A stretch of DNA of 64,000 bases from Planctomycetota bacterium (lineage in GTDB: Bacteria > Planctomycetota > GCA-002687715 > CAIWVZ01): contig JBGANV010000003.1 in NCBI GenBank assembly GCA_044222185.1, positions 608,001-672,000 of the forward strand, given 5' to 3'. Both the position numbers and the translations under genes were made by a program. Numbering within the stretch: position 1 is the first letter of the stretch; every line of letters starts with the position of its first letter. Under the pieces are notes generated by a model that was not told where the DNA came from, did no database searches, and worked only from the letters and a program-made list of their open reading frames with translations. Of this stretch, positions 1-64,000 are shown piece by piece.

Positions 1-1611
1 CCCGATCACGGCTCGGAGGTGGTCATCGCGCGCGCGGGCAAACGCGCTGTCGTCGCCGGCGTGCCCCTGAGTGAGCTCCATGACGCCACGAATGAAGTGA
101 GCGATCGGGGACTCACCTGGCCGGGATCGCTTCACCAACGCGACGGCCTCCTCGCGGCGCCCCTGCACGACGAGCGCATCGGCGATGAGTGGGTCGAGCG
201 CGGATTCTCCCAGTCTCGCCCAGTTGCGTCGCTCGACCTCGGCGAGGAACGCGTTGTCGCCGCGGCTGACCCTTGCCGTCATCAGGGCCCCGGCAAGCGC
301 CTCCACGTTCTGGGGATCGAGAGCGAGCGCATGCTCGAACGCCGGCGCCGCATCGGCGGCATTCCCTTCCTGGATGTGGAAATAGCCTTCGACCAGCGCG
401 GTCTCGACCGCCTCGCGCCGCCGCGACTCCTCGGCGAGCTGGATGTCGGCGCGGGTGGCGATCGAGTAGGTCACGAGCGACGCGAGTGCGGGCACGGCGA
501 CCAGCAGCGTCCCCGCGAGCGCGGCCTTGACGGGTTCGCGCCGAACCCAGCGCATCAATCGGCCTATCGTCGAGACGGGTCGTACCGAGATGGGACGGTT
601 CTCGAGCACGGCCGCCAGGTCGTTCGCGAAGGCCGCCGCGGTCTGGTATCGACGGATCGGCTCCTTCTCGAGCGCGGCCTGGAGGACGACGGACAAGTCG
701 GCGGATGCACTCATGCACCGCTTGCGGATGTCCGGCGGGTCCGACCTCGTGACGGACTGGAAGAGCATCTCGCGTGTCGCGCCTTCGAAGGGACGCACCC
801 CGGTCAGGCACTCGTACAGAGTGACGCCCAGCGACCAGACGTCCGTGCGTCCGTCGACGCTTCCCGTTTGGCCCTGCATCTGCTCCGGTGACATGTAGGC
901 GGGGGTGCCGAACACGTCGCCGGTCTGGGTCAATGCATCGATCTCCGAGTCGCAGTCGCGCGCAAGCCCGAAGTCGAGGATCACGGGCTCGTCGTTCGCC
1001 GTGATCATGATGTTGCCGGGCTTGACGTCGCGGTGGATGATCCCGTGCTCGTGCGCGGCGTGGAGCGCGCGCGCCGCGCGCTCGATGATCCTCGTGATCC
1101 GACGGATGCGGTCCCCACTCGATGGCCGCCCCTCCGGACGTGGAGGCGCGGCGGCCGTGCTGGGATCTCCGGACGGCGGCATGAGCTCCGTGCGGGCGTC
1201 GTCGTCCTTCGCCGCGAGGCCCGGTTCATAGGCCGTCGAGACGCCCTCGCCGGTCGCGCCCAGGTCACGCACCAGTCTCAGGAGCGTGGATCCCTCCACG
1301 TACCGCATGGCGATGTAGGGCACCCCGTCCGCGGTCCCCGTGTCGTACACGGTGCAGATGCCGGGGTGATCGAGTTTCGACGCGGCGATGGCCTCGCGCT
1401 GAAATCGCTGAAGCACGGCGGGCGAGACCGCGCCGAGGCCCGTGAGGATCTTCAACGCGACGAGGCGGTGCAAACGCGTGTCCTGGGCGAGGAAGACGAT
1501 GCCCTGCCCTCCGCGCCCGATCTCGCGGAGGATCGCGTACGCGCCGATCTGTTTCGGTGTCCGGTCAGACTCGCCCAAGGCATCCCCGATCGTGTGGTCG
1601 GTGGATAACAC
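1..1611 (-). CDS. Ser/Thr protein kinase (3' end runs off the window)
   Basis: Manual minus-strand translation: IGRGGQGIVFLA, VALKIL, IIHRDVKPGNIM, ILDFGLAR, GTPAYMSPEQ, then a hydrophobic segment. GTG start at 1611 is tentative. Absent from the ORF track, presumably because there is no stop inside the window. Confidence 0.9.
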   Translation of the reverse strand, partial: MLSTDHTIGDALGESDRTPKQIGAYAILREIGRGGQGIVFLAQDTRLHRLVALKILTGLGAVSPAVLQRFQREAIAASKLDHPGICTVYDTGTADGVPYIAMRYVEGSTLLRLVRDLGATGEGVSTAYEPGLAAKDDDARTELMPPSGDPSTAAAPPRPEGRPSSGDRIRRITRIIERAARALHAAHEHGIIHRDVKPGNIMITANDEPVILDFGLARDCDSEIDALTQTGDVFGTPAYMSPEQMQGQTGSVDGRTDVWSLGVTLYECLTGVRPFEGATREMLFQSVTRSDPPDIRKRCMSASADLSVVLQAALEKEPIRRYQTAAAFANDLAAVLENRPISVRPVSTIGRLMRWVRREPVKAALAGTLLVAVPALASLVTYSIATRADIQLAEESRRREAVETALVEGYFHIQEGNAADAAPAFEHALALDPQNVEALAGALMTARVSRGDNAFLAEVERRNWARLGESALDPLIADALVVQGRREEAVALVKRSRPGESPIAHFIRGVMELTQGHAGDDSAFARARDDHLRAVIG

Positions 1612-1707
1612 ATCCCGGAGCGGCGCGCCCGGACGACGCGCCGCGGGGGTTCGTCACGGCGAGCCGTGCACGTCGCGGGCCGTCGTGCGCCCGCGACGCG
1701 GACCGGG

Positions 1708-4700
1708 TCAGAGGCTCGTGTTCACGAACGCCCAGGTGTTGCGGAACCCAACCGGGCTCGACGGATCCAGGTATGACGCCTGGAGAGTGAAGTGGAGTCC
1801 CAGCGGCGGATTCGGATTCGTGAGCCCGGTCAGCACGAACTTGCCGCCAGGCGCCGTGTTCCCCGGCTGGTTCGGCGACGTGACGATGCCGGGCTGCGCC
1901 GGGCCGTAGACGCCGATGCCGTCGAGTACCGGGAAGAGCCCCGGGCTCCCGACCGACAGGACGAGATTCGCCGCCGCGGTCGGCCAGTTGCCGATGGGCG
2001 CCGGCATGCCGGTGTCACCCGACAGGACGAACGCCGCGTTCGGGGCGCAACCCTCCATGTTGAACGAGTACACCACGCCCGGGGGAACGGGGTCCGCCAG
2101 CGGCACGTGGCCGATCGTCCCGTGGTTCGCGCCCGTACCCACGATCACTTCGGAGAAGTTCGACGCCACCGTCGGGAAGTTCTGGACCGAGATCCAGATG
2201 CCGCCGATCGACTGGGTCTGCTGTACCGAGGCTGGCAGGCTCGCCGTCAGAGTGGTTGCATTCACGAACGTGGTCGTCAGCTGGACTCCGTTGGCGAACA
2301 CCTTCGACGTCGCGAGATAGCCGCTGCCGCTCACCGTGAGGGTCGTCGGCGGCGAGGCCAACGTCTTCACGGCGATGGCGACGGGCGTGATCGACGTGAT
2401 GGCCGGCCCGATGATGCCGAGGGGCAACGAAACGGAATTGCCGCCAGCCGGACCCGGGTTGCGCACGAGGATCTGCGCCGTCCCCGCCGTCGCGATGAGC
2501 GAGGCCGGGATCGACGCCGACAACTGCGTCGAGCTGATGAACGTTGTGGTCTGCGGATTGCCATCCCACCGGATCTGGCTCTGCGAGTTGTAGTTGGTCC
2601 CGGTGACGGTGAGGGTGAACGCTGCCGAGCCGGCCGCGACCGACGACGGGCTGATCGACGACAGGGTCGCCGGCGGGTTGTTGATCGTGAACGTGAGCGG
2701 CGCGGACGTGCCGCCGCCCGGAGCCGGATTGAAGATCCGGATGCCTGGCAGCCCGCCGGCCGTGATGTTGCCCGCGGGGACCGTCGCCTGGAGCTGGGTC
2801 GAGCTCACGAACGTCGTCGCGAGGTTCGTCCCGTTCCACGTCACGATGCTCTGCGCGTTGCAGTTCGTGCCGGTCACCGTCAACGTGAACGCCGCGCTGC
2901 CCGCCAGGATCGACGAGGGGCTGAGCCCCGTCAGGGTCGGCACCGGGTTGTTGATGGTGAACGTCAGGTTGGCCGTCGTACCACCGCCTGGTGCCGGGTT
3001 GTTCACCCGCACCGTGGCCGACCCGGCCGTCGCGATGTTCCCAGCCGGAACCGTCGCGGTGAGCTGCGTCGCGCTGACGAACGTCGTCGTCAGGTTGGCG
3101 CCGTTCCACTGCACCCGGCTCTGCGTGTTGAAGTTCGACCCGTTTGCGGTGATCACGAACGCCCCACCTCCGGCGGTCGCCGAAGCCGGGCTGATGCTCG
3201 AGATCGAGGGCGCCGGATTCGTCACGGTGAACGTGAGTCCGGAAGTCGTCCCGCCGCCAGGAGCCGGAGTCGACACGGTCACCGTGTGGGTGCCAGCCGC
3301 CGCCACGAGTGCCGCGGGAATCGACGCCGTCAGCGAGGTCGCGTTCACGAACGTCGTCGCCTGCGCGACGCCGTCCCATTGCACGACGCTCGAAGCCACG
3401 AAGTTCGTCCCCGTGCACGTGAGCGTGAACGCCCCGGATCCCGCGACCGCCGTCGTCGGCGAGATCGTCGACAACGTCGGCACGGGATTGGGCGTCGGTT
3501 CGATGTCGACGGTGAACGAGCCCGAGAGCCCGACGCCGCCGCTGCGCGACACGATGATCGCGTGGGCGCCGGTTCCGAGCGTCCGCGTGGTCGTGGCAGC
3601 ACCGACGACAGACGCGACGTTTGCATTCGCTCGGACGCGCCACGCCGAGTCCGTGCCCGGCTCGAAGAGGAACCAGTCGAGGCCGGCAACGCCCGTGAGC
3701 GTGATGTCGTAGCTGCCTGCCGTCGCGACGTTGAACTGGAAGATCCGGATCGCTTGCCCACTACCCCAGGCCGCGCCGTATGGAGTGCCGATCGTCGGGG
3801 TCACCAACGTCGCCTGATTCAGACTCGCGTTGGCGGTACCGAAGAACCGACTGACCATGCCCAAGGTCGGAGAAACGGCGCCGAGCGTCCCGTTGGCGAC
3901 GACGAAGTCACAAATCGACGAGCCGAATTGGGACTCTGCCGTGGCGATGACCACGTCCCAGTCGCTCGTCGACGTGACGCCGACTGCATTCCACTGGCCC
4001 GAGGTCGGCGCGATCGTGAACGGCTGACACGGGTTCGTGAGCGTCGTCGCGACGGTCGACGGCGAGAGGTTCACGATCGCGGCCGTCGCGCAAAGGTGCA
4101 CGGTATACGGGAGCGTCGTGGCCGCGGGTCCGCCGTCATGGGTGACGACGACGGCGTGCCATCCGGCCCCCAGGCTCACCGTGTTGACGTTCCCGACGAT
4201 CCCTGCCGTGATCGCGCCGGTGCGGTCGTTCCACGGTGCTTGCGATCCCATGAGGACGAAGCCGAGGCTCGTGTCGCCGCTCAACGAGACGTCGTAGGAC
4301 CCGGCGCTCGGAACGTTGAACTGGACGACGTCGACGATCGAGCCGGATGCGAGCGCCGTGTCGAACGGGGTTCCGACCGTCCCCGTCGCCGCGGTGGCGT
4401 GTTCTGCCGTTGCGTTGGACGAGCCCAAGAAGCGGACGATCGCGCCCGACGATGGCGAGATCGCTCCGGCGTGGCCGTCGGCGATGCAGAAGTCGGTCGT
4501 CGACCCGCCGAACCGGGAGTAGCCGGCCCCGATCGCGATGTCCCAGTCCGAAGCGCCGGTGACGGCGACGACGTTGAAGATTCCCGCCGTGGGCGTCAGG
4601 CTGAACCCCTGGCACGCGTTCGTGATGGTCTGCGCGACATTCGCCGCCAAGGCCACCGGCGCCACCGATTGGCACACGCTGAACGTGAATCCGCCCGACG

Positions 4701-6375
4701 TGGCCGCAGGTCCGCCGTTGCGCGTCACGACGAGGCAGTGCCAGCCGGTGCCCAACGTCAGTCCGAGCGTCGGCGCGCCGCCGACTGTGCCGCTCGCGAT
4801 CTGTCCCGCGCTCGACCGCGCTCGCCAGCCATTGTTGGCGCCCGGTGCGTGGAACTGCCATGTCAGGCTCGTATCGCCGTCGAGCGCGATGTCGTAGGCA
4901 CCAGCCGACGTGATGTTGAACTGGTAGACCTCGATGATTTCCGTGCTCCCGAAGAAGCCGACGTTCTGCACGCCAGTCGACGAGGTCGTCGCGACCTGGA
5001 ACTCGGCCGTGGCGTTGGGGCCACCGGAGAACAGGTACACCTCGCCACCCGTCGGCGCGACCGACCCGAGGTTGCCGTTCGCGAGCACGTAGTCGCAGGC
5101 GGTCCCGCCGAACGTCGAGAAGACCGATTCCACGTGCAGGTCCCAGTCCGAAGCGGAGGACGCCGCGAGGACCACCCAATCGCTCGACGCGGTCGTCGTG
5201 TTGACGTATCGCGGCGAGCACGTGATCGTCGCCGGCGAGCCGTTCGAGAGCGACGTGCTTCCGCAGACGCCTGTGTTGGTGATGGCGTTCTGCAACCCGC
5301 CGTTCAGGATGCTCGTGCCGGAATTGCTTCCGCTCGACGAGCCGCAGCCGGCGTTCGTGTGAATCCCGATGGCGAGGCCGTTCGAGTCGTCGATGACCGG
5401 CGCGCCGGAGTCACCGCCCTCGGTGTCGACCTGGTACGTCAGCATGGTGCCGCTGGCGCCGGTGTATGGCCCCACGGCAGTCTGTTGAACGAAGTTGCGG
5501 ATGCCCGAATCCGCCCCGCAGCCGGTCACGCGGAGCGTGGGAATGATGAACGGCGGCAGGTAGAGGGGAAGGCTCCCGGCGAGGCTGAAGCTCGCGCCAC
5601 CCATGTGCTGGAGCGCCGTTTGACCCGTCGAGTTCGGGTGCAAGCGCATGGCAGCGTAATCGTCGCCGATGGCGTTCTGAACGGCGATGATCGACTGCTG
5701 ATCCACCGGGAACTGGTCGGCGACCGGCGGGTTGATGATCGATCCACCCGTAGTCGAGAGAGGCACGTTGAACTGCGCGGTGATCAGCGCGGACGTGTTG
5801 GCCGGAATGCCGCAGTGGCCGGCACTCAGCAGCATGTTCTGGCCGTTGATGAGCCAGCCGGTGCAGACGAATCCGTTGCCGAGGAGCCGGCAAACCCTCG
5901 AATCGGACGAGAGCACGCGATCGTCCGTCGTGCCGCACTGGGAGTCGACGCCGACCGGCGGCGCGATCGTCGTTTGATAGATGAACGCGGAGCCGACGGT
6001 CACCTGCCCGGAGGACTTGGGCGAGAGCCTCAGCTCGATGAGGACCGCGCTGCCGTTGAACCAGGCCGAGTGGTTGCGCCAGTGCTTCATCACCACCGGG
6101 TTCAGCACCTGCACCTGGTTGTCCGTGAGGCTCGTGACGACGACGGCGTCATCCTCGCGAGCGAGGTCCGCCACGTCGAACACGAGCTGCATGCAGCCCG
6201 CCGTGGGAATCGTCAGTACCTGGCTCCAGACGATCTGGGGCTGAGTCGTGGGGTTAGACGCGATGCCGCTGGCCAGCTCGGCCGACACCTGCGTCATGAT
6301 CTGTGGATTGACTTGAGCTGCGCTCACGACGGAAAGCGTGAGTGCCACGGCCACGACGGCGAGGCTCCTGGACAT
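1708..6375 (-). CDS. Large secreted trypsin-like serine protease with beta-rich repeats and IPT/TIG domains (paralogue 1)
   Basis: Signal peptide MSRSLAVVAVAL after an AGGAG RBS. Catalytic triad motifs SAGHC, GDDYA, GGDSGAP. Repeated 'P-x-L-x-x-I-S-P...FTLTVTGTNF...WNG...TTFVSATQLTA' TIG units. Confidence 0.85.
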   Translation of the reverse strand: MSRSLAVVAVALTLSVVSAAQVNPQIMTQVSAELASGIASNPTTQPQIVWSQVLTIPTAGCMQLVFDVADLAREDDAVVVTSLTDNQVQVLNPVVMKHWRNHSAWFNGSAVLIELRLSPKSSGQVTVGSAFIYQTTIAPPVGVDSQCGTTDDRVLSSDSRVCRLLGNGFVCTGWLINGQNMLLSAGHCGIPANTSALITAQFNVPLSTTGGSIINPPVADQFPVDQQSIIAVQNAIGDDYAAMRLHPNSTGQTALQHMGGASFSLAGSLPLYLPPFIIPTLRVTGCGADSGIRNFVQQTAVGPYTGASGTMLTYQVDTEGGDSGAPVIDDSNGLAIGIHTNAGCGSSSGSNSGTSILNGGLQNAITNTGVCGSTSLSNGSPATITCSPRYVNTTTASSDWVVLAASSASDWDLHVESVFSTFGGTACDYVLANGNLGSVAPTGGEVYLFSGGPNATAEFQVATTSSTGVQNVGFFGSTEIIEVYQFNITSAGAYDIALDGDTSLTWQFHAPGANNGWRARSSAGQIASGTVGGAPTLGLTLGTGWHCLVVTRNGGPAATSGGFTFSVCQSVAPVALAANVAQTITNACQGFSLTPTAGIFNVVAVTGASDWDIAIGAGYSRFGGSTTDFCIADGHAGAISPSSGAIVRFLGSSNATAEHATAATGTVGTPFDTALASGSIVDVVQFNVPSAGSYDVSLSGDTSLGFVLMGSQAPWNDRTGAITAGIVGNVNTVSLGAGWHAVVVTHDGGPAATTLPYTVHLCATAAIVNLSPSTVATTLTNPCQPFTIAPTSGQWNAVGVTSTSDWDVVIATAESQFGSSICDFVVANGTLGAVSPTLGMVSRFFGTANASLNQATLVTPTIGTPYGAAWGSGQAIRIFQFNVATAGSYDITLTGVAGLDWFLFEPGTDSAWRVRANANVASVVGAATTTRTLGTGAHAIIVSRSGGVGLSGSFTVDIEPTPNPVPTLSTISPTTAVAGSGAFTLTCTGTNFVASSVVQWDGVAQATTFVNATSLTASIPAALVAAAGTHTVTVSTPAPGGGTTSGLTFTVTNPAPSISSISPASATAGGGAFVITANGSNFNTQSRVQWNGANLTTTFVSATQLTATVPAGNIATAGSATVRVNNPAPGGGTTANLTFTINNPVPTLTGLSPSSILAGSAAFTLTVTGTNCNAQSIVTWNGTNLATTFVSSTQLQATVPAGNITAGGLPGIRIFNPAPGGGTSAPLTFTINNPPATLSSISPSSVAAGSAAFTLTVTGTNYNSQSQIRWDGNPQTTTFISSTQLSASIPASLIATAGTAQILVRNPGPAGGNSVSLPLGIIGPAITSITPVAIAVKTLASPPTTLTVSGSGYLATSKVFANGVQLTTTFVNATTLTASLPASVQQTQSIGGIWISVQNFPTVASNFSEVIVGTGANHGTIGHVPLADPVPPGVVYSFNMEGCAPNAAFVLSGDTGMPAPIGNWPTAAANLVLSVGSPGLFPVLDGIGVYGPAQPGIVTSPNQPGNTAPGGKFVLTGLTNPNPPLGLHFTLQASYLDPSSPVGFRNTWAFVNTSL

Positions 6376-6822
6376 GCGATCACTCCTTGAAACGGTTGCG
6401 GTGACGGCGGGCGGCTCGAGGGGGAGCCCGCACGGGTATCGAAGACTCTCGATGCGAGTGCCGAGGATCCGGCAGCGCACGGCGACGGTTGGCACGCCGA
6501 AGTGCCCCGCATCGAAGGCCAGGAGCGTACCGCTGATGCGGCCGGGCGTGAATGGGGGCGAAGAAACCTGACGGGATCGTGGCGCCGAGGGCCACATCCC
6601 GGTCTGATCACCGTCAGCACGTGCTTGCTCAGGCACGAACGAGCGCGGCGCGGACGGCGTGCGAGGGATCGCCTCGGTCGATCGCGGAGACCGTCAATTT
6701 CAGAAAAGACGACGGGGCCGAGCCGCGGTCCGGCCCGACCCCGTTTCACGCGAACGCGCGCGCTCTCGCACGCACCCCACCGCGCCGCACCGTCAGCACG
6801 GCGCGGCGCATCACACGGAGCC

Positions 6823-9800
6823 TCAGATGCTCGTGTTCACGAAAGCCCAGGTGTTGCGGAACCCGACCGGGCTCGCGGGATCGAGGTAGGACGCCTGGAG
6901 CGTGAAATGGAGTCCGAGAGGCGGGTTTGGATTCGTGATCCCTGGCAGGACGAACCGCCCGCCCGGCGCCGTGTTGCCCGGCTGCGCGGGGCCGATCACG
7001 ATCCCCGGCTGCGCCGGGCCATAGACTCCGATGCCGTCCAGAACCGGGAACAACCCAGGGCTGCCGACCGAGAGCACCATGTCGGCCGCTGGAGTGGGCC
7101 ATGCACCGATGGGCGCCGGCATTCCCGTGTCGCCGGAGAGCACGAACGGCGCGTTCGGAACGCAGCCCTCGATGTTCAGCGAATAGACGACGCCGGGCGC
7201 GACCGGGTCCGGAAGCGGCACGTGACCGATCGTCCCGTGGTTCGCTCCGCTCCCCACGATCACCTCGCCGAAGTTCGACGCGACGGTCGTGGCGTTGCGG
7301 ACCGAGATCCAGATCCCGCCGAGCGACCGCGTCTGCTGAACCGTCGCCGGAAGCGAGGCCGTCAGCAGCGTGCTGCTCAGGAAGGTCGTCGTGAGTGCGA
7401 CGCCATTCCCGAACACCGTCGAGGTCGGCAGGAAGTTGCTCCCGTTCACCGTCAAGGTGGACGCCGGGGACGCGAGCGTCTTGATCGCGATCACCGCGGG
7501 CGTGACCGACGTGATCGCAGGCCCGACCATGCTGAAGGTCAGGGTCGCGGAATTCCCGCCGCCGGGGGTGGGATTGCGCACCTGGACGCTGGCCGTTCCG
7601 ACCGCCGAGATCAGCGCCGCGCTGATGGACGCGGTGAGCTGCGTCGCCGACACGAACGTCGTCGCCTGCGGCGCACCGTTCCAGCGCACTTCGCTCTGGG
7701 CGTTGAAGCTCGATCCCGTCACGGTGAGCGTGAACGCCCCCGTGCCGGCAAGCGCCGACGCCGGATTCATGGAGCCCAGCACCGGGACGGGGTTGTTGAC
7801 CGTGAAGGTCAACGCAGCCGTGGTGCCGCCACCCGGTGTGGGATTGACGACTCGCACGGATGCCGATCCGCCGGCGACGATGTTCGCCGCGGGGACGGTC
7901 GCCTGGAGCTGCGTCGCACTCACGAACGCGGTCCCAAGGCTCGCCCCGTTCCACGTCACCGCGCTCTGCGCGTTGAAGTTCGTGCCGTTCACCGTGAGCG
8001 TGAACGATGCGCCTCCCGCGATCACGGATGAGGGGCTCAGCGAGGTCGCCGTGGGCACCGGGTTGTTGATCGTGAACGTCAAGTTCCCCGTGGTGCCACC
8101 ACCCGGTGCAGGGTTGTTCACCGAGATCGTCGCGGTTCCCGCGGCGACGATGTTGACCGCCGGGACGCTCGCCGTGAGCTGGCCCGCGTTCACCAACGTC
8201 GTCGTCAGGTTCACCCCGTTCCAGCGCACGCGGCTCTGGGAATTGAAGTTCGACCCGTTGACCGTCAGCACGAAGGCCGCGCCACCCGCAGTCGCGGTCG
8301 CAGGCGCCATGGACGCGATCGTCGGCGCCGGGTTCGTCACCGTGAACGTCACGCCGCCCGACGTTCCGCCACCGGGCGCCGGTGTGAACACGGTCACGGT
8401 GTGGGTGCCCGCTGCGGCGACGAGCGCCGCCGGGATCGACGCCGTCAGCGACGTCGAGCTGCCGAACGTCGTCGACTGCGCGACGCCGTCCCATTGCACG
8501 ACGCTCGCGGCGAACCCGTTCGACACGAAGTTCGTGCCCGTGCACGTCAGGGTGACGGCTCCCCCACCCGCCACGACCGTCGTCGGGCTGATGGATGCGA
8601 GCGTGGGGACCGGGCTCGGGGTCTGGCTCACGAGCACCGAGTACGCGCCGCTGATGCCGACGCCGCCGCTACGGGCGACGACGATCGCGTGCCATCCGAG
8701 CCCCAGGTTGCGCGTCAGCACGCCGCCACCCGTCGCCGACGCGAGGTTGGAGTTGGCGCGCGTTCGCCACGCGGACGAAGCGCCCGGCTCGAAGAGATCC
8801 CAATCGAGGCCCGCGAGGCCGGTCAGCGTGAAGTCGTAATCACCCGCCGTCGTGACGTTGAACTCGAAGATGCGGAGGACCTGGCTCGCCCCCCACGAAG
8901 TCGCGAACGTGGAACCGATCGACAAGGTCGACGTCGTGGCCTGGTTGACCGTCGCGCCGGTCACGCCGTTGAATCTCACGATCGTGCCGGCCGTGGGCGA
9001 GATCACACCCAGGTGACCATTCGCGAGGACGTAGTCGGCGGTGGTACCACCGAACTGGGACTCGGCCGTACCGACGAGGACGTCCCAGTCGGATCCCGCG
9101 GATGAGATCCCGACCGCGTTCCATGTCGATGCCTGGGGCGCGAGCGTGAACGGCACGCAGGCATTCGTCACAGCCGTCCCGGTGCTCGATGGAGTCAGCG
9201 CGATGACCGACGCCGTGGGGCACAGGTTCACGGTGAAGTTCAGGAGGGTCGTGGCGGGACCACCAGAGTGGATGATCACCATGAGCCAGATCCCGGCCGA
9301 CAGGGTCACCGTCTGCGTCGAGCCGAAGCCCACCGTCCCGGTGGCGGCGTAGTTCGCCAGCGGAATCCAATCGGCCGTCGTGCCGGGAGCCATCAACATC
9401 CACTGCAGCTCCGTCGGGCCGGTGACGTTCACGTCGTACTGGCCGCTCGACGGGACGTTGTACTCGATGGCTCGGACGACCTGGTTCGCACCAAACGTCG
9501 TATCGAACGTGGCGCCCACGGTCCCGGTCGACGTCGCGGCGACGTGCTCACCGGACGCGGTGCCGGACGCGGAATAGCGCATGAACGTTCCCTGGGTCGG
9601 CGTGATGGCGCCGTTGTGGCCGTTCGAGGCGCAGAAGTCGACGGTCCCGCCGGAGAACGCGAGCCCCGACCCCAAGAAGACGTCCCAGTCGCTATTGCCG
9701 CTGACGGCCACGACATTCCACAGGCCGGCAGTCGGCGTCGTCGAGAACGTCGCACACGCTGCAGGGATCGACTGGGTCACACCGGGTGTGAGCGCGATCG

Positions 9801-11514
9801 TCGGCACGGCGTTGCAGATGCTGGCCGAGAACGTCGCACCTGAGCCGGGTCCGCCGTTGCGGAACACGACGAGGCAGTGCCATCCCGCACTCAGAAAAAC
9901 GTTGGTGAACGGCGCCGCGTTGGCGACGCCGGACGCGACGAATGACGTGCCGCCGCGGGCGAACCAGGCGTTGCTCGCAGCCGGTCCGTAGAGGTGCCAG
10001 GTGAGCGTCGAGGGTCCGTTGACGGCGACGTCGTAGTTCCCCGCCGAGGGGACGTTGAACTCTAGGAGCGAGATGACGTTCGAGCCCGGGATGAATCCGA
10101 GCGTCTCGACGTTCACCGCCGCAGTGCTTGCGACGGCGTACTGAACGGTCGCGTTGGGCCCGCCAGAGAAGAGCTGAATCTCGGCGCTGACGGGGTTGAC
10201 GGCAGCTGCGTGCCCGTTCGCCAGCACGAAGTCACACGCACTCCCGCCGAGGAAGGATCCGATCGTGTTGACCTGGATGTCCCAATCGAACGGTGATGAG
10301 ACGGCGATGCCCGTCCAGCCGAAGGTCTGCTGGGTCGTGCTCACGTAATGCGGAGAGCACGAGATCGTCGCGGGGAAACCCGGGCTCAGGACCGTCGAAC
10401 CGCAGTTGCCCGTGTTCGCGATCGCGCCCTGGAGGCCGGCATTCAGGATGCTCGTCCCCGAGTTGCTGCCGAAGACGGCACCGCAACCGCCGTTGGTGTG
10501 GATGCCGATGGCGAGGCCCGTGGCCTCGTCGATCACCGGCGAGCCGGAGTTCCCGCCCTCCGTATCGACCTGGTAATTGATGACGTCACCGCCGGCGCCC
10601 GAATAGGGGCCGGTCGCCGTTTGCTGGACGAAATTCGCCGTGCCCGTGTCGGCGCCGCAACCCGTGACGCGGATCGTCGGGACGGAGAACGGAGGGAAGT
10701 AGAACGGAAGGCTCGACGCGAGGCTGAAGCTCGCTCCACCCTGATGCGAGAGTGCCGTCTGCCCCGTCACGTTCGGGTGCAGGCGCATCACGCTGAAGTC
10801 GTTGCCGATGGCAGTCTGCACCGCGACGATCGTCCCCTGGTCGACCGGGAACTGGTTGTGCGCGGGAGGGTTGATGATCTGACCGCCGGCCGTCGACAAC
10901 GGCACGTTGAACTCGGCGGTGATCAATGCCGACGTGGACGCGGGAATGCCGCAGTGACCGGCCGAAAGGATCATGTTCTGGCCGTTGATGAGCCACCCCG
11001 TGCAAACGAATCCGTTGCCGAGGAGGCGGCAGACACGCGCGTCGCCGCTGAAGGTGCGATCGTCGGTCGCTCCGCACTGCGTATCGATCCCCGCGGGCGT
11101 CGTCATGGAGGCACCGAAGAGGAACGCCGAGCCGACCATGACCTCGCCGTGCGAGCCGGGCATGAGCCGCAGTTCGAGCGCCAGGGCTCCGCCGTTGAAC
11201 CACGCCGTGTGGTTGCGCCACTGCTTCAGGCTCATCTGCGTGAAGACCTGCGAGTCGTTGTCCGCGAGGCTCGTCACCGTGAGCGAGTCGCCCTCGCGCT
11301 CGAGGTCCGCGACCGTGAACGCGAGTTGCAGCGATCCCGCCGTCGGAATCTGGACGACCTGCGTCCACACGACTTGCGGGCTCGCGGTGGCGTTCGTGAG
11401 CCGGCCGCTTCCCACTTCGACCGGAACCTCGGTCATCAGTTGGAGGTTGCCTTGCGCGCCAGCCAGGCACGCGAGCCACAACGAGCATGCGATCGTCAGC
11501 GTCGAACTCTTCAT
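6823..11514 (-). CDS. Large secreted trypsin-like serine protease with IPT/TIG domains (paralogue 2)
   Basis: Signal peptide MKSSTLTIACSLWLACLAGAQ. Motifs SAGHC, GNDFS, GGNSGSP. Colinear with 1708-6375 with a near-identical C-terminus. Confidence 0.85.
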   Translation of the reverse strand: MKSSTLTIACSLWLACLAGAQGNLQLMTEVPVEVGSGRLTNATASPQVVWTQVVQIPTAGSLQLAFTVADLEREGDSLTVTSLADNDSQVFTQMSLKQWRNHTAWFNGGALALELRLMPGSHGEVMVGSAFLFGASMTTPAGIDTQCGATDDRTFSGDARVCRLLGNGFVCTGWLINGQNMILSAGHCGIPASTSALITAEFNVPLSTAGGQIINPPAHNQFPVDQGTIVAVQTAIGNDFSVMRLHPNVTGQTALSHQGGASFSLASSLPFYFPPFSVPTIRVTGCGADTGTANFVQQTATGPYSGAGGDVINYQVDTEGGNSGSPVIDEATGLAIGIHTNGGCGAVFGSNSGTSILNAGLQGAIANTGNCGSTVLSPGFPATISCSPHYVSTTQQTFGWTGIAVSSPFDWDIQVNTIGSFLGGSACDFVLANGHAAAVNPVSAEIQLFSGGPNATVQYAVASTAAVNVETLGFIPGSNVISLLEFNVPSAGNYDVAVNGPSTLTWHLYGPAASNAWFARGGTSFVASGVANAAPFTNVFLSAGWHCLVVFRNGGPGSGATFSASICNAVPTIALTPGVTQSIPAACATFSTTPTAGLWNVVAVSGNSDWDVFLGSGLAFSGGTVDFCASNGHNGAITPTQGTFMRYSASGTASGEHVAATSTGTVGATFDTTFGANQVVRAIEYNVPSSGQYDVNVTGPTELQWMLMAPGTTADWIPLANYAATGTVGFGSTQTVTLSAGIWLMVIIHSGGPATTLLNFTVNLCPTASVIALTPSSTGTAVTNACVPFTLAPQASTWNAVGISSAGSDWDVLVGTAESQFGGTTADYVLANGHLGVISPTAGTIVRFNGVTGATVNQATTSTLSIGSTFATSWGASQVLRIFEFNVTTAGDYDFTLTGLAGLDWDLFEPGASSAWRTRANSNLASATGGGVLTRNLGLGWHAIVVARSGGVGISGAYSVLVSQTPSPVPTLASISPTTVVAGGGAVTLTCTGTNFVSNGFAASVVQWDGVAQSTTFGSSTSLTASIPAALVAAAGTHTVTVFTPAPGGGTSGGVTFTVTNPAPTIASMAPATATAGGAAFVLTVNGSNFNSQSRVRWNGVNLTTTLVNAGQLTASVPAVNIVAAGTATISVNNPAPGGGTTGNLTFTINNPVPTATSLSPSSVIAGGASFTLTVNGTNFNAQSAVTWNGASLGTAFVSATQLQATVPAANIVAGGSASVRVVNPTPGGGTTAALTFTVNNPVPVLGSMNPASALAGTGAFTLTVTGSSFNAQSEVRWNGAPQATTFVSATQLTASISAALISAVGTASVQVRNPTPGGGNSATLTFSMVGPAITSVTPAVIAIKTLASPASTLTVNGSNFLPTSTVFGNGVALTTTFLSSTLLTASLPATVQQTRSLGGIWISVRNATTVASNFGEVIVGSGANHGTIGHVPLPDPVAPGVVYSLNIEGCVPNAPFVLSGDTGMPAPIGAWPTPAADMVLSVGSPGLFPVLDGIGVYGPAQPGIVIGPAQPGNTAPGGRFVLPGITNPNPPLGLHFTLQASYLDPASPVGFRNTWAFVNTSI

Positions 11515-12185
11515 CGAGAATCTCCGTGAGATTGAAAGGCGCGCCGCCGGGAGCGAGATCCAACACGTCGCTCGCCGAAGGCCGCCGCGAACCGACCGGT
11601 CACGCAGACCGATGAGCCCGAAGCGGCATCGGGCGGCGGAAAGTGACAGGCGCGTCGGAGAAAAATCACCGAGCACGCAAACGTCGATCTTCAATAGGTT
11701 TACGGCACGTCATGGATCATGGACGGACGTGACGAACGGCCCTTCCCATGTCCCGCGCCGTCACAGCAAGCGTGGACCCGATCGGGGGATCGACACGCGA
11801 CTGATAGCCACACGGCGTTTGCTTCACGGCGACGGCACCGGCTCGATGACCGGTGGCGCTGGACGTGCAGCGCATGTGTGCCGGCCCGCCGCGACGCGGC
11901 GCGACCCCTCACCGCTTCGAAGCGATCGTCGTGGTCGCGACGCGCCTCGCCGACACGAACGCGGCGAACTGTGCGGGTTCGTCACGTCCACGGACACCGC
12001 CCCACACGGCGCCGCCGACCGGACGCCGCGAAACACACGAGCCGGGGAAGCGACGTCCGCCCCGCGTGAGATCGCGTCGCAGCAGGCGCCAGATGCACGC
12101 ATCGCGCCGCTCGAAGTAGCATCCCCCTGCCGATCGACCGGGTTGTCGCGAGCGCGCAACGATCGGATTGCGGGAAAGGACTCTC

Positions 12186-13691
12186 ATGGCGAGCGTCGCG
12201 AAACAGGTGTTCATCTCGTACGCGAGGGAGGACAAGGAGAGAGTCCGGCGCCTCTACCGACGACTGAAGAAGGACGGCATCGACTCGTGGTGGGACGAGG
12301 AAGACCTGGACCCCGGCGTCGCGTGGCCGGATCGGATCTCGACCGCGATCAAGAACTGCACGATCTTCCTCGCCTGCCTCTCGACGACGGCCGTTCGCAA
12401 GCGAGGTCATGTCCAGGTCGAGATGCAGCAGGCGCTGGAGGTGCTCAAGACGCTCCCGGCCGGCGACGTCTACGTGATCCCACTCTGCCTCGAGACGTGT
12501 GCCGTTCCAGAGCCGATCGCCGATCGGCAGAAGCTCGACCTCTTCGCGCCGAAGGGGTACGAGAGGCTCCTCACGGCCCTACGGGAACGCCTCTCCCACC
12601 CACCCACCTGCGGTACCGAACCTCGCCCGAACCCGCCGACCGCGCCGCGACCGTTTCTGATCGGGATCGATGTCGGGACGACCAAGATCGCAGGGGCAAT
12701 CGTCAGTGTCCCAGACGGGCAGGCGCCGACGGTCGTGTTGGAGCAGCGGATCAACCACGCCGAGATTGGCAGAGAGACCGGCATCCTCGACAAGGTCGAA
12801 TCCGTCGTCCGGCGCCTGATCGCCGATCATGGGCTGAAGCCCGGCGATATCGCTGCCGTTGGAATCGGGCTTCCCGGGCAAGTGGACTCGGAAGACGGAG
12901 TCCTGAAGTTCGCCCCGGGGCTCGCCCTGCATGAGATCGCGGTTGCTGGTGAATTGACGAGACGTCTGGGAATCGCGACCTATGCGGACAACGACGTGAA
13001 GTGCGCGACCTTGGCCGAACTACGCCACGGGTGGGGCCGGACAAACAAGGACCTCGTGTGCGTCTTCGTCGGCACGGGGATCGGGGGTGGCATCGTGGTC
13101 GACGGCCGACTATTGCGCGGTTCAGCGTGGTGCGCCGGCGAGGTCGGCCACATGAAGATCGCAATCGGCGCCACGGCGGAGGCCTGCACGTGCGGGGGTC
13201 TCGGTTGCTTCGAAGCGTATGCGTCGTCACGAGCCCTCATCCGAATGGCGCGCGCGGCGATCGACGACGCAAAGAAGAACGGAGTTACGACGAAACTCGC
13301 CGCCGTCGATCAGGCCACGGTCCGGCCCGAGGTGATCGTCGCAGCCGCCAAGGCCGGAGACGACGTCGCATGCGCCGTGATCACGGAGTTCGGCAGGGTC
13401 CTGGCGGTCGGCCTGGCGAACATCGCGAACGTCCTGAACCCGGACGTCATCGTGCTCGGGGGCGGTCTCGTGAAGGGTCTGGCAACCGTCGACGGTTTCA
13501 ACAAAGGGCGCGATCAGTCGTTCCGGGCCCATGCATTTCGGGGTTGTGCGGATTCGAAGATTCGAGACCCCGAATTGGGCGACCACGCGCCGATCATCGG
13601 GGCCTGCCTGCTCGCGCTCGAACGAAGCCGACGCCGATCGAGAGTGTCAAAACCTGCCGCCGCTCCCGCGTCTCAAGCGAACGCCACCTGA
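12186..13691 (+). CDS. TIR domain-ROK family sugar kinase fusion
   Basis: N-terminal VFISYAREDK...WWDEEDLDPG...HVQVEM...VIPL (TIR_2). C-terminal IGIDVGTTKI, GIGLPG, NDVKCATLAE, GTGIGGG, GEVGH, CTCGGLGCFEAYAS (ROK). Confidence 0.9.
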   Translation: MASVAKQVFISYAREDKERVRRLYRRLKKDGIDSWWDEEDLDPGVAWPDRISTAIKNCTIFLACLSTTAVRKRGHVQVEMQQALEVLKTLPAGDVYVIPLCLETCAVPEPIADRQKLDLFAPKGYERLLTALRERLSHPPTCGTEPRPNPPTAPRPFLIGIDVGTTKIAGAIVSVPDGQAPTVVLEQRINHAEIGRETGILDKVESVVRRLIADHGLKPGDIAAVGIGLPGQVDSEDGVLKFAPGLALHEIAVAGELTRRLGIATYADNDVKCATLAELRHGWGRTNKDLVCVFVGTGIGGGIVVDGRLLRGSAWCAGEVGHMKIAIGATAEACTCGGLGCFEAYASSRALIRMARAAIDDAKKNGVTTKLAAVDQATVRPEVIVAAAKAGDDVACAVITEFGRVLAVGLANIANVLNPDVIVLGGGLVKGLATVDGFNKGRDQSFRAHAFRGCADSKIRDPELGDHAPIIGACLLALERSRRRSRVSKPAAAPASQANAT

Positions 13692-13815
13692 CCGGCCGCA
13701 GGCGACGTCGCAGCGACCGCAACCGCGACCGCCACATCCACCTGAAAACGCCCGCGGACGGCGCGCCTGCAGGCTGAGGAAACCCGCGCAGCCGCGCGGC
13801 ATCCAACCGCGCGTC

Positions 13816-15393
13816 ATGCACTACGACGTCATCATCATCGGGACCGGCGCCGGCGGTGGAACTCTGCTCCACCGACTTGCGCCGTCTGGGAAGTCGATCC
13901 TCGTCCTCGAGCGCGGCGGGTTCCTTCCGCGCGAGAAGGACAACTGGAGCCCCCACGCGGTCCTGACCGAATCCAAGTACAAGGCGCAGGAGACCTGGTT
14001 CGACGCGGAGGGCAAGGCGTTCCACCCCGGGATCCACTACTACGTGGGCGGGCAGACGAAGTTCTACGGCGCCGCGCTGCTCCGCATGCGCGAGCGCGAC
14101 TTCGAGGAAGTCCGACACGCCGATGGGATCTCCCCCGCATGGCCCGTGGGCTACGCGGAGTTGGAGCCGTACTACACTGAGGCCGAGAGGCTCTACCGCG
14201 TTCACGGTGAGCGCGGATCCGACCCGACGGAACCCTGGGCCAGCGCGCCGTACTCGCACCCCGCCGTCAGTCACGAGCCGCGCATCCAGCGGCTCCATGA
14301 CGATCTGGTCCGCATCGGACGCAAGCCGTTCCCGCTGCCCATGGGTGTGCTCCTCGACGAACGCCGACCCGAGCGCAGCCCCTGCATCCGCTGTGAGACG
14401 TGCGACGGATTCCCCTGCCTCGTGAACGCCAAGTCGGACGCGCACGTCATCTGCGTGAACCCGGCGCTGAAGCACCAGAACGTCACCCTGCTCACGAACG
14501 CACTCGTGACGCGGCTCGAGGTCGATGGAACGGGGCGCGACGTGCGACGCGTGCACGTGGACCGCGACGGCGCGAAGGAAACCTACTCGGCCGATCTCGT
14601 CGTCGTCGCCTGCGGCGCCGTGAACTCCGCGGCCCTCCTCCTCCGGTCGGCCTGCGACCTCCACCCGCGCGGACTCGCCAACCGGTCGGGTGTCGTCGGT
14701 CGCCACTACATGTGCCACAACAACTCGGCGCTGATCGCGCTGTCGAAGGACCCCAATCCGACACGCTTCCAGAAGACGCTCGGACTGAACGACTTCTATT
14801 TCGGCGACGACCACTACCCGTTCCCCATGGGCCACATCGCCATGTTGGGCAAGCAGGACATGGAATCGCTTCGCGGCGGTGCACCGGCGTTCGCGCCCGG
14901 AATCGTGCTGGACGCCATCGGGAAACACACGCTCGACTTCTGGCTGACGACCGAAGACCTGCCGGATCCGCAGAACCGGGTCGTCCTGCGCGACGACGGC
15001 GCGATCGAACTCCGCTACCGAGAGAACAACGTGGAGCCGCATCGCCGGTTGACGCAGAAGCTGAAGGAGATGCTCGAGGCGATCGGCTGTGACCACCGCC
15101 ACCTGATCCCCCACGCCCTCTACCTGGGCAAGAAGATCCCCATCGCCGGGGTCGCGCACCAATGCGGAACGATCCGGTTCGGAGAGGACGCCGAACGCTC
15201 GGCGCTCGACCGGAATGGCCAGGCCCACGACGTGGAGAATCTCTTCGTGGCGGATGCGAGCGTCTTCCCGTCGAGCTCCGCCGTGAATCCCGCGCTCACG
15301 ATCATGGCGCATGCACTCCGCCTCGGAGATCACATCCTCCACCGACTCGGCGTCTCGGCGAGCTCGGCGAGCTCGGCGGAGGTCGCACGATGA
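13816..15393 (+). CDS. GMC family oxidoreductase
   Basis: DVIIIGTGAGGG FAD motif, VGGQTKFYG, HQCGT, NLFVADASVFPS, NPALT. Confidence 0.92.
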   Translation: MHYDVIIIGTGAGGGTLLHRLAPSGKSILVLERGGFLPREKDNWSPHAVLTESKYKAQETWFDAEGKAFHPGIHYYVGGQTKFYGAALLRMRERDFEEVRHADGISPAWPVGYAELEPYYTEAERLYRVHGERGSDPTEPWASAPYSHPAVSHEPRIQRLHDDLVRIGRKPFPLPMGVLLDERRPERSPCIRCETCDGFPCLVNAKSDAHVICVNPALKHQNVTLLTNALVTRLEVDGTGRDVRRVHVDRDGAKETYSADLVVVACGAVNSAALLLRSACDLHPRGLANRSGVVGRHYMCHNNSALIALSKDPNPTRFQKTLGLNDFYFGDDHYPFPMGHIAMLGKQDMESLRGGAPAFAPGIVLDAIGKHTLDFWLTTEDLPDPQNRVVLRDDGAIELRYRENNVEPHRRLTQKLKEMLEAIGCDHRHLIPHALYLGKKIPIAGVAHQCGTIRFGEDAERSALDRNGQAHDVENLFVADASVFPSSSAVNPALTIMAHALRLGDHILHRLGVSASSASSAEVAR

Positions 15394-16457
15394 GCAGAAC
15401 CATGCCTTTCCTGCGCCAGTCGTGTCGTGCCGTCGCCATCTTGGTGGCGATCCTTGCGGTCGCCCGACTCCCAGCCCACGCCCAAGCGGACAGTCGTCCG
15501 GCGAGCCGGGCCGTCGCCGTCGCAGAGGTCTCCATGACCGTCGCCGACCTCGACCGCGCGGTGGAGTTCTACACGCGCGTGCTCGGCTTCACGAAGCGAG
15601 CCGAGGCCGAGACGGAAGGGGAACGCCCGGAGGCGATTCTCGGTGTCTTCCCCGCTCACACACGAGCCGCCAGGCTCACGCTCGGGGATGAGTCCATCGA
15701 ACTCGTGCAGTTCCTGACGCCCCAGGGCCGCCCGTATCCCCGCGATGCGCGAAGTCACGACCGCAGTTTCCAGCACGTGGCCATCATCGTGCGCGACATG
15801 GCCAAGGCGTACGCGGTCCTCCGCCAGAACGAGGTGGCGCACATCTCACCGTCGCCGCAGCGCCTCCCGGATTGGAATCCGAACGCGGGCGGAATCGAGG
15901 CCTTCTACTTCCGTGACCCGGACGGGCATCCCCTCGAGATCCTGCACTTCCCCGCCGGCAAGGGCGCACCAAAGTGGCACCTGCCGTCGGAGCGGGTCTT
16001 CCTGGGCATCGACCATTCGGCGATCACCGTGCGCAGCACCAGCGACGCCCTCGCCTTCTACCGCGACGTTCTTGGCATGACCGTCGTGGGGACGAGCGAG
16101 AACTCCGGGATCGAACAGGAGCGCCTCAACGCCGTTCGCGGTGCGCGCCTTCGGATCACGACCCTGCGAGCCGAGCGCGGTCCGGGCGTCGAGCTCCTCG
16201 AATACGTCGCGCCGGACGGTGGCAGTCCGATGCCCGCCGACGTGCGAACGAGCGACGTCCTCCATCGGCACACGACGATCGAGGTCGACGATGCGCGCGC
16301 CGCGGCGCGGGCGATGCGAGAGAAGGCGCTACCGTTCGTTTCATCCCGGGTCGTCGAGGAGGATCCTGCGGCGGCGTCGGGAACGTGTTTCATCGTTCGA
16401 GACCCCGACGGTCACGCCGTGAAGATCACCGAACGCCAGAAGGGGCGGAAGCCATGA
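15390..16457 (+). CDS. VOC/glyoxalase family protein with signal peptide
   Basis: [40 protein letters not shown] overlap with the upstream gene. Confidence 0.85.
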
Positions 16458-19195
16458 CGAACCACGAGGCACGCCGATTGGAGGACGCACGCACGCAGGC
16501 AGCCGCGTGGCGGAGGTGGGGTCCCTACGTCTCCGATCGCCAATGGGGAACGGTCCGTGAGGACTACAGCGCCGACGGCAACGCCTGGAACTACTTCCCC
16601 TACGACCACGCGCGCAGCCGCGCCTATCGATGGGGCGAAGACGCAATCGGTGGAATCTGCGACGACAAGCAGAACCTCTGCTTCGGTCTCGCGCTGTGGA
16701 ACGGGCGCGACCCGCACTTGAAGGAGCGCTTGTTCGGGCTGGGCGGACCCGAAGGCAATCACGGCGAAGACGTCAAGGAGCTCTACTACTACCTGGACTC
16801 GACGCCGACGCACTCCTACATGCGGATGCTCTACAAGTACCCGCACGCCGAGTTCCCCTACGAGGCGCTCCGGCGCGAGAACAAGAACCGCGGTCGCACC
16901 GCGCCGGAGTACGAGATCCTCGACACGGGCGTGTTCGACGACGACCGGTACTTCGACGTCTTCATCGAGTACGCGAAGGCGGACGTGGAGGACATCCTCG
17001 CGCGGGTCACGATCCACAATCGGGGACGCGACGCCGCGGCGGTTCACGTCCTCCCCCAGCTGTGGTTCCGCAACACGTGGTCCTGGGTGAGCGGCCGCCC
17101 GCGGCCGACGCTCGCCTGCCCACGAAGCGGTGTCGTCACCGCCGACTGCGCGGCCCTCGGCAAGCGCTGGTTGTTCGTCGACCGGCCTGCCGACTTGCTC
17201 TTCTGCGACAACGACACGAACGCACAGCGTCTGTTCGATGCCTACCCATCGCCGGGATACTTCAAGGATGGCATCGACGACGCAATCGTGAATGGACGCG
17301 CCGATGCCGTGAACCCGGACAAGACGGGGACGAAGGCCGCGGTCCACTTCTTCGCAGAGATCGAAGGCGGCGGCTCCGTCTCATTCCGGCTGCGCCTCGC
17401 GCCCACCGACCTCCCGGCGCCGTTCGCCGACTTCGACCGCACGTTCGCGGCGAGACTCGGCGAGGCAGACGAGTTCTACGCCGACCTCCAGCGAGACCAG
17501 CCCGATGCGGACGCGCGCCTGGTGCAGCGGCAGGCCCTCGCCGGCCTGCTCTGGACCAAGCAGTTCTTCTACTACGACGTCCCCGAGTGGTTGAACGGTG
17601 ATCCGGCGCAACCGCCTCCACCCAATGCGCGACGCCGGGGCCGCAACCACGAGTGGACGCACCTGAACAACGCCGACGTCATCTCCATGCCCGACAAGTG
17701 GGAGTACCCGTGGTACGCCGCGTGGGATCTTGCGTTTCACTGCGTCGCGCTCACCCTCGTCGACACGGAGTTCGCCAAGGATCAGCTGATCCTGCTCACG
17801 CGCGAGTGGTACATGCACCCCAACGGGCAGATGCCTGCCTACGAATGGGCGTTCGGCGACGTCAACCCTCCGGTGCACGCCTGGGCCGCGTGGCGCGTCT
17901 ACAAGATCGACAAGAAGCGGACGGGTCGAGCCGACACGGACTTCCTCGAGCGCGTGTTCCACAAGCTCCTGCTGAACTTCACCTGGTGGGTGAATCGCAA
18001 GGACGCCGAGGGCCGCAACGTCTTCCAAGGCGGCTTCCTCGGCCTCGACAACATCGGCGTCTTCGACCGCAGTGCGCCGCTTCCAACCGGCGGGTTCATC
18101 GAACAGGCCGACGGCACGAGCTGGATGGCGATGTATGCGCTGAACCTCATGCGGATCTCGCTCGAGCTCGCGCAGACGAAGCCCATCTACCAGGACATGG
18201 CGACGAAGTTCCTGGAGCACTTCCTCTACATCGCCGGCGCCATGGCGAACATCGGAGGCGACGACGCGAGCCTGTGGGACGAGGCCGACGGGTTCATCTA
18301 CGACGTGCTGCATCTGCCCGACGACGGGCACGTGACGTTCCGCATCCGGTCCATGGTCGGGCTCGTGCCGCTGTTCGCCGTCGAAGTCCTGGACCCCGAC
18401 GTGCTCGATCGCGTCCCCGAGTTCAAGCAGCGGCTCGAGTGGTTCCTCGCCTATCGGCCGGACCTCGCGAACCTCGTGTCGCGGTGGCAGGTGGCCGGAA
18501 AGGGTGAGCGACGTCTGCTCTCGCTGTTGCGCGGTCACCGCATGAAGTGCCTCCTGAAGCGCATGCTGGACGAGACGGAGTTCTTGTCGGAGTACGGGGT
18601 GCGGGCCCTCTCGCGGGCGCACAAGGACCAGCCCTACGTCCTCCAGGCCGACGGCAAGACGTTCACCGTCGGCTACCAGCCCGGCGAGTCCGAGTCGGGC
18701 CTCTTCGGAGGCAACTCGAACTGGCGTGGCCCGGTCTGGTTCCCGATGAACTACCTGATCGTGGAATCGCTCCAGCGATTCCACCACTACTACGGCGACG
18801 AGTTCAGGGTCGAGTGCCCGACGGGCTCCGGAAAGTTCCTGACGCTGCTCGAGGTCGCCTCCGAGATCGCGCGGCGCCTTGCGTTCATCTTCCTGCGCGA
18901 TGCCCGCGGCCGCCGCGCCGTCTTCGGGAAGGACGAGCGGTTGCAGAACGACCCGCACTTCCGCGACTACCTGACGTTCCACGAGTACTTCCACGGGGAC
19001 GACGGGAGAGGACTCGGCGCATCGCATCAGACGGGCTGGACGGCGCTCGTCGCGAAGCTGCTGCAACCGCGGGACGCCGCCGCGCCGGCCAAGGCGACCG
19101 CCCGCGACCTCGGCGAAACCCGCGACTCGCGCGCACCGCGTGACGGCCAGGCCGTGGCGGCCGGTCCCGCGCGTCGCAGGAGTCGGGTCTCGTGA
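16454..19195 (+). CDS. GH63-like glucosidase (mannosyl-oligosaccharide glucosidase family)
   Basis: [61 protein letters not shown]. Confidence 0.92.
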
Positions 19196-21198
19196 CACGG
19201 AACGGAAAGCAACTCGAGATCGGACCCGATCGACTGCGCGATCTGCCGCAGGCGACGCGTCAGGAATGGCTCGAGACGAACGGCCTGGGTAGCTACGCCT
19301 CCTCGACCGTGTGCGGGATGAACACGCGCCGCTACCACGGGCTCCTGGTTGCGGCGGCGCGCCCCCCCGTGGGCCGCTGCGTCCTGCTCGCGAAGGTCGA
19401 AGAGACGCTCTTCGTCGGCGATCGAACGGTGCCGTTGTCGGTGAACCGCTACGAGGGCACGACGCATCCCGACGGCCACCTCCGCCTCGTTCACTTCACG
19501 GACGACCCGTTCCCGACGACGCGATGGCGCGTCGACGACGTCACGATCGAGCGCACGATCTTCATGCCTCGGGGACGTCACGCGGCCGTGATCACCTACC
19601 GGAGGGTCGGCGGAGGTGACACCGGACCGATCCACCTCGAAGTCCGACCGCAGGTGGCGTTCCGCGACTACCACTCGCTCGGCCGCGAGGCACCGTCCCG
19701 TGAAGCGCGCTGCGCGCGCAGCGCCGAGGCGCGCGTCATTTCGGGCGACCCGGCACTTCCTCGGCTCCACCTCACGTTCAGCGACGCCACGGTCGATGAG
19801 CGCCGCTGGTGGTACCGCGGACTCAGGTACGACGCGGAGGCGGCGCGCGGATTCGACTTCATCGAGGACCTCCACAGTCCATGCGGGATCCGCTTCGCGC
19901 TTCGCCCCGGGACGGATGCCGTCCTGATCGCCGCAACGGAACCGATCCCGGCCGCGGCCGCAGCGGCGTTGCGAGCGGCCGAATTGCGCCGACGGCGCGC
20001 GCTCGTCCCGAAGTCCGCGACCGAGCCACGACCGATCCGTGCGCTTCGCCGTGCAGCCGACGCGTTCCTCGTCCACCGCGGCGAGCACCGTTCGATCCTC
20101 GCTGGATTCCCGTGGTTCTCGGACTGGGGTCGCGACGCCATGATCGCGCTGCCGGGCCTCCTCGTCGCGACGAACCGGCTGGCAGAAGCCCGCGCCGTGC
20201 TGCTCGCATTCGCCGACGCCGTGAGCGAAGGAATGCTCCCGAACCGCTTCCCCGACTCGGGTGAAGCGCCCGAGTACAACACCGTCGACGCCACGCTCTG
20301 GTTCTTCGAGGCGATCCGCGCCTGGCACGCCGCGTCACGAGACGACGTGACTCTCCGCGCGCGCCTCCTCCCGGTCCTCGATTCCATCGTCGACTGGCAC
20401 GTCCGCGGGACGCGCCACGGAATCCGCGTGGATGACGACGGGCTCCTGCGGGCCGGAGAGCCCGGCGTGCAACTGACGTGGATGGATGCGAAGGTCGGGA
20501 ACCGGGTCATCACTCCGCGAACGGGAAAGGCCGTAGAGGTCCAGGCGCTGTGGTTCAACGCCACATGCAGCCTGCGCGATCTCGCCCGCCGTCTGGGTTG
20601 CCGCGCCATGGCCGCCCGCGCCGCGACGCTGGCGGATCGCGCTCGACGGGCCTTCGGTCCCGCGTTCTGGAACCCTGGGACGGGCTGCCTGTTCGACGTC
20701 GTCGGCGACGGCGCACCGGACCCGGCGATCCGTCCCAATCAGCTCCTCGCGGTCAGCCTCAGGCATGCGCTCGTCCGCGGACCGCGCGCGAAGAGCATCG
20801 TCGCCGTCGTCGAGCGCGAGCTTCGAACACCGTATGGGCTGAGGACGCTGTCTCCGGCCGATGCACGCTACGTGGGACGCTACGAGGGCGGCCCCGAGCA
20901 ACGGGACTCGGCCTATCACCAAGGAACCGTCTGGCCGTGGCTCATGGGCCCTTTCGTCGACGCGTATCTCGCAGCCCACGGCCGCACGCGCACGACGGTC
21001 GCCCGAGCCATGCGCTGGCTCGAACCGCTCCTCGCGTTCGCAGCCGGCGAGGGCCTCTCGTTCCTGCCCGAGGTCTTCGACGGCGACGCGCCGCAACGCG
21101 CCGGCGGATGTTTCGCACAGGCTTGGAGCGTGGGCGAAGTCCTGCGCGTGGCGCTGTCGCTGAGGAGTCGCCGGCGGACGAATCCGTCACGACGGTGA
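19192..21198 (+). CDS. Glycogen debranching enzyme / amylo-alpha-1,6-glucosidase
   Basis: [53 protein letters not shown]. Confidence 0.93.
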
Positions 21199-21226
21199 CC
21201 TGACGACCGGGACGCGGCGTCGGGTT

Positions 21227-23341
21227 ATGATCCGCGCCACGATGACGTCGTCGCCCCGCTCGAACCCGCGTTTCCCCGGCGGCCTGGTGCCGCTGGCCCT
21301 GATGTTCGCCGTGGCCCTGTCGACGGGCGCGCTCGCGCACGCCCAGTCGGACGTCATCAAGCTCCAGCAGGGGAACCCACTCCGGGCCCGCGTCTGGGAT
21401 CGGACCGGCGACTCCGTGACGTTCAACACGTTCTTCACGGGCATCCGCAAGGTGACGTTCGGGACGGAGAAGCTCCCGGCGAAGGGCGTGAAGGAGATCG
21501 TCGACGATCCCGATCCGCACCGCGCGTTCTGGCGGCGGGCCGCGGCGCTCTCCGCGGGCACCGCCGACGAGTGGGTGAAGCTCGGAGCGGACGCCGAGCA
21601 CTCGAAGCTTCGGGGACTGGCCCGCCATGCCTACACGGAGGCACTCGTCCGCGACCGCGCGAACGCCGCCGCGCTGAAGGCGCTCGATTCCAAGGCCAAG
21701 GAGATCCTGGCGTCGGATCCTCGACTCGACGACGCGCTTCGCGCGAAACTCGCGGCCTACCTCGCGCTGGAGGATCCGGGCGGTCGCGACGCCGCGTTCC
21801 GTGAGATTCAGCAGCTCGGTTGCACATTGCCCCAGACCTACCTCGATCGCGCGTGGCGATCGTCGCGTCGCAAGCCAGGACGGACGGATGAGAATCTCCT
21901 CACGCTGCGGTCGCAGGAACACAAGGGAACCTACTGCCTGTTCGTGCCGCAGTCCTATGACCCGCTCCGGCCGACGCCGCTCGTGGTCGGGCTTCACGGA
22001 GGCGGCCGTGGCGGAAAGGACGGCAAGGCCGTCGTCGGTTCCGGCGAATCGGCCATGGCGTTCTATCGGTCCGGCGCCGAACGGCTCGGCTGGATCGTCG
22101 TTTGCCCCACGGCGATCGCCGCGCCCTGGTCGGAGCAGGTGAACGACGGGTTCCTCCTCACCGTCGTCGACGAGATCTGCGCGCTCTACAACGTCGACCG
22201 CAACCGCATCTACCTGACGGGCCATTCCATGGGCGGCTACGGCACGTGGCATTACGGCCCGCTCTACGCGCACCTTTGGGCTGCGATCGCGCCCATGGCC
22301 GGCGGGGGTCGGCCCGATCTGAAGCGCCTCACCGACACACTGACGGGTGTCTACATCTATCACGGGGCCGATGACCCGGTCGTCGGCGTGGGGTCCGACC
22401 GCGAAGTGGCGCAGGCGATGAAGAAGGCCGGAATGGATTTCGCGTACGCCGAGATCCCCGACTCGGGGCATGGATTCCCTCCCGAGGTCGAGAGCGAGAT
22501 GTGGGAGTTCTTCATTCCCCGCCGACTCGCCGTCACCCCCGACCGGAGTCCCAAGGGCAAGTTCACGACGACCCAGGAGCCCGAAAGCTCATTCCTCACG
22601 AAGCCCACGGCGGACGAACTGAAGGCGTTCGGCCCCCTCGGCAAACCCGCCGCTGCCGACGGCGACGCACGCGAGGTCACCACACTCCTCGCTGACCTGC
22701 GCGCGGGCGGAGGCCTGGCCGAGAAGGCTGCCGCCAGGCTCGCGACCTTCAAGGACGCGGTGACGGCCGAGCGCATCGTGAAGGTCGTGATCGATCCCGC
22801 CTCGGCGCCAGATACGAAGCGGTTCGCCGCGGTGGCGCTCGGCACCATGGGTCAGCCCTCGGCCATCAAGCCGTTGGCAAAACTCCTCGCCGACGATTCG
22901 TTGAGCGTGGTCTCGGCCGCAGCGATCGCGCTCGGTCAGATCGGCGGCGCCGACTCCGCCAAGGCACTCACGAAGGGGCTCGAGGCCCTGAAGATCCGCT
23001 TCGAGAAGAAGGTCTCCGGGCAGCGCATCGACTTCTCGGACTTCGAGGCGCACCTCGCGACGGCGGCCGCCTTCGCCGACGGGGTGAAGCTTGCCAAGGA
23101 CGGCGCTCCGGCGGCCGCGCTTCACGCGACGTGTTCGGCGCTGCTCTCCGACAAGATCGACGTCGACTTCACCGCGCGGGCGGGGCAGAACCCGGCGACG
23201 CCCCGCCGGGCACTTGCGAAGGCGCTGATCGACGCGTGCGCCGCGCTCCCAGGGCCAGCCGTGAAACCCACCCTGGACCTGCTCGCATCCCGACCCGACC
23301 TGGGTGTCGCCGAGCGAGCGAAGGAGCTCCTGCCGAGATGA
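21227..23341 (+). CDS. Secreted alpha/beta hydrolase with HEAT repeats
   Basis: Signal peptide, VVGLHGGG, GHSMGG nucleophile elbow, HGADDPVV, GHGF, then AAVALG/AAIALG HEAT-like helices. Confidence 0.8.
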   Translation: MIRATMTSSPRSNPRFPGGLVPLALMFAVALSTGALAHAQSDVIKLQQGNPLRARVWDRTGDSVTFNTFFTGIRKVTFGTEKLPAKGVKEIVDDPDPHRAFWRRAAALSAGTADEWVKLGADAEHSKLRGLARHAYTEALVRDRANAAALKALDSKAKEILASDPRLDDALRAKLAAYLALEDPGGRDAAFREIQQLGCTLPQTYLDRAWRSSRRKPGRTDENLLTLRSQEHKGTYCLFVPQSYDPLRPTPLVVGLHGGGRGGKDGKAVVGSGESAMAFYRSGAERLGWIVVCPTAIAAPWSEQVNDGFLLTVVDEICALYNVDRNRIYLTGHSMGGYGTWHYGPLYAHLWAAIAPMAGGGRPDLKRLTDTLTGVYIYHGADDPVVGVGSDREVAQAMKKAGMDFAYAEIPDSGHGFPPEVESEMWEFFIPRRLAVTPDRSPKGKFTTTQEPESSFLTKPTADELKAFGPLGKPAAADGDAREVTTLLADLRAGGGLAEKAAARLATFKDAVTAERIVKVVIDPASAPDTKRFAAVALGTMGQPSAIKPLAKLLADDSLSVVSAAAIALGQIGGADSAKALTKGLEALKIRFEKKVSGQRIDFSDFEAHLATAAAFADGVKLAKDGAPAAALHATCSALLSDKIDVDFTARAGQNPATPRRALAKALIDACAALPGPAVKPTLDLLASRPDLGVAERAKELLPR

Positions 23342-23520
23342 CCGGTGGCGTCGGCCGCGCCGCGTAACCGCGCCGCGGCGGAAGCATCGAAGGGCAACGA
23401 AGCGTCGCCGGATTCCCTCGGCGACGCCGCCTGGAGTCCCCGATGCCGACGAAGTCCGCAGTGGCCGGCGTGCACACGCACCGCACCGCCTGGCAGGTCT
23501 GCTCATCACCGCGCCCCCCC

Positions 23521-24975
23521 ATGCGACGTGCTCCCGCCCACGAGGCCGACGATCACTCGCATGGACAGAACCGCTTCGCAGTCATTCCGACCATCGAGCG
23601 GCTACGTGCATCCTCGGAGCTGACGGGGCGCGGAATCACCATGGCGTTCCTCGACTCGGGGTTTGCCCCGCACCCGGACATCACGCAGCCCGCGAGCCGT
23701 GTCGTCGCCTACAAGGACGTGGCCAATCCTCGCGCGCGCCTCCGCGCGGACGTCGCGCCTGACGCGATGGCGTGGCATGGAACGCAAACGGTCGTGTCGG
23801 CGGCAGGCAACGGATACCTGGCGGACGGCGTGTATCGCGGGCTCGCCAGCGAGGCGCGGTTGGTCCTCGTGCGCGCGTCGCAGAACGGCAGGATCCCCGA
23901 AGACAACATCGTCCGCGGGATCCAGTGGGTCGTCCGCAACCGCAAGAGGTACGACATCAGGATCCTCAGCATCTCGCTGGGCGGTGAGCGCGCGGACACG
24001 GATACGGGACGGGCGATCGAGAGAGCGGCCGAAGAGGCCGTGGCTGCCGGCATCGTCGTCGTCGCGGCAGCCGGAAACTCGGGATGCACGTCGTCCTGGC
24101 GCGTGCTGCCGCCGGCGACGGCCGCGTCGGTGATCACGGTCGGTGGGTTCAGTGACGAGAACGACCCGGACGCGCCCCAGCTCGCCCTCTACTGCTCGAG
24201 CTTCGGCGAGAGCGCGCGCGGCGATCAGAAGCCCGAGATCGTGGCTCCCGCCGCCTGGGTCGCCGCACCGATCCTGCCGGGAACGGAGCTGTACCGAACG
24301 GCCGTCGCGTTGTCGCGCTTGGACGCGGCACCCCAGTACCGCCTGGCTGCATTGGCGGCGAAGCTCGAGGCCGAGTCGGGACTGGGTGAGGTGTCACGGT
24401 CCGGCGATGCGCCGGCGATCCGTGCCGCGATCGACACGGCGTTGAAAGATCGCAAGATCATCTCGACGCACTATCAGCACGTCGATGGCACCTCGTTCGC
24501 CGCGCCCATCGTCGCCTCCGTCGTCGCCCAGATGCTCGAAGCCGCACCCAAACTCACGCCCGCGGAGGTGAAGACGATTCTGGTCGAGACCGCCCAGCCG
24601 CTTCCAGGAGCTCCGCGCGAGCGTCAGGGCGCCGGCGCACTGGATGCGGCGGCGGCCGTCGCGCGAGCGCGCGAATCGGTGGACGGCGGCGGTCCCCGCG
24701 TGGCACGCCGTACGCGAGAGGCGACGTTCCGCATCGCCGCCCCGGATGCGGCGTCGGTTCACGTCGCAGGCACGTTCAACGCCTGGCACGAGACGGACAC
24801 CCCGCTGCGCCGCGCCGCCGATGGGTCGTGGTCGGCACGTGTGCGTATGCCAGGACCCGGTCGGTACGCGTTCAAGTTCATCGTCGATGGTTCGCAGTGG
24901 CTGGAGGATCCGTCGGCCGTCGAATCCGACGATGACGGGCACGGCGGCCGAAACTCCATCGTCGTCATCGCCTGA
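23521..24975 (+). CDS. S8 (subtilisin-like) peptidase with C-terminal CBM48/AMPK-like glycogen-binding domain
   Basis: FLDSG, WHGT, AAAGNSG, DGTSFAAP. C-terminal VHVAGTFNAW...GRYAFKFIVDG...WLEDP. Start uncertain (23443 or 23521). Confidence 0.85.
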   Translation: MRRAPAHEADDHSHGQNRFAVIPTIERLRASSELTGRGITMAFLDSGFAPHPDITQPASRVVAYKDVANPRARLRADVAPDAMAWHGTQTVVSAAGNGYLADGVYRGLASEARLVLVRASQNGRIPEDNIVRGIQWVVRNRKRYDIRILSISLGGERADTDTGRAIERAAEEAVAAGIVVVAAAGNSGCTSSWRVLPPATAASVITVGGFSDENDPDAPQLALYCSSFGESARGDQKPEIVAPAAWVAAPILPGTELYRTAVALSRLDAAPQYRLAALAAKLEAESGLGEVSRSGDAPAIRAAIDTALKDRKIISTHYQHVDGTSFAAPIVASVVAQMLEAAPKLTPAEVKTILVETAQPLPGAPRERQGAGALDAAAAVARARESVDGGGPRVARRTREATFRIAAPDAASVHVAGTFNAWHETDTPLRRAADGSWSARVRMPGPGRYAFKFIVDGSQWLEDPSAVESDDDGHGGRNSIVVIA

Positions 24976-24976
24976 C

Positions 24977-25867
24977 ATGCGAACCGGACGGGACTCGACC
25001 TCCACCGTGCATCGATCGCGCTGCAACCTCGTCGAGTACGCACTCGACGGAGCGCTGCTCGGGATCTTCATGATCGCCGCCTGCGCGTTCTGTGTGATCC
25101 TCGAGCACGCCGGATCGCCGGTGCGCGTCGCGATCGAGAGTGCGTTCCTACGCCGCGCCCTGATGGGCCTGGCGATGGGGCTGACGGCCGTCGCGTTGAT
25201 CGAGTCCGCCTGGGGACGCCGCTCGGGCGCGCACATGAATCCGGCCGTGACCCTCGCCTTCCTGCGGCTGGGGAAAGTGCGAGGCGTCGACGCGACCGGC
25301 CTGGTCATCGCTCAGTTCGTCGGAGCGTCCCTCGGCGTCGCGGTGGCGCGGCTTGCGCTCGGATCGACGATCGCCGCGGCCGAGGTGTCGTTCGTCGTCA
25401 CACGTCCGGGCAGCAGCATCGGCGCGGCCTTCGCGGGCGAAGTCGCGATCTCGTTCCTCATGATGAGTGCCGTGCTCGCCGCGTCGAGCTCGCCGCGACT
25501 CGCCCCGATGACGCCCTGGATCGCCGGCGCGCTCGTCGCCTGCTGGATCACCGTCGAGGCGCCGCTCTCCGGCATGAGCATGAACCCGGCCCGCACGTTC
25601 GGCTCGGCGCTCCATGCCGGCGTCTGGACGTCAGCGTGGATCTACTTCACTGCCCCGCCGCTGGGCATGCTGCTGGCGGCGGAACTGCGGGCTCGTTCGT
25701 CCGTACGAGCGCGCGCCGCCTGTGCCAAACTGCGACACTGCGCGCGGTCTCGATGCATCTTCTGTGGCCACGAGCCCGATCGCCGGCGCGCGGCACCGCC
25801 CGATCACGCCCTGAAACGAGCACGGGCCGGACGCGCAGTGCACGAGCACTGCCCGACCGACCCGTGA
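24977..25867 (+). CDS. Aquaporin (MIP) family channel
   Basis: Two NPA motifs (HMNPAVT, SMNPART), several hydrophobic helices, Cys-rich tail CAKLRHCARSRCIFC. Confidence 0.92.
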   Translation: MRTGRDSTSTVHRSRCNLVEYALDGALLGIFMIAACAFCVILEHAGSPVRVAIESAFLRRALMGLAMGLTAVALIESAWGRRSGAHMNPAVTLAFLRLGKVRGVDATGLVIAQFVGASLGVAVARLALGSTIAAAEVSFVVTRPGSSIGAAFAGEVAISFLMMSAVLAASSSPRLAPMTPWIAGALVACWITVEAPLSGMSMNPARTFGSALHAGVWTSAWIYFTAPPLGMLLAAELRARSSVRARAACAKLRHCARSRCIFCGHEPDRRRAAPPDHALKRARAGRAVHEHCPTDP

Positions 25868-25888
25868 CGTCGATGGCTTCTCGTGAGA

Positions 25889-27328
25889 TCAGAAGCCGAT
25901 GGTGATGTAGAGGCCGTTCGTCAACTGGATGCCGTTCGTCGAGCCGATGAAGGCCTGGAGGCCGACCGGGAGGCAGTCGAGGGCCGGATCAGCGGGGAGC
26001 GGCAGGGTGATGCTGAACGCGCCGGCCGCGTCCGTCGGGAACGGGAACAGCGCGTTGAGACCCGTGTTGCTGAGGTACAGGTTGCACGACCCACCGAGCG
26101 GGGTCGGCGATCCGGTCTGGGCGCCGTAGAAGAGCACGCCACTCGAGCTCGGCGTCGCACCCGTCACGCTGATGACGTAGTTCGTGCCGAGGCGCGGCAG
26201 GTTGCTGTCCAGCACCGGAGCGGGAGCGCCGCAGCCGGAACCGACGATCTGCTTCGACGCGTCCGTCGCGGCGAGCGTGATCGAGAAGTTGTTGCCGGCG
26301 ATCGTGTTGAAGGAGCCGATCGAGATGAGGTAGGTGGCGTTCGCCGGGATCGTGAACACGACGTGCGAGCGAAGACCGGTGACGGTCGACCCGCAGAACG
26401 AGTCGTCGTTGCCGGTCACGCATGTCAAGCCACCGGCGCACGTCCCACTCCACACCTTCAAGGTGGTGTCGTTGAGGGTCGGGGTCGGCTCGCCCGCGAG
26501 CGGGCAGGTGTTGATGTCGACGGTCTGCGGGCAGTTGTGCGGGTTCGTGTACGTGAACCACACGTCGCGCGAGGTCGTGGCGTTGCAGATGTTGGTGCTC
26601 GCCGTCGGCGTGGCGCCCGAGTTCGTGAAGAACCGCGAGCCGATACCGAGCGGGATTGCGCGGCTGCAATCGTCAGCCATCACGATGAACTGGACGTTAT
26701 CGATGACGGCCGAGCTGTCGAACGCGTTGTCGGTGGCATTCCAGCACGCGACGCTCAGGTACGCGCCCGCGGGGCGCGGATAGACGAGTTCCTTGTCGGC
26801 GTTCTGCGGGCCGGGATTCCCGACCTGCGTTCCACCGAAGCCAGTGCAGCCGCTCGTGTTCGCCGTGGCCGCGTCGCGATAGACGAGGTTTTGCAGCGAG
26901 TTGCCGGCCGCATCGCAGACGTCGATGCTCATGCCGTCGTTGTAGACTCCCGGGGTCGGTCCTTCGGCGTTGAAGAACTCCCAGTCGAACATCGCCCCCG
27001 TCGCATTCGCGGGAATCACGATGCGAAGTTCGGAGACGATGGCAGCGAGCGGGCGCGCGACCGGGCCGCCTGGGGCAACGGGGACGGGGCCGTTGGCGAC
27101 GATCTGGGCTTCCTGGGCACCGGACGTCGGGAACCCGCAACTGACGGTGTTCACGACGCCGCCGCCTGCCGGCAGGTTTGCGGTGCAGCCGGAGCAATCG
27201 GCCGCCGCGCCGATGAGCGGGAACCCGCCGACCGGGCCGCAGTCAAAGTGCGCAGAAGAAAGCACGGTTTGCCCCATGGACAGGCTCGCGGCCAGTCCAA
27301 TAGCGATCAACAGTCGATACGACTTCAT
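25889..27328 (-). CDS. Secreted Cys-rich hypothetical protein
   Basis: Signal peptide MKSYRLLIAIGLAASLSMG, DVWFTYT/GNDDSFCG (PPC-like), C-terminal LQAFIG...LTNGL tail. Confidence 0.7.
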   Translation of the reverse strand: MKSYRLLIAIGLAASLSMGQTVLSSAHFDCGPVGGFPLIGAAADCSGCTANLPAGGGVVNTVSCGFPTSGAQEAQIVANGPVPVAPGGPVARPLAAIVSELRIVIPANATGAMFDWEFFNAEGPTPGVYNDGMSIDVCDAAGNSLQNLVYRDAATANTSGCTGFGGTQVGNPGPQNADKELVYPRPAGAYLSVACWNATDNAFDSSAVIDNVQFIVMADDCSRAIPLGIGSRFFTNSGATPTASTNICNATTSRDVWFTYTNPHNCPQTVDINTCPLAGEPTPTLNDTTLKVWSGTCAGGLTCVTGNDDSFCGSTVTGLRSHVVFTIPANATYLISIGSFNTIAGNNFSITLAATDASKQIVGSGCGAPAPVLDSNLPRLGTNYVISVTGATPSSSGVLFYGAQTGSPTPLGGSCNLYLSNTGLNALFPFPTDAAGAFSITLPLPADPALDCLPVGLQAFIGSTNGIQLTNGLYITIGF

Positions 27329-27609
27329 GTGCACTCCAACTTTCAGGGAACAAAAGGGCCAGGAGGGGGTAGCACCCGGCAGCGGCAACGCTGCGCTCGG
27401 CCACACGGCCGGCGCGAAGGGCGGCAGACCAAGGCGGTCCCGCCGCGTGTGCAAGAACGCACGTCGCAAAAGCGACGATGGTGTGACGCTCGGGAGCCAG
27501 ACCATCAGAACGACGTCGCGGCCGAGTCCACGCGGATTCCGCTCCAAACCAAGAAACCCCGCGTCGGCGTCGCAAACACCGCGCGACAAACCTTCCCGTC
27601 ACCGTCGGT

Positions 27610-29229
27610 TCAGTCGCCCATGTCGGTGAGCGCCGCCAGGACGCGCTCTTCACGCCGCACCAGGAGCTGCCCTGCCCACGTCACACACCCAACTACGACG
27701 GCGGCGACGAGCACCACGCAAGCCGGAACCGTGAGCAGATACCACGCCGCCTGCAGCCGGAAGAGCCGAGGGATCACGGCGACGGCCCCGACGATCCCCG
27801 TCAGCACCAGCACCGGCGCGAGCGCGACCGTGCGCCCCATGGCGACGGCGCAACCGTCCTGACGGACTCGCAGGCCGCGGCCCTTCCCGGAGCGCAACAG
27901 CGATACGGGCGCGAGCACGGAGACCACCGCCCCGCACGACAAGAGCACGGAATCGGCCACGACCGTGAGCGCGTATGCCGCCGCCCAACGTGGGAGGGCA
28001 TCGGCAAGATCGTGACGCATGGCGCCGAGGATCCCGATGGTCACCAACGTCACGACGGCGTCGACGGCGAACAGGATCGCGGCGATCGCGACGAGCCGCC
28101 CGAGGATCAGCCGCGCGCGGCCGATCGGTGATTGAAGGGTCAACTTCAGCCCGCCCGCGTCGAACCCGAAGATGCTCAGCGCGAGCCACGCATGGGCAAA
28201 GACGATGACGACGGGGATGAGGAACCACACCGTACCGTCGCCGCGGCCATTCAGGAGGATTGGCGCGAGCAGGAATACGTGCTGCTGAAGCAGAAGCGCC
28301 TTCAACTGCGGCTCGCGCCAGATGAGGGATAGGCTCCGCCGCGCAATCTGCCCGATGTCCGCCGGCAACCGGTTGAAGAGACCCTCGCCCCGATCCTCGA
28401 TGGCGTCGCCGCGATCGCCGGTCTCCCCCGCAGCCGCATAGAGCCTGCCGAACGCGCGGGAGCCGAGCCACAGCGCGCCCAATACGGAGGTGGCCACGCC
28501 CGCCGCCATGAGCGCCGGCCGAACTCCCGCGAGGGTCGGGTTCATGAACACCTCGCCGAACCAACTGGTGGGAAACCAGGTGAGGTACCCCCACACCGGG
28601 TGCTTGAGGAGGGCCACGAGCGGTTCACCTTGTCGTTCCGCACCCCCGCGCACGACGAGGTAGGCCGCGAGGCCCGCCACGCTGCTGAGCAACGTGGCGG
28701 CATCGCGGAGACGGCGGCGGTTGTACAACGCCAGCAGCGCGAAGCTCGTCGCCATGGCGATCGCCTGCCCCAACGTCACCAAGAGCAGGACGATCGCGAC
28801 TCGCGCGACCACGGCCGGCGTCGGTCCCGACAACAGGGCGACGAAGCTCAACCCCGGTGCTGCGAACATCAGGGTCGCCGGGTGGAAGACGGTCGAGAAC
28901 AGCATGGCCGAGAAGATCTCGCCAGTCCCCACTGGCAGGTGCAGCAGCCGACTCGTGTCGAAGAAGTCGCCGGTCGCGACGAACACGACTCCAAAGGTCA
29001 CCTGCAGGACGAACACCGCGAGGAAGATCACGCGGACGCCGGTGAACCACTCATCCGGGTAGTCGGCGAACATGCGGTAGGTGACGAAACCGGACGACGC
29101 GCCCCAGCCCAAGAGCGCCAGGAACCCGACGACGGCGAACAGCACGCGCCCCGGTTTGCCGGCGAAGTTGTTGATGAGCAGGCGGTAGCGCAGGCCCAGC
29201 AGCAGGAAGAAGCGGCCGAGGGCACCCAT
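27610..29229 (-). CDS. ABC transporter permease (multi-pass membrane protein)
   Basis: Many hydrophobic segments, LLHLPV motif, coupled to the ABC ATPase gene. Confidence 0.8.
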   Translation of the reverse strand: MGALGRFFLLLGLRYRLLINNFAGKPGRVLFAVVGFLALLGWGASSGFVTYRMFADYPDEWFTGVRVIFLAVFVLQVTFGVVFVATGDFFDTSRLLHLPVGTGEIFSAMLFSTVFHPATLMFAAPGLSFVALLSGPTPAVVARVAIVLLLVTLGQAIAMATSFALLALYNRRRLRDAATLLSSVAGLAAYLVVRGGAERQGEPLVALLKHPVWGYLTWFPTSWFGEVFMNPTLAGVRPALMAAGVATSVLGALWLGSRAFGRLYAAAGETGDRGDAIEDRGEGLFNRLPADIGQIARRSLSLIWREPQLKALLLQQHVFLLAPILLNGRGDGTVWFLIPVVIVFAHAWLALSIFGFDAGGLKLTLQSPIGRARLILGRLVAIAAILFAVDAVVTLVTIGILGAMRHDLADALPRWAAAYALTVVADSVLLSCGAVVSVLAPVSLLRSGKGRGLRVRQDGCAVAMGRTVALAPVLVLTGIVGAVAVIPRLFRLQAAWYLLTVPACVVLVAAVVVGCVTWAGQLLVRREERVLAALTDMGD

Positions 29230-30056
29230 CAGCCGAGAAAGTCCAGGCTGCCCCGGACGACCTTCTCGCCGCCCACGGCCATCACGAAGACGTCCTCGAG
29301 ACTGGCGGACTCGGCGGCACCGACCTGCATCCGGACCTCCGCCAGCGTACCGAGCGCCCGCAGACGGCCGCGGTCGACGATTCCAATCCGCGAGCACAGA
29401 CGCTCGACCTGCTCGAGGATGTGGGAAGAGAAGAAGATCGTCATTCCGCGCGCGACGAGCGATTGGAACACCCGTTTGATCGCACGCGTCGTGACGGCGT
29501 CGATGCCGTTGAAGGGCTCGTCCAGGAACAGGAGGCGCGGGCCATGAAGGAGCGCGCAAGCGAGCGCGACCTTCTTCTTCATTCCCATGGAGAAGTCGCC
29601 CACCATGCGCCGCCGTTCGGCCTCCGCCAGTTCCAGCAACTCGAAGAGCTCGCCGGCTCGACGATCCGACTCCGCACGCGAAAGGCCGTAGAGGCTGCCG
29701 ACGAAGCGCACGGTTTCCACGGGTGAGAGGCGCTCGTACAGCTGGATGTCCTCGGGGAGCACACCGATGAGCCGTTTGACGGCGAGGGGGTCGGCAGCGA
29801 CGTCGATGCCCAGGATGCGCGCCGTTCCTGCGGACGGCTTGAGCATGCCCGCCATCATCTTGATCGTCGTCGACTTGCCCGCGCCGTTGGGCCCGAGGAA
29901 CGCGAAGAACTCGCCCGCTGCCACCGTGAGGTCCAGGTTCTCGACGGCGACCTTGGCGTCGAAGCGGCGCGAGAGGCCGCGAACCTCGACCACCGGCGCC
30001 GAGGGAGACGGGGCGACTTCCATGGTCGGGATCATGTAGTCCCGCGCAAGCGACAT
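29229..30056 (-). CDS. ABC transporter ATP-binding protein
   Basis: GPNGAGKST Walker A, FSMGMKKK signature, LFLDEP Walker B, SSH. Confidence 0.95.
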   Translation of the reverse strand: MSLARDYMIPTMEVAPSPSAPVVEVRGLSRRFDAKVAVENLDLTVAAGEFFAFLGPNGAGKSTTIKMMAGMLKPSAGTARILGIDVAADPLAVKRLIGVLPEDIQLYERLSPVETVRFVGSLYGLSRAESDRRAGELFELLELAEAERRRMVGDFSMGMKKKVALACALLHGPRLLFLDEPFNGIDAVTTRAIKRVFQSLVARGMTIFFSSHILEQVERLCSRIGIVDRGRLRALGTLAEVRMQVGAAESASLEDVFVMAVGGEKVVRGSLDFLG

Positions 30057-30847
30057 CAACCGGCGGGATGGCGAGTCGTGATTCGCCGGACGAATTCCAC
30101 CGGATAGAGCGGCGGCGGAATGGGGATCCCTCCGCTCACGCGCCGCCAGCGAGCGATGCGTACGACGGAGACGGCCCACTGGACCACGATGAGCAGGAAC
30201 AGCCCGATGCCGAGGTACATGACGCGTGCGGTCTCGCCTGCCTTGGCGGCGACGCCGATCCCGAGCGCAAGGAAGTCGTAGGCGCCGTGCCAGAGGGCCG
30301 GCTCGATCACGGCGAGCCGCATCTGCAGGCCTGAACCGTGGACGGGGCCGAAGGTCGCCCGGGCGAGGCGGTCACCCATCAGCGTGCCGTTGAGCGCATG
30401 CGCCGGAACCGCTGTGAGTGCCCGCAACACGCCCACCGAGATCCCGCCCTTCATCACGTAGAGGACGTTTTCGATCAAAGCGAAGCCCATGGCCGTGGCC
30501 ACGCTGTAGACGAGCCAGTCGAAGCCATTGCCGATTTCGCGATCGTTCCTGGCACAGACCTGAACGGCCAGGCGCTTGCCGATCTCCTCGATCGCCGCGA
30601 TGAAGACGAATGCGCCCAGCGCCACCGACCAGAGACTCTTCTCGGTGTCGTAGCCCGGCACGAATCTGGCCCCGGTCAGTAGCGCCGCCTCGATCAACGC
30701 GACCGGGATGACCACGAGCGCGCCAGCGAGGAAATAGCGCAGCACGTTGCGCAGGGGCTCGCGCTCCCGATCGACCGCATAGACGACGTGGAGGATCGCG
30801 AGGCACGGACCCACCGCGACCGCGACGAGGAGCCAGGGCCCACCCAT
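30056..30847 (-). CDS. prsW: PrsW family intramembrane metalloprotease
   Basis: DREREP, IEEIGK, GFALIEN, RALTAVPAHA, WHGAYD motifs. Confidence 0.88.
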   Translation of the reverse strand: MGGPWLLVAVAVGPCLAILHVVYAVDREREPLRNVLRYFLAGALVVIPVALIEAALLTGARFVPGYDTEKSLWSVALGAFVFIAAIEEIGKRLAVQVCARNDREIGNGFDWLVYSVATAMGFALIENVLYVMKGGISVGVLRALTAVPAHALNGTLMGDRLARATFGPVHGSGLQMRLAVIEPALWHGAYDFLALGIGVAAKAGETARVMYLGIGLFLLIVVQWAVSVVRIARWRRVSGGIPIPPPLYPVEFVRRITTRHPAG

Positions 30848-32109
30848 CAGCGACGGCGATCCACGACGACCACGCCCCTCTTCACGACGAGCGACACGAA
30901 CGACTCACCGAAGTGATACGGGACGTAGCGGATGTTGGGGACGTCGAGCGCCACCAGATCCGCCTGGAAGCCCGGTGCGATCACGCCCAGATCCGCTCCA
31001 CGGCCGATGGCGTGCGCGGCGTTCACCGTCGCCGCGGTCAGCGCCTGCGCCGCCGTGAATCCGTAGCGCACGCAGGCGAACGTCATCACCAGCGGCATGG
31101 ATCGCGTGGGGGACGAACCCGGGTTGAAGTCCGTGGCGATGGCGAGCGCGAGCCCCGCTTCCAGCATGCGTCGTCCGGGCGCGTCCTGTTTCAGGTTCAG
31201 GAAGAACGACGTCGCCGGGAGGAGGATCGGAACGACGCCCGCGTCTCGCATCCGTGTCATGCCTTCGTCGCTCACGAACACGAGGTGGTCGGCGGAAAGC
31301 GCGCCCACGTCGGCCGCGAGCTCGGCGCCGCCCGTCGGACGGATCTCGTCGGCGTGCAGCTTGACCTTCAACCCCAGTTCCTTCGCCCGGTTCAGGATCC
31401 TGCGCGACTCGTCGACCGTGAAGACGTGTTCTTCGCAGAAGACGTCGCACGCCGTCGCGAGCTTCTCGTGGGCCACCTTCGGCAGCATCTCGTCGATGAT
31501 CAGGCGGACGTAGCCCGCGCGGTCGTTCCGCCACTCGTCGGGAAACTCGTGCGCGCCGAGGAACGTGGGCTCGAGCTCGAGGGCGTGATCGCGGCGCACG
31601 GCCGCGATGGCGCGGAGCGAGCGCAGCTCGTCGTCCGTCGAAAGCCCGTATCCGCTCTTCGCTTCGATCGTCGTCGTGCCCAACGCGAGGAACGCGTCCG
31701 CGACCGAGCGCACGTGCGCCAACAAGTCGTCGTCGCTCGCCGCGCGGAGCTGGCGGACGCTGCGTCGGATCCCGCCGCCCTCCTTCGCGATCTCCACGTA
31801 GCTGCGTCCTTGATTGCGCCACTCGAATTCGTCTTCGCGCGTCCCGAAGAAGACCGGATGCGTGTGCGGGTCGACGAAACCGGGAATCACCGTGCGCGCG
31901 CCCAGGTCGACCTCGCGGCAGCCTCGGTGACGGGCGCGCAACGCCGCCGGCTCGCCGGAATCGACGATGCGGCCGTTCTCCTCCACGATCCCGAAGCCCT
32001 GCCGCAGGCCCGCGTCATTCATCGCGGCGGCGGCGCGTGGCCCCTTCGCACCCGTGTCCATCGTGGCCCACTGCCCGGTCCCGAAGAAAAGAGTCGGCGG
32101 TCGATGCAT
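30847..32109 (-). CDS. hutI: Imidazolonepropionase
   Basis: PGFVDPHTH, GTTTIEAKSGYG, DVFCE, HADE, ATDFNPGSSP. Confidence 0.95.
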   Translation of the reverse strand: MHRPPTLFFGTGQWATMDTGAKGPRAAAAMNDAGLRQGFGIVEENGRIVDSGEPAALRARHRGCREVDLGARTVIPGFVDPHTHPVFFGTREDEFEWRNQGRSYVEIAKEGGGIRRSVRQLRAASDDDLLAHVRSVADAFLALGTTTIEAKSGYGLSTDDELRSLRAIAAVRRDHALELEPTFLGAHEFPDEWRNDRAGYVRLIIDEMLPKVAHEKLATACDVFCEEHVFTVDESRRILNRAKELGLKVKLHADEIRPTGGAELAADVGALSADHLVFVSDEGMTRMRDAGVVPILLPATSFFLNLKQDAPGRRMLEAGLALAIATDFNPGSSPTRSMPLVMTFACVRYGFTAAQALTAATVNAAHAIGRGADLGVIAPGFQADLVALDVPNIRYVPYHFGESFVSLVVKRGVVVVDRRR

Positions 32110-32242
32110 TGAATAGACCTCAGGTCAGGTGGCCTTCGTGGCTCCATGTCCTTTGGCCCCCATTCAAACCTACCGCGGTCGGGATTGGATTGGAACGGTT
32201 CGCTCCACTCGCAGAAATCACCCTGCCGGCGCCGTAATGCCG

Positions 32243-33415
32243 TTAACCTCCGCGCCGTCCATTCGGGCCCCACTTGCGTGTCGGGATGAAGGCTCGGCGC
32301 GGGAAAGAGCGGCCAGGCCGCACCGGGTCGCGGGCGCGGACGATCCGAGCAAGAAGGCGATCGAGGAGCCGGGCAGCGTCTTCGTGGGATCGGGTGAGGA
32401 GCAGGCGAACGACGTAGGCAGCGAACCCAAGACACGCGGATTTCGGCGACAGTGCGGAGTAAGGCACTCCCGTGCTTCGTGCGGCGACCGCCATCGTGGA
32501 GCGAGCGATAGCCACGAACAGAGCGAGCGTCTGGATTTCCTGGTTCACGCCCTCGACGGACTCCGAGTGGAACTGGCCCTGGCCCAAGTACACGCCCTTC
32601 TCGAGCTTGTAGAACGTCTCGATGTTCCAGCGCATCCGATAGAGATTCGCGATATCGGAGCGCGCGATCTCGTCCCTGTCGTGGAACGACGTGAGGAGCA
32701 CGGTGCGCTCGCCCTTCGGAGGGCGGACCATGACCGCTCGCACCCGCATTGGAGCACAGTCGTGCAATGGCCCACGCGGAGGCGCGATCGACAGCAGGCG
32801 ATCCTTCGCACCACTCGCTGCGAAATCGGTCACGGCTTGGAAGGTGCTTTGCGCAGGGACGCGCATCACGAAGTCGATCCCTGCGTCGGCAAGCATGAGC
32901 ATGACTTTGAAGGACGGGTAGCCGCGGTCCAAGACGAGTACGTTGCCGGGTCGCACGCGGCCCAAAAGGTCGTAGAGCTGCGCGCGCTCGGCGTCGTCGA
33001 CCGGCCCGACCACGACGTCGCGCGGCATCTTGCTGACGAGCTTGAAAAGGGTGCTGACGAGCGTCTGTGGGCAGTACGCACCCTTCGGTACCCCGAACTT
33101 CGCCTGCAGTTCGGGCGCGCGCCGCAGGTTCATCTTGGTTCCATCGACAGCAAAGACCCGACGGCCGAACCAACGGTGCTCGGTGCCGAACTCGTCGTCG
33201 AACGCGTCTGCCGCCTGATGGACGAGTCCGCGGACAGCCGCGGCCGGCAGCTTCCGACGGGCCTTGGTGAAGGCGGCAGCGGAGACCGGGGACCTCGTGC
33301 GAAGTTTGAGGCCGAGGGAGGTCGCCTCGTCCCAAAACGCATCGAGCAGATGCCGGTAGCCGGAGCGGTTCCCGTCGGCCACCATGTAGAGGAGGAGCGT
33401 GACGAGCGCCTGCAC
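32243..33415 (-). CDS. IS4-family DDE transposase (5' end disturbed)
   Basis: AFTKARRKL, AVDGT, VLDRGYPS, LYRMRWNIETFYKLEK (YREK motif). The frame stays open upstream through FTRRGPL and the tandem repeat to a TGA at 33616-33614. Confidence 0.9.
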   Translation of the reverse strand: MQALVTLLLYMVADGNRSGYRHLLDAFWDEATSLGLKLRTRSPVSAAAFTKARRKLPAAAVRGLVHQAADAFDDEFGTEHRWFGRRVFAVDGTKMNLRRAPELQAKFGVPKGAYCPQTLVSTLFKLVSKMPRDVVVGPVDDAERAQLYDLLGRVRPGNVLVLDRGYPSFKVMLMLADAGIDFVMRVPAQSTFQAVTDFAASGAKDRLLSIAPPRGPLHDCAPMRVRAVMVRPPKGERTVLLTSFHDRDEIARSDIANLYRMRWNIETFYKLEKGVYLGQGQFHSESVEGVNQEIQTLALFVAIARSTMAVAARSTGVPYSALSPKSACLGFAAYVVRLLLTRSHEDAARLLDRLLARIVRARDPVRPGRSFPRRAFIPTRKWGPNGRRGG

Positions 33416-33453
33416 CCTGAGGGGGCCGCGGCGTGTGAACGCGCCTCGCAGTC

Positions 33454-33540
33454 CGCAGGCATCGCAGGCATCGCAGGCATCGCAGGCATCGCAGGCATCG
33501 CAGGCATCGCAGGCATCGCAGGCATCGCAGGCATCGCAGG
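33454..33540. repeat. 9-bp tandem repeat (CGCAGGCAT) x9 plus a partial unit
   Basis: Directly visible perfect repeat. Confidence 0.97.
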
Positions 33541-33893
33541 ACTTGCGAACGATCCTCGCGCTGGAACGAACGATTCTGCTGAAGAAACTCTTGGTCGGCA
33601 GCGCGAGGCGTCGTCAGCTGTGTCGACGCATGCGCGGACCCTCCGTTTGATTGGGGGTCTAGTGAGCGGGCAAGGCTCACCTGGCATACCGCGCAACGAA
33701 GCTCCGGCCCGTCATGCGCAGCCGCCGCAGCTTCTCGCAGCCAGCGCCAGAATCTTCTTTCACCAGTCGAACCGGACGACCGCTGCGGGGCCGCGCTCGT
33801 TCGCGACGGCGGAACGGTCCGAACCCGCCGAGATCGCCAGCCCCGATCGCGCGGCGAGGCCCCCGCCGCACGCCGCGAAGGTTAACGGCATTG

Positions 33894-34759
33894 CGTAGAG
33901 GGGGCGCCCAATTCCTGAATAAGGAAAAACCCCATGCAGCCTGCATATCGGGTTGTAATTGGCGCCCGCGTAGAGGGGGCGCCCAATCCAGACGAGGAAA
34001 AACCACATGTCAAATCCGTTCGGAGTTGTAATTGGCGCCCGCGTAGAGGGGGCGCCCAATCTGGGCTTCGTGATCTGGTGGATCAAAGGCCAAGTTGTAA
34101 TTGGCGCCCGCGTAGAGGGGGCGCCCAATCCACAAGGAGGTCCCGATATGTCGTCCCAGCTCGTTGTAATTGGCGCCCGCGTAGAGGGGGCGCCCAATGT
34201 TCTTTCTCTTTTTTGAGCACTCCAAGGAGGAGTGTTGTAATTGGCGCCCGCGTAGAGGGGGCGCCCAATAATAGGAGAATCACTTGGCTATTTACGTACC
34301 AAGTTGTAATTGGCGCCCGCGTAGAGGGGGCGCCCAATAAAGAAAGGTCCGACATGCGAGTTTATTGTTTGATCGTTGTAATTGGCGCCCGCGTAGAGGG
34401 GGCGCCCAATAAGGAGACCCGCAATGGGTATCAGTTTCGTCGCAGTTCGTTGTAATTGGCGCCCGCGTAGAGGGGGCGCCCAATCGCTCCACATCGGAGC
34501 CAATGAAACAAAGGAAGTTGTAATTGGCGCCCGCGTAGAGGGGGCGCCCAATTTCAGTTAAGGAAAGAAATAGCCATGGCATATAAGGTTGTAATTGGCG
34601 CCCGCGTAGAGGGGGCGCCCAATTTATGGAGATAGACGACCAAGAACTGCTTTCAGTTGTAATTGGCGCCCGCGTAGAGGGGGCGCCCAATTCGCAGCGG
34701 AGAAATCTCCGATGTTCAAGTTCGTTGTAATTGGCGCCCGCGTAGAGGGGGCGCCCAAT
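33894..34759 (-). CRISPR. CRISPR array: 12 full 36-bp repeats, 1 truncated repeat, 12 spacers of 32-39 bp
   Basis: Plus-strand repeat GTTGTAATTGGCGCCCGCGTAGAGGGGGCGCCCAAT at 33952, 34025, 34094, 34163, 34234, 34303, 34375, 34449, 34517, 34588, 34656, 34724; 19-bp remnant at 33894. Minus orientation is inferred from the repeat ending in ...ATTACAAC after a GC stem-loop and from co-orientation with the cas genes. Confidence 0.98.
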
Positions 34760-35027
34760 GGTCTCCTCGATCGGTTCGAGGAAATCGATGGCGTAACTTG
34801 CTTTGCCGAGGCGTGATAGGTCCCGGAACAGTCTATTCGGATTTCAAATACGGGACGGACCGCACCCTCGCGCACATTGTGCGTTTCCGGCCTGCGTTTG
34901 CCGAGGTCGAGCGCATGTCGCGCTCCCGGCGCTCGTCCGCACAGGCTGGGAGGTCGGATCCGGCGACGCCCCCGATGCCGGGAGACGTCGCGGACATGTG
35001 TCGACGAAGCATAGATCTGCGATCGGA
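34760..35027 (-). promoter_or_regulatory. Probable CRISPR leader
   Basis: Non-coding stretch between the cas2 stop and the first repeat, with AT-richer patches. Confidence 0.6.
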
Positions 35028-35303
35028 TCATTGCAACACCATCACCGCCGGCCAACGATCCGGCGGCTCTTGCCACGATAGGCGACGACGCCGGTCCCGT
35101 TCGTCAATCGGGAATAGCGCGAAGCGATCCTTCGCGGAAAGCCGCGATCCGACGTCGCGCTTGAACTTCGCCATGTCCTCCGGGTCGAGATTGACCTCGA
35201 ATACGGACTCCTGAACCCTGGCGCCGTACCGGAGAAGTACGCGTGCGAGCTTCGCGCGCCGACGGTTGTCGCTGACGTCGTAGGTTGCCACATAAAGGCT
35301 CAT
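35028..35303 (-). CDS. cas2: CRISPR-associated Cas2
   Basis: MSLYVATYDVSDNRRRAKLARVLLRYGARVQESVFE; 91 aa; overlaps the cas1 stop. Confidence 0.96.
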   Translation of the reverse strand: MSLYVATYDVSDNRRRAKLARVLLRYGARVQESVFEVNLDPEDMAKFKRDVGSRLSAKDRFALFPIDERDRRRRLSWQEPPDRWPAVMVLQ

Positions 35304-38173
35304 GGATGTTCGAACGTCCAGAAGACTGGCTCGCGGACGCAGAGGGCGCGGCGGATTGCCCGCGCCATGGCGGTCATGTGGTGCCGGTACGTCCGCGCTT
35401 CGACGCGTTCCTTCGCGCCACACACGATCGCGAACGTCGTCTGCACGTGGAGCATGAATCGCTGGATGGCATCCGGCTTCAGGTGCATGGGGAGTCCAAC
35501 GTCTTGGGTGGCCTGGAAGTCGCGGGGGCGGAGCTCGCGTGCCGCCGTCAGCACGACGCGATCCATCAGATGCCTGAAACACTCCTGGATGTCCGAGGCC
35601 AGGGCGGCGTGTCCGGCATGAGGTCGATGCAGAAGACCGATCGCCGGCGCCAGGCCTTCTTGCTGAAGGACGGCGACCAGCAGCTTGTGCAGCGAGGTTT
35701 GCGCCAAGTTTATCATCGCATTGACGGGATCGTGGGCCGCTGGCGCCTCCCGACGTCGGAACTTGAACCATGCGGGGAGCCGCGTGCCGAAGTCGCTCCA
35801 CCACGCGGCTGCGCCGGACCCTTCGAACCCGAGCAGTTCGTCCAGACTCAGTGCTCCGCTGCATTTTTCGGCCAAGGCCCTGAGTGAAGCCGGCAGGGAC
35901 TTCGAACTCCGGTCGGTCAGCGTGACTTCGGCCAGGCTGGCGCAGTTGCGAAGCTTCGACGCGACGAACAGCTTGGCGCATGCAAGCCGGAACTTCTCGT
36001 CGGCGGCCGTCGCAACCTGTGCGTCGAGGACTTCGGCATCCAAGTCAGTGTCGCGGCCCGTCAGGATCCCCCACGGCGTGCCGGCCGCGGATGAGATGTG
36101 CACGGGAATGTCGCGGGTCAGAAGTCGCGCGACCGCAGATGCTCCGAGAGTGGTCGTCCCCAGTACTACGACTTCGCGGATGCGATCGATCGGCGCGCCA
36201 ACGACGTCGCGCCCACCACGATAGGTACAGACGAGGCGCCCGTTCCGTACGCGCAGCATCGAGGCGCCGGGTCCCACGATCACGGTGGCGCCCTGCGAGA
36301 CCGGCGGTTGCCCAAGCTCGCCGGGAAGGGGCGCGAGATCGGCGGGTGGACCGAAGTCCGGTTTCGCCTCATGCCATCCGAGGTCGTCAATCAACGAAGG
36401 CGTTCCGGTCGGTGACGACCGCCATCTGTCTTTGCGTTCGAAGCGGTACCCAAGGAAAGTGAACGGTTCGACGAGATCGAGTTGCTCGGTCTTGTCTCCG
36501 TTCAACGCGAGTGAGAGGTGAGCCGCGGCTTCGGTCGCGTCGGCAAAAACGGCATCCGCTTCGGCGCGGTCCTTGTAGAGAACGAGGAAATCGTCCGCGT
36601 ATCGCACCAACACGTGAGAGTGATGGGCAATTTCCTCGTCGAATGCGTCAAGGAAGAGGTTGGCGAGCATGGGCGAGACCGGGGCACCCGTCGGCACGCC
36701 GCGATCCGGCGCCGGCGCCCCTATTCGCACCCACTTCATCAGAGCGTCGGTTAGGACCTCATCGGCCACGAAACAGCGGATCTTCGCTTCGAGTACGTCG
36801 TGGGGAATCGAGTCGAAGAAGCGGCGGAAGTCCGCGCGGAGCGCATGCCGGTACCCCCGCTGGTAGAGGACCTGGATGCGGGCCGCAGCTCGCGATCGAC
36901 TCAATCCCCGCCGGTATGCGAACGACGACTCCTCGAAGATGAGATCAAGTGCCGGAGCGAGCCGATCCACGACAAGTCGCTGAAGTGCGCGATCCAAGCG
37001 CGGCGGTATTGCGAGGGTCCGATCGGCCCCGCGCCCCTTCGGGATCTTCATGATGAAAGGCCGGCCGGGCTCGTACTCCCCTCGCGCGAGCGCCAGCGCG
37101 CTGACCTTGACGATCCCGCTTTGCAACTTGAACTCGCTAGCGACACGGTCGAGTCCTGCGGAACCCAGCGACAGGTTCAGGAGGCTTGTCGAGCGTGCGC
37201 ACCGCGTGTCATCGGGCCCCAACTCGGTGATTCTGTATGACCCGAATCCGAAACGGGTGACCTCGCCGACACGTACGTATTGTCCGCGAACGAGGGCGTC
37301 GGCCGCGTGCGGTCCGACGCCGCCGAATCGAATTCGTCCGACCGCTCCGCTGATCTTGTTGGGACCCTCAGTGAACTTGCGTCGACCCTTCGTGCTTGGC
37401 CAGGCGACGTCCAGCCACATCAGCCGGTTTTCGGCGACGAAGAGGCTCGCTGAAGCGCGGGGATCCGCCTCGGGATTGGCGTGCCGCATTCCCAACTCCC
37501 GGAGGCGGTCGAACAGACGCGTGCAGAACACGTCGGGTTCGAACCCGTCACCGTCGAAGTAGTAGTGGTAATCCGCGCGCGTCTTTTCGGTGCGGCGCCA
37601 TTTCAGTGGGGTCAAGAATTCCAGGGTCAGAGTGTCGGCGCCCCGGAGCCGCAGGATTTCGGCCTCGAGCCGGTTTTCAGAGATGGCCTGTGGTGCAGTG
37701 CCCGGTTCCAGCACCTCGCCGGCAACCAGGTCCCGCACCTCAATCACGTCGAAGTTGCCTCCGAGCTTGGGCTGGTCTGTGGGCTGATCAACGCCGAGTC
37801 GGCGGAGTCCCTTGACGAGGCGCCAGACGAGTTCCCCAGCATCCTTGGCGGTCTCACCGAGGTAGCTGAATCCGAATGCGTACTCCTCATCGGGACCGAT
37901 CACCAGGCGACATTGCTCCGGAGCGTCGACCATGATGCCTTCGGGGATCTCTGGCTTGGTTCCAGCGCTCGCCGCGTTCGAGTTCGCCAGCAACGCATAC
38001 ACAACGGGAAGGTGGTGGTAATGAAGCTCAACTCGGCGCGTGACGCGAATCAGGATGCGGATGCGGAAGACGAGCGTCCGGGGACGAGCGCTGCGAGGAG
38101 GGCGGGCATCCTTCTGGTCGGCCGGTCGGACTGCTTGGGTCGAGCCGGCCTGGCTTGGCCGATCAACGTTCAC
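35300..38173 (-). CDS. cas1: Cas6-reverse transcriptase-Cas1 fusion
   Basis: Cas6: LEFLTPL...SGAVG...VGEVTRFGFG G-loop. RT: IPKG, LAIP, SFAYRRG, ADFRRFFDSIPH, GVPTGAPVSPMLANL, YADD. Cas1: FEGSGAAAWW, DPVNAMIN, GLLH, ALASDIQECFR. GTG start at 38173 overlaps the upstream stop. Confidence 0.93.
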   Translation of the reverse strand: MNVDRPSQAGSTQAVRPADQKDARPPRSARPRTLVFRIRILIRVTRRVELHYHHLPVVYALLANSNAASAGTKPEIPEGIMVDAPEQCRLVIGPDEEYAFGFSYLGETAKDAGELVWRLVKGLRRLGVDQPTDQPKLGGNFDVIEVRDLVAGEVLEPGTAPQAISENRLEAEILRLRGADTLTLEFLTPLKWRRTEKTRADYHYYFDGDGFEPDVFCTRLFDRLRELGMRHANPEADPRASASLFVAENRLMWLDVAWPSTKGRRKFTEGPNKISGAVGRIRFGGVGPHAADALVRGQYVRVGEVTRFGFGSYRITELGPDDTRCARSTSLLNLSLGSAGLDRVASEFKLQSGIVKVSALALARGEYEPGRPFIMKIPKGRGADRTLAIPPRLDRALQRLVVDRLAPALDLIFEESSFAYRRGLSRSRAAARIQVLYQRGYRHALRADFRRFFDSIPHDVLEAKIRCFVADEVLTDALMKWVRIGAPAPDRGVPTGAPVSPMLANLFLDAFDEEIAHHSHVLVRYADDFLVLYKDRAEADAVFADATEAAAHLSLALNGDKTEQLDLVEPFTFLGYRFERKDRWRSSPTGTPSLIDDLGWHEAKPDFGPPADLAPLPGELGQPPVSQGATVIVGPGASMLRVRNGRLVCTYRGGRDVVGAPIDRIREVVVLGTTTLGASAVARLLTRDIPVHISSAAGTPWGILTGRDTDLDAEVLDAQVATAADEKFRLACAKLFVASKLRNCASLAEVTLTDRSSKSLPASLRALAEKCSGALSLDELLGFEGSGAAAWWSDFGTRLPAWFKFRRREAPAAHDPVNAMINLAQTSLHKLLVAVLQQEGLAPAIGLLHRPHAGHAALASDIQECFRHLMDRVVLTAARELRPRDFQATQDVGLPMHLKPDAIQRFMLHVQTTFAIVCGAKERVEARTYRHHMTAMARAIRRALCVREPVFWTFEHP

Positions 38174-40803
38174 TTCGGTCCTCTTCGTGGATCCTTTGGC
38201 AGTCGCGACCCGGGCTCCTGGATCTCCCTGACCGGGTCGGGGAGAAGGTGGCCGCCGCTCTTCCTGTTGCTGACGAACCACTGGTAGCGCTCGTGATCCG
38301 GCTTGTTCCCCACTGGATTGGGAGGGTAGTCCGGCTTGGGCTCAGAGCTGACGTCCGCGCACATGAACTTCAACTCGTCGAGCATGGTTTTCACCCACTT
38401 CTCCTTCGTCGCGGCGTCGCCGAGGTGGGAAAGGAAATCCCGAATCGAATCGCTCGCGGTCAAGTTTCGTCGGGCAGGATCGGTCAAGGTCCGGCAACGA
38501 TGGTCCTTGTTCTTGCTCGGTTCGCTCAAGTCATCCACGACCAAGTTGGTCACCGCGATCGTGGCGCAGCCGAGGCCGAGAGGTTTACCGCGTCCCAGGC
38601 CGTGCAACCCCGATGGCGACAGCTTCCCGTCTTCGTCGGGCTCAAGCTGCAGCGTAAGCGATGTCAAAAGCGCCCCAAGCTCGAGCTTGGTGAGGTTGTC
38701 GAAGTCGACGCGGAATGTGAATTGAAGGCCCGAAGGAAGCGGCGTGATGGTCTGGTTCTGCGGCCCTTTTTCCTCATGCCTGGAAACGCGATCGGGTCGA
38801 CGTGACTGGTGAGGTCCAGCCACGCGCCGGTACATCTTCCGTCCGCTGAGCGAGGCTTCCTCGACGCGATAGTGCGGAATCGTTGACGCCCGGGCGTCCT
38901 TGAGTATTGGCGGCCATCGTGTTTCTTTCGCCGTCTCGTACGCAGGTGGCCCGACGGGCCTGAGATAGAACGCCGTCGTGGTCGGTCGCGGCGCGCCAAG
39001 GATCGGCAGAGTCCGCCACGCGATGTGACCGTCAGCCTTTGCCCAATTCGTGCTTCCGCTCGCATTCAGCATTCCGTGACTGAACCGCAGGTGGCCGGCA
39101 CTCGCTTGGCGAGACTTGTCTGAGTCCCCTTCCTGTTTCACCCATCCGAAAACGCGACAGGCCGGACACTGCCTGTCGATCGACCTGCACGGGTGCATTT
39201 CCTTACAGAGCAACTCGCCTCGTGTATTCGGGTAGGCCAGTCGGGGAAGTGCCACTGGGTAGAGACCGACAACTTTGTCACCGCGTAGCAAGGCGTAGAA
39301 CACGCTTCCCCTCTTGGGGAGAGATGGGCCGCTATCCCTACCATCCAAGAAATCGCTCGGGTAAGGAGCGTCAGGCGACGGGCTGAGGACACGAGGTGTC
39401 GGAGGGAGTGACTCGTCATATAGCGCGCGACGATGTCGATCGAAATAGCGGGTGAGTGAGCTTTTCAGGAGTTTGACGACCTCGGCATTTGCGTCGAGCC
39501 TCACCCGTGGTCTGATTGCCGTGACCGATTCAAACCAGAAGCTCTTGAGCCGCTCGTCGAAGTTCTTAAGCGAATCGGGCGCGTTGAACGGTGCCGACGC
39601 ATCGAAGAAGAGGCGCTCGTCGTGCTTCTTTTCAATGTTCGGGCCGGTCCGGTGGAGGTAGCCGAAGACGATCCACTCGTCCGCGTTGCACAGCGGTGGA
39701 GTGATGCTCTGATCACTGTCGGGCAGTGGCATGACTGCGTGTGCCCGTCGGTAGCAATACCGAAGCTTGCCGTCCGCGCCATATCTTCTGTCCGCTGTCC
39801 GTTTGATCGTCGCGACAACCGGCGCACCGTCCGGGATCGTTGGCACGTGCGCGACGATTCCCGTTGCGCTCCCGTTGTGTGCCTGGTGCTTGTGGCCGAC
39901 GCGAACTGCCCCGGCGTAGGCTGGCACGAACGCCGCTCGCAACGTCTGAGGATCATCGCCTTGCGCGCGCCCATCCAACTGTTCAAGGACGATCGAGCCA
40001 TCGTTTATGACGTCCACGACTCGCACGGGGACGTAACTCGGCCTATCGGCACTCTGCGCGCCCCCCCCCCGATGCGCTGGGTCAAAGCCAACCCGGATGT
40101 CCAGCCCGCCGTCATCGAACTGGGAGAAGCATGAGGCCGTGAGCGTCTCGAAAATCGACCGGACCATCCCGCGCAGCGAGGAGGCCGGGACGGCCGGCGT
40201 GGTGCGATCGCGGACGATGTCGTCGAGCGCCCCCGGCCTCCACTCAGGAACGTCATCGAGGGTGAACCACCCGGCGGACTTGTGGCCGTTCGCGCCTTTG
40301 TTCGCCTTCCGGGCGTCGGGGATGAACCACTCGCTCCGCGTCGTGAGGCGGCACTCGACGAAGCCGGTGAGGCGATCGGCGTGAAACCGGTCGTGGCTGG
40401 CTGGCGCGGAGCGCCCAAACAACTCGTCCGTCGCAAGTTGCCCGAGCCCCTCTCGAGGAACGCCGACGAAGTTGTACGCGTGGATGAAGCGGGTCGCGTC
40501 GGGCAACGGAGTCAGCGTCCGAATTGGTCGAGAATCCGCCGGGATTGACGACGGTTCGGCCTCTGCCGGATCAGCCAATCGCTGAACAGCGACCAACGTC
40601 GGTTCGCCGCCTTCGACGTCCACGGTGAACATCGCTTCGAGCATTGGTGGCACTTGGGCGATGAGGTGCGTCGGCACGCAGACCTCCCATTCGTCCGCGT
40701 TGCTCGGAACAGACGTCTGCCCCGCCATCTGCTCGATCACGATTCGGATCGAGCCTCGACCTTGACTGATCCGCTTCACTTTCCCACGAAACGGTTGAGT
40801 CAT
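38170..40803 (-). CDS. cas7: Type III-D Cas7 with large insertion (TIGR03986-like RAMP)
   Basis: HAYNFV, GFVECRLTT, PASSLRGMVRS, long insertion, CPACRVFG, GRKMY, GLGRGKPLGLG. Confidence 0.88.
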   Translation of the reverse strand: MTQPFRGKVKRISQGRGSIRIVIEQMAGQTSVPSNADEWEVCVPTHLIAQVPPMLEAMFTVDVEGGEPTLVAVQRLADPAEAEPSSIPADSRPIRTLTPLPDATRFIHAYNFVGVPREGLGQLATDELFGRSAPASHDRFHADRLTGFVECRLTTRSEWFIPDARKANKGANGHKSAGWFTLDDVPEWRPGALDDIVRDRTTPAVPASSLRGMVRSIFETLTASCFSQFDDGGLDIRVGFDPAHRGGGAQSADRPSYVPVRVVDVINDGSIVLEQLDGRAQGDDPQTLRAAFVPAYAGAVRVGHKHQAHNGSATGIVAHVPTIPDGAPVVATIKRTADRRYGADGKLRYCYRRAHAVMPLPDSDQSITPPLCNADEWIVFGYLHRTGPNIEKKHDERLFFDASAPFNAPDSLKNFDERLKSFWFESVTAIRPRVRLDANAEVVKLLKSSLTRYFDRHRRALYDESLPPTPRVLSPSPDAPYPSDFLDGRDSGPSLPKRGSVFYALLRGDKVVGLYPVALPRLAYPNTRGELLCKEMHPCRSIDRQCPACRVFGWVKQEGDSDKSRQASAGHLRFSHGMLNASGSTNWAKADGHIAWRTLPILGAPRPTTTAFYLRPVGPPAYETAKETRWPPILKDARASTIPHYRVEEASLSGRKMYRRVAGPHQSRRPDRVSRHEEKGPQNQTITPLPSGLQFTFRVDFDNLTKLELGALLTSLTLQLEPDEDGKLSPSGLHGLGRGKPLGLGCATIAVTNLVVDDLSEPSKNKDHRCRTLTDPARRNLTASDSIRDFLSHLGDAATKEKWVKTMLDELKFMCADVSSEPKPDYPPNPVGNKPDHERYQWFVSNRKSGGHLLPDPVREIQEPGSRLPKDPRRGPK

Positions 40804-41276
40804 GATCCACCTTCCTCGACTCCACGCCTCCCTGCCCGGTTCAGTGTGACCCATCGGACCAACGCACCACCGTCAGCCGGATGAACCCGGACGGTCAACG
40901 TGGCCGCGCCCTCGCAACCAGCGCGTTTCGTCGCCCACTCCTTTGCGATCGAGATGTGCTGCACTTCGCCATCGCTCAGGCTGATTGCCGGGACGGAGGA
41001 TTGCGACCCGTCAACGCCGATGACCCGCACGAGCCAGGCGTCTGACGTGTCCTCAAACGATCGGCGACGGGCGAAGACCTCGACATCCGGCCCGAAGGCG
41101 CGAACCAACCAGAGACTCTCCAATGACGCGAGACCTGGGTCGGCCAAGGCGAGGAACCCGGACGACAGCGGGCCTTCGATAAAGGCATCCGTGCACGCCG
41201 TTCTCACGGACGTCAGCACCGCAACAAGGGCGGTATCGTGCATGCGTGCGGCCCAACATGATCTCGTGGCGCTCAT
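40800..41276 (-). CDS. csx19: Csx19-like type III-D subunit
   Basis: About 158 aa, between cas7-cas7 and cas7-insertion with 4-bp overlaps on both sides; LWLVRAFGPDVEVFARR. Call rests mostly on position. Confidence 0.65.
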   Translation of the reverse strand: MSATRSCWAARMHDTALVAVLTSVRTACTDAFIEGPLSSGFLALADPGLASLESLWLVRAFGPDVEVFARRRSFEDTSDAWLVRVIGVDGSQSSVPAISLSDGEVQHISIAKEWATKRAGCEGAATLTVRVHPADGGALVRWVTLNRAGRRGVEEGGS

Positions 41277-42793
41277 CGGCGTTCTCCACTGTTCGTTGAA
41301 CCCGCAACGCTCGGACTGGTTGGGCGTTGAATCAACTGCCACAACGCGTCGACGAAAGGTTGGCACTGATTCAAGGATCGAGCGGGTGGCTCCGCATCAG
41401 TCCGTGATCCATCCGGCACGCCGCGCACCACACAAGGCGTCACGTCGAACACCCCGTTCCCACGCGATGATGCGGCGCCAAACGCAACGCGCTTGTCCAT
41501 GAGATCCCGGGCGAAGAGCGCGAGCAACCCGAACGCAGGCTCGGTGACGTCGTTGTCGCTACCGCGCGACGCAGCGACCTCGATGCGCACCTTGAAGTGC
41601 TGCCCCATCGCGAGTCTCGCGTTGAACTTCTTGCCGTCGGCAGCGCCGCCAGTGAAACGATCGATGGCAACGTAATCGATCGGGATTGCCCTCGAACGAG
41701 GCCCATCCAGCCGCGTCACGCATACCCGCACGCACGACGCGTAGTTCTCGTTCCCGAATACCCGGCAAGCGAAACACAGTTCCGCAGGCTGGGCATCTGG
41801 CAGCGTACGGCTGCACGCTCCGGCGCCCGTCGGGTCGCATGCCGCACTCTCGTTCAGCGTGCGTAGGATTCGTTCACAGTGAGATCGCAGCACGCCGCGG
41901 AAGCTGGTACCGGGCAGCTCTGGCCGATCCCCTCCCCGTGGGGCGGAGTCGTATCCGGTGCGCACCGATTCGGTCGGATCGTTGACAAGCAACGTCGTCT
42001 GATCGGTCGACTTGAGGGCGAACTCAATCGACGGCCACCGCGACGGTTGTTGCTCGTGGAACTCAACAGCTTGCGTCTCGGTCCACGCCGTGTCGGAGTC
42101 ATCTCCATGCAGGCACGCGGCGATCAGTGCATTTGCGTTGCGCGAGTTCCTCGCGCGCACGGTAATCAGCGTGGCTTCCACTCGCCCAAGCCCCTGCGCT
42201 GTTCGCGCGCCGATTCCGACTCCTCCTCTACCGATCTCGGCAAGCGCCTTCTTCAGCGTGTCTATTTCTTCAGCCGTCAGGTCTCTTCCTTCGACCACGA
42301 TCAGGAAACGGGCACCGGGAGCGACCTCCTCGTGACTGAACAAGCGATGGTCGGCGGCACTCCGTCGAGTCCGGTCGATCGACACGTTGTCGACCACACG
42401 AACCGACGGTTGTTCGATCTGGGCGTCGTGGAACGTGAGCTTCGAGCAGCGTGCTACGGCACGATTCGTGGCCGCGTTCGCGTCCCGCGTCACGGGACGC
42501 ACGTTCCCGAAGAGCTCGCAGCACTTGCACTGACAAGGCTCGGCGCTGCCTGGCGATGCACTACCGCCCGTTGCCAATACACACTTCGCCGTCGTGCCCG
42601 TCATGCTCTCCACCACGCCACGGAGAACGCCCGCCAAAGAACTCCCAGGAATCACGCACGTCCCGTCCAGTCGACGTCGAAACGCAATGTCGGAGGACTG
42701 CGATCCGCGCCCGTTGCTCGTGAGCAACGGCGTCGTCGTCGTGCACTCCATCTTGAAGCGGTGTTCGGTGATTCCGGTCGCCGACTCGGTCAT
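41273..42793 (-). CDS. cas7: Cas7-Cas7 fusion (two RAMP domains)
   Basis: IPGSSLAGVLR...CELFG...VSIDR...IGARTAQGLG and LPGTSFRGVLR...CRVFG...VAIDRFTGG...FGAASSRGNG. Confidence 0.9.
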   Translation of the reverse strand: MTESATGITEHRFKMECTTTTPLLTSNGRGSQSSDIAFRRRLDGTCVIPGSSLAGVLRGVVESMTGTTAKCVLATGGSASPGSAEPCQCKCCELFGNVRPVTRDANAATNRAVARCSKLTFHDAQIEQPSVRVVDNVSIDRTRRSAADHRLFSHEEVAPGARFLIVVEGRDLTAEEIDTLKKALAEIGRGGVGIGARTAQGLGRVEATLITVRARNSRNANALIAACLHGDDSDTAWTETQAVEFHEQQPSRWPSIEFALKSTDQTTLLVNDPTESVRTGYDSAPRGGDRPELPGTSFRGVLRSHCERILRTLNESAACDPTGAGACSRTLPDAQPAELCFACRVFGNENYASCVRVCVTRLDGPRSRAIPIDYVAIDRFTGGAADGKKFNARLAMGQHFKVRIEVAASRGSDNDVTEPAFGLLALFARDLMDKRVAFGAASSRGNGVFDVTPCVVRGVPDGSRTDAEPPARSLNQCQPFVDALWQLIQRPTSPSVAGSTNSGERR

Positions 42794-45120
42794 GACTTGT
42801 CTCCTCGAGCGAGATCAGATGCGGTCGCACGGAGACGTTCAGCGGCTTCCGCGTCCCCGCAGTTCCACCCTGAAATGGAGGCGAGCAGTTTGTCCAGCGG
42901 CCGTTGACGGTCCGCGCGTGGTTCTTTTCGGCCTTCGAGTGCCTCCGTGACGGTTTTGCGCCACGTCGCTCCCCGTTGCGCCGCCAGCAACAGAAGCCGC
43001 GCGAGTCCGCTCCGCTCCGAGGCAGTCATCTCATCAGTGAATGACTCGCCATCAGCCGTGGGATCACAACTCGCGCTGCGCGACGACACCTCCGCACATG
43101 CGGTGAACGCAGCACCCGGGATGAGCGTCGCAAAGCGAGGAGACGCTAACTGGCCATGACTGACGGCCTCCTGGCCGAGCAGATTCACGACGATGCGTCC
43201 GAAACCTTCGCCGCGACGGAATCCGATGCCGCGCTCTTCGGCTGTGACGAGTAACTTCGCAACGGCAGCCCTATCGGCATCCGGACTCAAGCGGAACTCG
43301 AACATTGAACCTGCAACAATCGCCACGTCGTCGGTGCGTGGAACGCGCGGGACGCCATTGAAGCCACTGATGGTGCGCGGCGAGCTGAAAGCTGAGTTAA
43401 TTGAGAACTGCGCGGGGCCCTTGCCGCCGATCAAACTCCAGAACTCGTCGGCGCTCAGTGTGGTGAGCGGTCGCAGCATGTCGTCGCATGCGATGAGATC
43501 GCTGTAGAGCGTTACGGTGAACGATTCCCCCTTGAGATCATCGGTCGTGATCGCTCGCGAAACGAGGCCCGGGTAGGGTGAGTCCGACGCGCTCGCAGCC
43601 TCGCTCGAAGGAGCAACCGCTGCATGCGACAGGAGCGTCAGTCGAAGCCCGCCGTGACCTCGCGAGATCGCGCGGCCCACGTGCGCCTCGAAGGACGTGC
43701 CTAACTGCATCTCGATGAAATCGACGAGTTGGGCTGGCCCGTGCATATGGCCTGCGAACCACGTCCCACGTTCGATCACCTCTGTTGCATAAAGCTCGCC
43801 GTCCTTGCCGCGTTGGGTATCGGAGTCGATGGCGGTGCGTTGGATGATTCGCATCGACGGAGTGCACGCGCTGATCTCCTGACCTCCGAAGGTCCCGTTG
43901 AGTAGAGACGCAAATCCTGAAAGCGGTTGGAGCGTCTCGCCACAAAGACACGGTACCTGTGTCTCGCGCTCGCCTGGCGCGTCCGAGACGTCAGGCGCCC
44001 ACCCGCACGTGTCGTGGCCGGTCCGGAGATCTGTCACGCCGTGAGGCACATTGACCGCCCCGGGGTTCCGCCCGACACCGGGGTACAGCTTGCATGTGTG
44101 AAGATGCTGCGGCATCGGGAACGGCGCGGACTGCTCGACCTCGGGATGCGAAAGCGGGTAGAGGGGCCCAAACACGACGGCTTCGCGTGCGAAGACGGAC
44201 TCGAACTCAGATCCTGCGTCCGTGCCAACTCCCTTCGCGAGGAGTCGGGCGGCGATCGCGCCGCGCACGGATGTTCCCGGCACGTACGCAAGGCTATGAA
44301 CAACGTGTCCGGCCTCGGGTGAGCCGGCGACGGCGAGATTGGACACTGCGAACGCGACAACCACGCGGGACGTCCAGGCTGCGGGCGTCGCTGCCGCTGT
44401 ACCCGCCTGGGACGCCGCCTCGGGTACGGTTCGGCTGCGCGCGTCGTTGGCATCGCTGGTCGTTTCCGGTACGTCTCCCGGCTGCTGCAGCACCGCGCTC
44501 AGTGCACGCTCGAACTCGCCGTGGCGGACCACTATCGGCGTGCCGTTGGGTGCAGGCACCTGAAGGCCCTTGAATGGGCCCTCCACAACCCTGACGGTCA
44601 CCTTTGCCTGTCCCTTGCCGCGGCGGCGTTGCCCTCCGATCGCGCGGATGCGCCGCAGCGCAAGGATCAGCAGCGCGACCGCAACGTCCGAAAGAGGCTG
44701 ACGCGAGGTAAGCCGACATCGGAATTGTCCGGTCTCCGCGTCCTCGAAATGGAACAGGTGCCCCTTGAGCGCCCGGCCGGTGATCCGGTCGCGGCTGCTC
44801 CGCCCGGTGATCTGCGTGGTCCGCTTCGCCGGGACGCTTGCACGGATTGAACGAGCGTCGCGGAAGATGACGGCGCCGCTGCGGTCTCCGTTTCGCCCGC
44901 GGCTTCCGAAGATCTGCGTCACACGCGGATCAGCGTCGCCCTTCTCTGGGAACAACTCGGCCGCGGCAGCCCGTGCGAGGCCCTTGATCGTACTCGCCGG
45001 GATGACGGCAAGGCCGTCCTCGTCCTTGACGATCCCGGCATCGATTGTTCGGCCGACGCCGAATCCTGATCCGATGTGAAACTCCGCTTCCATCGTGATC
45101 GTCACTTCGAGATCGAGCAT
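42790..45120 (-). CDS. Cas7-Cas5(Csx10)-Cas11-like fusion
   Basis: HIGSG...IPASTIKG...IGGQRRRGKG (Cas7); YVPGTSVRGA...RTAID...GIGFRRGEGFG (Cas5/Csx10); short helical C-terminus (Cas11-like, weakest part of the call). Confidence 0.8.
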   Translation of the reverse strand: MLDLEVTITMEAEFHIGSGFGVGRTIDAGIVKDEDGLAVIPASTIKGLARAAAAELFPEKGDADPRVTQIFGSRGRNGDRSGAVIFRDARSIRASVPAKRTTQITGRSSRDRITGRALKGHLFHFEDAETGQFRCRLTSRQPLSDVAVALLILALRRIRAIGGQRRRGKGQAKVTVRVVEGPFKGLQVPAPNGTPIVVRHGEFERALSAVLQQPGDVPETTSDANDARSRTVPEAASQAGTAAATPAAWTSRVVVAFAVSNLAVAGSPEAGHVVHSLAYVPGTSVRGAIAARLLAKGVGTDAGSEFESVFAREAVVFGPLYPLSHPEVEQSAPFPMPQHLHTCKLYPGVGRNPGAVNVPHGVTDLRTGHDTCGWAPDVSDAPGERETQVPCLCGETLQPLSGFASLLNGTFGGQEISACTPSMRIIQRTAIDSDTQRGKDGELYATEVIERGTWFAGHMHGPAQLVDFIEMQLGTSFEAHVGRAISRGHGGLRLTLLSHAAVAPSSEAASASDSPYPGLVSRAITTDDLKGESFTVTLYSDLIACDDMLRPLTTLSADEFWSLIGGKGPAQFSINSAFSSPRTISGFNGVPRVPRTDDVAIVAGSMFEFRLSPDADRAAVAKLLVTAEERGIGFRRGEGFGRIVVNLLGQEAVSHGQLASPRFATLIPGAAFTACAEVSSRSASCDPTADGESFTDEMTASERSGLARLLLLAAQRGATWRKTVTEALEGRKEPRADRQRPLDKLLASISGWNCGDAEAAERLRATASDLARGDKS

Positions 45121-45122
45121 CT

Positions 45123-46727
45123 TCAGACTCCCCAGAGGCGCTGCCCATCGCACAGGTCAGGTATGGCGGTCCACTTGGCCGATGGGACCTCGTCCGTCCA
45201 AGGGACGGCAGACGACGACGGCTCAGTCGGTGCGGACGGATCGCCGAGTGCTTTGAGGGCCGCGACCCACTGCGACTCCGCTGCAGCGAACCGTCTCAGC
45301 CGTGCACGCCACGCGGCATACGTTCTGTCCAATGTCGGCAGCAACGCCGAGAACGGGATCGCTAAGCCGGCTTCCGCTTCGATCCGCGCGACACTTCCCC
45401 ATTCGCGTGTCTCGTGCAACTTGCTCGCCGGAAAAGAGGCACCGAGTTCGCGACACGCGTCTCGGAATGCCCCGAGGCTCCGTGGCCCGGTGCCCTCTGC
45501 CTTGAATGGACGCCCCGTCAGGCGAATGGCATTGCGACCGTGCACCTTCTGCCGATCGCCAAGTACGACGCTCGCTTCAACGCCCGATTCGCTCACGATC
45601 GCGTAGTCGGCGGCACCGACGTTCCATTCGAGCCGCTTTCGCGTTGCCTTGGCCTCGCGGAGCAGGCGCGTCGCGAAGTCATACGCGATCCGGAACGGGA
45701 AATGGGGCCCGACGATCGCGATCCCGGAGGAGATCGTGAGTCCTTCGAGCGGGCTGCCGGGCTTGGAGTGCTTCGCCACGAACTCCTTTGTGAGTTCATG
45801 CACGAACGGGAGGCCGATCGAGCCTCGCGTCACGATGACGAGGTCGTCACCGGCGCAATAGATCGTTTCGGCTGGGAATTTCGCGAGATGCTTCGGCGGG
45901 TCCTCGCTGGAGAGTTTGTCGATGAGTTGTTTGACGACAGTTTCGACCGCGGACACGGCGCTGGCCTGAATTGCCGCCTGTAGGAGCTTCGAGAATTCCG
46001 ACACCTTGTCGAGGGGGGTGGCCGCGAGTTTCCTTCCTGCCCCGTCGACATCGGCGACGACGACTGCAAGCCCGAGCGGGTCATCGCCGGCGATCTCATC
46101 GAAGTCCTTGGCGCGGCGGACGTCCTCGTTCCAATCGATGGTGGCCGAGTTTCCCGCGGAAGCTTCTGGCGGCGCGAACACAACGCGCGTCCGACCGCTT
46201 CCCTTTTTCTCGCACAACGGTCCAAGCACCCGTTCAGCCGTCACTATTCCAGTCGGCGTCTTCACTGTCACGACTTCAAGGCCACAGCCGTCGCATCGCA
46301 TGGCCGTCGGGAAGTGCTGGCTGCCGACGTCGACCTGCCGTGCGCGGCGGAAGCGTTGCAATTCCTCGACCGCGGCCTCGCGGGCGCGCTCCGCACCGTT
46401 TGGGTCGGCAGCGACGATGCCGCTCACGACCAGCTTGTCCTCTCCGAGGTGCTTGGTTGCCTCGTGCCGAACGGTCGACACGAACTTCGCCGCGGTCGCC
46501 TCCAACTGGAACCCAAACAGTCCGGCGCCACCGGCGGCAAACACGACAAGGGCGTCTGTTCCAGCGTCGGCTGCGCATTTGCGCAGGATTCCGTCCGGAT
46601 CCTTGTCGAGCCCTTCGAGAAGCTGACTCGCTCCCGCAACCTCGCGCAGCTTGGTCGAACCAAGCAGGTACGCCTTGATGTGGTCGACATCAGTCGCGAC
46701 GAAGAACTTGGAGTTCGCCGGATTCAT
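45123..46727 (-). CDS. cas10: Cas10, short form without HD domain; palm motif AGDD
   Basis: DVDHIKAYLLGSTKLREVAGAS, AAGG, CDGC, ADVDGAG, IYCAGDDLV, TISSGI, AK; 534 aa. Confidence 0.9.
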   Translation of the reverse strand: MNPANSKFFVATDVDHIKAYLLGSTKLREVAGASQLLEGLDKDPDGILRKCAADAGTDALVVFAAGGAGLFGFQLEATAAKFVSTVRHEATKHLGEDKLVVSGIVAADPNGAERAREAAVEELQRFRRARQVDVGSQHFPTAMRCDGCGLEVVTVKTPTGIVTAERVLGPLCEKKGSGRTRVVFAPPEASAGNSATIDWNEDVRRAKDFDEIAGDDPLGLAVVVADVDGAGRKLAATPLDKVSEFSKLLQAAIQASAVSAVETVVKQLIDKLSSEDPPKHLAKFPAETIYCAGDDLVIVTRGSIGLPFVHELTKEFVAKHSKPGSPLEGLTISSGIAIVGPHFPFRIAYDFATRLLREAKATRKRLEWNVGAADYAIVSESGVEASVVLGDRQKVHGRNAIRLTGRPFKAEGTGPRSLGAFRDACRELGASFPASKLHETREWGSVARIEAEAGLAIPFSALLPTLDRTYAAWRARLRRFAAAESQWVAALKALGDPSAPTEPSSSAVPWTDEVPSAKWTAIPDLCDGQRLWGV

Positions 46728-48493
46728 GAGTGTCCACTCGCATCGAGGGTCAGGCGGAGTTGGTCCGGGAGACTGTCCATCGTCTTGAAATAGGGGTCAC
46801 GCTCTTTCCGTGAGAATCCGTTCGTCGTTTCCCACGCAAGGCCATCATCCGGCCACGGCGCCGGGGTCGCGACGCGGCGAGTGGCGACGAGGAGCGCATC
46901 GAGTGCGATTTTTGTCGCGGTTCGCGCGTCCGGAAGCGAGTCTCGATCGTCCGCCGACAACGACCCGCGCATGTGCACGATCTGATGACGAAACTGAACC
47001 CAGTCAGCCCTCGCGTTGATTTTCTTGAGTGGATTACAGTAGGCAACGAGCCCAGGCTTCAGCACGACCTTCAGGCTGATTGAACGGCGCCCGCTCCCAT
47101 GATCAAAGGTAAGGACCTGGTTAGGCTCGATAATCAGCGCCGACGGCTCCGTTGTCACATCGAAGCTCACGCGGCGTGGCGCTCCGTAAATGAGCTTGAT
47201 ACGCTCCGGAGTGTTCGCACCCAGACCGACCGCGAGCGCGGCGTCCAGTGTCTTACTGACAAGGCTTTGCTCGCCTTGCGTGTAAGGTGCCGATCCTTGC
47301 TCTTTCGGGGTAAGGCTTTGGACCTCGATTCCATCCTTGGCTGCGACCACCAAAAGCGCGCTGACCGCGAGTTCGAGAAACGCGGACCGACCAACGATCT
47401 CTTCATCGAAGCGATCGGTATCCTCGAGGCTCTTGAGGCGCCACCAGTCGTCGACCAGGAACTCCGTGACCGCTTCCGTATTCTTCACGAGGCTGTTCAT
47501 CCTCTCGCTTAGTTGGAGCGTCTTTGAATTCTGCGCCCAGTTCTTCAGTGAGGTATGACAGTCCGGCAGGTCGGAATAACGCTGCTCGGCGAACGCGCGA
47601 CAGTGGCCAATACTGGCCTGGGCGAGAGCGATTGCCGTCTTGTCGGCTTTCTCGAAGTAGTCGGCCAGTTTGCCATTCGATTGATCCACGAGCTCAGTGA
47701 CGAGCACCTCAGCCGCCGCGAAGTCGCGGCGCTCTACTGCGTTGCAGATGCGCTGCCGAGACTGCAACGACAGCGCCGCCTCCGGCATCACCTGCTCCCG
47801 GTAGCTGCACGTCCACGGCTTTGGGCGACGAAGCTTGGAATCGTACTCGCCGAAATCCAGGTAGTAGGACGGTATCCCGTAGTACATCGCGAACATCGAC
47901 GCGGCGCCGTGCATGGGCTTCTGGCCCCCTGTCACATCGATGGCGAGCGAACGAACGTCCGTCAGCTCGCGGGCCCACTTGAGTAGCCGGAGGAAGATCA
48001 ACGCCTGATCCGCGCCGTCTTTCACTTCAACTTGGTCGACGATGTTCGGCATTTTGAACACAGTCGAAAGCGCCGTCTCAACCGCCCGAAGCATCGTTCT
48101 CACACGTGAACATGCATCAGTCCACGACGGCCGTGTCCCGAACGGCACGACCTCAAGCGTCCCGCCGCTCTGCATGGCATGGACGGCGATCGAGAGCGCG
48201 AGCTGTTCTTCGCTGAAGCCGGTGCAGAGCACGAGTCGCCGCGGGACCGTGTGCTCCACCGTGCTCCGCCTGGAGTCCGTCCCGGCCGTCGTCGCGTATT
48301 CGATCGGCTTGCCCTGTTTCAGTCGGTCAGCGAGGACTGCTGCGGTGGCCGGAATGTGCTTCCCGCGTAGACCCTCCCACCGCTTTTGCGCCTCGTCAGG
48401 TAACAGCGAATTGCAGAATGCGTCCTTCCAGCACTTCTGAATCGCCTTCGCATCCTCATCGCCCATGCTCGCTCCACCTGTTTGCGACGCCAT
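46724..48493 (-). CDS. CARF-HEPN ancillary ribonuclease (Csm6/Csx1-like)
   Basis: LVLCTGFS and IDVTGGQKPM...SYYLD CARF motifs; C-terminal RHQIVH (RxxxxH); overlaps the cas10 start. Start uncertain (48493 or 48466). Confidence 0.8.
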   Translation of the reverse strand: MASQTGGASMGDEDAKAIQKCWKDAFCNSLLPDEAQKRWEGLRGKHIPATAAVLADRLKQGKPIEYATTAGTDSRRSTVEHTVPRRLVLCTGFSEEQLALSIAVHAMQSGGTLEVVPFGTRPSWTDACSRVRTMLRAVETALSTVFKMPNIVDQVEVKDGADQALIFLRLLKWARELTDVRSLAIDVTGGQKPMHGAASMFAMYYGIPSYYLDFGEYDSKLRRPKPWTCSYREQVMPEAALSLQSRQRICNAVERRDFAAAEVLVTELVDQSNGKLADYFEKADKTAIALAQASIGHCRAFAEQRYSDLPDCHTSLKNWAQNSKTLQLSERMNSLVKNTEAVTEFLVDDWWRLKSLEDTDRFDEEIVGRSAFLELAVSALLVVAAKDGIEVQSLTPKEQGSAPYTQGEQSLVSKTLDAALAVGLGANTPERIKLIYGAPRRVSFDVTTEPSALIIEPNQVLTFDHGSGRRSISLKVVLKPGLVAYCNPLKKINARADWVQFRHQIVHMRGSLSADDRDSLPDARTATKIALDALLVATRRVATPAPWPDDGLAWETTNGFSRKERDPYFKTMDSLPDQLRLTLDASGHS

Positions 48494-48637
48494 CTCGACC
48501 TCCTCCGCTGTCCGGCTCCAACCGCCACAGGGTTCGTATCCCCAGCGATAGTTCAGCCATGGATTCACCCGCGCCAACCGACTCCCCCTGCGGGCGACAT
48601 CGCCGCGGAGCTTAGGGTGGCCGGCCCGACCTGTCAA

Positions 48638-49639
48638 TCAGGGCGTCGCTCGGGTCACCTTCGGCACGTTCACCGCCACCTGGCCGATTTGCGTGGCTTG
48701 GATCGGAACGAGGAGGTCGACCACGAGAGGCAACGACTTCTCGACGACGGTCGGTGTGAGAATGAGGTTCACGATTTCGGCAGAGTCCTCGGCGTGAGCG
48801 CGGGCGAGGCCCCGGAGTTCGTTGGCAACGGAGCGAATGACGCGGGCACGGGCCGCGTGTCGATCGAACAACGCTGTGAAGTGCAAGATGCTGCTTTCCA
48901 ACGACTCCAGGCGAGCGCGATAGAGCTGATGGCGCGCCGGACTCTCCTCGCGATGGAGCGCCTTGGCGTCAGCCTCATGACGTTCGCGAAGCTGTGCGAG
49001 AACGACGCGGGCTCCGAGTTCTGCACTGCGATCGAACGCGACCGCGGCCCGCTCGAGACGAGTTGCGATTTCGTCGTGCAGCAGGCGGAGTCGTTGCTGA
49101 ACATCGTTCGCCACGATCCGCCGTTCGCGGAGCGCGCCTCCAAGTTGGGGGCCAAGGACCTTCAACGAACTGATCGAGGTTCCGACGGCTGCGGGCCAGA
49201 GATCCAATCGCTCCGCGCGGTCGACGATCGGTGACGCGCGCGCTTCGGAGGCATCGATAGGAGGGAGATCGAGGGCGAGCCATGAGGCGACCGCCGCTTC
49301 ATCGAGGGCCTTGACGATGTCGTCCTGCGGTGGCGGCGCGAGGACAGGAGCTGCCTTTGGCGCGGTCGGCAGGATGCCGCGCTGGCTGCCGCGTGCTGGA
49401 GGCGCCATACGGACGCCGCCCTGGGACTGCCCTCCGAGGGTGAGAACAACCCCCGACCGACCGTCGCCGCGAAGATTCGTGTCGATCAGGAACCCCTCCG
49501 GCGTCGACCGGAACGCTGGTGGGAGTGATGACGCCTGACGAGCGATGCCACCGCGCGAAACGTGATCCGCGACCGCGATGCAGCAAAGCGAGAAGACCAA
49601 CGGGAGGCATGTCGCAGCCCGAAACGCATTTTGAGTCAT
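48638..49639 (-). CDS. Hypothetical secreted coiled-coil protein
   Basis: Hydrophobic N-terminus CLPLVFSLCCIAVA and a long helical C-half; no family recognised; start uncertain. Confidence 0.5.
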   Translation of the reverse strand: MTQNAFRAATCLPLVFSLCCIAVADHVSRGGIARQASSLPPAFRSTPEGFLIDTNLRGDGRSGVVLTLGGQSQGGVRMAPPARGSQRGILPTAPKAAPVLAPPPQDDIVKALDEAAVASWLALDLPPIDASEARASPIVDRAERLDLWPAAVGTSISSLKVLGPQLGGALRERRIVANDVQQRLRLLHDEIATRLERAAVAFDRSAELGARVVLAQLRERHEADAKALHREESPARHQLYRARLESLESSILHFTALFDRHAARARVIRSVANELRGLARAHAEDSAEIVNLILTPTVVEKSLPLVVDLLVPIQATQIGQVAVNVPKVTRATP

Positions 49640-49777
49640 CGTAGGGATCTCCGCCTTGTTGAGCCCGTCTCGAGTCCAACCTGACACTTCGCTCGATCAG
49701 CCAAGTGTCAGGTTCCCGAATCCCGCCGACTTCTGGTTGCGATGGGCAATTTCACCCCGGACGAACGGAGACCACAC

Positions 49778-50474
49778 ATGCGATCCGGACTCTTCAGCGT
49801 GCTTGTTCCCTTCGGGTTCACAACCATCGCGCTCTTCGCGCCGGCGCCAGCACAAGAGTCACGCCCGGGGCCCGTCCGAATCCAGACGGGCGATCCGCGC
49901 GATGACGAGATGTACGACCGGACAGACCGGTTGATGAAGCAGCTCGAAACGACGCTCACCGACGTGAAGGGTGCGTCGGAAACCGTCGAGCGCAGCAAGC
50001 AGATCCTCGACGCACTCGCCGCGTGGGCGAAGGAGGGAGAAAATCAGAAGGCTGTCATCCACGCTTCGCAGTCGTTGTATGCCGAGCTCTACGGCGTGCT
50101 GTCATCCATGCAAGAGCGATCCGGTCGCGTGCTTGCCAGTCGCGCAGTCCTCATCGCGGACCTCCACGCCATGAAGGAGCGGACGGATCAAGGCTGCACG
50201 CGAGGCACTTCCAGCGAACGACGAGGATCGTCTCGAATACGAGCAACTGGAGTCGCGCGCCGCGGCCAACCTCGCGCGGGCCGAGACCTTGTTCGACGCA
50301 CTGAATGCCAAGCAGCATCGGATCAACGACGCGAAGTCGAAGGTGCTGCGACAAATCTCGAAACTGAACCTGATGATCGGCGTCCAGCTCAAATTCGAGG
50401 AGCTCCTGAAGAAGCTCGAGGATCTCAACCAGAAGATGGATGAAATCCTGCGGGCACTTCTGCCGGAAGCGTGA
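49778..50474 (+). pseudogene. Secreted coiled-coil protein with a frameshift
   Basis: Signal peptide and heptad pattern up to CGGACGGA at 50180-50187. Removing one CGGA joins it to the frame ending ...MDEILRALLPEA* at 50474. Confidence 0.7.
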
Positions 50475-50707
50475 GCCTCGTGACCCACCCGCTGAAACTC
50501 GGAATCGTGCTCCTCGCATTGGCCGGGGCCTGCAGTCCGCGGGCTTCGGAGCGGGAGCCCACGGTCGAGGAGGCGACCGCCGCCTTGCTCCGCAGGGCCC
50601 GCGGCGACCAATCGCCGGATCCGCTGCGCACGGTCCGGAGATTCCTGCGGACCGAAGGCCGCGACCTTCCGCCCTGCGAGGAGGCCAAGCCAGAGGGCGG
50701 GCGCTGA
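50471..50707 (+). CDS. Small putative lipoprotein
   Basis: KLGIVLLALAGAC lipobox; GTGA overlap with the upstream stop. Confidence 0.55.
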   Translation: MSLVTHPLKLGIVLLALAGACSPRASEREPTVEEATAALLRRARGDQSPDPLRTVRRFLRTEGRDLPPCEEAKPEGGR

Positions 50708-50828
50708 CCAGGCCCACTGGGGCCCCGGCCGAACGGGACCCCATTCGGCGTCGTGCGCGGCTCCCTTGACGCCCGTCGTTCGAAGGGCTTAGGCTCTCGT
50801 TCTGCGACCAGGGACGAATCCGAAGGCG

Positions 50829-52094
50829 ATGCCACCAAAGAAGCGAAACGCGTGGGAGGAGGCTCTCGACTACATTGGGACGATCACCGACCCTGCGGTT
50901 CGCGCCTGGGTCGACGAAACCTGCGAGGCGCTCAGGAGGGCGAGCGCGATGAAAATCAAGGCAACAGTCCCGTCGCACTGGCGGTCGCGGTCGGGGGACC
51001 CACTTCACAAATCGATGGACCCACTGAACGTGGATCTTCCCGCAAGTGTCGAGGACTTCCTTTGTCAGTGGACTCTGAAAAAGGTCGTCAAGGAGCTCAA
51101 GGAATCACGCGGGGGGACGCTCCCTAAGGCCGAGCGCGTTGCGGCGAAGTACGTGAAGCACTCCGCCCACGAGTACCTGAAGTACTGTGGCATTCAGCGG
51201 CGCGCGTCTGCTCGGACGGTTCAACCAGGCATACCGATCGAGCAGATGGGCGGTTCGATCGCACTCCCGAGCTGTGACGACAGGCGCGACGAGCCCTTCG
51301 GCGAGTCCGTCCTCAGCCTCCCGGAGGATGAACGGCTTCCGGCGCTACGAAAGCGATTCATCCGGTGTGCCAAGAACACGTTGTACATTCAGCCGCACCA
51401 TGAGGTGCTGACGAAGCTGATCACGTTGGCCGGCCCAGCGCCAGCGAGCGGGCTGTCCGGAAGAGGGCGTGGCCAGATCCCCTCAAGGGTCGGGGCTCCA
51501 ATGATGGTGGCATACGCCTGCATCCGATGGTGGCGGGTCAATTGGTCGAAACATAGACTTCGCCGCAATGGACGGGAAGCTGTGCTCTCGCTCCTGCGCT
51601 CTCGGAAGTTTGGGTGTCCTGATCCGGATCCCGTCGTCGCGCTCGACCGCGAACACGACCGCTCATTCGAGAGCTGGATCCGGGAGCACCTCAAACTCCT
51701 GACTGACTTCGTCAGCGCAGCCGCCGCCTCGGCCAAGAAGCCTCATGGTTCCAGGTCCGAGACCGGGACAGATTCCGACGATCGCCAGCCGATCGAGTGG
51801 GAGGAGATCTTTCGGCGTAGGCTCGCCGCCGTTTCTCAGCACGTGACCAAGCTGATTCGCGCCGGCGCGCCCATCCGTGGAGTCAATGCCGCTGCCGACA
51901 GGCCGCTCCACGCCGAATTCCCGATCAATCGAACCGCTCTGCATCGGATAGCCCCTGCAATCAGCGAGTCGAACTGGGACAAGACGCTCGAACGTTTGCG
52001 CAAAACCCTTCCACAGCTCGAGGACTACATCGACCAGCGACGCGGCAGCCTGTTCAGCCCGACTGATGGCGCGGACCCCGAGGCGACGCCATGA
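50829..52094 (+). CDS. Hypothetical protein, possibly a divergent ECF-type sigma factor
   Basis: VEDFLCQWTLKK...AKYVKHSAHEYLK resembles sigma region 2; ISESNWDKTLERLRKTL resembles the region 4 recognition helix. The ORF is solid, the function weak. Confidence 0.4.
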   Translation: MPPKKRNAWEEALDYIGTITDPAVRAWVDETCEALRRASAMKIKATVPSHWRSRSGDPLHKSMDPLNVDLPASVEDFLCQWTLKKVVKELKESRGGTLPKAERVAAKYVKHSAHEYLKYCGIQRRASARTVQPGIPIEQMGGSIALPSCDDRRDEPFGESVLSLPEDERLPALRKRFIRCAKNTLYIQPHHEVLTKLITLAGPAPASGLSGRGRGQIPSRVGAPMMVAYACIRWWRVNWSKHRLRRNGREAVLSLLRSRKFGCPDPDPVVALDREHDRSFESWIREHLKLLTDFVSAAAASAKKPHGSRSETGTDSDDRQPIEWEEIFRRRLAAVSQHVTKLIRAGAPIRGVNAAADRPLHAEFPINRTALHRIAPAISESNWDKTLERLRKTLPQLEDYIDQRRGSLFSPTDGADPEATP

Positions 52095-53005
52095 CCACCG
52101 CGCGCAACCGCTCATCGACGCTCCGGGGATTCGAGCTCCGTGTGAAGCCCGACGAAGCCGCGGACGGAACCCGAGTGTTCGACTGCGGCGACGCCGTCGG
52201 TCTCCTGTGGAACCGTGGCGGCAAGCAGCGGTTCGAACGATTGTCGGCTTCCGTGAAGAAACTCAAGGCCCCAGGCATGTGGCTCATGCTTGGGATCCAG
52301 CGCACGGCGTTATCGCTCGCCCGGTCGAAAGGACGAGACCTCGCGCGGGACATCGCGAGCGCTCAGGGCTGGTGGGTGCTCTGGCGGCGGATGGACGACG
52401 CCGGGATTCACACTTCACCTGCGCTGATGAGGAGAGCCGCGAATCTCGCGCGCGAGGCGAGCCGCCGGCCTCTTGACGCCCAGGCGGTTTCCGAAATCGA
52501 GGCGTTGCGCGACTGGGTCCGGCTGCCAGAAAAGGACCTGATCGCCGCGTTCGCCGTGCCGATGCACGCGGCCGATGTCAAGCTTGCCGCAGATGTCCAA
52601 CACGATCTCCGCAAGGCATTCGAACGCGATCGAAAGAAGGACTCCCACCAAAGGTCGGTGCTTCGTCATTCATCGGAGCGCCACGACCCGCGGGCACGGC
52701 GAGTTCATGCGGTCGCTGCGGACACGGGGTTCGACGAGATGCGCGCCGCTCTCGAGTTCAAGGGCAAGCGGGTCGGCCCTCTTACGGTCACAAGTTCCGT
52801 CACCGCCTCATCTGTACTCAAGGTCACCATCACATCGCGACGCTCCGTGCGCCGAGTGGCATGGGGCCGCGTACCGCTCACCGCGGGCATCGCGGGAAGG
52901 TGGACGCTCAAACTGAAGCCAGACGACTTGTCTGCAGCCCAACGAAGACGGCGAAAACTCATCATCACCTGTCATGACGGGCAAACGTACACGGTCTCGT
53001 ACTGA
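52091..53005 (+). CDS. Hypothetical protein, candidate anti-sigma / protease substrate (Csx30/CalpT-like role)
   Basis: ATGA-coupled to the upstream gene; helical N-half, charged linker ending HAVAADT, beta-rich C-domain. Role inferred from context only. Confidence 0.4.
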   Translation: MTTARNRSSTLRGFELRVKPDEAADGTRVFDCGDAVGLLWNRGGKQRFERLSASVKKLKAPGMWLMLGIQRTALSLARSKGRDLARDIASAQGWWVLWRRMDDAGIHTSPALMRRAANLAREASRRPLDAQAVSEIEALRDWVRLPEKDLIAAFAVPMHAADVKLAADVQHDLRKAFERDRKKDSHQRSVLRHSSERHDPRARRVHAVAADTGFDEMRAALEFKGKRVGPLTVTSSVTASSVLKVTITSRRSVRRVAWGRVPLTAGIAGRWTLKLKPDDLSAAQRRRRKLIITCHDGQTYTVSY

Positions 53006-54977
53006 CTCAGTTCTCAGGAAACTCGTCGACGCGACGAGGCTCGCCGAACTGGCGTCGGCAAGCTTCGAAGACCTGCTCGCATGCGTCGCGTATGCGGACG
53101 AAAGCTCCCTCGGAGCCGACGCGTTCCTCGCCTACGTCCGCTATCGGGCCGATCTGGCCGGCAAAGCAGGAAGGTTCTCGCTGTCGCAGCTCCCACCCCG
53201 TCTCAAGAGGATCCAAGGTCAGCCGCCTCCGGGATTCCCGTTTGTCGCCCTCCCCCGCACCGGCGACGAATTGCCTCCGGTCGGCTACGTCCGGGTCGAG
53301 TCGATCGGTGGCTCTGAACACCGGTTCGCGAACGCACGGGAGGATCTTGTCGAGGCCGTCCGCTCCGCGATCGACTGGTTCAAGGAGATCGATCCCCGGA
53401 TTTCTGATGCTGTCGCGTGGCTCGACCTCGACTTTCGCGAATGGACCGGAAAGTCCGCGGCGCTCTCTGCCTTGCTGGCCGCCGTCCTGCTCAGCCTTCG
53501 CCGCAGGACTGCTCCGTTCGGCGCGGTCGCCTCCGGCGGAATCAGCAGCGATGGCAAGCGACTCCTTCCGATCGCCTCGAAACAGCTCCGGGCGAAGATC
53601 GAGATCGCCGCTCGATACGGCTTCAGCCACATGTACGTCGTTCAGGACGGAGCAGGCATCACCTCCGGCGGGAAGCGGAAGATCGAGCCCCAAGGCATCG
53701 AGCTACGCTGCCTGTCACCAGATCCGCGGCGCGCCATCCTCGACTTTCTCGAGTTCCTCGGTCCCGAGGACGGGCGGCGCGCGACCCAGGATCTCATCTA
53801 TCTCTTCGACCGGGTGTGCATGCACGACGTCGAGCGCACGTGGTCCGAAAACGAACGCGTCATATCGACGCTCGAACAGTTTCGCTCGGTCCAGGACCCG
53901 GTCGCACGAGCCCTGGCGACGTTCGGATTGAGCAAGGCGTACGCTCGTTCGGCCGACTCCGCCCGGGCCGTCGAGCTTGACCGCGCGGTTGCCAAAGACC
54001 TCCAAGCCTGCGCCGCGTCCGGCGGATTGATCCTCAGCACGGCCATCGAGTTCCACCTTCGGGTCGATCGGATCGCGCACTGTGCAATCCTTGCGATCGA
54101 CAGCGGCGAATGGAAGCAAGAAGGCCACCCATCTTGGGAGCAGTTGCACCGGGAGCTTCACGAAGCACGCGATGATGCGAACCGAGACAAGCAGCTCGAC
54201 CCCAAGGGTCATCTCGCACGCATGTACCTTGAGAACGTCGAGTCGCGCCTGATCGAGTACAAGGCTCGCGTTTGTCGCGACACGAAGGCGATCATCGGGG
54301 AGGCGAGACGACGAGTGGTGTGGCTTCGGCGGATCGGCGATCTCGCGACCTACGCTTTCGACCACCTCGGGCGTTCCGACACCACGGTCGAGCGCCAGCA
54401 GAACTTCATCATGGACGCGCTCTTCGCTGCCTGGGTTCTCGGTGCACCGCGAGATCGACTCGATCTGGTCGACTCCATCCCGTGGTTCTTCAAGGACGGC
54501 TCGGGATCGATTCCAACATCATTGACGGATCCCCGCTTCGGGAATGACTTCGACCGGCACTCCCTTCTGAAGTACTGGCTCATCACCGGCGCGATGACCG
54601 GAATGCCGAAGCTCGAGGTCCAATGTCAACGGTGGATCGAGGGTTCGGGGAAGATGGCGTCGAGTTCACCGACGCGGACGGCGATCCTGGAAACTCTGTG
54701 CCTGCATCATCCCAACGCGGGGATACGCCGGCTCGCCGCGCGTCGTCTCTCGCGAGGCCTCTTGAGGATTGCGTCGCCGCCTTCCAAGCCGGTTCTGGCC
54801 GACCTTCTCGCTCTCCGCACCCGCGCGGCCATCGCCCTCGGCACGCGTCGCGTCGCTCTTCGATCGATTCGAGAACAGCTTGCGGAATGGCGCGATTGCC
54901 CTTTGACGCGACTCGCCCGAAGAATCGCCAAGTCGGCGCGCTCCCTAAAGGACTTCGCGGTGCGCCTTCCTTATTGA
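52974..54977 (+). CDS. Lon-type (S16) protease domain plus long helical C-terminal region
   Basis: TGKSAALSALLA...AVASGGISSDG...LPI...AKIEIAARYG matches the Lon Ser-Lys dyad pattern (Ser to Lys 47 residues). No AAA+, CARF or SAVED motif seen. Confidence 0.75.
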   Translation: MTGKRTRSRTDSVLRKLVDATRLAELASASFEDLLACVAYADESSLGADAFLAYVRYRADLAGKAGRFSLSQLPPRLKRIQGQPPPGFPFVALPRTGDELPPVGYVRVESIGGSEHRFANAREDLVEAVRSAIDWFKEIDPRISDAVAWLDLDFREWTGKSAALSALLAAVLLSLRRRTAPFGAVASGGISSDGKRLLPIASKQLRAKIEIAARYGFSHMYVVQDGAGITSGGKRKIEPQGIELRCLSPDPRRAILDFLEFLGPEDGRRATQDLIYLFDRVCMHDVERTWSENERVISTLEQFRSVQDPVARALATFGLSKAYARSADSARAVELDRAVAKDLQACAASGGLILSTAIEFHLRVDRIAHCAILAIDSGEWKQEGHPSWEQLHRELHEARDDANRDKQLDPKGHLARMYLENVESRLIEYKARVCRDTKAIIGEARRRVVWLRRIGDLATYAFDHLGRSDTTVERQQNFIMDALFAAWVLGAPRDRLDLVDSIPWFFKDGSGSIPTSLTDPRFGNDFDRHSLLKYWLITGAMTGMPKLEVQCQRWIEGSGKMASSSPTRTAILETLCLHHPNAGIRRLAARRLSRGLLRIASPPSKPVLADLLALRTRAAIALGTRRVALRSIREQLAEWRDCPLTRLARRIAKSARSLKDFAVRLPY

Positions 54978-55312
54978 TCGTGGCCAATCAGCGGCACGTT
55001 CCTCGCCGCGTGGTGCTGGCGGCCCGCGTGCAACGACCGGCACCGGGGCAGTCTGCGGCCGAAGAACGTCGTGACGATGACAGCGCGATTCCATCTCCGT
55101 TCGAAGATCACCACGAGCCAACGACGACGGTGGTCGTCACAGCAGACCGGGGACACGACGAACTCGCGCCTTCGGTCAATGCTTCCACTGAACACCGGAT
55201 TTGAGATGACCTCGTGGACTTTCTGAACTGGAACGCGACGGCGGCGCATCCGTATGAGCGCATGTCGCGAAGCGATCACGAGGGGTTCGCTTGCTTCACC
55301 GATGTGGCCCAT
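54971..55312 (-). CDS. DUF4258-like (RelE/BrnT-fold) putative toxin
   Basis: SRHALIRMRRRRV...VISNP...LVVIFE...VIVTTF pattern. Confidence 0.65.
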   Translation of the reverse strand: MGHIGEASEPLVIASRHALIRMRRRRVPVQKVHEVISNPVFSGSIDRRREFVVSPVCCDDHRRRWLVVIFERRWNRAVIVTTFFGRRLPRCRSLHAGRQHHAARNVPLIGHDQ

Positions 55313-55456
55313 GACTGGCTCTCGGCGGCGGACGGCGGCTCGGCACGCCTGCGGCCATCATGACCGTGGCATCCGCACCGAACGGCCACCTGCTGCTTCT
55401 GGAACAGTGAGCCAGGCATGCCATGGAACCTGACACTTTGCCGGCAAGTGTGAAGC

Positions 55457-57250
55457 GTGCGAGCCTGGTGCAGGCAGGACGATCCGCAGGACACCCGCCC
55501 GTTGCGATTCAATCAGTTGCGGGGCGCCGTCTGGAGCCAACAAGATCCGACAATGACGACTTCGACGACGCGACCTGCAGGGGCGACGCTGGGCGTTGGC
55601 ACGCAGGCATGCCACATTGCCCAAACCACTCTCATGATCCGGTTCGACGTGCAGGGCGGGCGGGATCCCATCACGCGATGGTGCAGCGCCATGCTGGACC
55701 GGCGCGTCCGTCCGCTGAACAAGACTCAGGAGGAGGAGGAAAAGGATCGACCGCGACTCTGGAACGAGCTTCTGAGCCGCCCTGCCGAACTCGACGAACT
55801 GTTCCCAAGCTGGCGTCACGTCGCGCACCGGCGGTCGAAGAAGGAGCGCCGGACCGTTGACGAGTCGGTACACCAGACGCCTGCCGGCGATTCGATCGAC
55901 CACGCCATCACGCTCGAACTCGGGGACAGCTCCCGGAGCAAGTGCAGCGCCCCAGCTCTGGTTGTCAAGAACACTGCCTCCGCGCGATTTCTTGCCACTG
56001 GAGCAGCCGTCTCGCCGCCAGCACCGCGAGCCGGCTATCGACTCGTTCCCGCGACCCTGACGTCCGTCCGCGTAACGGTGTTCCCTTCTGGCTTCGGCGT
56101 ACTGGCAATCCAACTCGAGTGGATCGACAGTCGAGGCAATCTGAGACTTGATGCGGTCATTGACCGTGTATGCGCGGGCCGCCGGATGGATGGAACCAAT
56201 CGCACCTCCGGATGGCTTCTCCAGGGCGAGCCACTAACCGTCCAGGACGCAGAACGGTTGGAGAGTCTCCTCGTAAACCCTGCCGACGCCCAGCAAGGTG
56301 AGCTTCTCCCGAGCTATCTGGATTGGCTCGGCGAAGTTTCCCCGGCAGCGCACGGGGATAGAAAGCCCGTCGCTCTGCGGCAACTCGCCGCATGGCTGCT
56401 CGGGTGCGACCGGCCGGGTGTGCGGTCGACACTCTCCCATTCCCACTTCGCCGAACATCACACAGTCATCGTCCTGCGGCGCGAGCCCGACGGCCCCAAA
56501 ACGAACGCCGCCGTGTTCCGCCTGATGCACGGACACGACGCGACCTATCCCACGCCGCCTGATGCGCCGCAGATCCCGGGCGTCATTCGCCCACGCGGCA
56601 ACCGGATCATCGGCATCGCGCGCGAAGGAAGCGTTGCCCTTTCGTGGCTGGTCGACGGCGCCAATCCCGAATTCGAGTTGCGCCAGTGGCACACGACGTT
56701 CATGGGCGTCTACCTCTGGCTTCGCATGCACGCCATGTGCGAACTCGCCGACTATGTTGATCTTCAGCTCAAGGTAAAGACGATCGCCGCACGGATCGAT
56801 ACACGGCTCGGTTCCTCACGAATTGGCACGGTGGTCAAAGCCGTGGAACTCGCCCTCTTGCGCCAGACGCTCTTCATGTCCGTTCCCGATCTGGGCGGCC
56901 CTTCCGACTTCGTCCAGTTCTTCCGGTCCACACGGGCCTGCTTCGACGTCGAAGGGCAAGCCGCTGCCGCCCGCATTCAGATCCAGGATGCGGCGGCCCT
57001 GCTTCGCACGATTTCCGAGAAACGAGTGGAGCGAATCGTGTTCGCAATCTCGGTGCTCGCGATCCCGGCAGCAATCGTCCAGGGGTTGACGAATGCCTAC
57101 CCGCGCCTCACCGGGTGGCTCCGATCCGATCCGGACCTTAATCCCGTACTGTGCGAGCGCGGCACTCTTCTGCTCGCGGCGGCGACCGGGTTCATGATCA
57201 TCGTCGCCTTCGTTTCCTCGCTCGCATTCCGCGGGGGCCGCAGGAAATAG
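55457..57250 (+). CDS. CorA-like membrane protein (large soluble domain, two C-terminal TM helices)
   Basis: VTVFPSGFGVLAIQL strand, long stalk helix, TMs IVFAISVLAIPAAIV and LLLAAATGFMIIVAFV; no GMN motif. Start uncertain. Confidence 0.6.
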   Translation: MRAWCRQDDPQDTRPLRFNQLRGAVWSQQDPTMTTSTTRPAGATLGVGTQACHIAQTTLMIRFDVQGGRDPITRWCSAMLDRRVRPLNKTQEEEEKDRPRLWNELLSRPAELDELFPSWRHVAHRRSKKERRTVDESVHQTPAGDSIDHAITLELGDSSRSKCSAPALVVKNTASARFLATGAAVSPPAPRAGYRLVPATLTSVRVTVFPSGFGVLAIQLEWIDSRGNLRLDAVIDRVCAGRRMDGTNRTSGWLLQGEPLTVQDAERLESLLVNPADAQQGELLPSYLDWLGEVSPAAHGDRKPVALRQLAAWLLGCDRPGVRSTLSHSHFAEHHTVIVLRREPDGPKTNAAVFRLMHGHDATYPTPPDAPQIPGVIRPRGNRIIGIAREGSVALSWLVDGANPEFELRQWHTTFMGVYLWLRMHAMCELADYVDLQLKVKTIAARIDTRLGSSRIGTVVKAVELALLRQTLFMSVPDLGGPSDFVQFFRSTRACFDVEGQAAAARIQIQDAAALLRTISEKRVERIVFAISVLAIPAAIVQGLTNAYPRLTGWLRSDPDLNPVLCERGTLLLAAATGFMIIVAFVSSLAFRGGRRK

Positions 57251-57441
57251 GCGCCTGCGGGCGGTCCGGTTTCCGCCCGAACTGTCAGGATCCCGCGCCC
57301 AGCCGGCTCTGTCCGTTGGATGGCAACGCCTGCGGAAAGCGCCGTGATCCAAGGATCCGATCCGCGGATTGGGCAACAGGCTGCTCGCGTGAGCGGTCAG
57401 GTGCCACCGCAGCGTTTCCGGAATCGTGTACGGAGGCCCTC

Positions 57442-59034
57442 ATGTCGAGATCCGCGATCCTGCCCACTCCGGCAGAGATGAAGGCACAGATGGATCGATT
57501 CGTCGTCGGGCAGCACGCAGCAAAGGAGCAACTGGCAACGGCAGTGTACGCCCACTACCTTCATCGCGCTGCGGCCGCGGCGACGGGTGAGCCGACGGTC
57601 GCAATCCACAAGGAGAACGCGTTGCTCATCGGTCCGTCTGGGTGCGGTAAGTCGCACCTCGTGCGAACGTTGGCCAACCTGCTCGGCGTCCCGGTCGCAC
57701 ACACCATCGCAACTCGGCTTTCCGAGGTCGGGTATGTGGGCGACAACCCCGAGGTCGTCGTTCAAGCCCTGTTCGACGCCGCCGGCGGCGACATCGCACG
57801 CGCCGAGTCGGGCATCGTGATCATCGACGAGATCGACAAGCTCCGCCGGCAGGAAACCGGCAGCCGCGACGTCTCAGGGCAGGGCGTGCAGCACGCCCTC
57901 CTCTCCATCATCGAGGGCAGCGGGGTCAAGGTTCAGACCAAAGACGGGCTCCGCGAGGTGAACACGACCGGTGTGCTGTTCGTTGGATTGGGGGCCTTCG
58001 TCGGGCTCGACGAGATCATCCGCGATCGCGTCAGCACGACGCCGCCTGTGGGTTTCGGTGGCTTCGGGCTCGCCGTCCAGCCAGCCGCATCCGCCGCGCA
58101 AGGCGAGCTCGATCTCGCGGAGCCCACGGACCTGATCCGCTTCGGCTTTGCACCGGAGTTCGTGGGCAGGTTCTCGACCATCGCACACCTGCAGCCACTC
58201 GGGACGGAGGAGATCGCGGCGTTGCTCGCGAGCCCCGAGGACTCGCTCATCCGCCGCGAATCACGCCTGTGCGAACTGCACGGCATCGAGTTGGAGGTGA
58301 CGCCAGATGCACTGCGGGCCATCGCCGAGCGGGCGCTTCGTGACGAGACGGGCGCACGAGGGGCAACGCGCATCACGCGCCAGATGCTCCTGTCTGTGCG
58401 GCCTCGGCTTCCCGAACTCGCGGCGAAGGGGGTGAACCGAATCACGATCTCCGACGGCGTCGTGCGAGGCGCGGCGGCTCCGTCTCTTGCGTACGGCCCG
58501 GCGAAATCCTTCCACGTCGACCTCGCCACGCTGCGCCGAACATCCTTCAGCGCAACACCGAAGGTCGTCGAGGCGACCACCCCTCGGTTCACGGACCCAC
58601 GGTCACTGACGCGCGAGCAGCTCTGCCAGTTCGTCGCGCAAACCCGTGACCGGTTGGACTGGAACTCGACGACGGGCTCGGCCCGCAAGTGGTGGCTCGC
58701 ATTCGAAAATGAACAGGCCGGCAACCTTGGGATCGTCCTTCGCCTCGCCGAGGAGCTGGCCTGGCGCAAGGCCACGATCACCGAGTTCTTCCTCGCCTAT
58801 GTGTACTCGAACACGGACAACATCCAGGCGAATCTCCACTACCTTGACTACACGCGGTTGAAGAAGGCGGAGGAACAAAAGAAGCGTGAGCAAGCCGAGG
58901 CTGTGAAGCTCCGCTCCATCGTGACTGCAGCGGTGCGCGCGACCAATCACAAGGACACGGAGGCCGATGCGAGCGACGCCCATCCCGATGCGGACGACGA
59001 AACGACGCCGGAATCGAACCGGGATCGAGGCTGA
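57442..59034 (+). CDS. clpX: ClpX-like AAA+ unfoldase lacking the Zn-binding N-domain, with an extra C-terminal domain
   Basis: VVGQHAAK, GPSGCGKS, GYVG pore loop, IIDEIDK, RDVSG, VGFG loop, PEFVGRF, TGARG. Confidence 0.88.
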   Translation: MSRSAILPTPAEMKAQMDRFVVGQHAAKEQLATAVYAHYLHRAAAAATGEPTVAIHKENALLIGPSGCGKSHLVRTLANLLGVPVAHTIATRLSEVGYVGDNPEVVVQALFDAAGGDIARAESGIVIIDEIDKLRRQETGSRDVSGQGVQHALLSIIEGSGVKVQTKDGLREVNTTGVLFVGLGAFVGLDEIIRDRVSTTPPVGFGGFGLAVQPAASAAQGELDLAEPTDLIRFGFAPEFVGRFSTIAHLQPLGTEEIAALLASPEDSLIRRESRLCELHGIELEVTPDALRAIAERALRDETGARGATRITRQMLLSVRPRLPELAAKGVNRITISDGVVRGAAAPSLAYGPAKSFHVDLATLRRTSFSATPKVVEATTPRFTDPRSLTREQLCQFVAQTRDRLDWNSTTGSARKWWLAFENEQAGNLGIVLRLAEELAWRKATITEFFLAYVYSNTDNIQANLHYLDYTRLKKAEEQKKREQAEAVKLRSIVTAAVRATNHKDTEADASDAHPDADDETTPESNRDRG

Positions 59035-59229
59035 CCCGGTCGATCCCCGGGTGAGGTGATCACCGGCTGCATCGCCACCCACTGCCGGTTTGAGGCCACG
59101 GCATGGGCGGTGACTCCCGGTCGAGGTGAGTGCCGAGGGCGACGGTGGTGAAACGTTTTCTTGTCGCCTCACGCGCCAACTCTATGATCAGCCGGCATCC
59201 AGTGTGCTCTATCGGAGTTCCATTCGCGC

Positions 59230-62200
59230 ATGACGGACGGCACCATCGACTACTTTCAGGCAGTCGCCGATTGCATCGACGACGACGCACGTTCGGTCGA
59301 GTGCGTCGTCCAAACTCTGCAGGCGTTGCTCAAGGAGGCAGGGGTTGTCGTGCCGGTGGTCGACCCGCTCCTCGAGTTCGCGAGCCTCGGCTGGCTAGGT
59401 CGCGGGTTCAGGAACGCGACGCGGCACGACGCGACGGCAGCCCAGGAAGCGCTTGGTGCGGTTGAGGAAGCGCTCAGGCTCCGGGAGTCGATTCCACGCC
59501 AACGCCAGAGCCCTGTGCCGCCGGAGGCCGGTGGTCTTCACGGTGCCGACGCGAGCGCACCCCAGGCTCAACGCCTGCCGCCACCCGTCAAACGCTCAAC
59601 ATCCTTCTATCTCGGCGCACGGACGATTCTCCAGACACTGCTGCACTCTGACCTGCCGGTTGACCGCAGTTCGCTGTTGCAGAGCTTACACGTTGCCGGC
59701 GTCGCGCTGATGCGACTCGAAACAACCGAGGCGGTTACCGAAGCCATTGCTACCTTTGAGGCCATCATCGAGGCTACCCCAAGAAGGAGGATGTGGCGCC
59801 CGATGTTCTTCGTAAGAGCCGCGGCCTTGGTCAACGTGAGTTGCGCGCTCAACCTTCTCGGCACACATACCGCAAGCCTCAGATCGATCTGCTTCGCATC
59901 CGAGGCCATCGAGGATCTCGACGCATCAGCCCCGGTGAATGACCTCCCCCGGCTCGAACTGCTCGTCCTTGCGCTGCTGAACAAGGGGACGGCGCTCATG
60001 GCGCGGGATGACGCTCCGTCAACGGCACAGGCGATCCGGGTCCTCGAGACGGCGGAGCAGTTCCTGTCATGCGCACGTCAGAAAACCACATCTCCCAGGT
60101 TGCGGCTTGCCCGTGGAATTGCACTGAACAACGTCGCCTTCGCCCTCATCAAGGAAGGATCCGGCGATTCCGTTCGGCGAGCCATCGAGGCGGTCAATCG
60201 CGCGCTTGGCGTCCTATCGGCCGAGGCGGAGCCCCGAACTCATGACACAGTCGTCGCGACCGCCACGGCGCTCGCGACCCGCTGTGGAGCCTTGGTTGCG
60301 CTCGGACCCGAGTTCGGACCTGATTCACTGCATGAAGCCTCGAACGCCGCGGCAGAGAGCATTGCAGTCCTCACGGAAGCCAGGCTCTCGCCGACTGTGC
60401 AGGCACAGTGTGCCCTCGCAAACGGTTGGCGACATAAGGCAGCGGCGCTCATAGCGCGCTGCCGGACTGGTGCCACGAACCTCGCCCAGGAGGCGTACGA
60501 CGCGGCCCAACAGGCCACTACCCTGAGCGCGACGCTCGCTGGTGACTCCGCCCTCACTCTGGAAGTCCTGATCGAGTCGGCTCGCTTGCAGTGCCAGGCG
60601 GCCGAACAACTCGCAGTCTCCGACCCAAGCGACTGCGAACGGTTGGTCGAAGCCATCCACAGGGCGCGCACCGCGCTCGCGTGTGTCCGCGAGGCCGAGC
60701 TTCGCGGCGTGCGGCGCTTCCGCATCGCGGCAGCGCGGCTTCTATCGGCCCTGGGAACGCTTGCCGCCGTGGCAGACCCCGAAGCAGCACTGGCCATGGT
60801 GCTCGACAACATTGACCCGCGGCGAAGTTCGGGTGCGATGCCCGAGACCTGGCAGATTCACGCTGCCGCTGACGAGACCGTCGTGCAAACGCGGAAGCAC
60901 CTCGCCCGACGCGCCGCAGCCAATCAGGACCCCGGAACAGCAAGGCAGATCGAATCTCAACTTGCCGACTCTGCCGATGTCGAAGCTCGGCTCGCCGAGC
61001 TCCGCCAAACGTATTTCGGCGAGGGCGTCGAAAGTACGCGACTGCTCGCGACGCACTACGAGCGGAGTGGCGATCTCGACGCTGCCCGCGAGTGCTGGGA
61101 AGAGATGGTCGCGTTTCATCCGACTGACATCGGCGGGTACATCGGGCTGGCTGAATGGCACGATTGCCACGGTTCTCGGGATCGTGCCCGTGAGTCATTG
61201 CGCAACGCGATCTCGAGGGTTCCGGAGTGCTTCTCACCGCGAAGAGGTTGCGAACGCGCTCAAACGGTAGAGCTCGTGGCTCGCTTGTGCCAGGAACTCA
61301 CCACCATTCACGTCCGAGCCTCGGTCCTTCCCGGACGCTCGCTCGAAGAAATCGATCGGTGTTTCGAGACCGCACGCGCCGAGCTCATCGGTCTCAAAGT
61401 CTGTGAAGGAGATCCTGTCGCCGCCCAGTGTGCCAGGGATGGCATCACGGCTGGGCTCGCGAACGTGGCCGAGCGCCGCAAGGCCTGGTTGCGTGATGTC
61501 GATGCGTCGAACAAGGCTGACCGGCGGTTGTCGGCCGAGCACGCGGTCACGACTTATGGAAACCTGGTCGAACCCGTACTCATGGCGCTGGCGAAGGACA
61601 TCCCACGAACATGGCAATGGGGCGTCGAGACGCTGAGAACCGCGAGGACCGCGCTCGTGCGACGCGTAGCTCAACTTAGGAGTGAAGGACATGACGACGA
61701 CTCCGTGATCGAAATGGCGGCTACCTCGCTCGAGCGCGTGCTCAGCCGGGTTGCTGAGAGCGTTCAGGCAGATGGTGCCGATGACGGCACGAAACAGTTC
61801 ATGGGCCTCGTCGGACCCGAGGTCTTCGAGCACATAGGCGCCGACGCGCGGCGCGAGTTGCTGTTTGCAGAACGGCTCGTCAGCGAACCAGATCTCGCCC
61901 CCTTTCGAGGTGTCGCTTTCGGCCGCACACTCGAGCGTGAGATGCTCGCAACCCTCTTCGAACCTTGTCGCGTGCGAGTTCGTGGGGAACACGAAGCATC
62001 AAGGTCGTGCGCGTTCCCGTTTGACGCGTCACATAGCCTCGAAACCAAGCTCGCGAACTTCTTCGCCGAGGCACATCCTCGTTGCTTGATCACGATCGGT
62101 GACATGGCGAGCTCTTTCGAGCTGGCGATTCTGCGTCAGCAGGATCTTCATCGACCGGCATTTCGAGTCATTCACGAAGAAGTTGTCCGAACTTTTGTGG

Positions 62201-62463
62201 ACCCACCGTCGCTCCTGGGCCTCGAGCACGAGGCCGCACGCATGCAATGCAGCAACCTCAGGTGTGTCGTTGAGCTGCGCAACCTATCCTGCCATGCCCA
62301 CGACCCCATCGCCTCGTCCGACGCCGACCGCGCGCGCGACGCACTGATAGGCCCGACGGGATTTCTTCCACTCTACGTCAAGGCGCGCACGATCCGGCAG
62401 GGTGCGCCCCAAACAACAGGGTCGGGACGTCCAGACCCAAGATCCAAGGAAGCGACGTCTTGA
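59230..62463 (+). CDS. Large TPR-like protein with putative C-terminal HEPN domain
   Basis: Repeated A-L-x-N-x-x-x-A-L helices; C-terminal FGRTLEREM...TIGDM...LRNLSCH (RxxxxH). Confidence 0.6.
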   Translation: MTDGTIDYFQAVADCIDDDARSVECVVQTLQALLKEAGVVVPVVDPLLEFASLGWLGRGFRNATRHDATAAQEALGAVEEALRLRESIPRQRQSPVPPEAGGLHGADASAPQAQRLPPPVKRSTSFYLGARTILQTLLHSDLPVDRSSLLQSLHVAGVALMRLETTEAVTEAIATFEAIIEATPRRRMWRPMFFVRAAALVNVSCALNLLGTHTASLRSICFASEAIEDLDASAPVNDLPRLELLVLALLNKGTALMARDDAPSTAQAIRVLETAEQFLSCARQKTTSPRLRLARGIALNNVAFALIKEGSGDSVRRAIEAVNRALGVLSAEAEPRTHDTVVATATALATRCGALVALGPEFGPDSLHEASNAAAESIAVLTEARLSPTVQAQCALANGWRHKAAALIARCRTGATNLAQEAYDAAQQATTLSATLAGDSALTLEVLIESARLQCQAAEQLAVSDPSDCERLVEAIHRARTALACVREAELRGVRRFRIAAARLLSALGTLAAVADPEAALAMVLDNIDPRRSSGAMPETWQIHAAADETVVQTRKHLARRAAANQDPGTARQIESQLADSADVEARLAELRQTYFGEGVESTRLLATHYERSGDLDAARECWEEMVAFHPTDIGGYIGLAEWHDCHGSRDRARESLRNAISRVPECFSPRRGCERAQTVELVARLCQELTTIHVRASVLPGRSLEEIDRCFETARAELIGLKVCEGDPVAAQCARDGITAGLANVAERRKAWLRDVDASNKADRRLSAEHAVTTYGNLVEPVLMALAKDIPRTWQWGVETLRTARTALVRRVAQLRSEGHDDDSVIEMAATSLERVLSRVAESVQADGADDGTKQFMGLVGPEVFEHIGADARRELLFAERLVSEPDLAPFRGVAFGRTLEREMLATLFEPCRVRVRGEHEASRSCAFPFDASHSLETKLANFFAEAHPRCLITIGDMASSFELAILRQQDLHRPAFRVIHEEVVRTFVDPPSLLGLEHEAARMQCSNLRCVVELRNLSCHAHDPIASSDADRARDALIGPTGFLPLYVKARTIRQGAPQTTGSGRPDPRSKEATS

Positions 62464-62654
62464 GGCGGCACTCCGGAACTGGCCGTCCATAGGAAGGAGC
62501 GCCTGACTCGCGCCGATCGTCACCTCTCGGTTGGCGAGAACGTCTGGCGGCCACTGCAAGTTTCGCGTCCGCGATAGGGGCCGACGACGGCGGAGCGCCG
62601 CTCCCGCCCTGCACTATCCGCTTCAAGGCGCGCGCGACCGTCCTGCCCGGGTCT

Positions 62655-64000
62655 TCAGTCATGGGTCCCGTCCCTCGTGTTCGTGTCACACGGATCCTGC
62701 GCGTGCGCTTGGCGCTTCTGGCCGAGAGGCAGCAGTGGGAACAGGAAGAACACCAGTAAGAAAACGCCGGGCAAGATGTAGAGGAGCCCGTGCTTGACGG
62801 CCTCGACCTCTCCGAAACAGAGATGGACCAGATGCGCCGCATAGAAGCTGATGATGAACCGCTCGAGCCGTGCGACATGGTCTTGCGTCTCGCGAGTCGC
62901 GCGGACGTTGTCGGCCATGTCCCGGCCGATGACGAGTTGCGTGTGGGCCAGAGCCTTCGTCTGCTCGAGGAGTGCCACCTGCCGAGTCGCCGCCTCGGCC
63001 GTCGCCCGACTGATCTCGGTCTGCCGCTGGTTCGTCCAACGTGCTTCGAAATCGGCCAGAGCGGCACGCGTGTCCGCCGCAACGGCACGGACGTCCAGCC
63101 CCTTCTGGCATGCTCGGAGATACCGGTGCAGCACGTTCCGCGTGCTGACACGATCGAAGTGACCATGCACCGACAGGTTGAGCAGGTCACCACGAAGCCG
63201 TAGCAACTCGCTCGCATTCGTATCGATGCCGGCGCCATGGCGATGGACGTCCTGAAGAATTCGACGCAGGACCAAGCTCTCGAGCTGAGTCACGAGCCAG
63301 GGCGAGAAGTACTTGATGAACCCACGAAGCGGGCGTTCGGCGTTGAAACTCGATTTCGATGCTCCTGCAACCACCGCGGGGTCATTGAACTCGGACTCGC
63401 GCTGATCAGTCATGATGTGCGCGGCGCCAAGAAGAGACACCGCGGCGGCATGCACGCGCGACAGCAACGCCACACGAACCGGAGCCTGAGCGTGGGACGC
63501 ACCGGGATGCGTGGCCTCCTCGATCTGTGCCAGCTTGAAGAGGGCCGCCTCGATGCCCGCGTCGGCGATGTCGCCGCTGTCACCCGCCGAGGCGCGCGCG
63601 ACGGCCACCGTGTAGACGGACAACTGCTCTTGCGTTCGTTCGAAGCGCAGCTCCGGAATGGCCCTGAGCGGCTTCGTCAAGGCGTCGATGATCTCCTTGA
63701 GATAAAACAACGAGCCAGGCTTTGCGGCGCACTGCAAGGGGTAGAGAGCGGGTGCTGTCCTCAGGCGGTCGCCGAGGCGCAATTCCGTTGCCTGCGAGAC
63801 TGAGAGAGTTCTGATCGCGCCGTGCTTGCGATCGGCGAGGCGCGAGAGCAGGTAGTTCGCCTGCACGCCGGCACTCGCTCGGAGCCCAAGGTCGATCTCC
63901 GTCTCGTTGGTCGGGGGCGCCGATCTGATGCACAGGTTGACACAAACGAGCCCGACGCCCTGATCCAGGAGAAAGACCTCCGCGAAGGGCAGCTTGCCGC
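62655..64000 (-). CDS. Second CorA-like membrane protein (5' end beyond the window)
   Basis: Frame open to the window edge (EVFLLDQGVGLVCVNL); stalk helix; two C-terminal hydrophobic helices. Confidence 0.55.
   Translation of the reverse strand, partial: GKLPFAEVFLLDQGVGLVCVNLCIRSAPPTNETEIDLGLRASAGVQANYLLSRLADRKHGAIRTLSVSQATELRLGDRLRTAPALYPLQCAAKPGSLFYLKEIIDALTKPLRAIPELRFERTQEQLSVYTVAVARASAGDSGDIADAGIEAALFKLAQIEEATHPGASHAQAPVRVALLSRVHAAAVSLLGAAHIMTDQRESEFNDPAVVAGASKSSFNAERPLRGFIKYFSPWLVTQLESLVLRRILQDVHRHGAGIDTNASELLRLRGDLLNLSVHGHFDRVSTRNVLHRYLRACQKGLDVRAVAADTRAALADFEARWTNQRQTEISRATAEAATRQVALLEQTKALAHTQLVIGRDMADNVRATRETQDHVARLERFIISFYAAHLVHLCFGEVEAVKHGLLYILPGVFLLVFFLFPLLPLGQKRQAHAQDPCDTNTRDGTHD

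What the first reader, a model, noticed from the sequence alone, without database searches (positions are those of the whole stretch)
33913..34723. CRISPR spacers are almost all ribosome-binding site plus start-codon regions, all in one orientation
Seen on the + strand: S1 AAGGA..ATG(33934), S2 GAGGA..ATG(34007), S4 AAGGAGGT..ATG(34148), S6 AGGAG..TTG(34284), S7 AAAGG..ATG(34354), S8 AAGGAG..ATG(34424), S9 GGAG..ATG(34503, short spacing), S10 AAGGA..ATG(34576), S12 GGAG..ATG(34712). S5 ends in AAGGAGGAGT and S11 begins ttATG followed by open codons. Only S3 lacks the pattern. Established: type III crRNAs must be antisense to RNA, and RT-Cas1 can acquire spacers from RNA with some bias to AT-rich transcript ends. 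Inference: with the array transcribed on the minus strand, 11 of 12 crRNAs are antisense to translation-initiation regions, which are a small fraction of any genome. This points either to acquisition focused on mRNA starts or to selection for guides that occlude the RBS (translation-level silencing, or the most accessible part of an mRNA in a GC-rich host). I know of no described array with so strong a bias.
Basis: partly seen in the sequence, partly recalled or inferred. Interest (0 to 1): 0.95.

Follow-up and report, generated by a model that had tools for sequence, protein, structure and literature searches.

The report
CRISPR guides aimed at gene starts
A bacterial CRISPR memory bank that can copy RNA holds twelve stored snippets, and almost all of them are the short stretch where ribosomes land on a foreign messenger RNA, a bias not seen in comparable arrays and still without a proven cause.

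Summary
Window 33877-34759 is a CRISPR array with 13 repeats of 36 nt and 12 spacers. It lies downstream of a type III-Dv-like effector operon, a Csx1 gene, a Cas6-RT-Cas1 fusion and Cas2, all on the minus strand. Four features indicate that crRNAs are made from the minus strand. Read on the plus strand, 8 of 12 spacers carry a Shine-Dalgarno site followed by ATG, against 0 of 12 in reverse. Shuffles give a mean of 0.5, and control spacers give 24-27 of 391. One more spacer has SD+TTG, one ends at an SD, and one begins at an ATG. I found no protospacer in the host genome, phage, plasmid or viral collections, or 400 genomes of the phylum. The bias is absent from 248 spacers beside other RT-Cas1 genes and from the Synechocystis III-Dv array. 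Local AT-richness alone predicts only 8-12%. The effector keeps its three catalytic aspartates and has a CARF-HEPN partner, so binding-only translational silencing is not supported. My best reading (0.45) is that spacers are taken from RNA with a strong preference for translation-initiation regions. This would be an extreme natural form of the start/stop-proximal, antisense bias reported for the F. saccharivorans RT-Cas1-Cas2. Selection, ribosome protection and RNA-phage origin remain open.

The parts
33877..34759 (-). CRISPR array: 13 repeats of 36 nt and 12 spacers of 32-39 nt. It is the only array found in the 7.08-Mb genome.
33877..33912 (-). Terminal degenerate repeat at the trailer end. 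Only the 20 letters next to S1 match the consensus.
   Evidence: family D3 has 13 copies, D1 has 12
34760..35027 (-). Leader, between cas2 and the first repeat. No sigma-70-like promoter was found.
33913..33951 (-). S1, the oldest spacer. The + strand reads TGA/TAA, AAGGA, 8 nt, ATG (33934), then 5 open codons.
33988..34024 (-). S2. The + strand reads GAGGA, 8 nt, ATG (34007). The 12 nt before the ATG match S1 at 11 of 12 positions, but the codons after it are unrelated.
34061..34093 (-). S3. No SD+start. By eye it reads as 11 in-frame codons rich in GC at the third position, so it is probably a piece from inside a gene.
   Evidence: the codon reading is by eye
34130..34162 (-). S4. AAGGAGGT, 6 nt, ATG (34148). 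It has the strongest SD (-11.6 kcal/mol). The same unit occurs on 99-nt contigs in runs from two studies.
34199..34233 (-). S5. A T-rich stretch followed by AAGGAGGAGT at the very end. The SD is present, but the start codon would lie beyond the spacer.
34270..34302 (-). S6. TAG, AGGAG, 6 nt, TTG (34284), then 5 open codons.
34339..34374 (-). S7. AAAGG, 6 nt, ATG (34354), then 6 open codons.
34411..34448 (-). S8. AAGGAG at its first letters, 7 nt, ATG (34424), then 7 open codons.
34485..34516 (-). S9. GGAG, 3 nt, ATGA (34503). The upstream frame is open and ends in the overlapping TGA, as at a junction of coupled genes.
   Evidence: the frame reading is by eye
34553..34587 (-). S10. TAA, AAGGA, 11 nt, ATG (34576).
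34624..34655 (-). S11. It begins TTATG (34626) and is followed by 9 open codons. There is no SD upstream inside the spacer.
34692..34723 (-). S12, the newest spacer, next to the leader. GGAG, 9 nt, ATG (34712).
35028..35330 (-). cas2. The Cas2 domain occupies the last ~100 codons of the ORF 35028-35981.
35300..38281 (-). Cas6-RT-Cas1 fusion (993-aa ORF; homologues align from about residue 57). The YADD motif is present.
38170..40854 (-). Cas7-insertion subunit (TIGR03986 family). Best solved relative is 8s9t_E.
40800..41366 (-). 188-aa ORF at the position and of the size of csx19 in Synechocystis. No sequence similarity was detected.
41273..42793 (-). Cas7-2x (two RAMP domains). The residues aligned with Synechocystis D33 and D246 are both Asp.
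42790..45153 (-). Cas7-Cas5 (Csx10) fusion, the counterpart of Cas7-Cas5-Cas11. The residue aligned with Synechocystis D26 is Asp.
45123..46727 (-). Short Cas10 (534 aa) without an HD domain. Its palm-2 motif reads AGDD where Synechocystis has GGDD.
46724..48637 (-). Csx1/Csm6-like CARF-HEPN protein (637-aa ORF).
48638..49687 (-). 349-aa ORF at the head of the operon with no family match. Whether it belongs to the system is unknown.

Best explanation
The locus is a working type III-Dv-like CRISPR-Cas system whose adaptation enzyme is a Cas6-RT-Cas1 fusion with Cas2. I propose the following.

1. The twelve spacers were copied from RNA of foreign elements.
2. The capture step of this particular module strongly prefers the translation-initiation stretch of mRNAs, that is the Shine-Dalgarno site, the start codon and the first codons, often at gene junctions.
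3. The fragments are inserted mostly in the orientation that yields antisense crRNAs. Type III interference, which needs antisense guides, then removes the rest.

What is shown:
- The array, its transcription strand and the cas genes.
- Intact RT and Cas1 motifs.
- The sequence pattern and its statistics.
- That the spacers are not host sequences.

What is inferred:
- The RNA origin of the spacers.
- That the bias arises at capture rather than by later selection.
- Why this stretch is preferred. Candidates are an open, purine/AU-rich single strand, RNA ends, or protection by initiating ribosomes.
For: - Pattern: 8 of 12 strict and 11 of 12 lenient initiation sites, all in target sense and 0 in reverse.
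- Enzyme: the Cas6, RT and Cas1 domains lie in one ORF. YADD and Cas1 acidic/His motifs are present (the motif names are recalled). Cas2 is adjacent.
[quoted passage not shown] An antisense preference without any effector is also reported for V. vulnificus. So both orientation and gene-boundary bias can arise at capture.
- RT-Cas1 systems are reported to differ from one another in these biases. That fits the absence of the bias in other arrays.
- The four spacers nearest the leader (S12-S9), which are the newest, already show the pattern.
- The archetypal III-Dv array, served by an RT-less Cas1 (Synechocystis CRISPR2), shows 3 of 56 sense against 2 of 56 antisense. The effector type alone therefore does not produce the bias.
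- S1 and S2 share 11 of 12 nt before the ATG but only 2 of 9 after it (p = 0.0008 by shuffling). The same kind of site was taken twice from different genes, as a capture hot spot would predict.
Against: - No protospacer was found, so none of the 'starts' is verified on a real gene.
- 248 spacers in 21 arrays beside other RT-Cas1 genes show no bias. By motif, 17 are sense (20 if the Tistrella arrays are flipped) and 13 antisense (10 if flipped). These include the closest homologues available, at 35-44% identity.
- Local AT-richness, the rule reported for the F. saccharivorans enzyme, yields only 8-12% SD+ATG when applied to the AT-richest 35-mer of each of 5496 host ORFs. An extra factor is needed.
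- The F. saccharivorans bias covers stop-proximal regions too. Here no spacer is stop-only.
- An enrichment of roughly 10- to 20-fold or more over background is far stronger than anything described in the passages I read.
- There are only twelve spacers, in one genome.
Confidence: 0.45

Rival explanations
1. Selection at the interference step. Spacers are captured without positional bias, but only guides against initiation regions protect well, so they are the ones retained. A concrete version follows from the III-Dv complex, which exposes a 6-nt seed near the crRNA 3' end that must pair first. A guide whose seed is an anti-SD lands on a segment that every mRNA keeps single-stranded, and it competes with the ribosome for that segment.
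For: - The effector is III-Dv-like in gene set and order.
- In Synechocystis the exposed seed is crRNA nt 32-37 including the 8-nt tag, i.e. spacer nt 24-29, and mismatches there largely prevent binding (PMC11026444, section 8).
- In this array, the strongest anti-SD-complementary 6-mer of each spacer overlaps spacer nt 24-29 by 3 nt or more in 7 of 12 spacers. Windows 24-29 and 25-30 capture the most spacers of all windows tried. Under uniform placement p = 0.01. S11 is among the seven, although its GGAG is not an SD for its own ATG.
- All scored sites are in the functional, antisense orientation.
Against: - The Synechocystis III-Dv array itself shows no such pattern: 3 of 56 SD+ATG in sense, and 6 of 56 SD-like sites in the seed window in either orientation.
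- A Tistrella plasmid locus with a TIGR03986 RAMP and RT-Cas1 shows no clear bias in 12 spacers.
- S3, S5, S8 and S9 do not place an SD in the seed window.
- The same register is expected if spacers are simply centred on start codons, so the seed coincidence does not discriminate. I also examined it after seeing the data.
- The model requires non-initiation guides to be almost useless. Yet the system has cleavage residues and a Csx1 partner that should respond to any transcript match.
Confidence: 0.2
2. Capture of ribosome-protected fragments, a specific form of the capture-bias reading. During infection, and perhaps after Csx1 has shredded exposed RNA, the mRNA pieces that survive are those covered by initiating or just-started ribosomes. 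These ~35-nt pieces are what RT-Cas1/Cas2 inserts.
For: - In the 9 full sites the A of the start codon has a median of 18 nt before it (range 13-23). From that A to the spacer end the median is also 18 nt (range 12-25).
- The SD lies 0-11 nt from the 5' edge.
- The distance from the start codon to the leader-proximal spacer end is a multiple of three in 7 of 10 (with S10's start read at 34576, which mis-indexed). A stepping ribosome edge would give this.
- A CARF-HEPN RNase gene is in the operon.
- The size and shape resemble the classical ribosome-protected initiation fragments of RNA phage R17 (recalled, not read here).
Against: - The phase result is post hoc: p = 0.02 for one test and about 0.12 after allowing for six.
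- The 3' edge varies from +12 to +25, which is not sharp.
- S5 and S3 do not fit.
- There is no experimental precedent. Other RT-Cas1 arrays, some with CARF partners, show no bias.
Confidence: 0.12
3. Capture of mRNA 5' ends. Each spacer is the first ~35 nt of a transcript, for instance because run-off cDNA ends are what is integrated. Short leaders would then put the SD and ATG inside the spacer.
For: - All twelve can be read this way: leaders of 13-23 nt (9 spacers), a near-leaderless start (S11), and longer leaders ending at the SD (S5, possibly S3).
- A skew to transcript ends is reported for the F. saccharivorans system.
Against: - Only 4 of 12 spacers begin with a purine, although bacterial transcripts mostly start with A or G (the count is by eye; the rule is recalled).
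- S9 has an ATGA overlap with an open upstream frame. S1, S6 and S10 have stop codons just before the SD. Both look like internal gene junctions of operons rather than transcript starts (by eye).
- There is no sign of 3'-end-derived spacers.
Confidence: 0.08
4. An effect of the kind of invader. The spacers come from RNA phages or other RNA replicons whose genomes are tightly folded, so that ribosome-binding sites are almost the only open or ribosome-covered stretches available for capture and targeting.
For: - Spacer GC is 46% and third-position GC is 23 of 50 in a 67% GC host. A crude set of host starts shows 77% GC3 and 64% GC.
- There is no GTG among the 10 starts, whereas 38% of the crude host starts are GTG.
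- No DNA match was found anywhere.
- The organism occurs in bioreactor and activated-sludge runs.
- RT-linked type III arrays have been matched to RNA viruses before (bioRxiv 10.1101/2022.02.15.480533, passages).
Against: - An AT-preferring capture step would itself lower the apparent GC, so the composition argument is confounded.
- Small RNA phages have only 3-4 genes, so eleven sites would need several phages.
- S3 looks GC-rich.
- The phage collection searched contains GenBank phage records and gave no hit.
- There is no direct evidence.
Confidence: 0.1
5. The array regulates genes of the host or a resident element by blocking their ribosome-binding sites. In this reading it is a domesticated regulatory system, not an immune one.
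For: Targeting the SD+start is what a translational repressor would do.
Against: - No spacer matches the 7.08-Mb assembly (93.8% complete). The best full-length matches are 19-24 of 32-39 letters, which is chance level.
- The catalytic aspartates are conserved and a Csx1 gene is present.
- The spacers are diverse and foreign in composition.
Confidence: 0.03

Closest known systems
Fusicatenibacter saccharivorans RT-Cas1-Cas2 (the 'Record-seq' adaptation module)
   Same: It is an RT-Cas1 adaptation module that takes spacers from RNA. It is reported to prefer AT-rich stretches, regions next to start and stop codons, and the antisense orientation, all without an effector (passages in PMC10828431, PMC6821258 and PMC13501316).
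   Different: That bias is a statistical enrichment in an over-expression assay in E. coli, it includes stop-proximal regions, and it is attributed mainly to AT-richness. Here a natural 12-spacer array is almost entirely SD+start sites, and an AT-richness model gives only 8-12%. I did not test sequence relatedness of the two enzymes. The original paper (Schmidt et al. 2018) is not held.
Synechocystis sp. PCC 6803 type III-Dv system (pSYSA CRISPR2; structures 8S9T and related entries)
   Same: The effector has the same gene order and similar sizes: short HD-less Cas10, Cas7-Cas5(-Cas11), Cas7-2x, a ~187-aa gene, then Cas7-insertion. The three catalytic aspartates align. A Csx1-type partner is used.
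   Different: Synechocystis uses a separate Cas6 and an RT-less Cas1, and its 56 spacers show no initiation-site bias. Here palm-2 reads AGDD rather than GGDD, and the 188-aa ORF shows no detectable similarity to Csx19. Protein identities are low, at about 22% for Cas7-2x.
Streptococcus thermophilus type III-A adaptation (Zhang et al., NAR 2021/22, PMC8860593)
   Same: It is a type III system whose new spacers are enriched near the beginnings of genes, on the coding strand (passages).
   Different: There is no RT. The substrate is proposed to be structured single-stranded DNA at stalled transcription. The peak lies 10-50 nt downstream of the start codon and is modest. Here the spacers are centred on the SD and the start codon itself.
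Marinomonas mediterranea and Vibrio vulnificus RT-Cas1 systems
   Same: Both are RT-Cas1 fusions linked to type III systems with spacer uptake from RNA. V. vulnificus is type III-D and shows an antisense preference without an effector.
   Different: Both are reported to take spacers from any point of coding sequences, with no start/stop bias.

Membership tests
CRISPR array | Three or more near-identical direct repeats of 23-50 nt, separated by unique spacers of similar length | tested here: met
   There are 12 identical 36-nt repeats plus one degenerate repeat, and 12 unique spacers of 32-39 nt.
CRISPR array | Adjacent cas genes, with a leader on the side away from the degenerate repeat | tested here: met
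   cas2 ends 268 nt from the first repeat, and the degenerate repeat is at the far end.
Type III-D / III-Dv effector | Gene set and order: HD-less Cas10, Cas7-Cas5(-Cas11) fusion, Cas7-2x, Csx19, Cas7-insertion (TIGR03986) | tested here: met
   Four of the five components are recognised by NCBIfam, PADLOC and matches to PDB 8s9t chains A, C, D and E, in the same order as on pSYSA. The fifth is covered in the next row.
Type III-D / III-Dv effector | Csx19 subunit | tested here: inconclusive
   A 188-aa ORF sits at the csx19 position (Synechocystis csx19 is 186 aa). It has no match in Pfam, NCBIfam, PADLOC or the PDB.
Type III-D / III-Dv effector | Catalytic aspartates of the three RNA-cleaving Cas7 domains (Synechocystis D26, D33, D246) | tested here: met
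   All three align with Asp in pairwise BLASTP. The residue numbers come from PMC11026444. The alignments are of low identity.
Type III-D / III-Dv effector | Cas10 palm-2 GGDD cyclase motif with a signal-activated partner | tested here: inconclusive
   The motif reads AGDD, aligned to GGDD of 8s9t_C. A CARF-HEPN gene is adjacent. Activity cannot be tested here.
Cas6-RT-Cas1 adaptation module | Cas6, reverse-transcriptase and Cas1 domains in one polypeptide, with Cas2 beside it | tested here: met
   Pfam hits to CRISPR_Cas6 (residues 220-349), RVT_1 (413-614) and Cas_Cas1 (674-947) fall in one 993-aa ORF, and Cas2 is adjacent. YADD is present.
Cas6-RT-Cas1 adaptation module | Spacers actually acquired from RNA in an RT-dependent way | not testable with these tools
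   This needs an acquisition assay with RT-dead controls or an exon-junction reporter, as in PMC6821258.
F. saccharivorans-type acquisition bias | Spacers next to start codons and antisense to transcripts | tested here: met
   8-11 of 12 are start-proximal by sequence features, with 8 sense against 0 reverse. There is no protospacer confirmation.
F. saccharivorans-type acquisition bias | Spacers next to stop codons as well | tested here: not met
   No spacer is stop-only. Stops occur only just upstream of an SD, in S1, S6, S9 and S10 (by eye).
F. saccharivorans-type acquisition bias | Bias explained by local AT-richness | tested here: not met
   The AT-richest 35-mer of each of 5496 host ORFs carries SD+ATG in 8-12% of cases, against 67% observed; p = 1.4e-5. 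The model uses host genes as a stand-in for the unknown source.
Binding-only RNA-guided translational repressor | Loss of target cleavage and of signalling, so that only occlusion of the ribosome-binding site can act | tested here: not met
   The catalytic aspartates are conserved and a CARF-HEPN partner is present.

The most novel reading that the evidence does not exclude
This system treats the ribosome landing site as its unit of memory. There are two versions.

1. The Cas6-RT-Cas1/Cas2 enzyme inserts the mRNA fragments that initiating ribosomes protect from degradation. The array would then be a natural record of foreign translation starts.
2. The III-Dv complex uses its exposed 3' crRNA seed as a mimic of the 16S anti-Shine-Dalgarno tail, docking on invader mRNAs where the ribosome would and competing with it.

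The evidence does not exclude either version. The register of SD and ATG inside the spacers, the 7 of 10 frame phasing and the 7 of 12 overlap of SD with the seed window are compatible with both.
Probability: 0.15. Interest if true: 0.9.

Novelty: new variant of a known kind. Interest (0 to 1): 0.7.

Why it matters
How RT-Cas1 systems choose RNA in nature, and what they defend against, is still open. The few studied enzymes differ from one another, and natural spacers rarely match anything. Here is a natural array in which nearly every memory is a translation-initiation site. It offers a sharp, testable phenotype for the substrate choice of an RT-Cas1 enzyme. If the bias arises at capture, this enzyme would record translation starts rather than transcripts in general, which would be useful for RNA-recording tools. 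If it arises by selection, it would show that a type III-Dv complex works best on the ribosome-binding site, linking CRISPR targeting to competition with the ribosome. Either outcome would also guide searches for the unknown invaders, possibly RNA phages of wastewater bacteria.

Tried and rejected
Protospacer searches, all negative:
- Own genome by blastn-short. The best hit was 17 identical letters, and full-length matches were at most 24 of 38.
- Whole array against 50,697 phage records: no match at E <= 10.
- Whole array against 72,556 plasmids: only two 81% hits of about 40 nt, in a repeat/spacer edge, at E = 10.
- Eight of the 12 spacers (S8, S1, S4, S11, S7, S5, S10, S2) as degenerate patterns in viral contigs: 0 hits each.
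- Array against 400 other genomes of the phylum: only three 23-26-nt matches at E = 0.003-0.008 per genome, which I regard as chance.

Other arrays with the same repeat:
- None in the 23 genomes of the order, which is also the whole class, at up to 3 mismatches.
- One single-copy hit each in metagenome contigs and genome contigs, neither with an array.

Sequencing runs:
- No RNA holder is listed.
- Four DNA runs held small shares.
- Laying them showed the two flanks in X1, the leader-side flank in X2, the cas2 side in X3, and a 99-nt contig with S4 in X3 and X4. No new spacers appeared.

Readings I rejected:
- Pure AT-richness.
- Self-targeting or host regulation.
- Binding-only silencing.
- A coding role for the + strand. 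The 173-aa ORF starting at S1's ATG exists only because two of the three frames of the repeat lack stops.
- Chance.

Other blanks:
- Rfam gave no match in 33500-35300.
- The sigma-70 scan found no promoter in the leader. The two 'terminators' it reported are repeat/spacer artefacts.

Weaknesses of my own work:
- My first crude host start-site set had a frame error and was replaced, which is still crude.
- In one search I probably oriented the two Tistrella arrays the wrong way. The hairpin plus 8-nt tail suggests the + strand, so I give totals both ways.
- The G008 homologue's array is cut off by the contig end.
- The relatives differ in effector content and are only 35-44% identical, so they are distant controls.

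Tools not available:
- I did not ask for supplementary files. The supplements of PMC13501316 and PMC8860593 may hold positional detail that bears on the comparison.
- Schmidt et al. 2018 is not held.
Full report
**What is there.** Window 33877-34759 holds 13 copies of a 36-nt repeat and 12 unique spacers of 32-39 nt. It is the only CRISPR array my scan found in the 7.08-Mb, 67% GC genome.

To the right, all on the minus strand, lies one operon:
- an unassigned 349-aa ORF;
- a CARF-HEPN Csx1/Csm6-like gene;
- a short Cas10 (534 aa, no HD region, palm-2 reading AGDD);
- a Cas7-Cas5 (Csx10) fusion;
- a two-domain Cas7 ('Cas7-2x');
- a 188-aa ORF;
- a TIGR03986 'Cas7-insertion' protein;
- a 993-aa Cas6-RT-Cas1 fusion;
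- Cas2.

[quoted passage not shown] The gene order and sizes match those on plasmid pSYSA, where a 186-aa csx19 occupies the place of the 188-aa ORF. The RT carries YADD.

**Strand.** Four features say the crRNAs come from the minus strand.
- The repeat at the left end is degenerate in 16 of its 36 letters, as trailer-end repeats usually are.
- The cas operon ends 268 nt to the right of the array and points towards it.
- The minus-strand repeat RNA folds into a 7-bp GC hairpin followed by a 9-nt tail ending AUUACAAC. This is the usual layout of a Cas6 substrate that leaves an 8-nt tag. The plus-strand RNA has only 4 nt after its hairpin.
- In five related loci the array likewise lies downstream of RT-cas1/cas2 and reads in the same direction as those genes (L031, L033, L051, L053 and L054). 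For a sixth locus, L052, I assigned the orientation by this same rule.

The plus strand of each spacer therefore has the sense of the target RNA.

**The observation.**
- By a motif rule (one of AAGG, AGGA, GGAG, GAGG or AGGT, then 3-12 nt, then ATG), 8 of 12 spacers score on the plus strand and 0 of 12 on the reverse complement.
- With spacing 3-10 nt the counts are 7 with ATG only and 8 with any start codon, against 0 reverse.
- By an energy rule (duplex of -5 kcal/mol or stronger with the host's own 16S tail, read from the genome, ending 3-10 nt before an ATG), the counts are again 8 against 0.
- Shuffled spacers give a mean of about 0.5 and never more than 4.
- Random host 35-mers give 2.8%, and AT-rich host 35-mers 6-7%.
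- Beyond the strict set, S6 has AGGAG, 6 nt, then TTG. S5 ends with AAGGAGGAGT. S11 begins two letters before an ATG that opens nine codons. That gives 11 of 12 on the lenient count.
- S3 has no such site. By eye it reads as 11 in-frame codons with G or C at 9 third positions, so it is probably a piece from inside a gene.

**Do they look like real initiation sites?**
- The SD-to-start spacing is 6-9 nt in seven of the nine full sites (by eye).
- No in-frame stop follows any of the ten starts. That is weak support only, at p = 0.09.
- S1, S6 and S10 have stop codons just before the SD. S9 has an ATGA overlap with an open upstream frame. Both are typical of gene junctions in operons (by eye).
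- S1 and S2 share 11 of the 12 letters before the ATG but only 2 of 9 after it (p = 0.0008). These are two different genes with the same initiation cassette, presumably from one kind of element.

**Source.** I found no protospacer in any of the following:
- the host assembly;
- GenBank phages or PLSDB plasmids;
- IMG/VR contigs, for eight of the twelve spacers;
- 400 genomes of the phylum.

The spacers average 46% GC, and 23 of their 50 codons end in G or C. A crude set of 3451 host starts has 64% GC in the -20..+15 window and 77% GC3 in codons 2-9. No GTG start occurs among the ten. The source therefore looks foreign and of lower GC. An AT-preferring capture step would bias this estimate, so I do not press it.

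Contigs of public bioreactor and activated-sludge runs carry the flanks of the array. In runs from two studies they also carry the S4 unit.

**Is the bias general? No.**
- Six loci of the same phylum with Cas6-RT-Cas1 or RT-Cas1 homologues (28-44% identity) give 3 of 75 spacers in target sense and 3 of 75 in reverse by motif, or 3 and 5 by energy.
- Fifteen arrays beside RT-Cas1 genes on six plasmids (Tistrella, Gloeothece x2, Nostoc x2, Anabaena) give 14 of 173 against 10 of 173. If the Tistrella arrays are flipped the counts are 17 against 7.
- The three arrays of Synechocystis pSYSA give 2 of 49 (I-D), 3 of 56 (III-Dv) and 2 of 38 (III-Bv).
- No control array with five or more spacers exceeds 2 of 5.
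- Against these controls the window's 8 of 12 has a Fisher p of 3e-7 to 2e-6.
- No other array with this repeat could be found.

**Explanations.** Published work bears on this; I saw passages only. The F. saccharivorans RT-Cas1-Cas2, expressed in E. coli without any effector, takes AT-rich spacers, mostly next to start and stop codons, and preferentially in the antisense orientation. The V. vulnificus and M. mediterranea enzymes do not show the positional bias (PMC10828431; PMC6821258). A 2026 modelling paper attributes the F. saccharivorans hot spots mainly to local AT-richness (PMC13501316). A type III-A system without an RT shows a modest peak 10-50 nt downstream of start codons (PMC8860593).

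A capture-level bias towards gene boundaries, with built-in orientation and with large differences between enzymes, is therefore already a known kind of behaviour. I take it as the most likely cause here (0.45).

It is not the whole story. When I applied 'take the AT-richest 35-mer of each transcript' to 5496 host ORFs, only 8-12% of the picks carried SD+ATG. No stop-only spacer is present either. The enrichment needed is much stronger than what those passages describe.

**Selection** is the main rival (0.2). It gains a concrete form from the III-Dv structure paper. Six crRNA bases near the 3' end (nt 32-37 with the tag, i.e. spacer nt 24-29) are exposed as a strict seed (PMC11026444, section 8). 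In the window's array, the strongest anti-SD-complementary hexamer of each spacer overlaps that window in 7 of 12 cases, and 24-29/25-30 is the best of all windows (p = 0.01). However:
- the same register follows from spacers simply being centred on start codons;
- I looked at this after seeing the data;
- the Synechocystis III-Dv array shows no such enrichment, with 6 of 56 in either orientation.

**Mere occlusion** of the ribosome-binding site, without cleavage, is not favoured. The three catalytic aspartates (D26, D33 and D246 in Synechocystis) align with Asp here, and a CARF-HEPN partner is encoded.

**More specific capture models** remain possible.
- Ribosome-protected fragments. There is a median of 18 nt on either side of the A of the start codon. 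The SD lies 0-11 nt from the 5' edge. In 7 of 10 spacers the leader-side edge is in phase with the reading frame, at p = 0.02 uncorrected and about 0.12 corrected.
- Capture of transcript 5' ends.
- An origin in folded RNA replicons.

None can be decided without protospacers or experiments.

**Verdict.** Four literature searches found no description of it. The locus itself is an ordinary, if little-studied, combination of a III-Dv-like effector with a Cas6-RT-Cas1 module. I class the finding as a new variant of a known kind: an extreme natural case of RT-Cas1 gene-boundary bias. The cause is unresolved, and the main limits are the single array of twelve spacers and the absence of any identified target.

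Noticed in passing
window 33913-33951 and 33988-34024: Spacers S1 and S2 share 11 of the 12 letters before their ATG (AGGAAAAACC.C) but only 2 of 9 after it. These are two different genes with one initiation cassette, which suggests a common source element.
   Followed up: partly
window 33934-34723 (the ten start codons): The distance from the start codon to the leader-side end of the spacer is a multiple of three in 7 of 10 spacers. These seven therefore read the repeat in the same frame (VVIGARVEGAPN). This is post hoc, with p = 0.02 uncorrected.
   Followed up: partly
window 33436-33558: About 12 tandem copies of a 9-nt unit (CGCAGGCAT) lie inside overlapping long ORFs just left of the array.
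   Followed up: no
window 34000-64000: GC falls from about 0.68 left of the array to about 0.63 right of it. The CRISPR locus sits at the edge of a lower-GC block. In that block, five long + strand ORFs (49742-57250) have no Pfam match. They are followed by a ClpB-like AAA ATPase (57151-59034) and a 1077-aa TPR protein (59230-62463).
   Followed up: partly
window 45123-46727: The Cas10 palm-2 motif reads AGDD where the Synechocystis III-Dv Cas10 has GGDD. Whether it still makes a signal molecule is unknown. A related III-D2 complex was recently reported to make SAM-AMP rather than cyclic oligoadenylate (abstract of PMC13294483).
   Followed up: no
window 40800-41366: A 188-aa ORF occupies the place of csx19 (186 aa in Synechocystis) but has no detectable sequence similarity to anything searched.
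   Followed up: partly
window 33934-34455 (+): A 173-aa ORF starts at S1's ATG and runs through seven repeat-spacer units. Two of the three frames of the repeat have no stop codon, so long ORFs across the array are artefacts.
   Followed up: yes
G000 C1:32222-32920 and C10:94265-94987: Two further reverse-transcriptase-like matches lie elsewhere in the genome (33-35% identity to the RT part, with no Cas1 part). They are probably group II intron or other retroelement RTs.
   Followed up: no
L052 (G182:C7) 9115-11518: A distant Cas6-RT-Cas1 relative has two large arrays with the same repeat (21 and 13 repeats), separated by about 100 nt, plus smaller repeat clusters nearby. Repeat orientation there is ambiguous from sequence alone.
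   Followed up: no
L065 (Tistrella mobilis pTM1) 7214-7521 and 11110-11691: This RT-Cas1 locus has TIGR03986-type RAMP genes and two small arrays. Initiation-like spacers occur in both orientations, and there are too few (12) to judge.
   Followed up: partly
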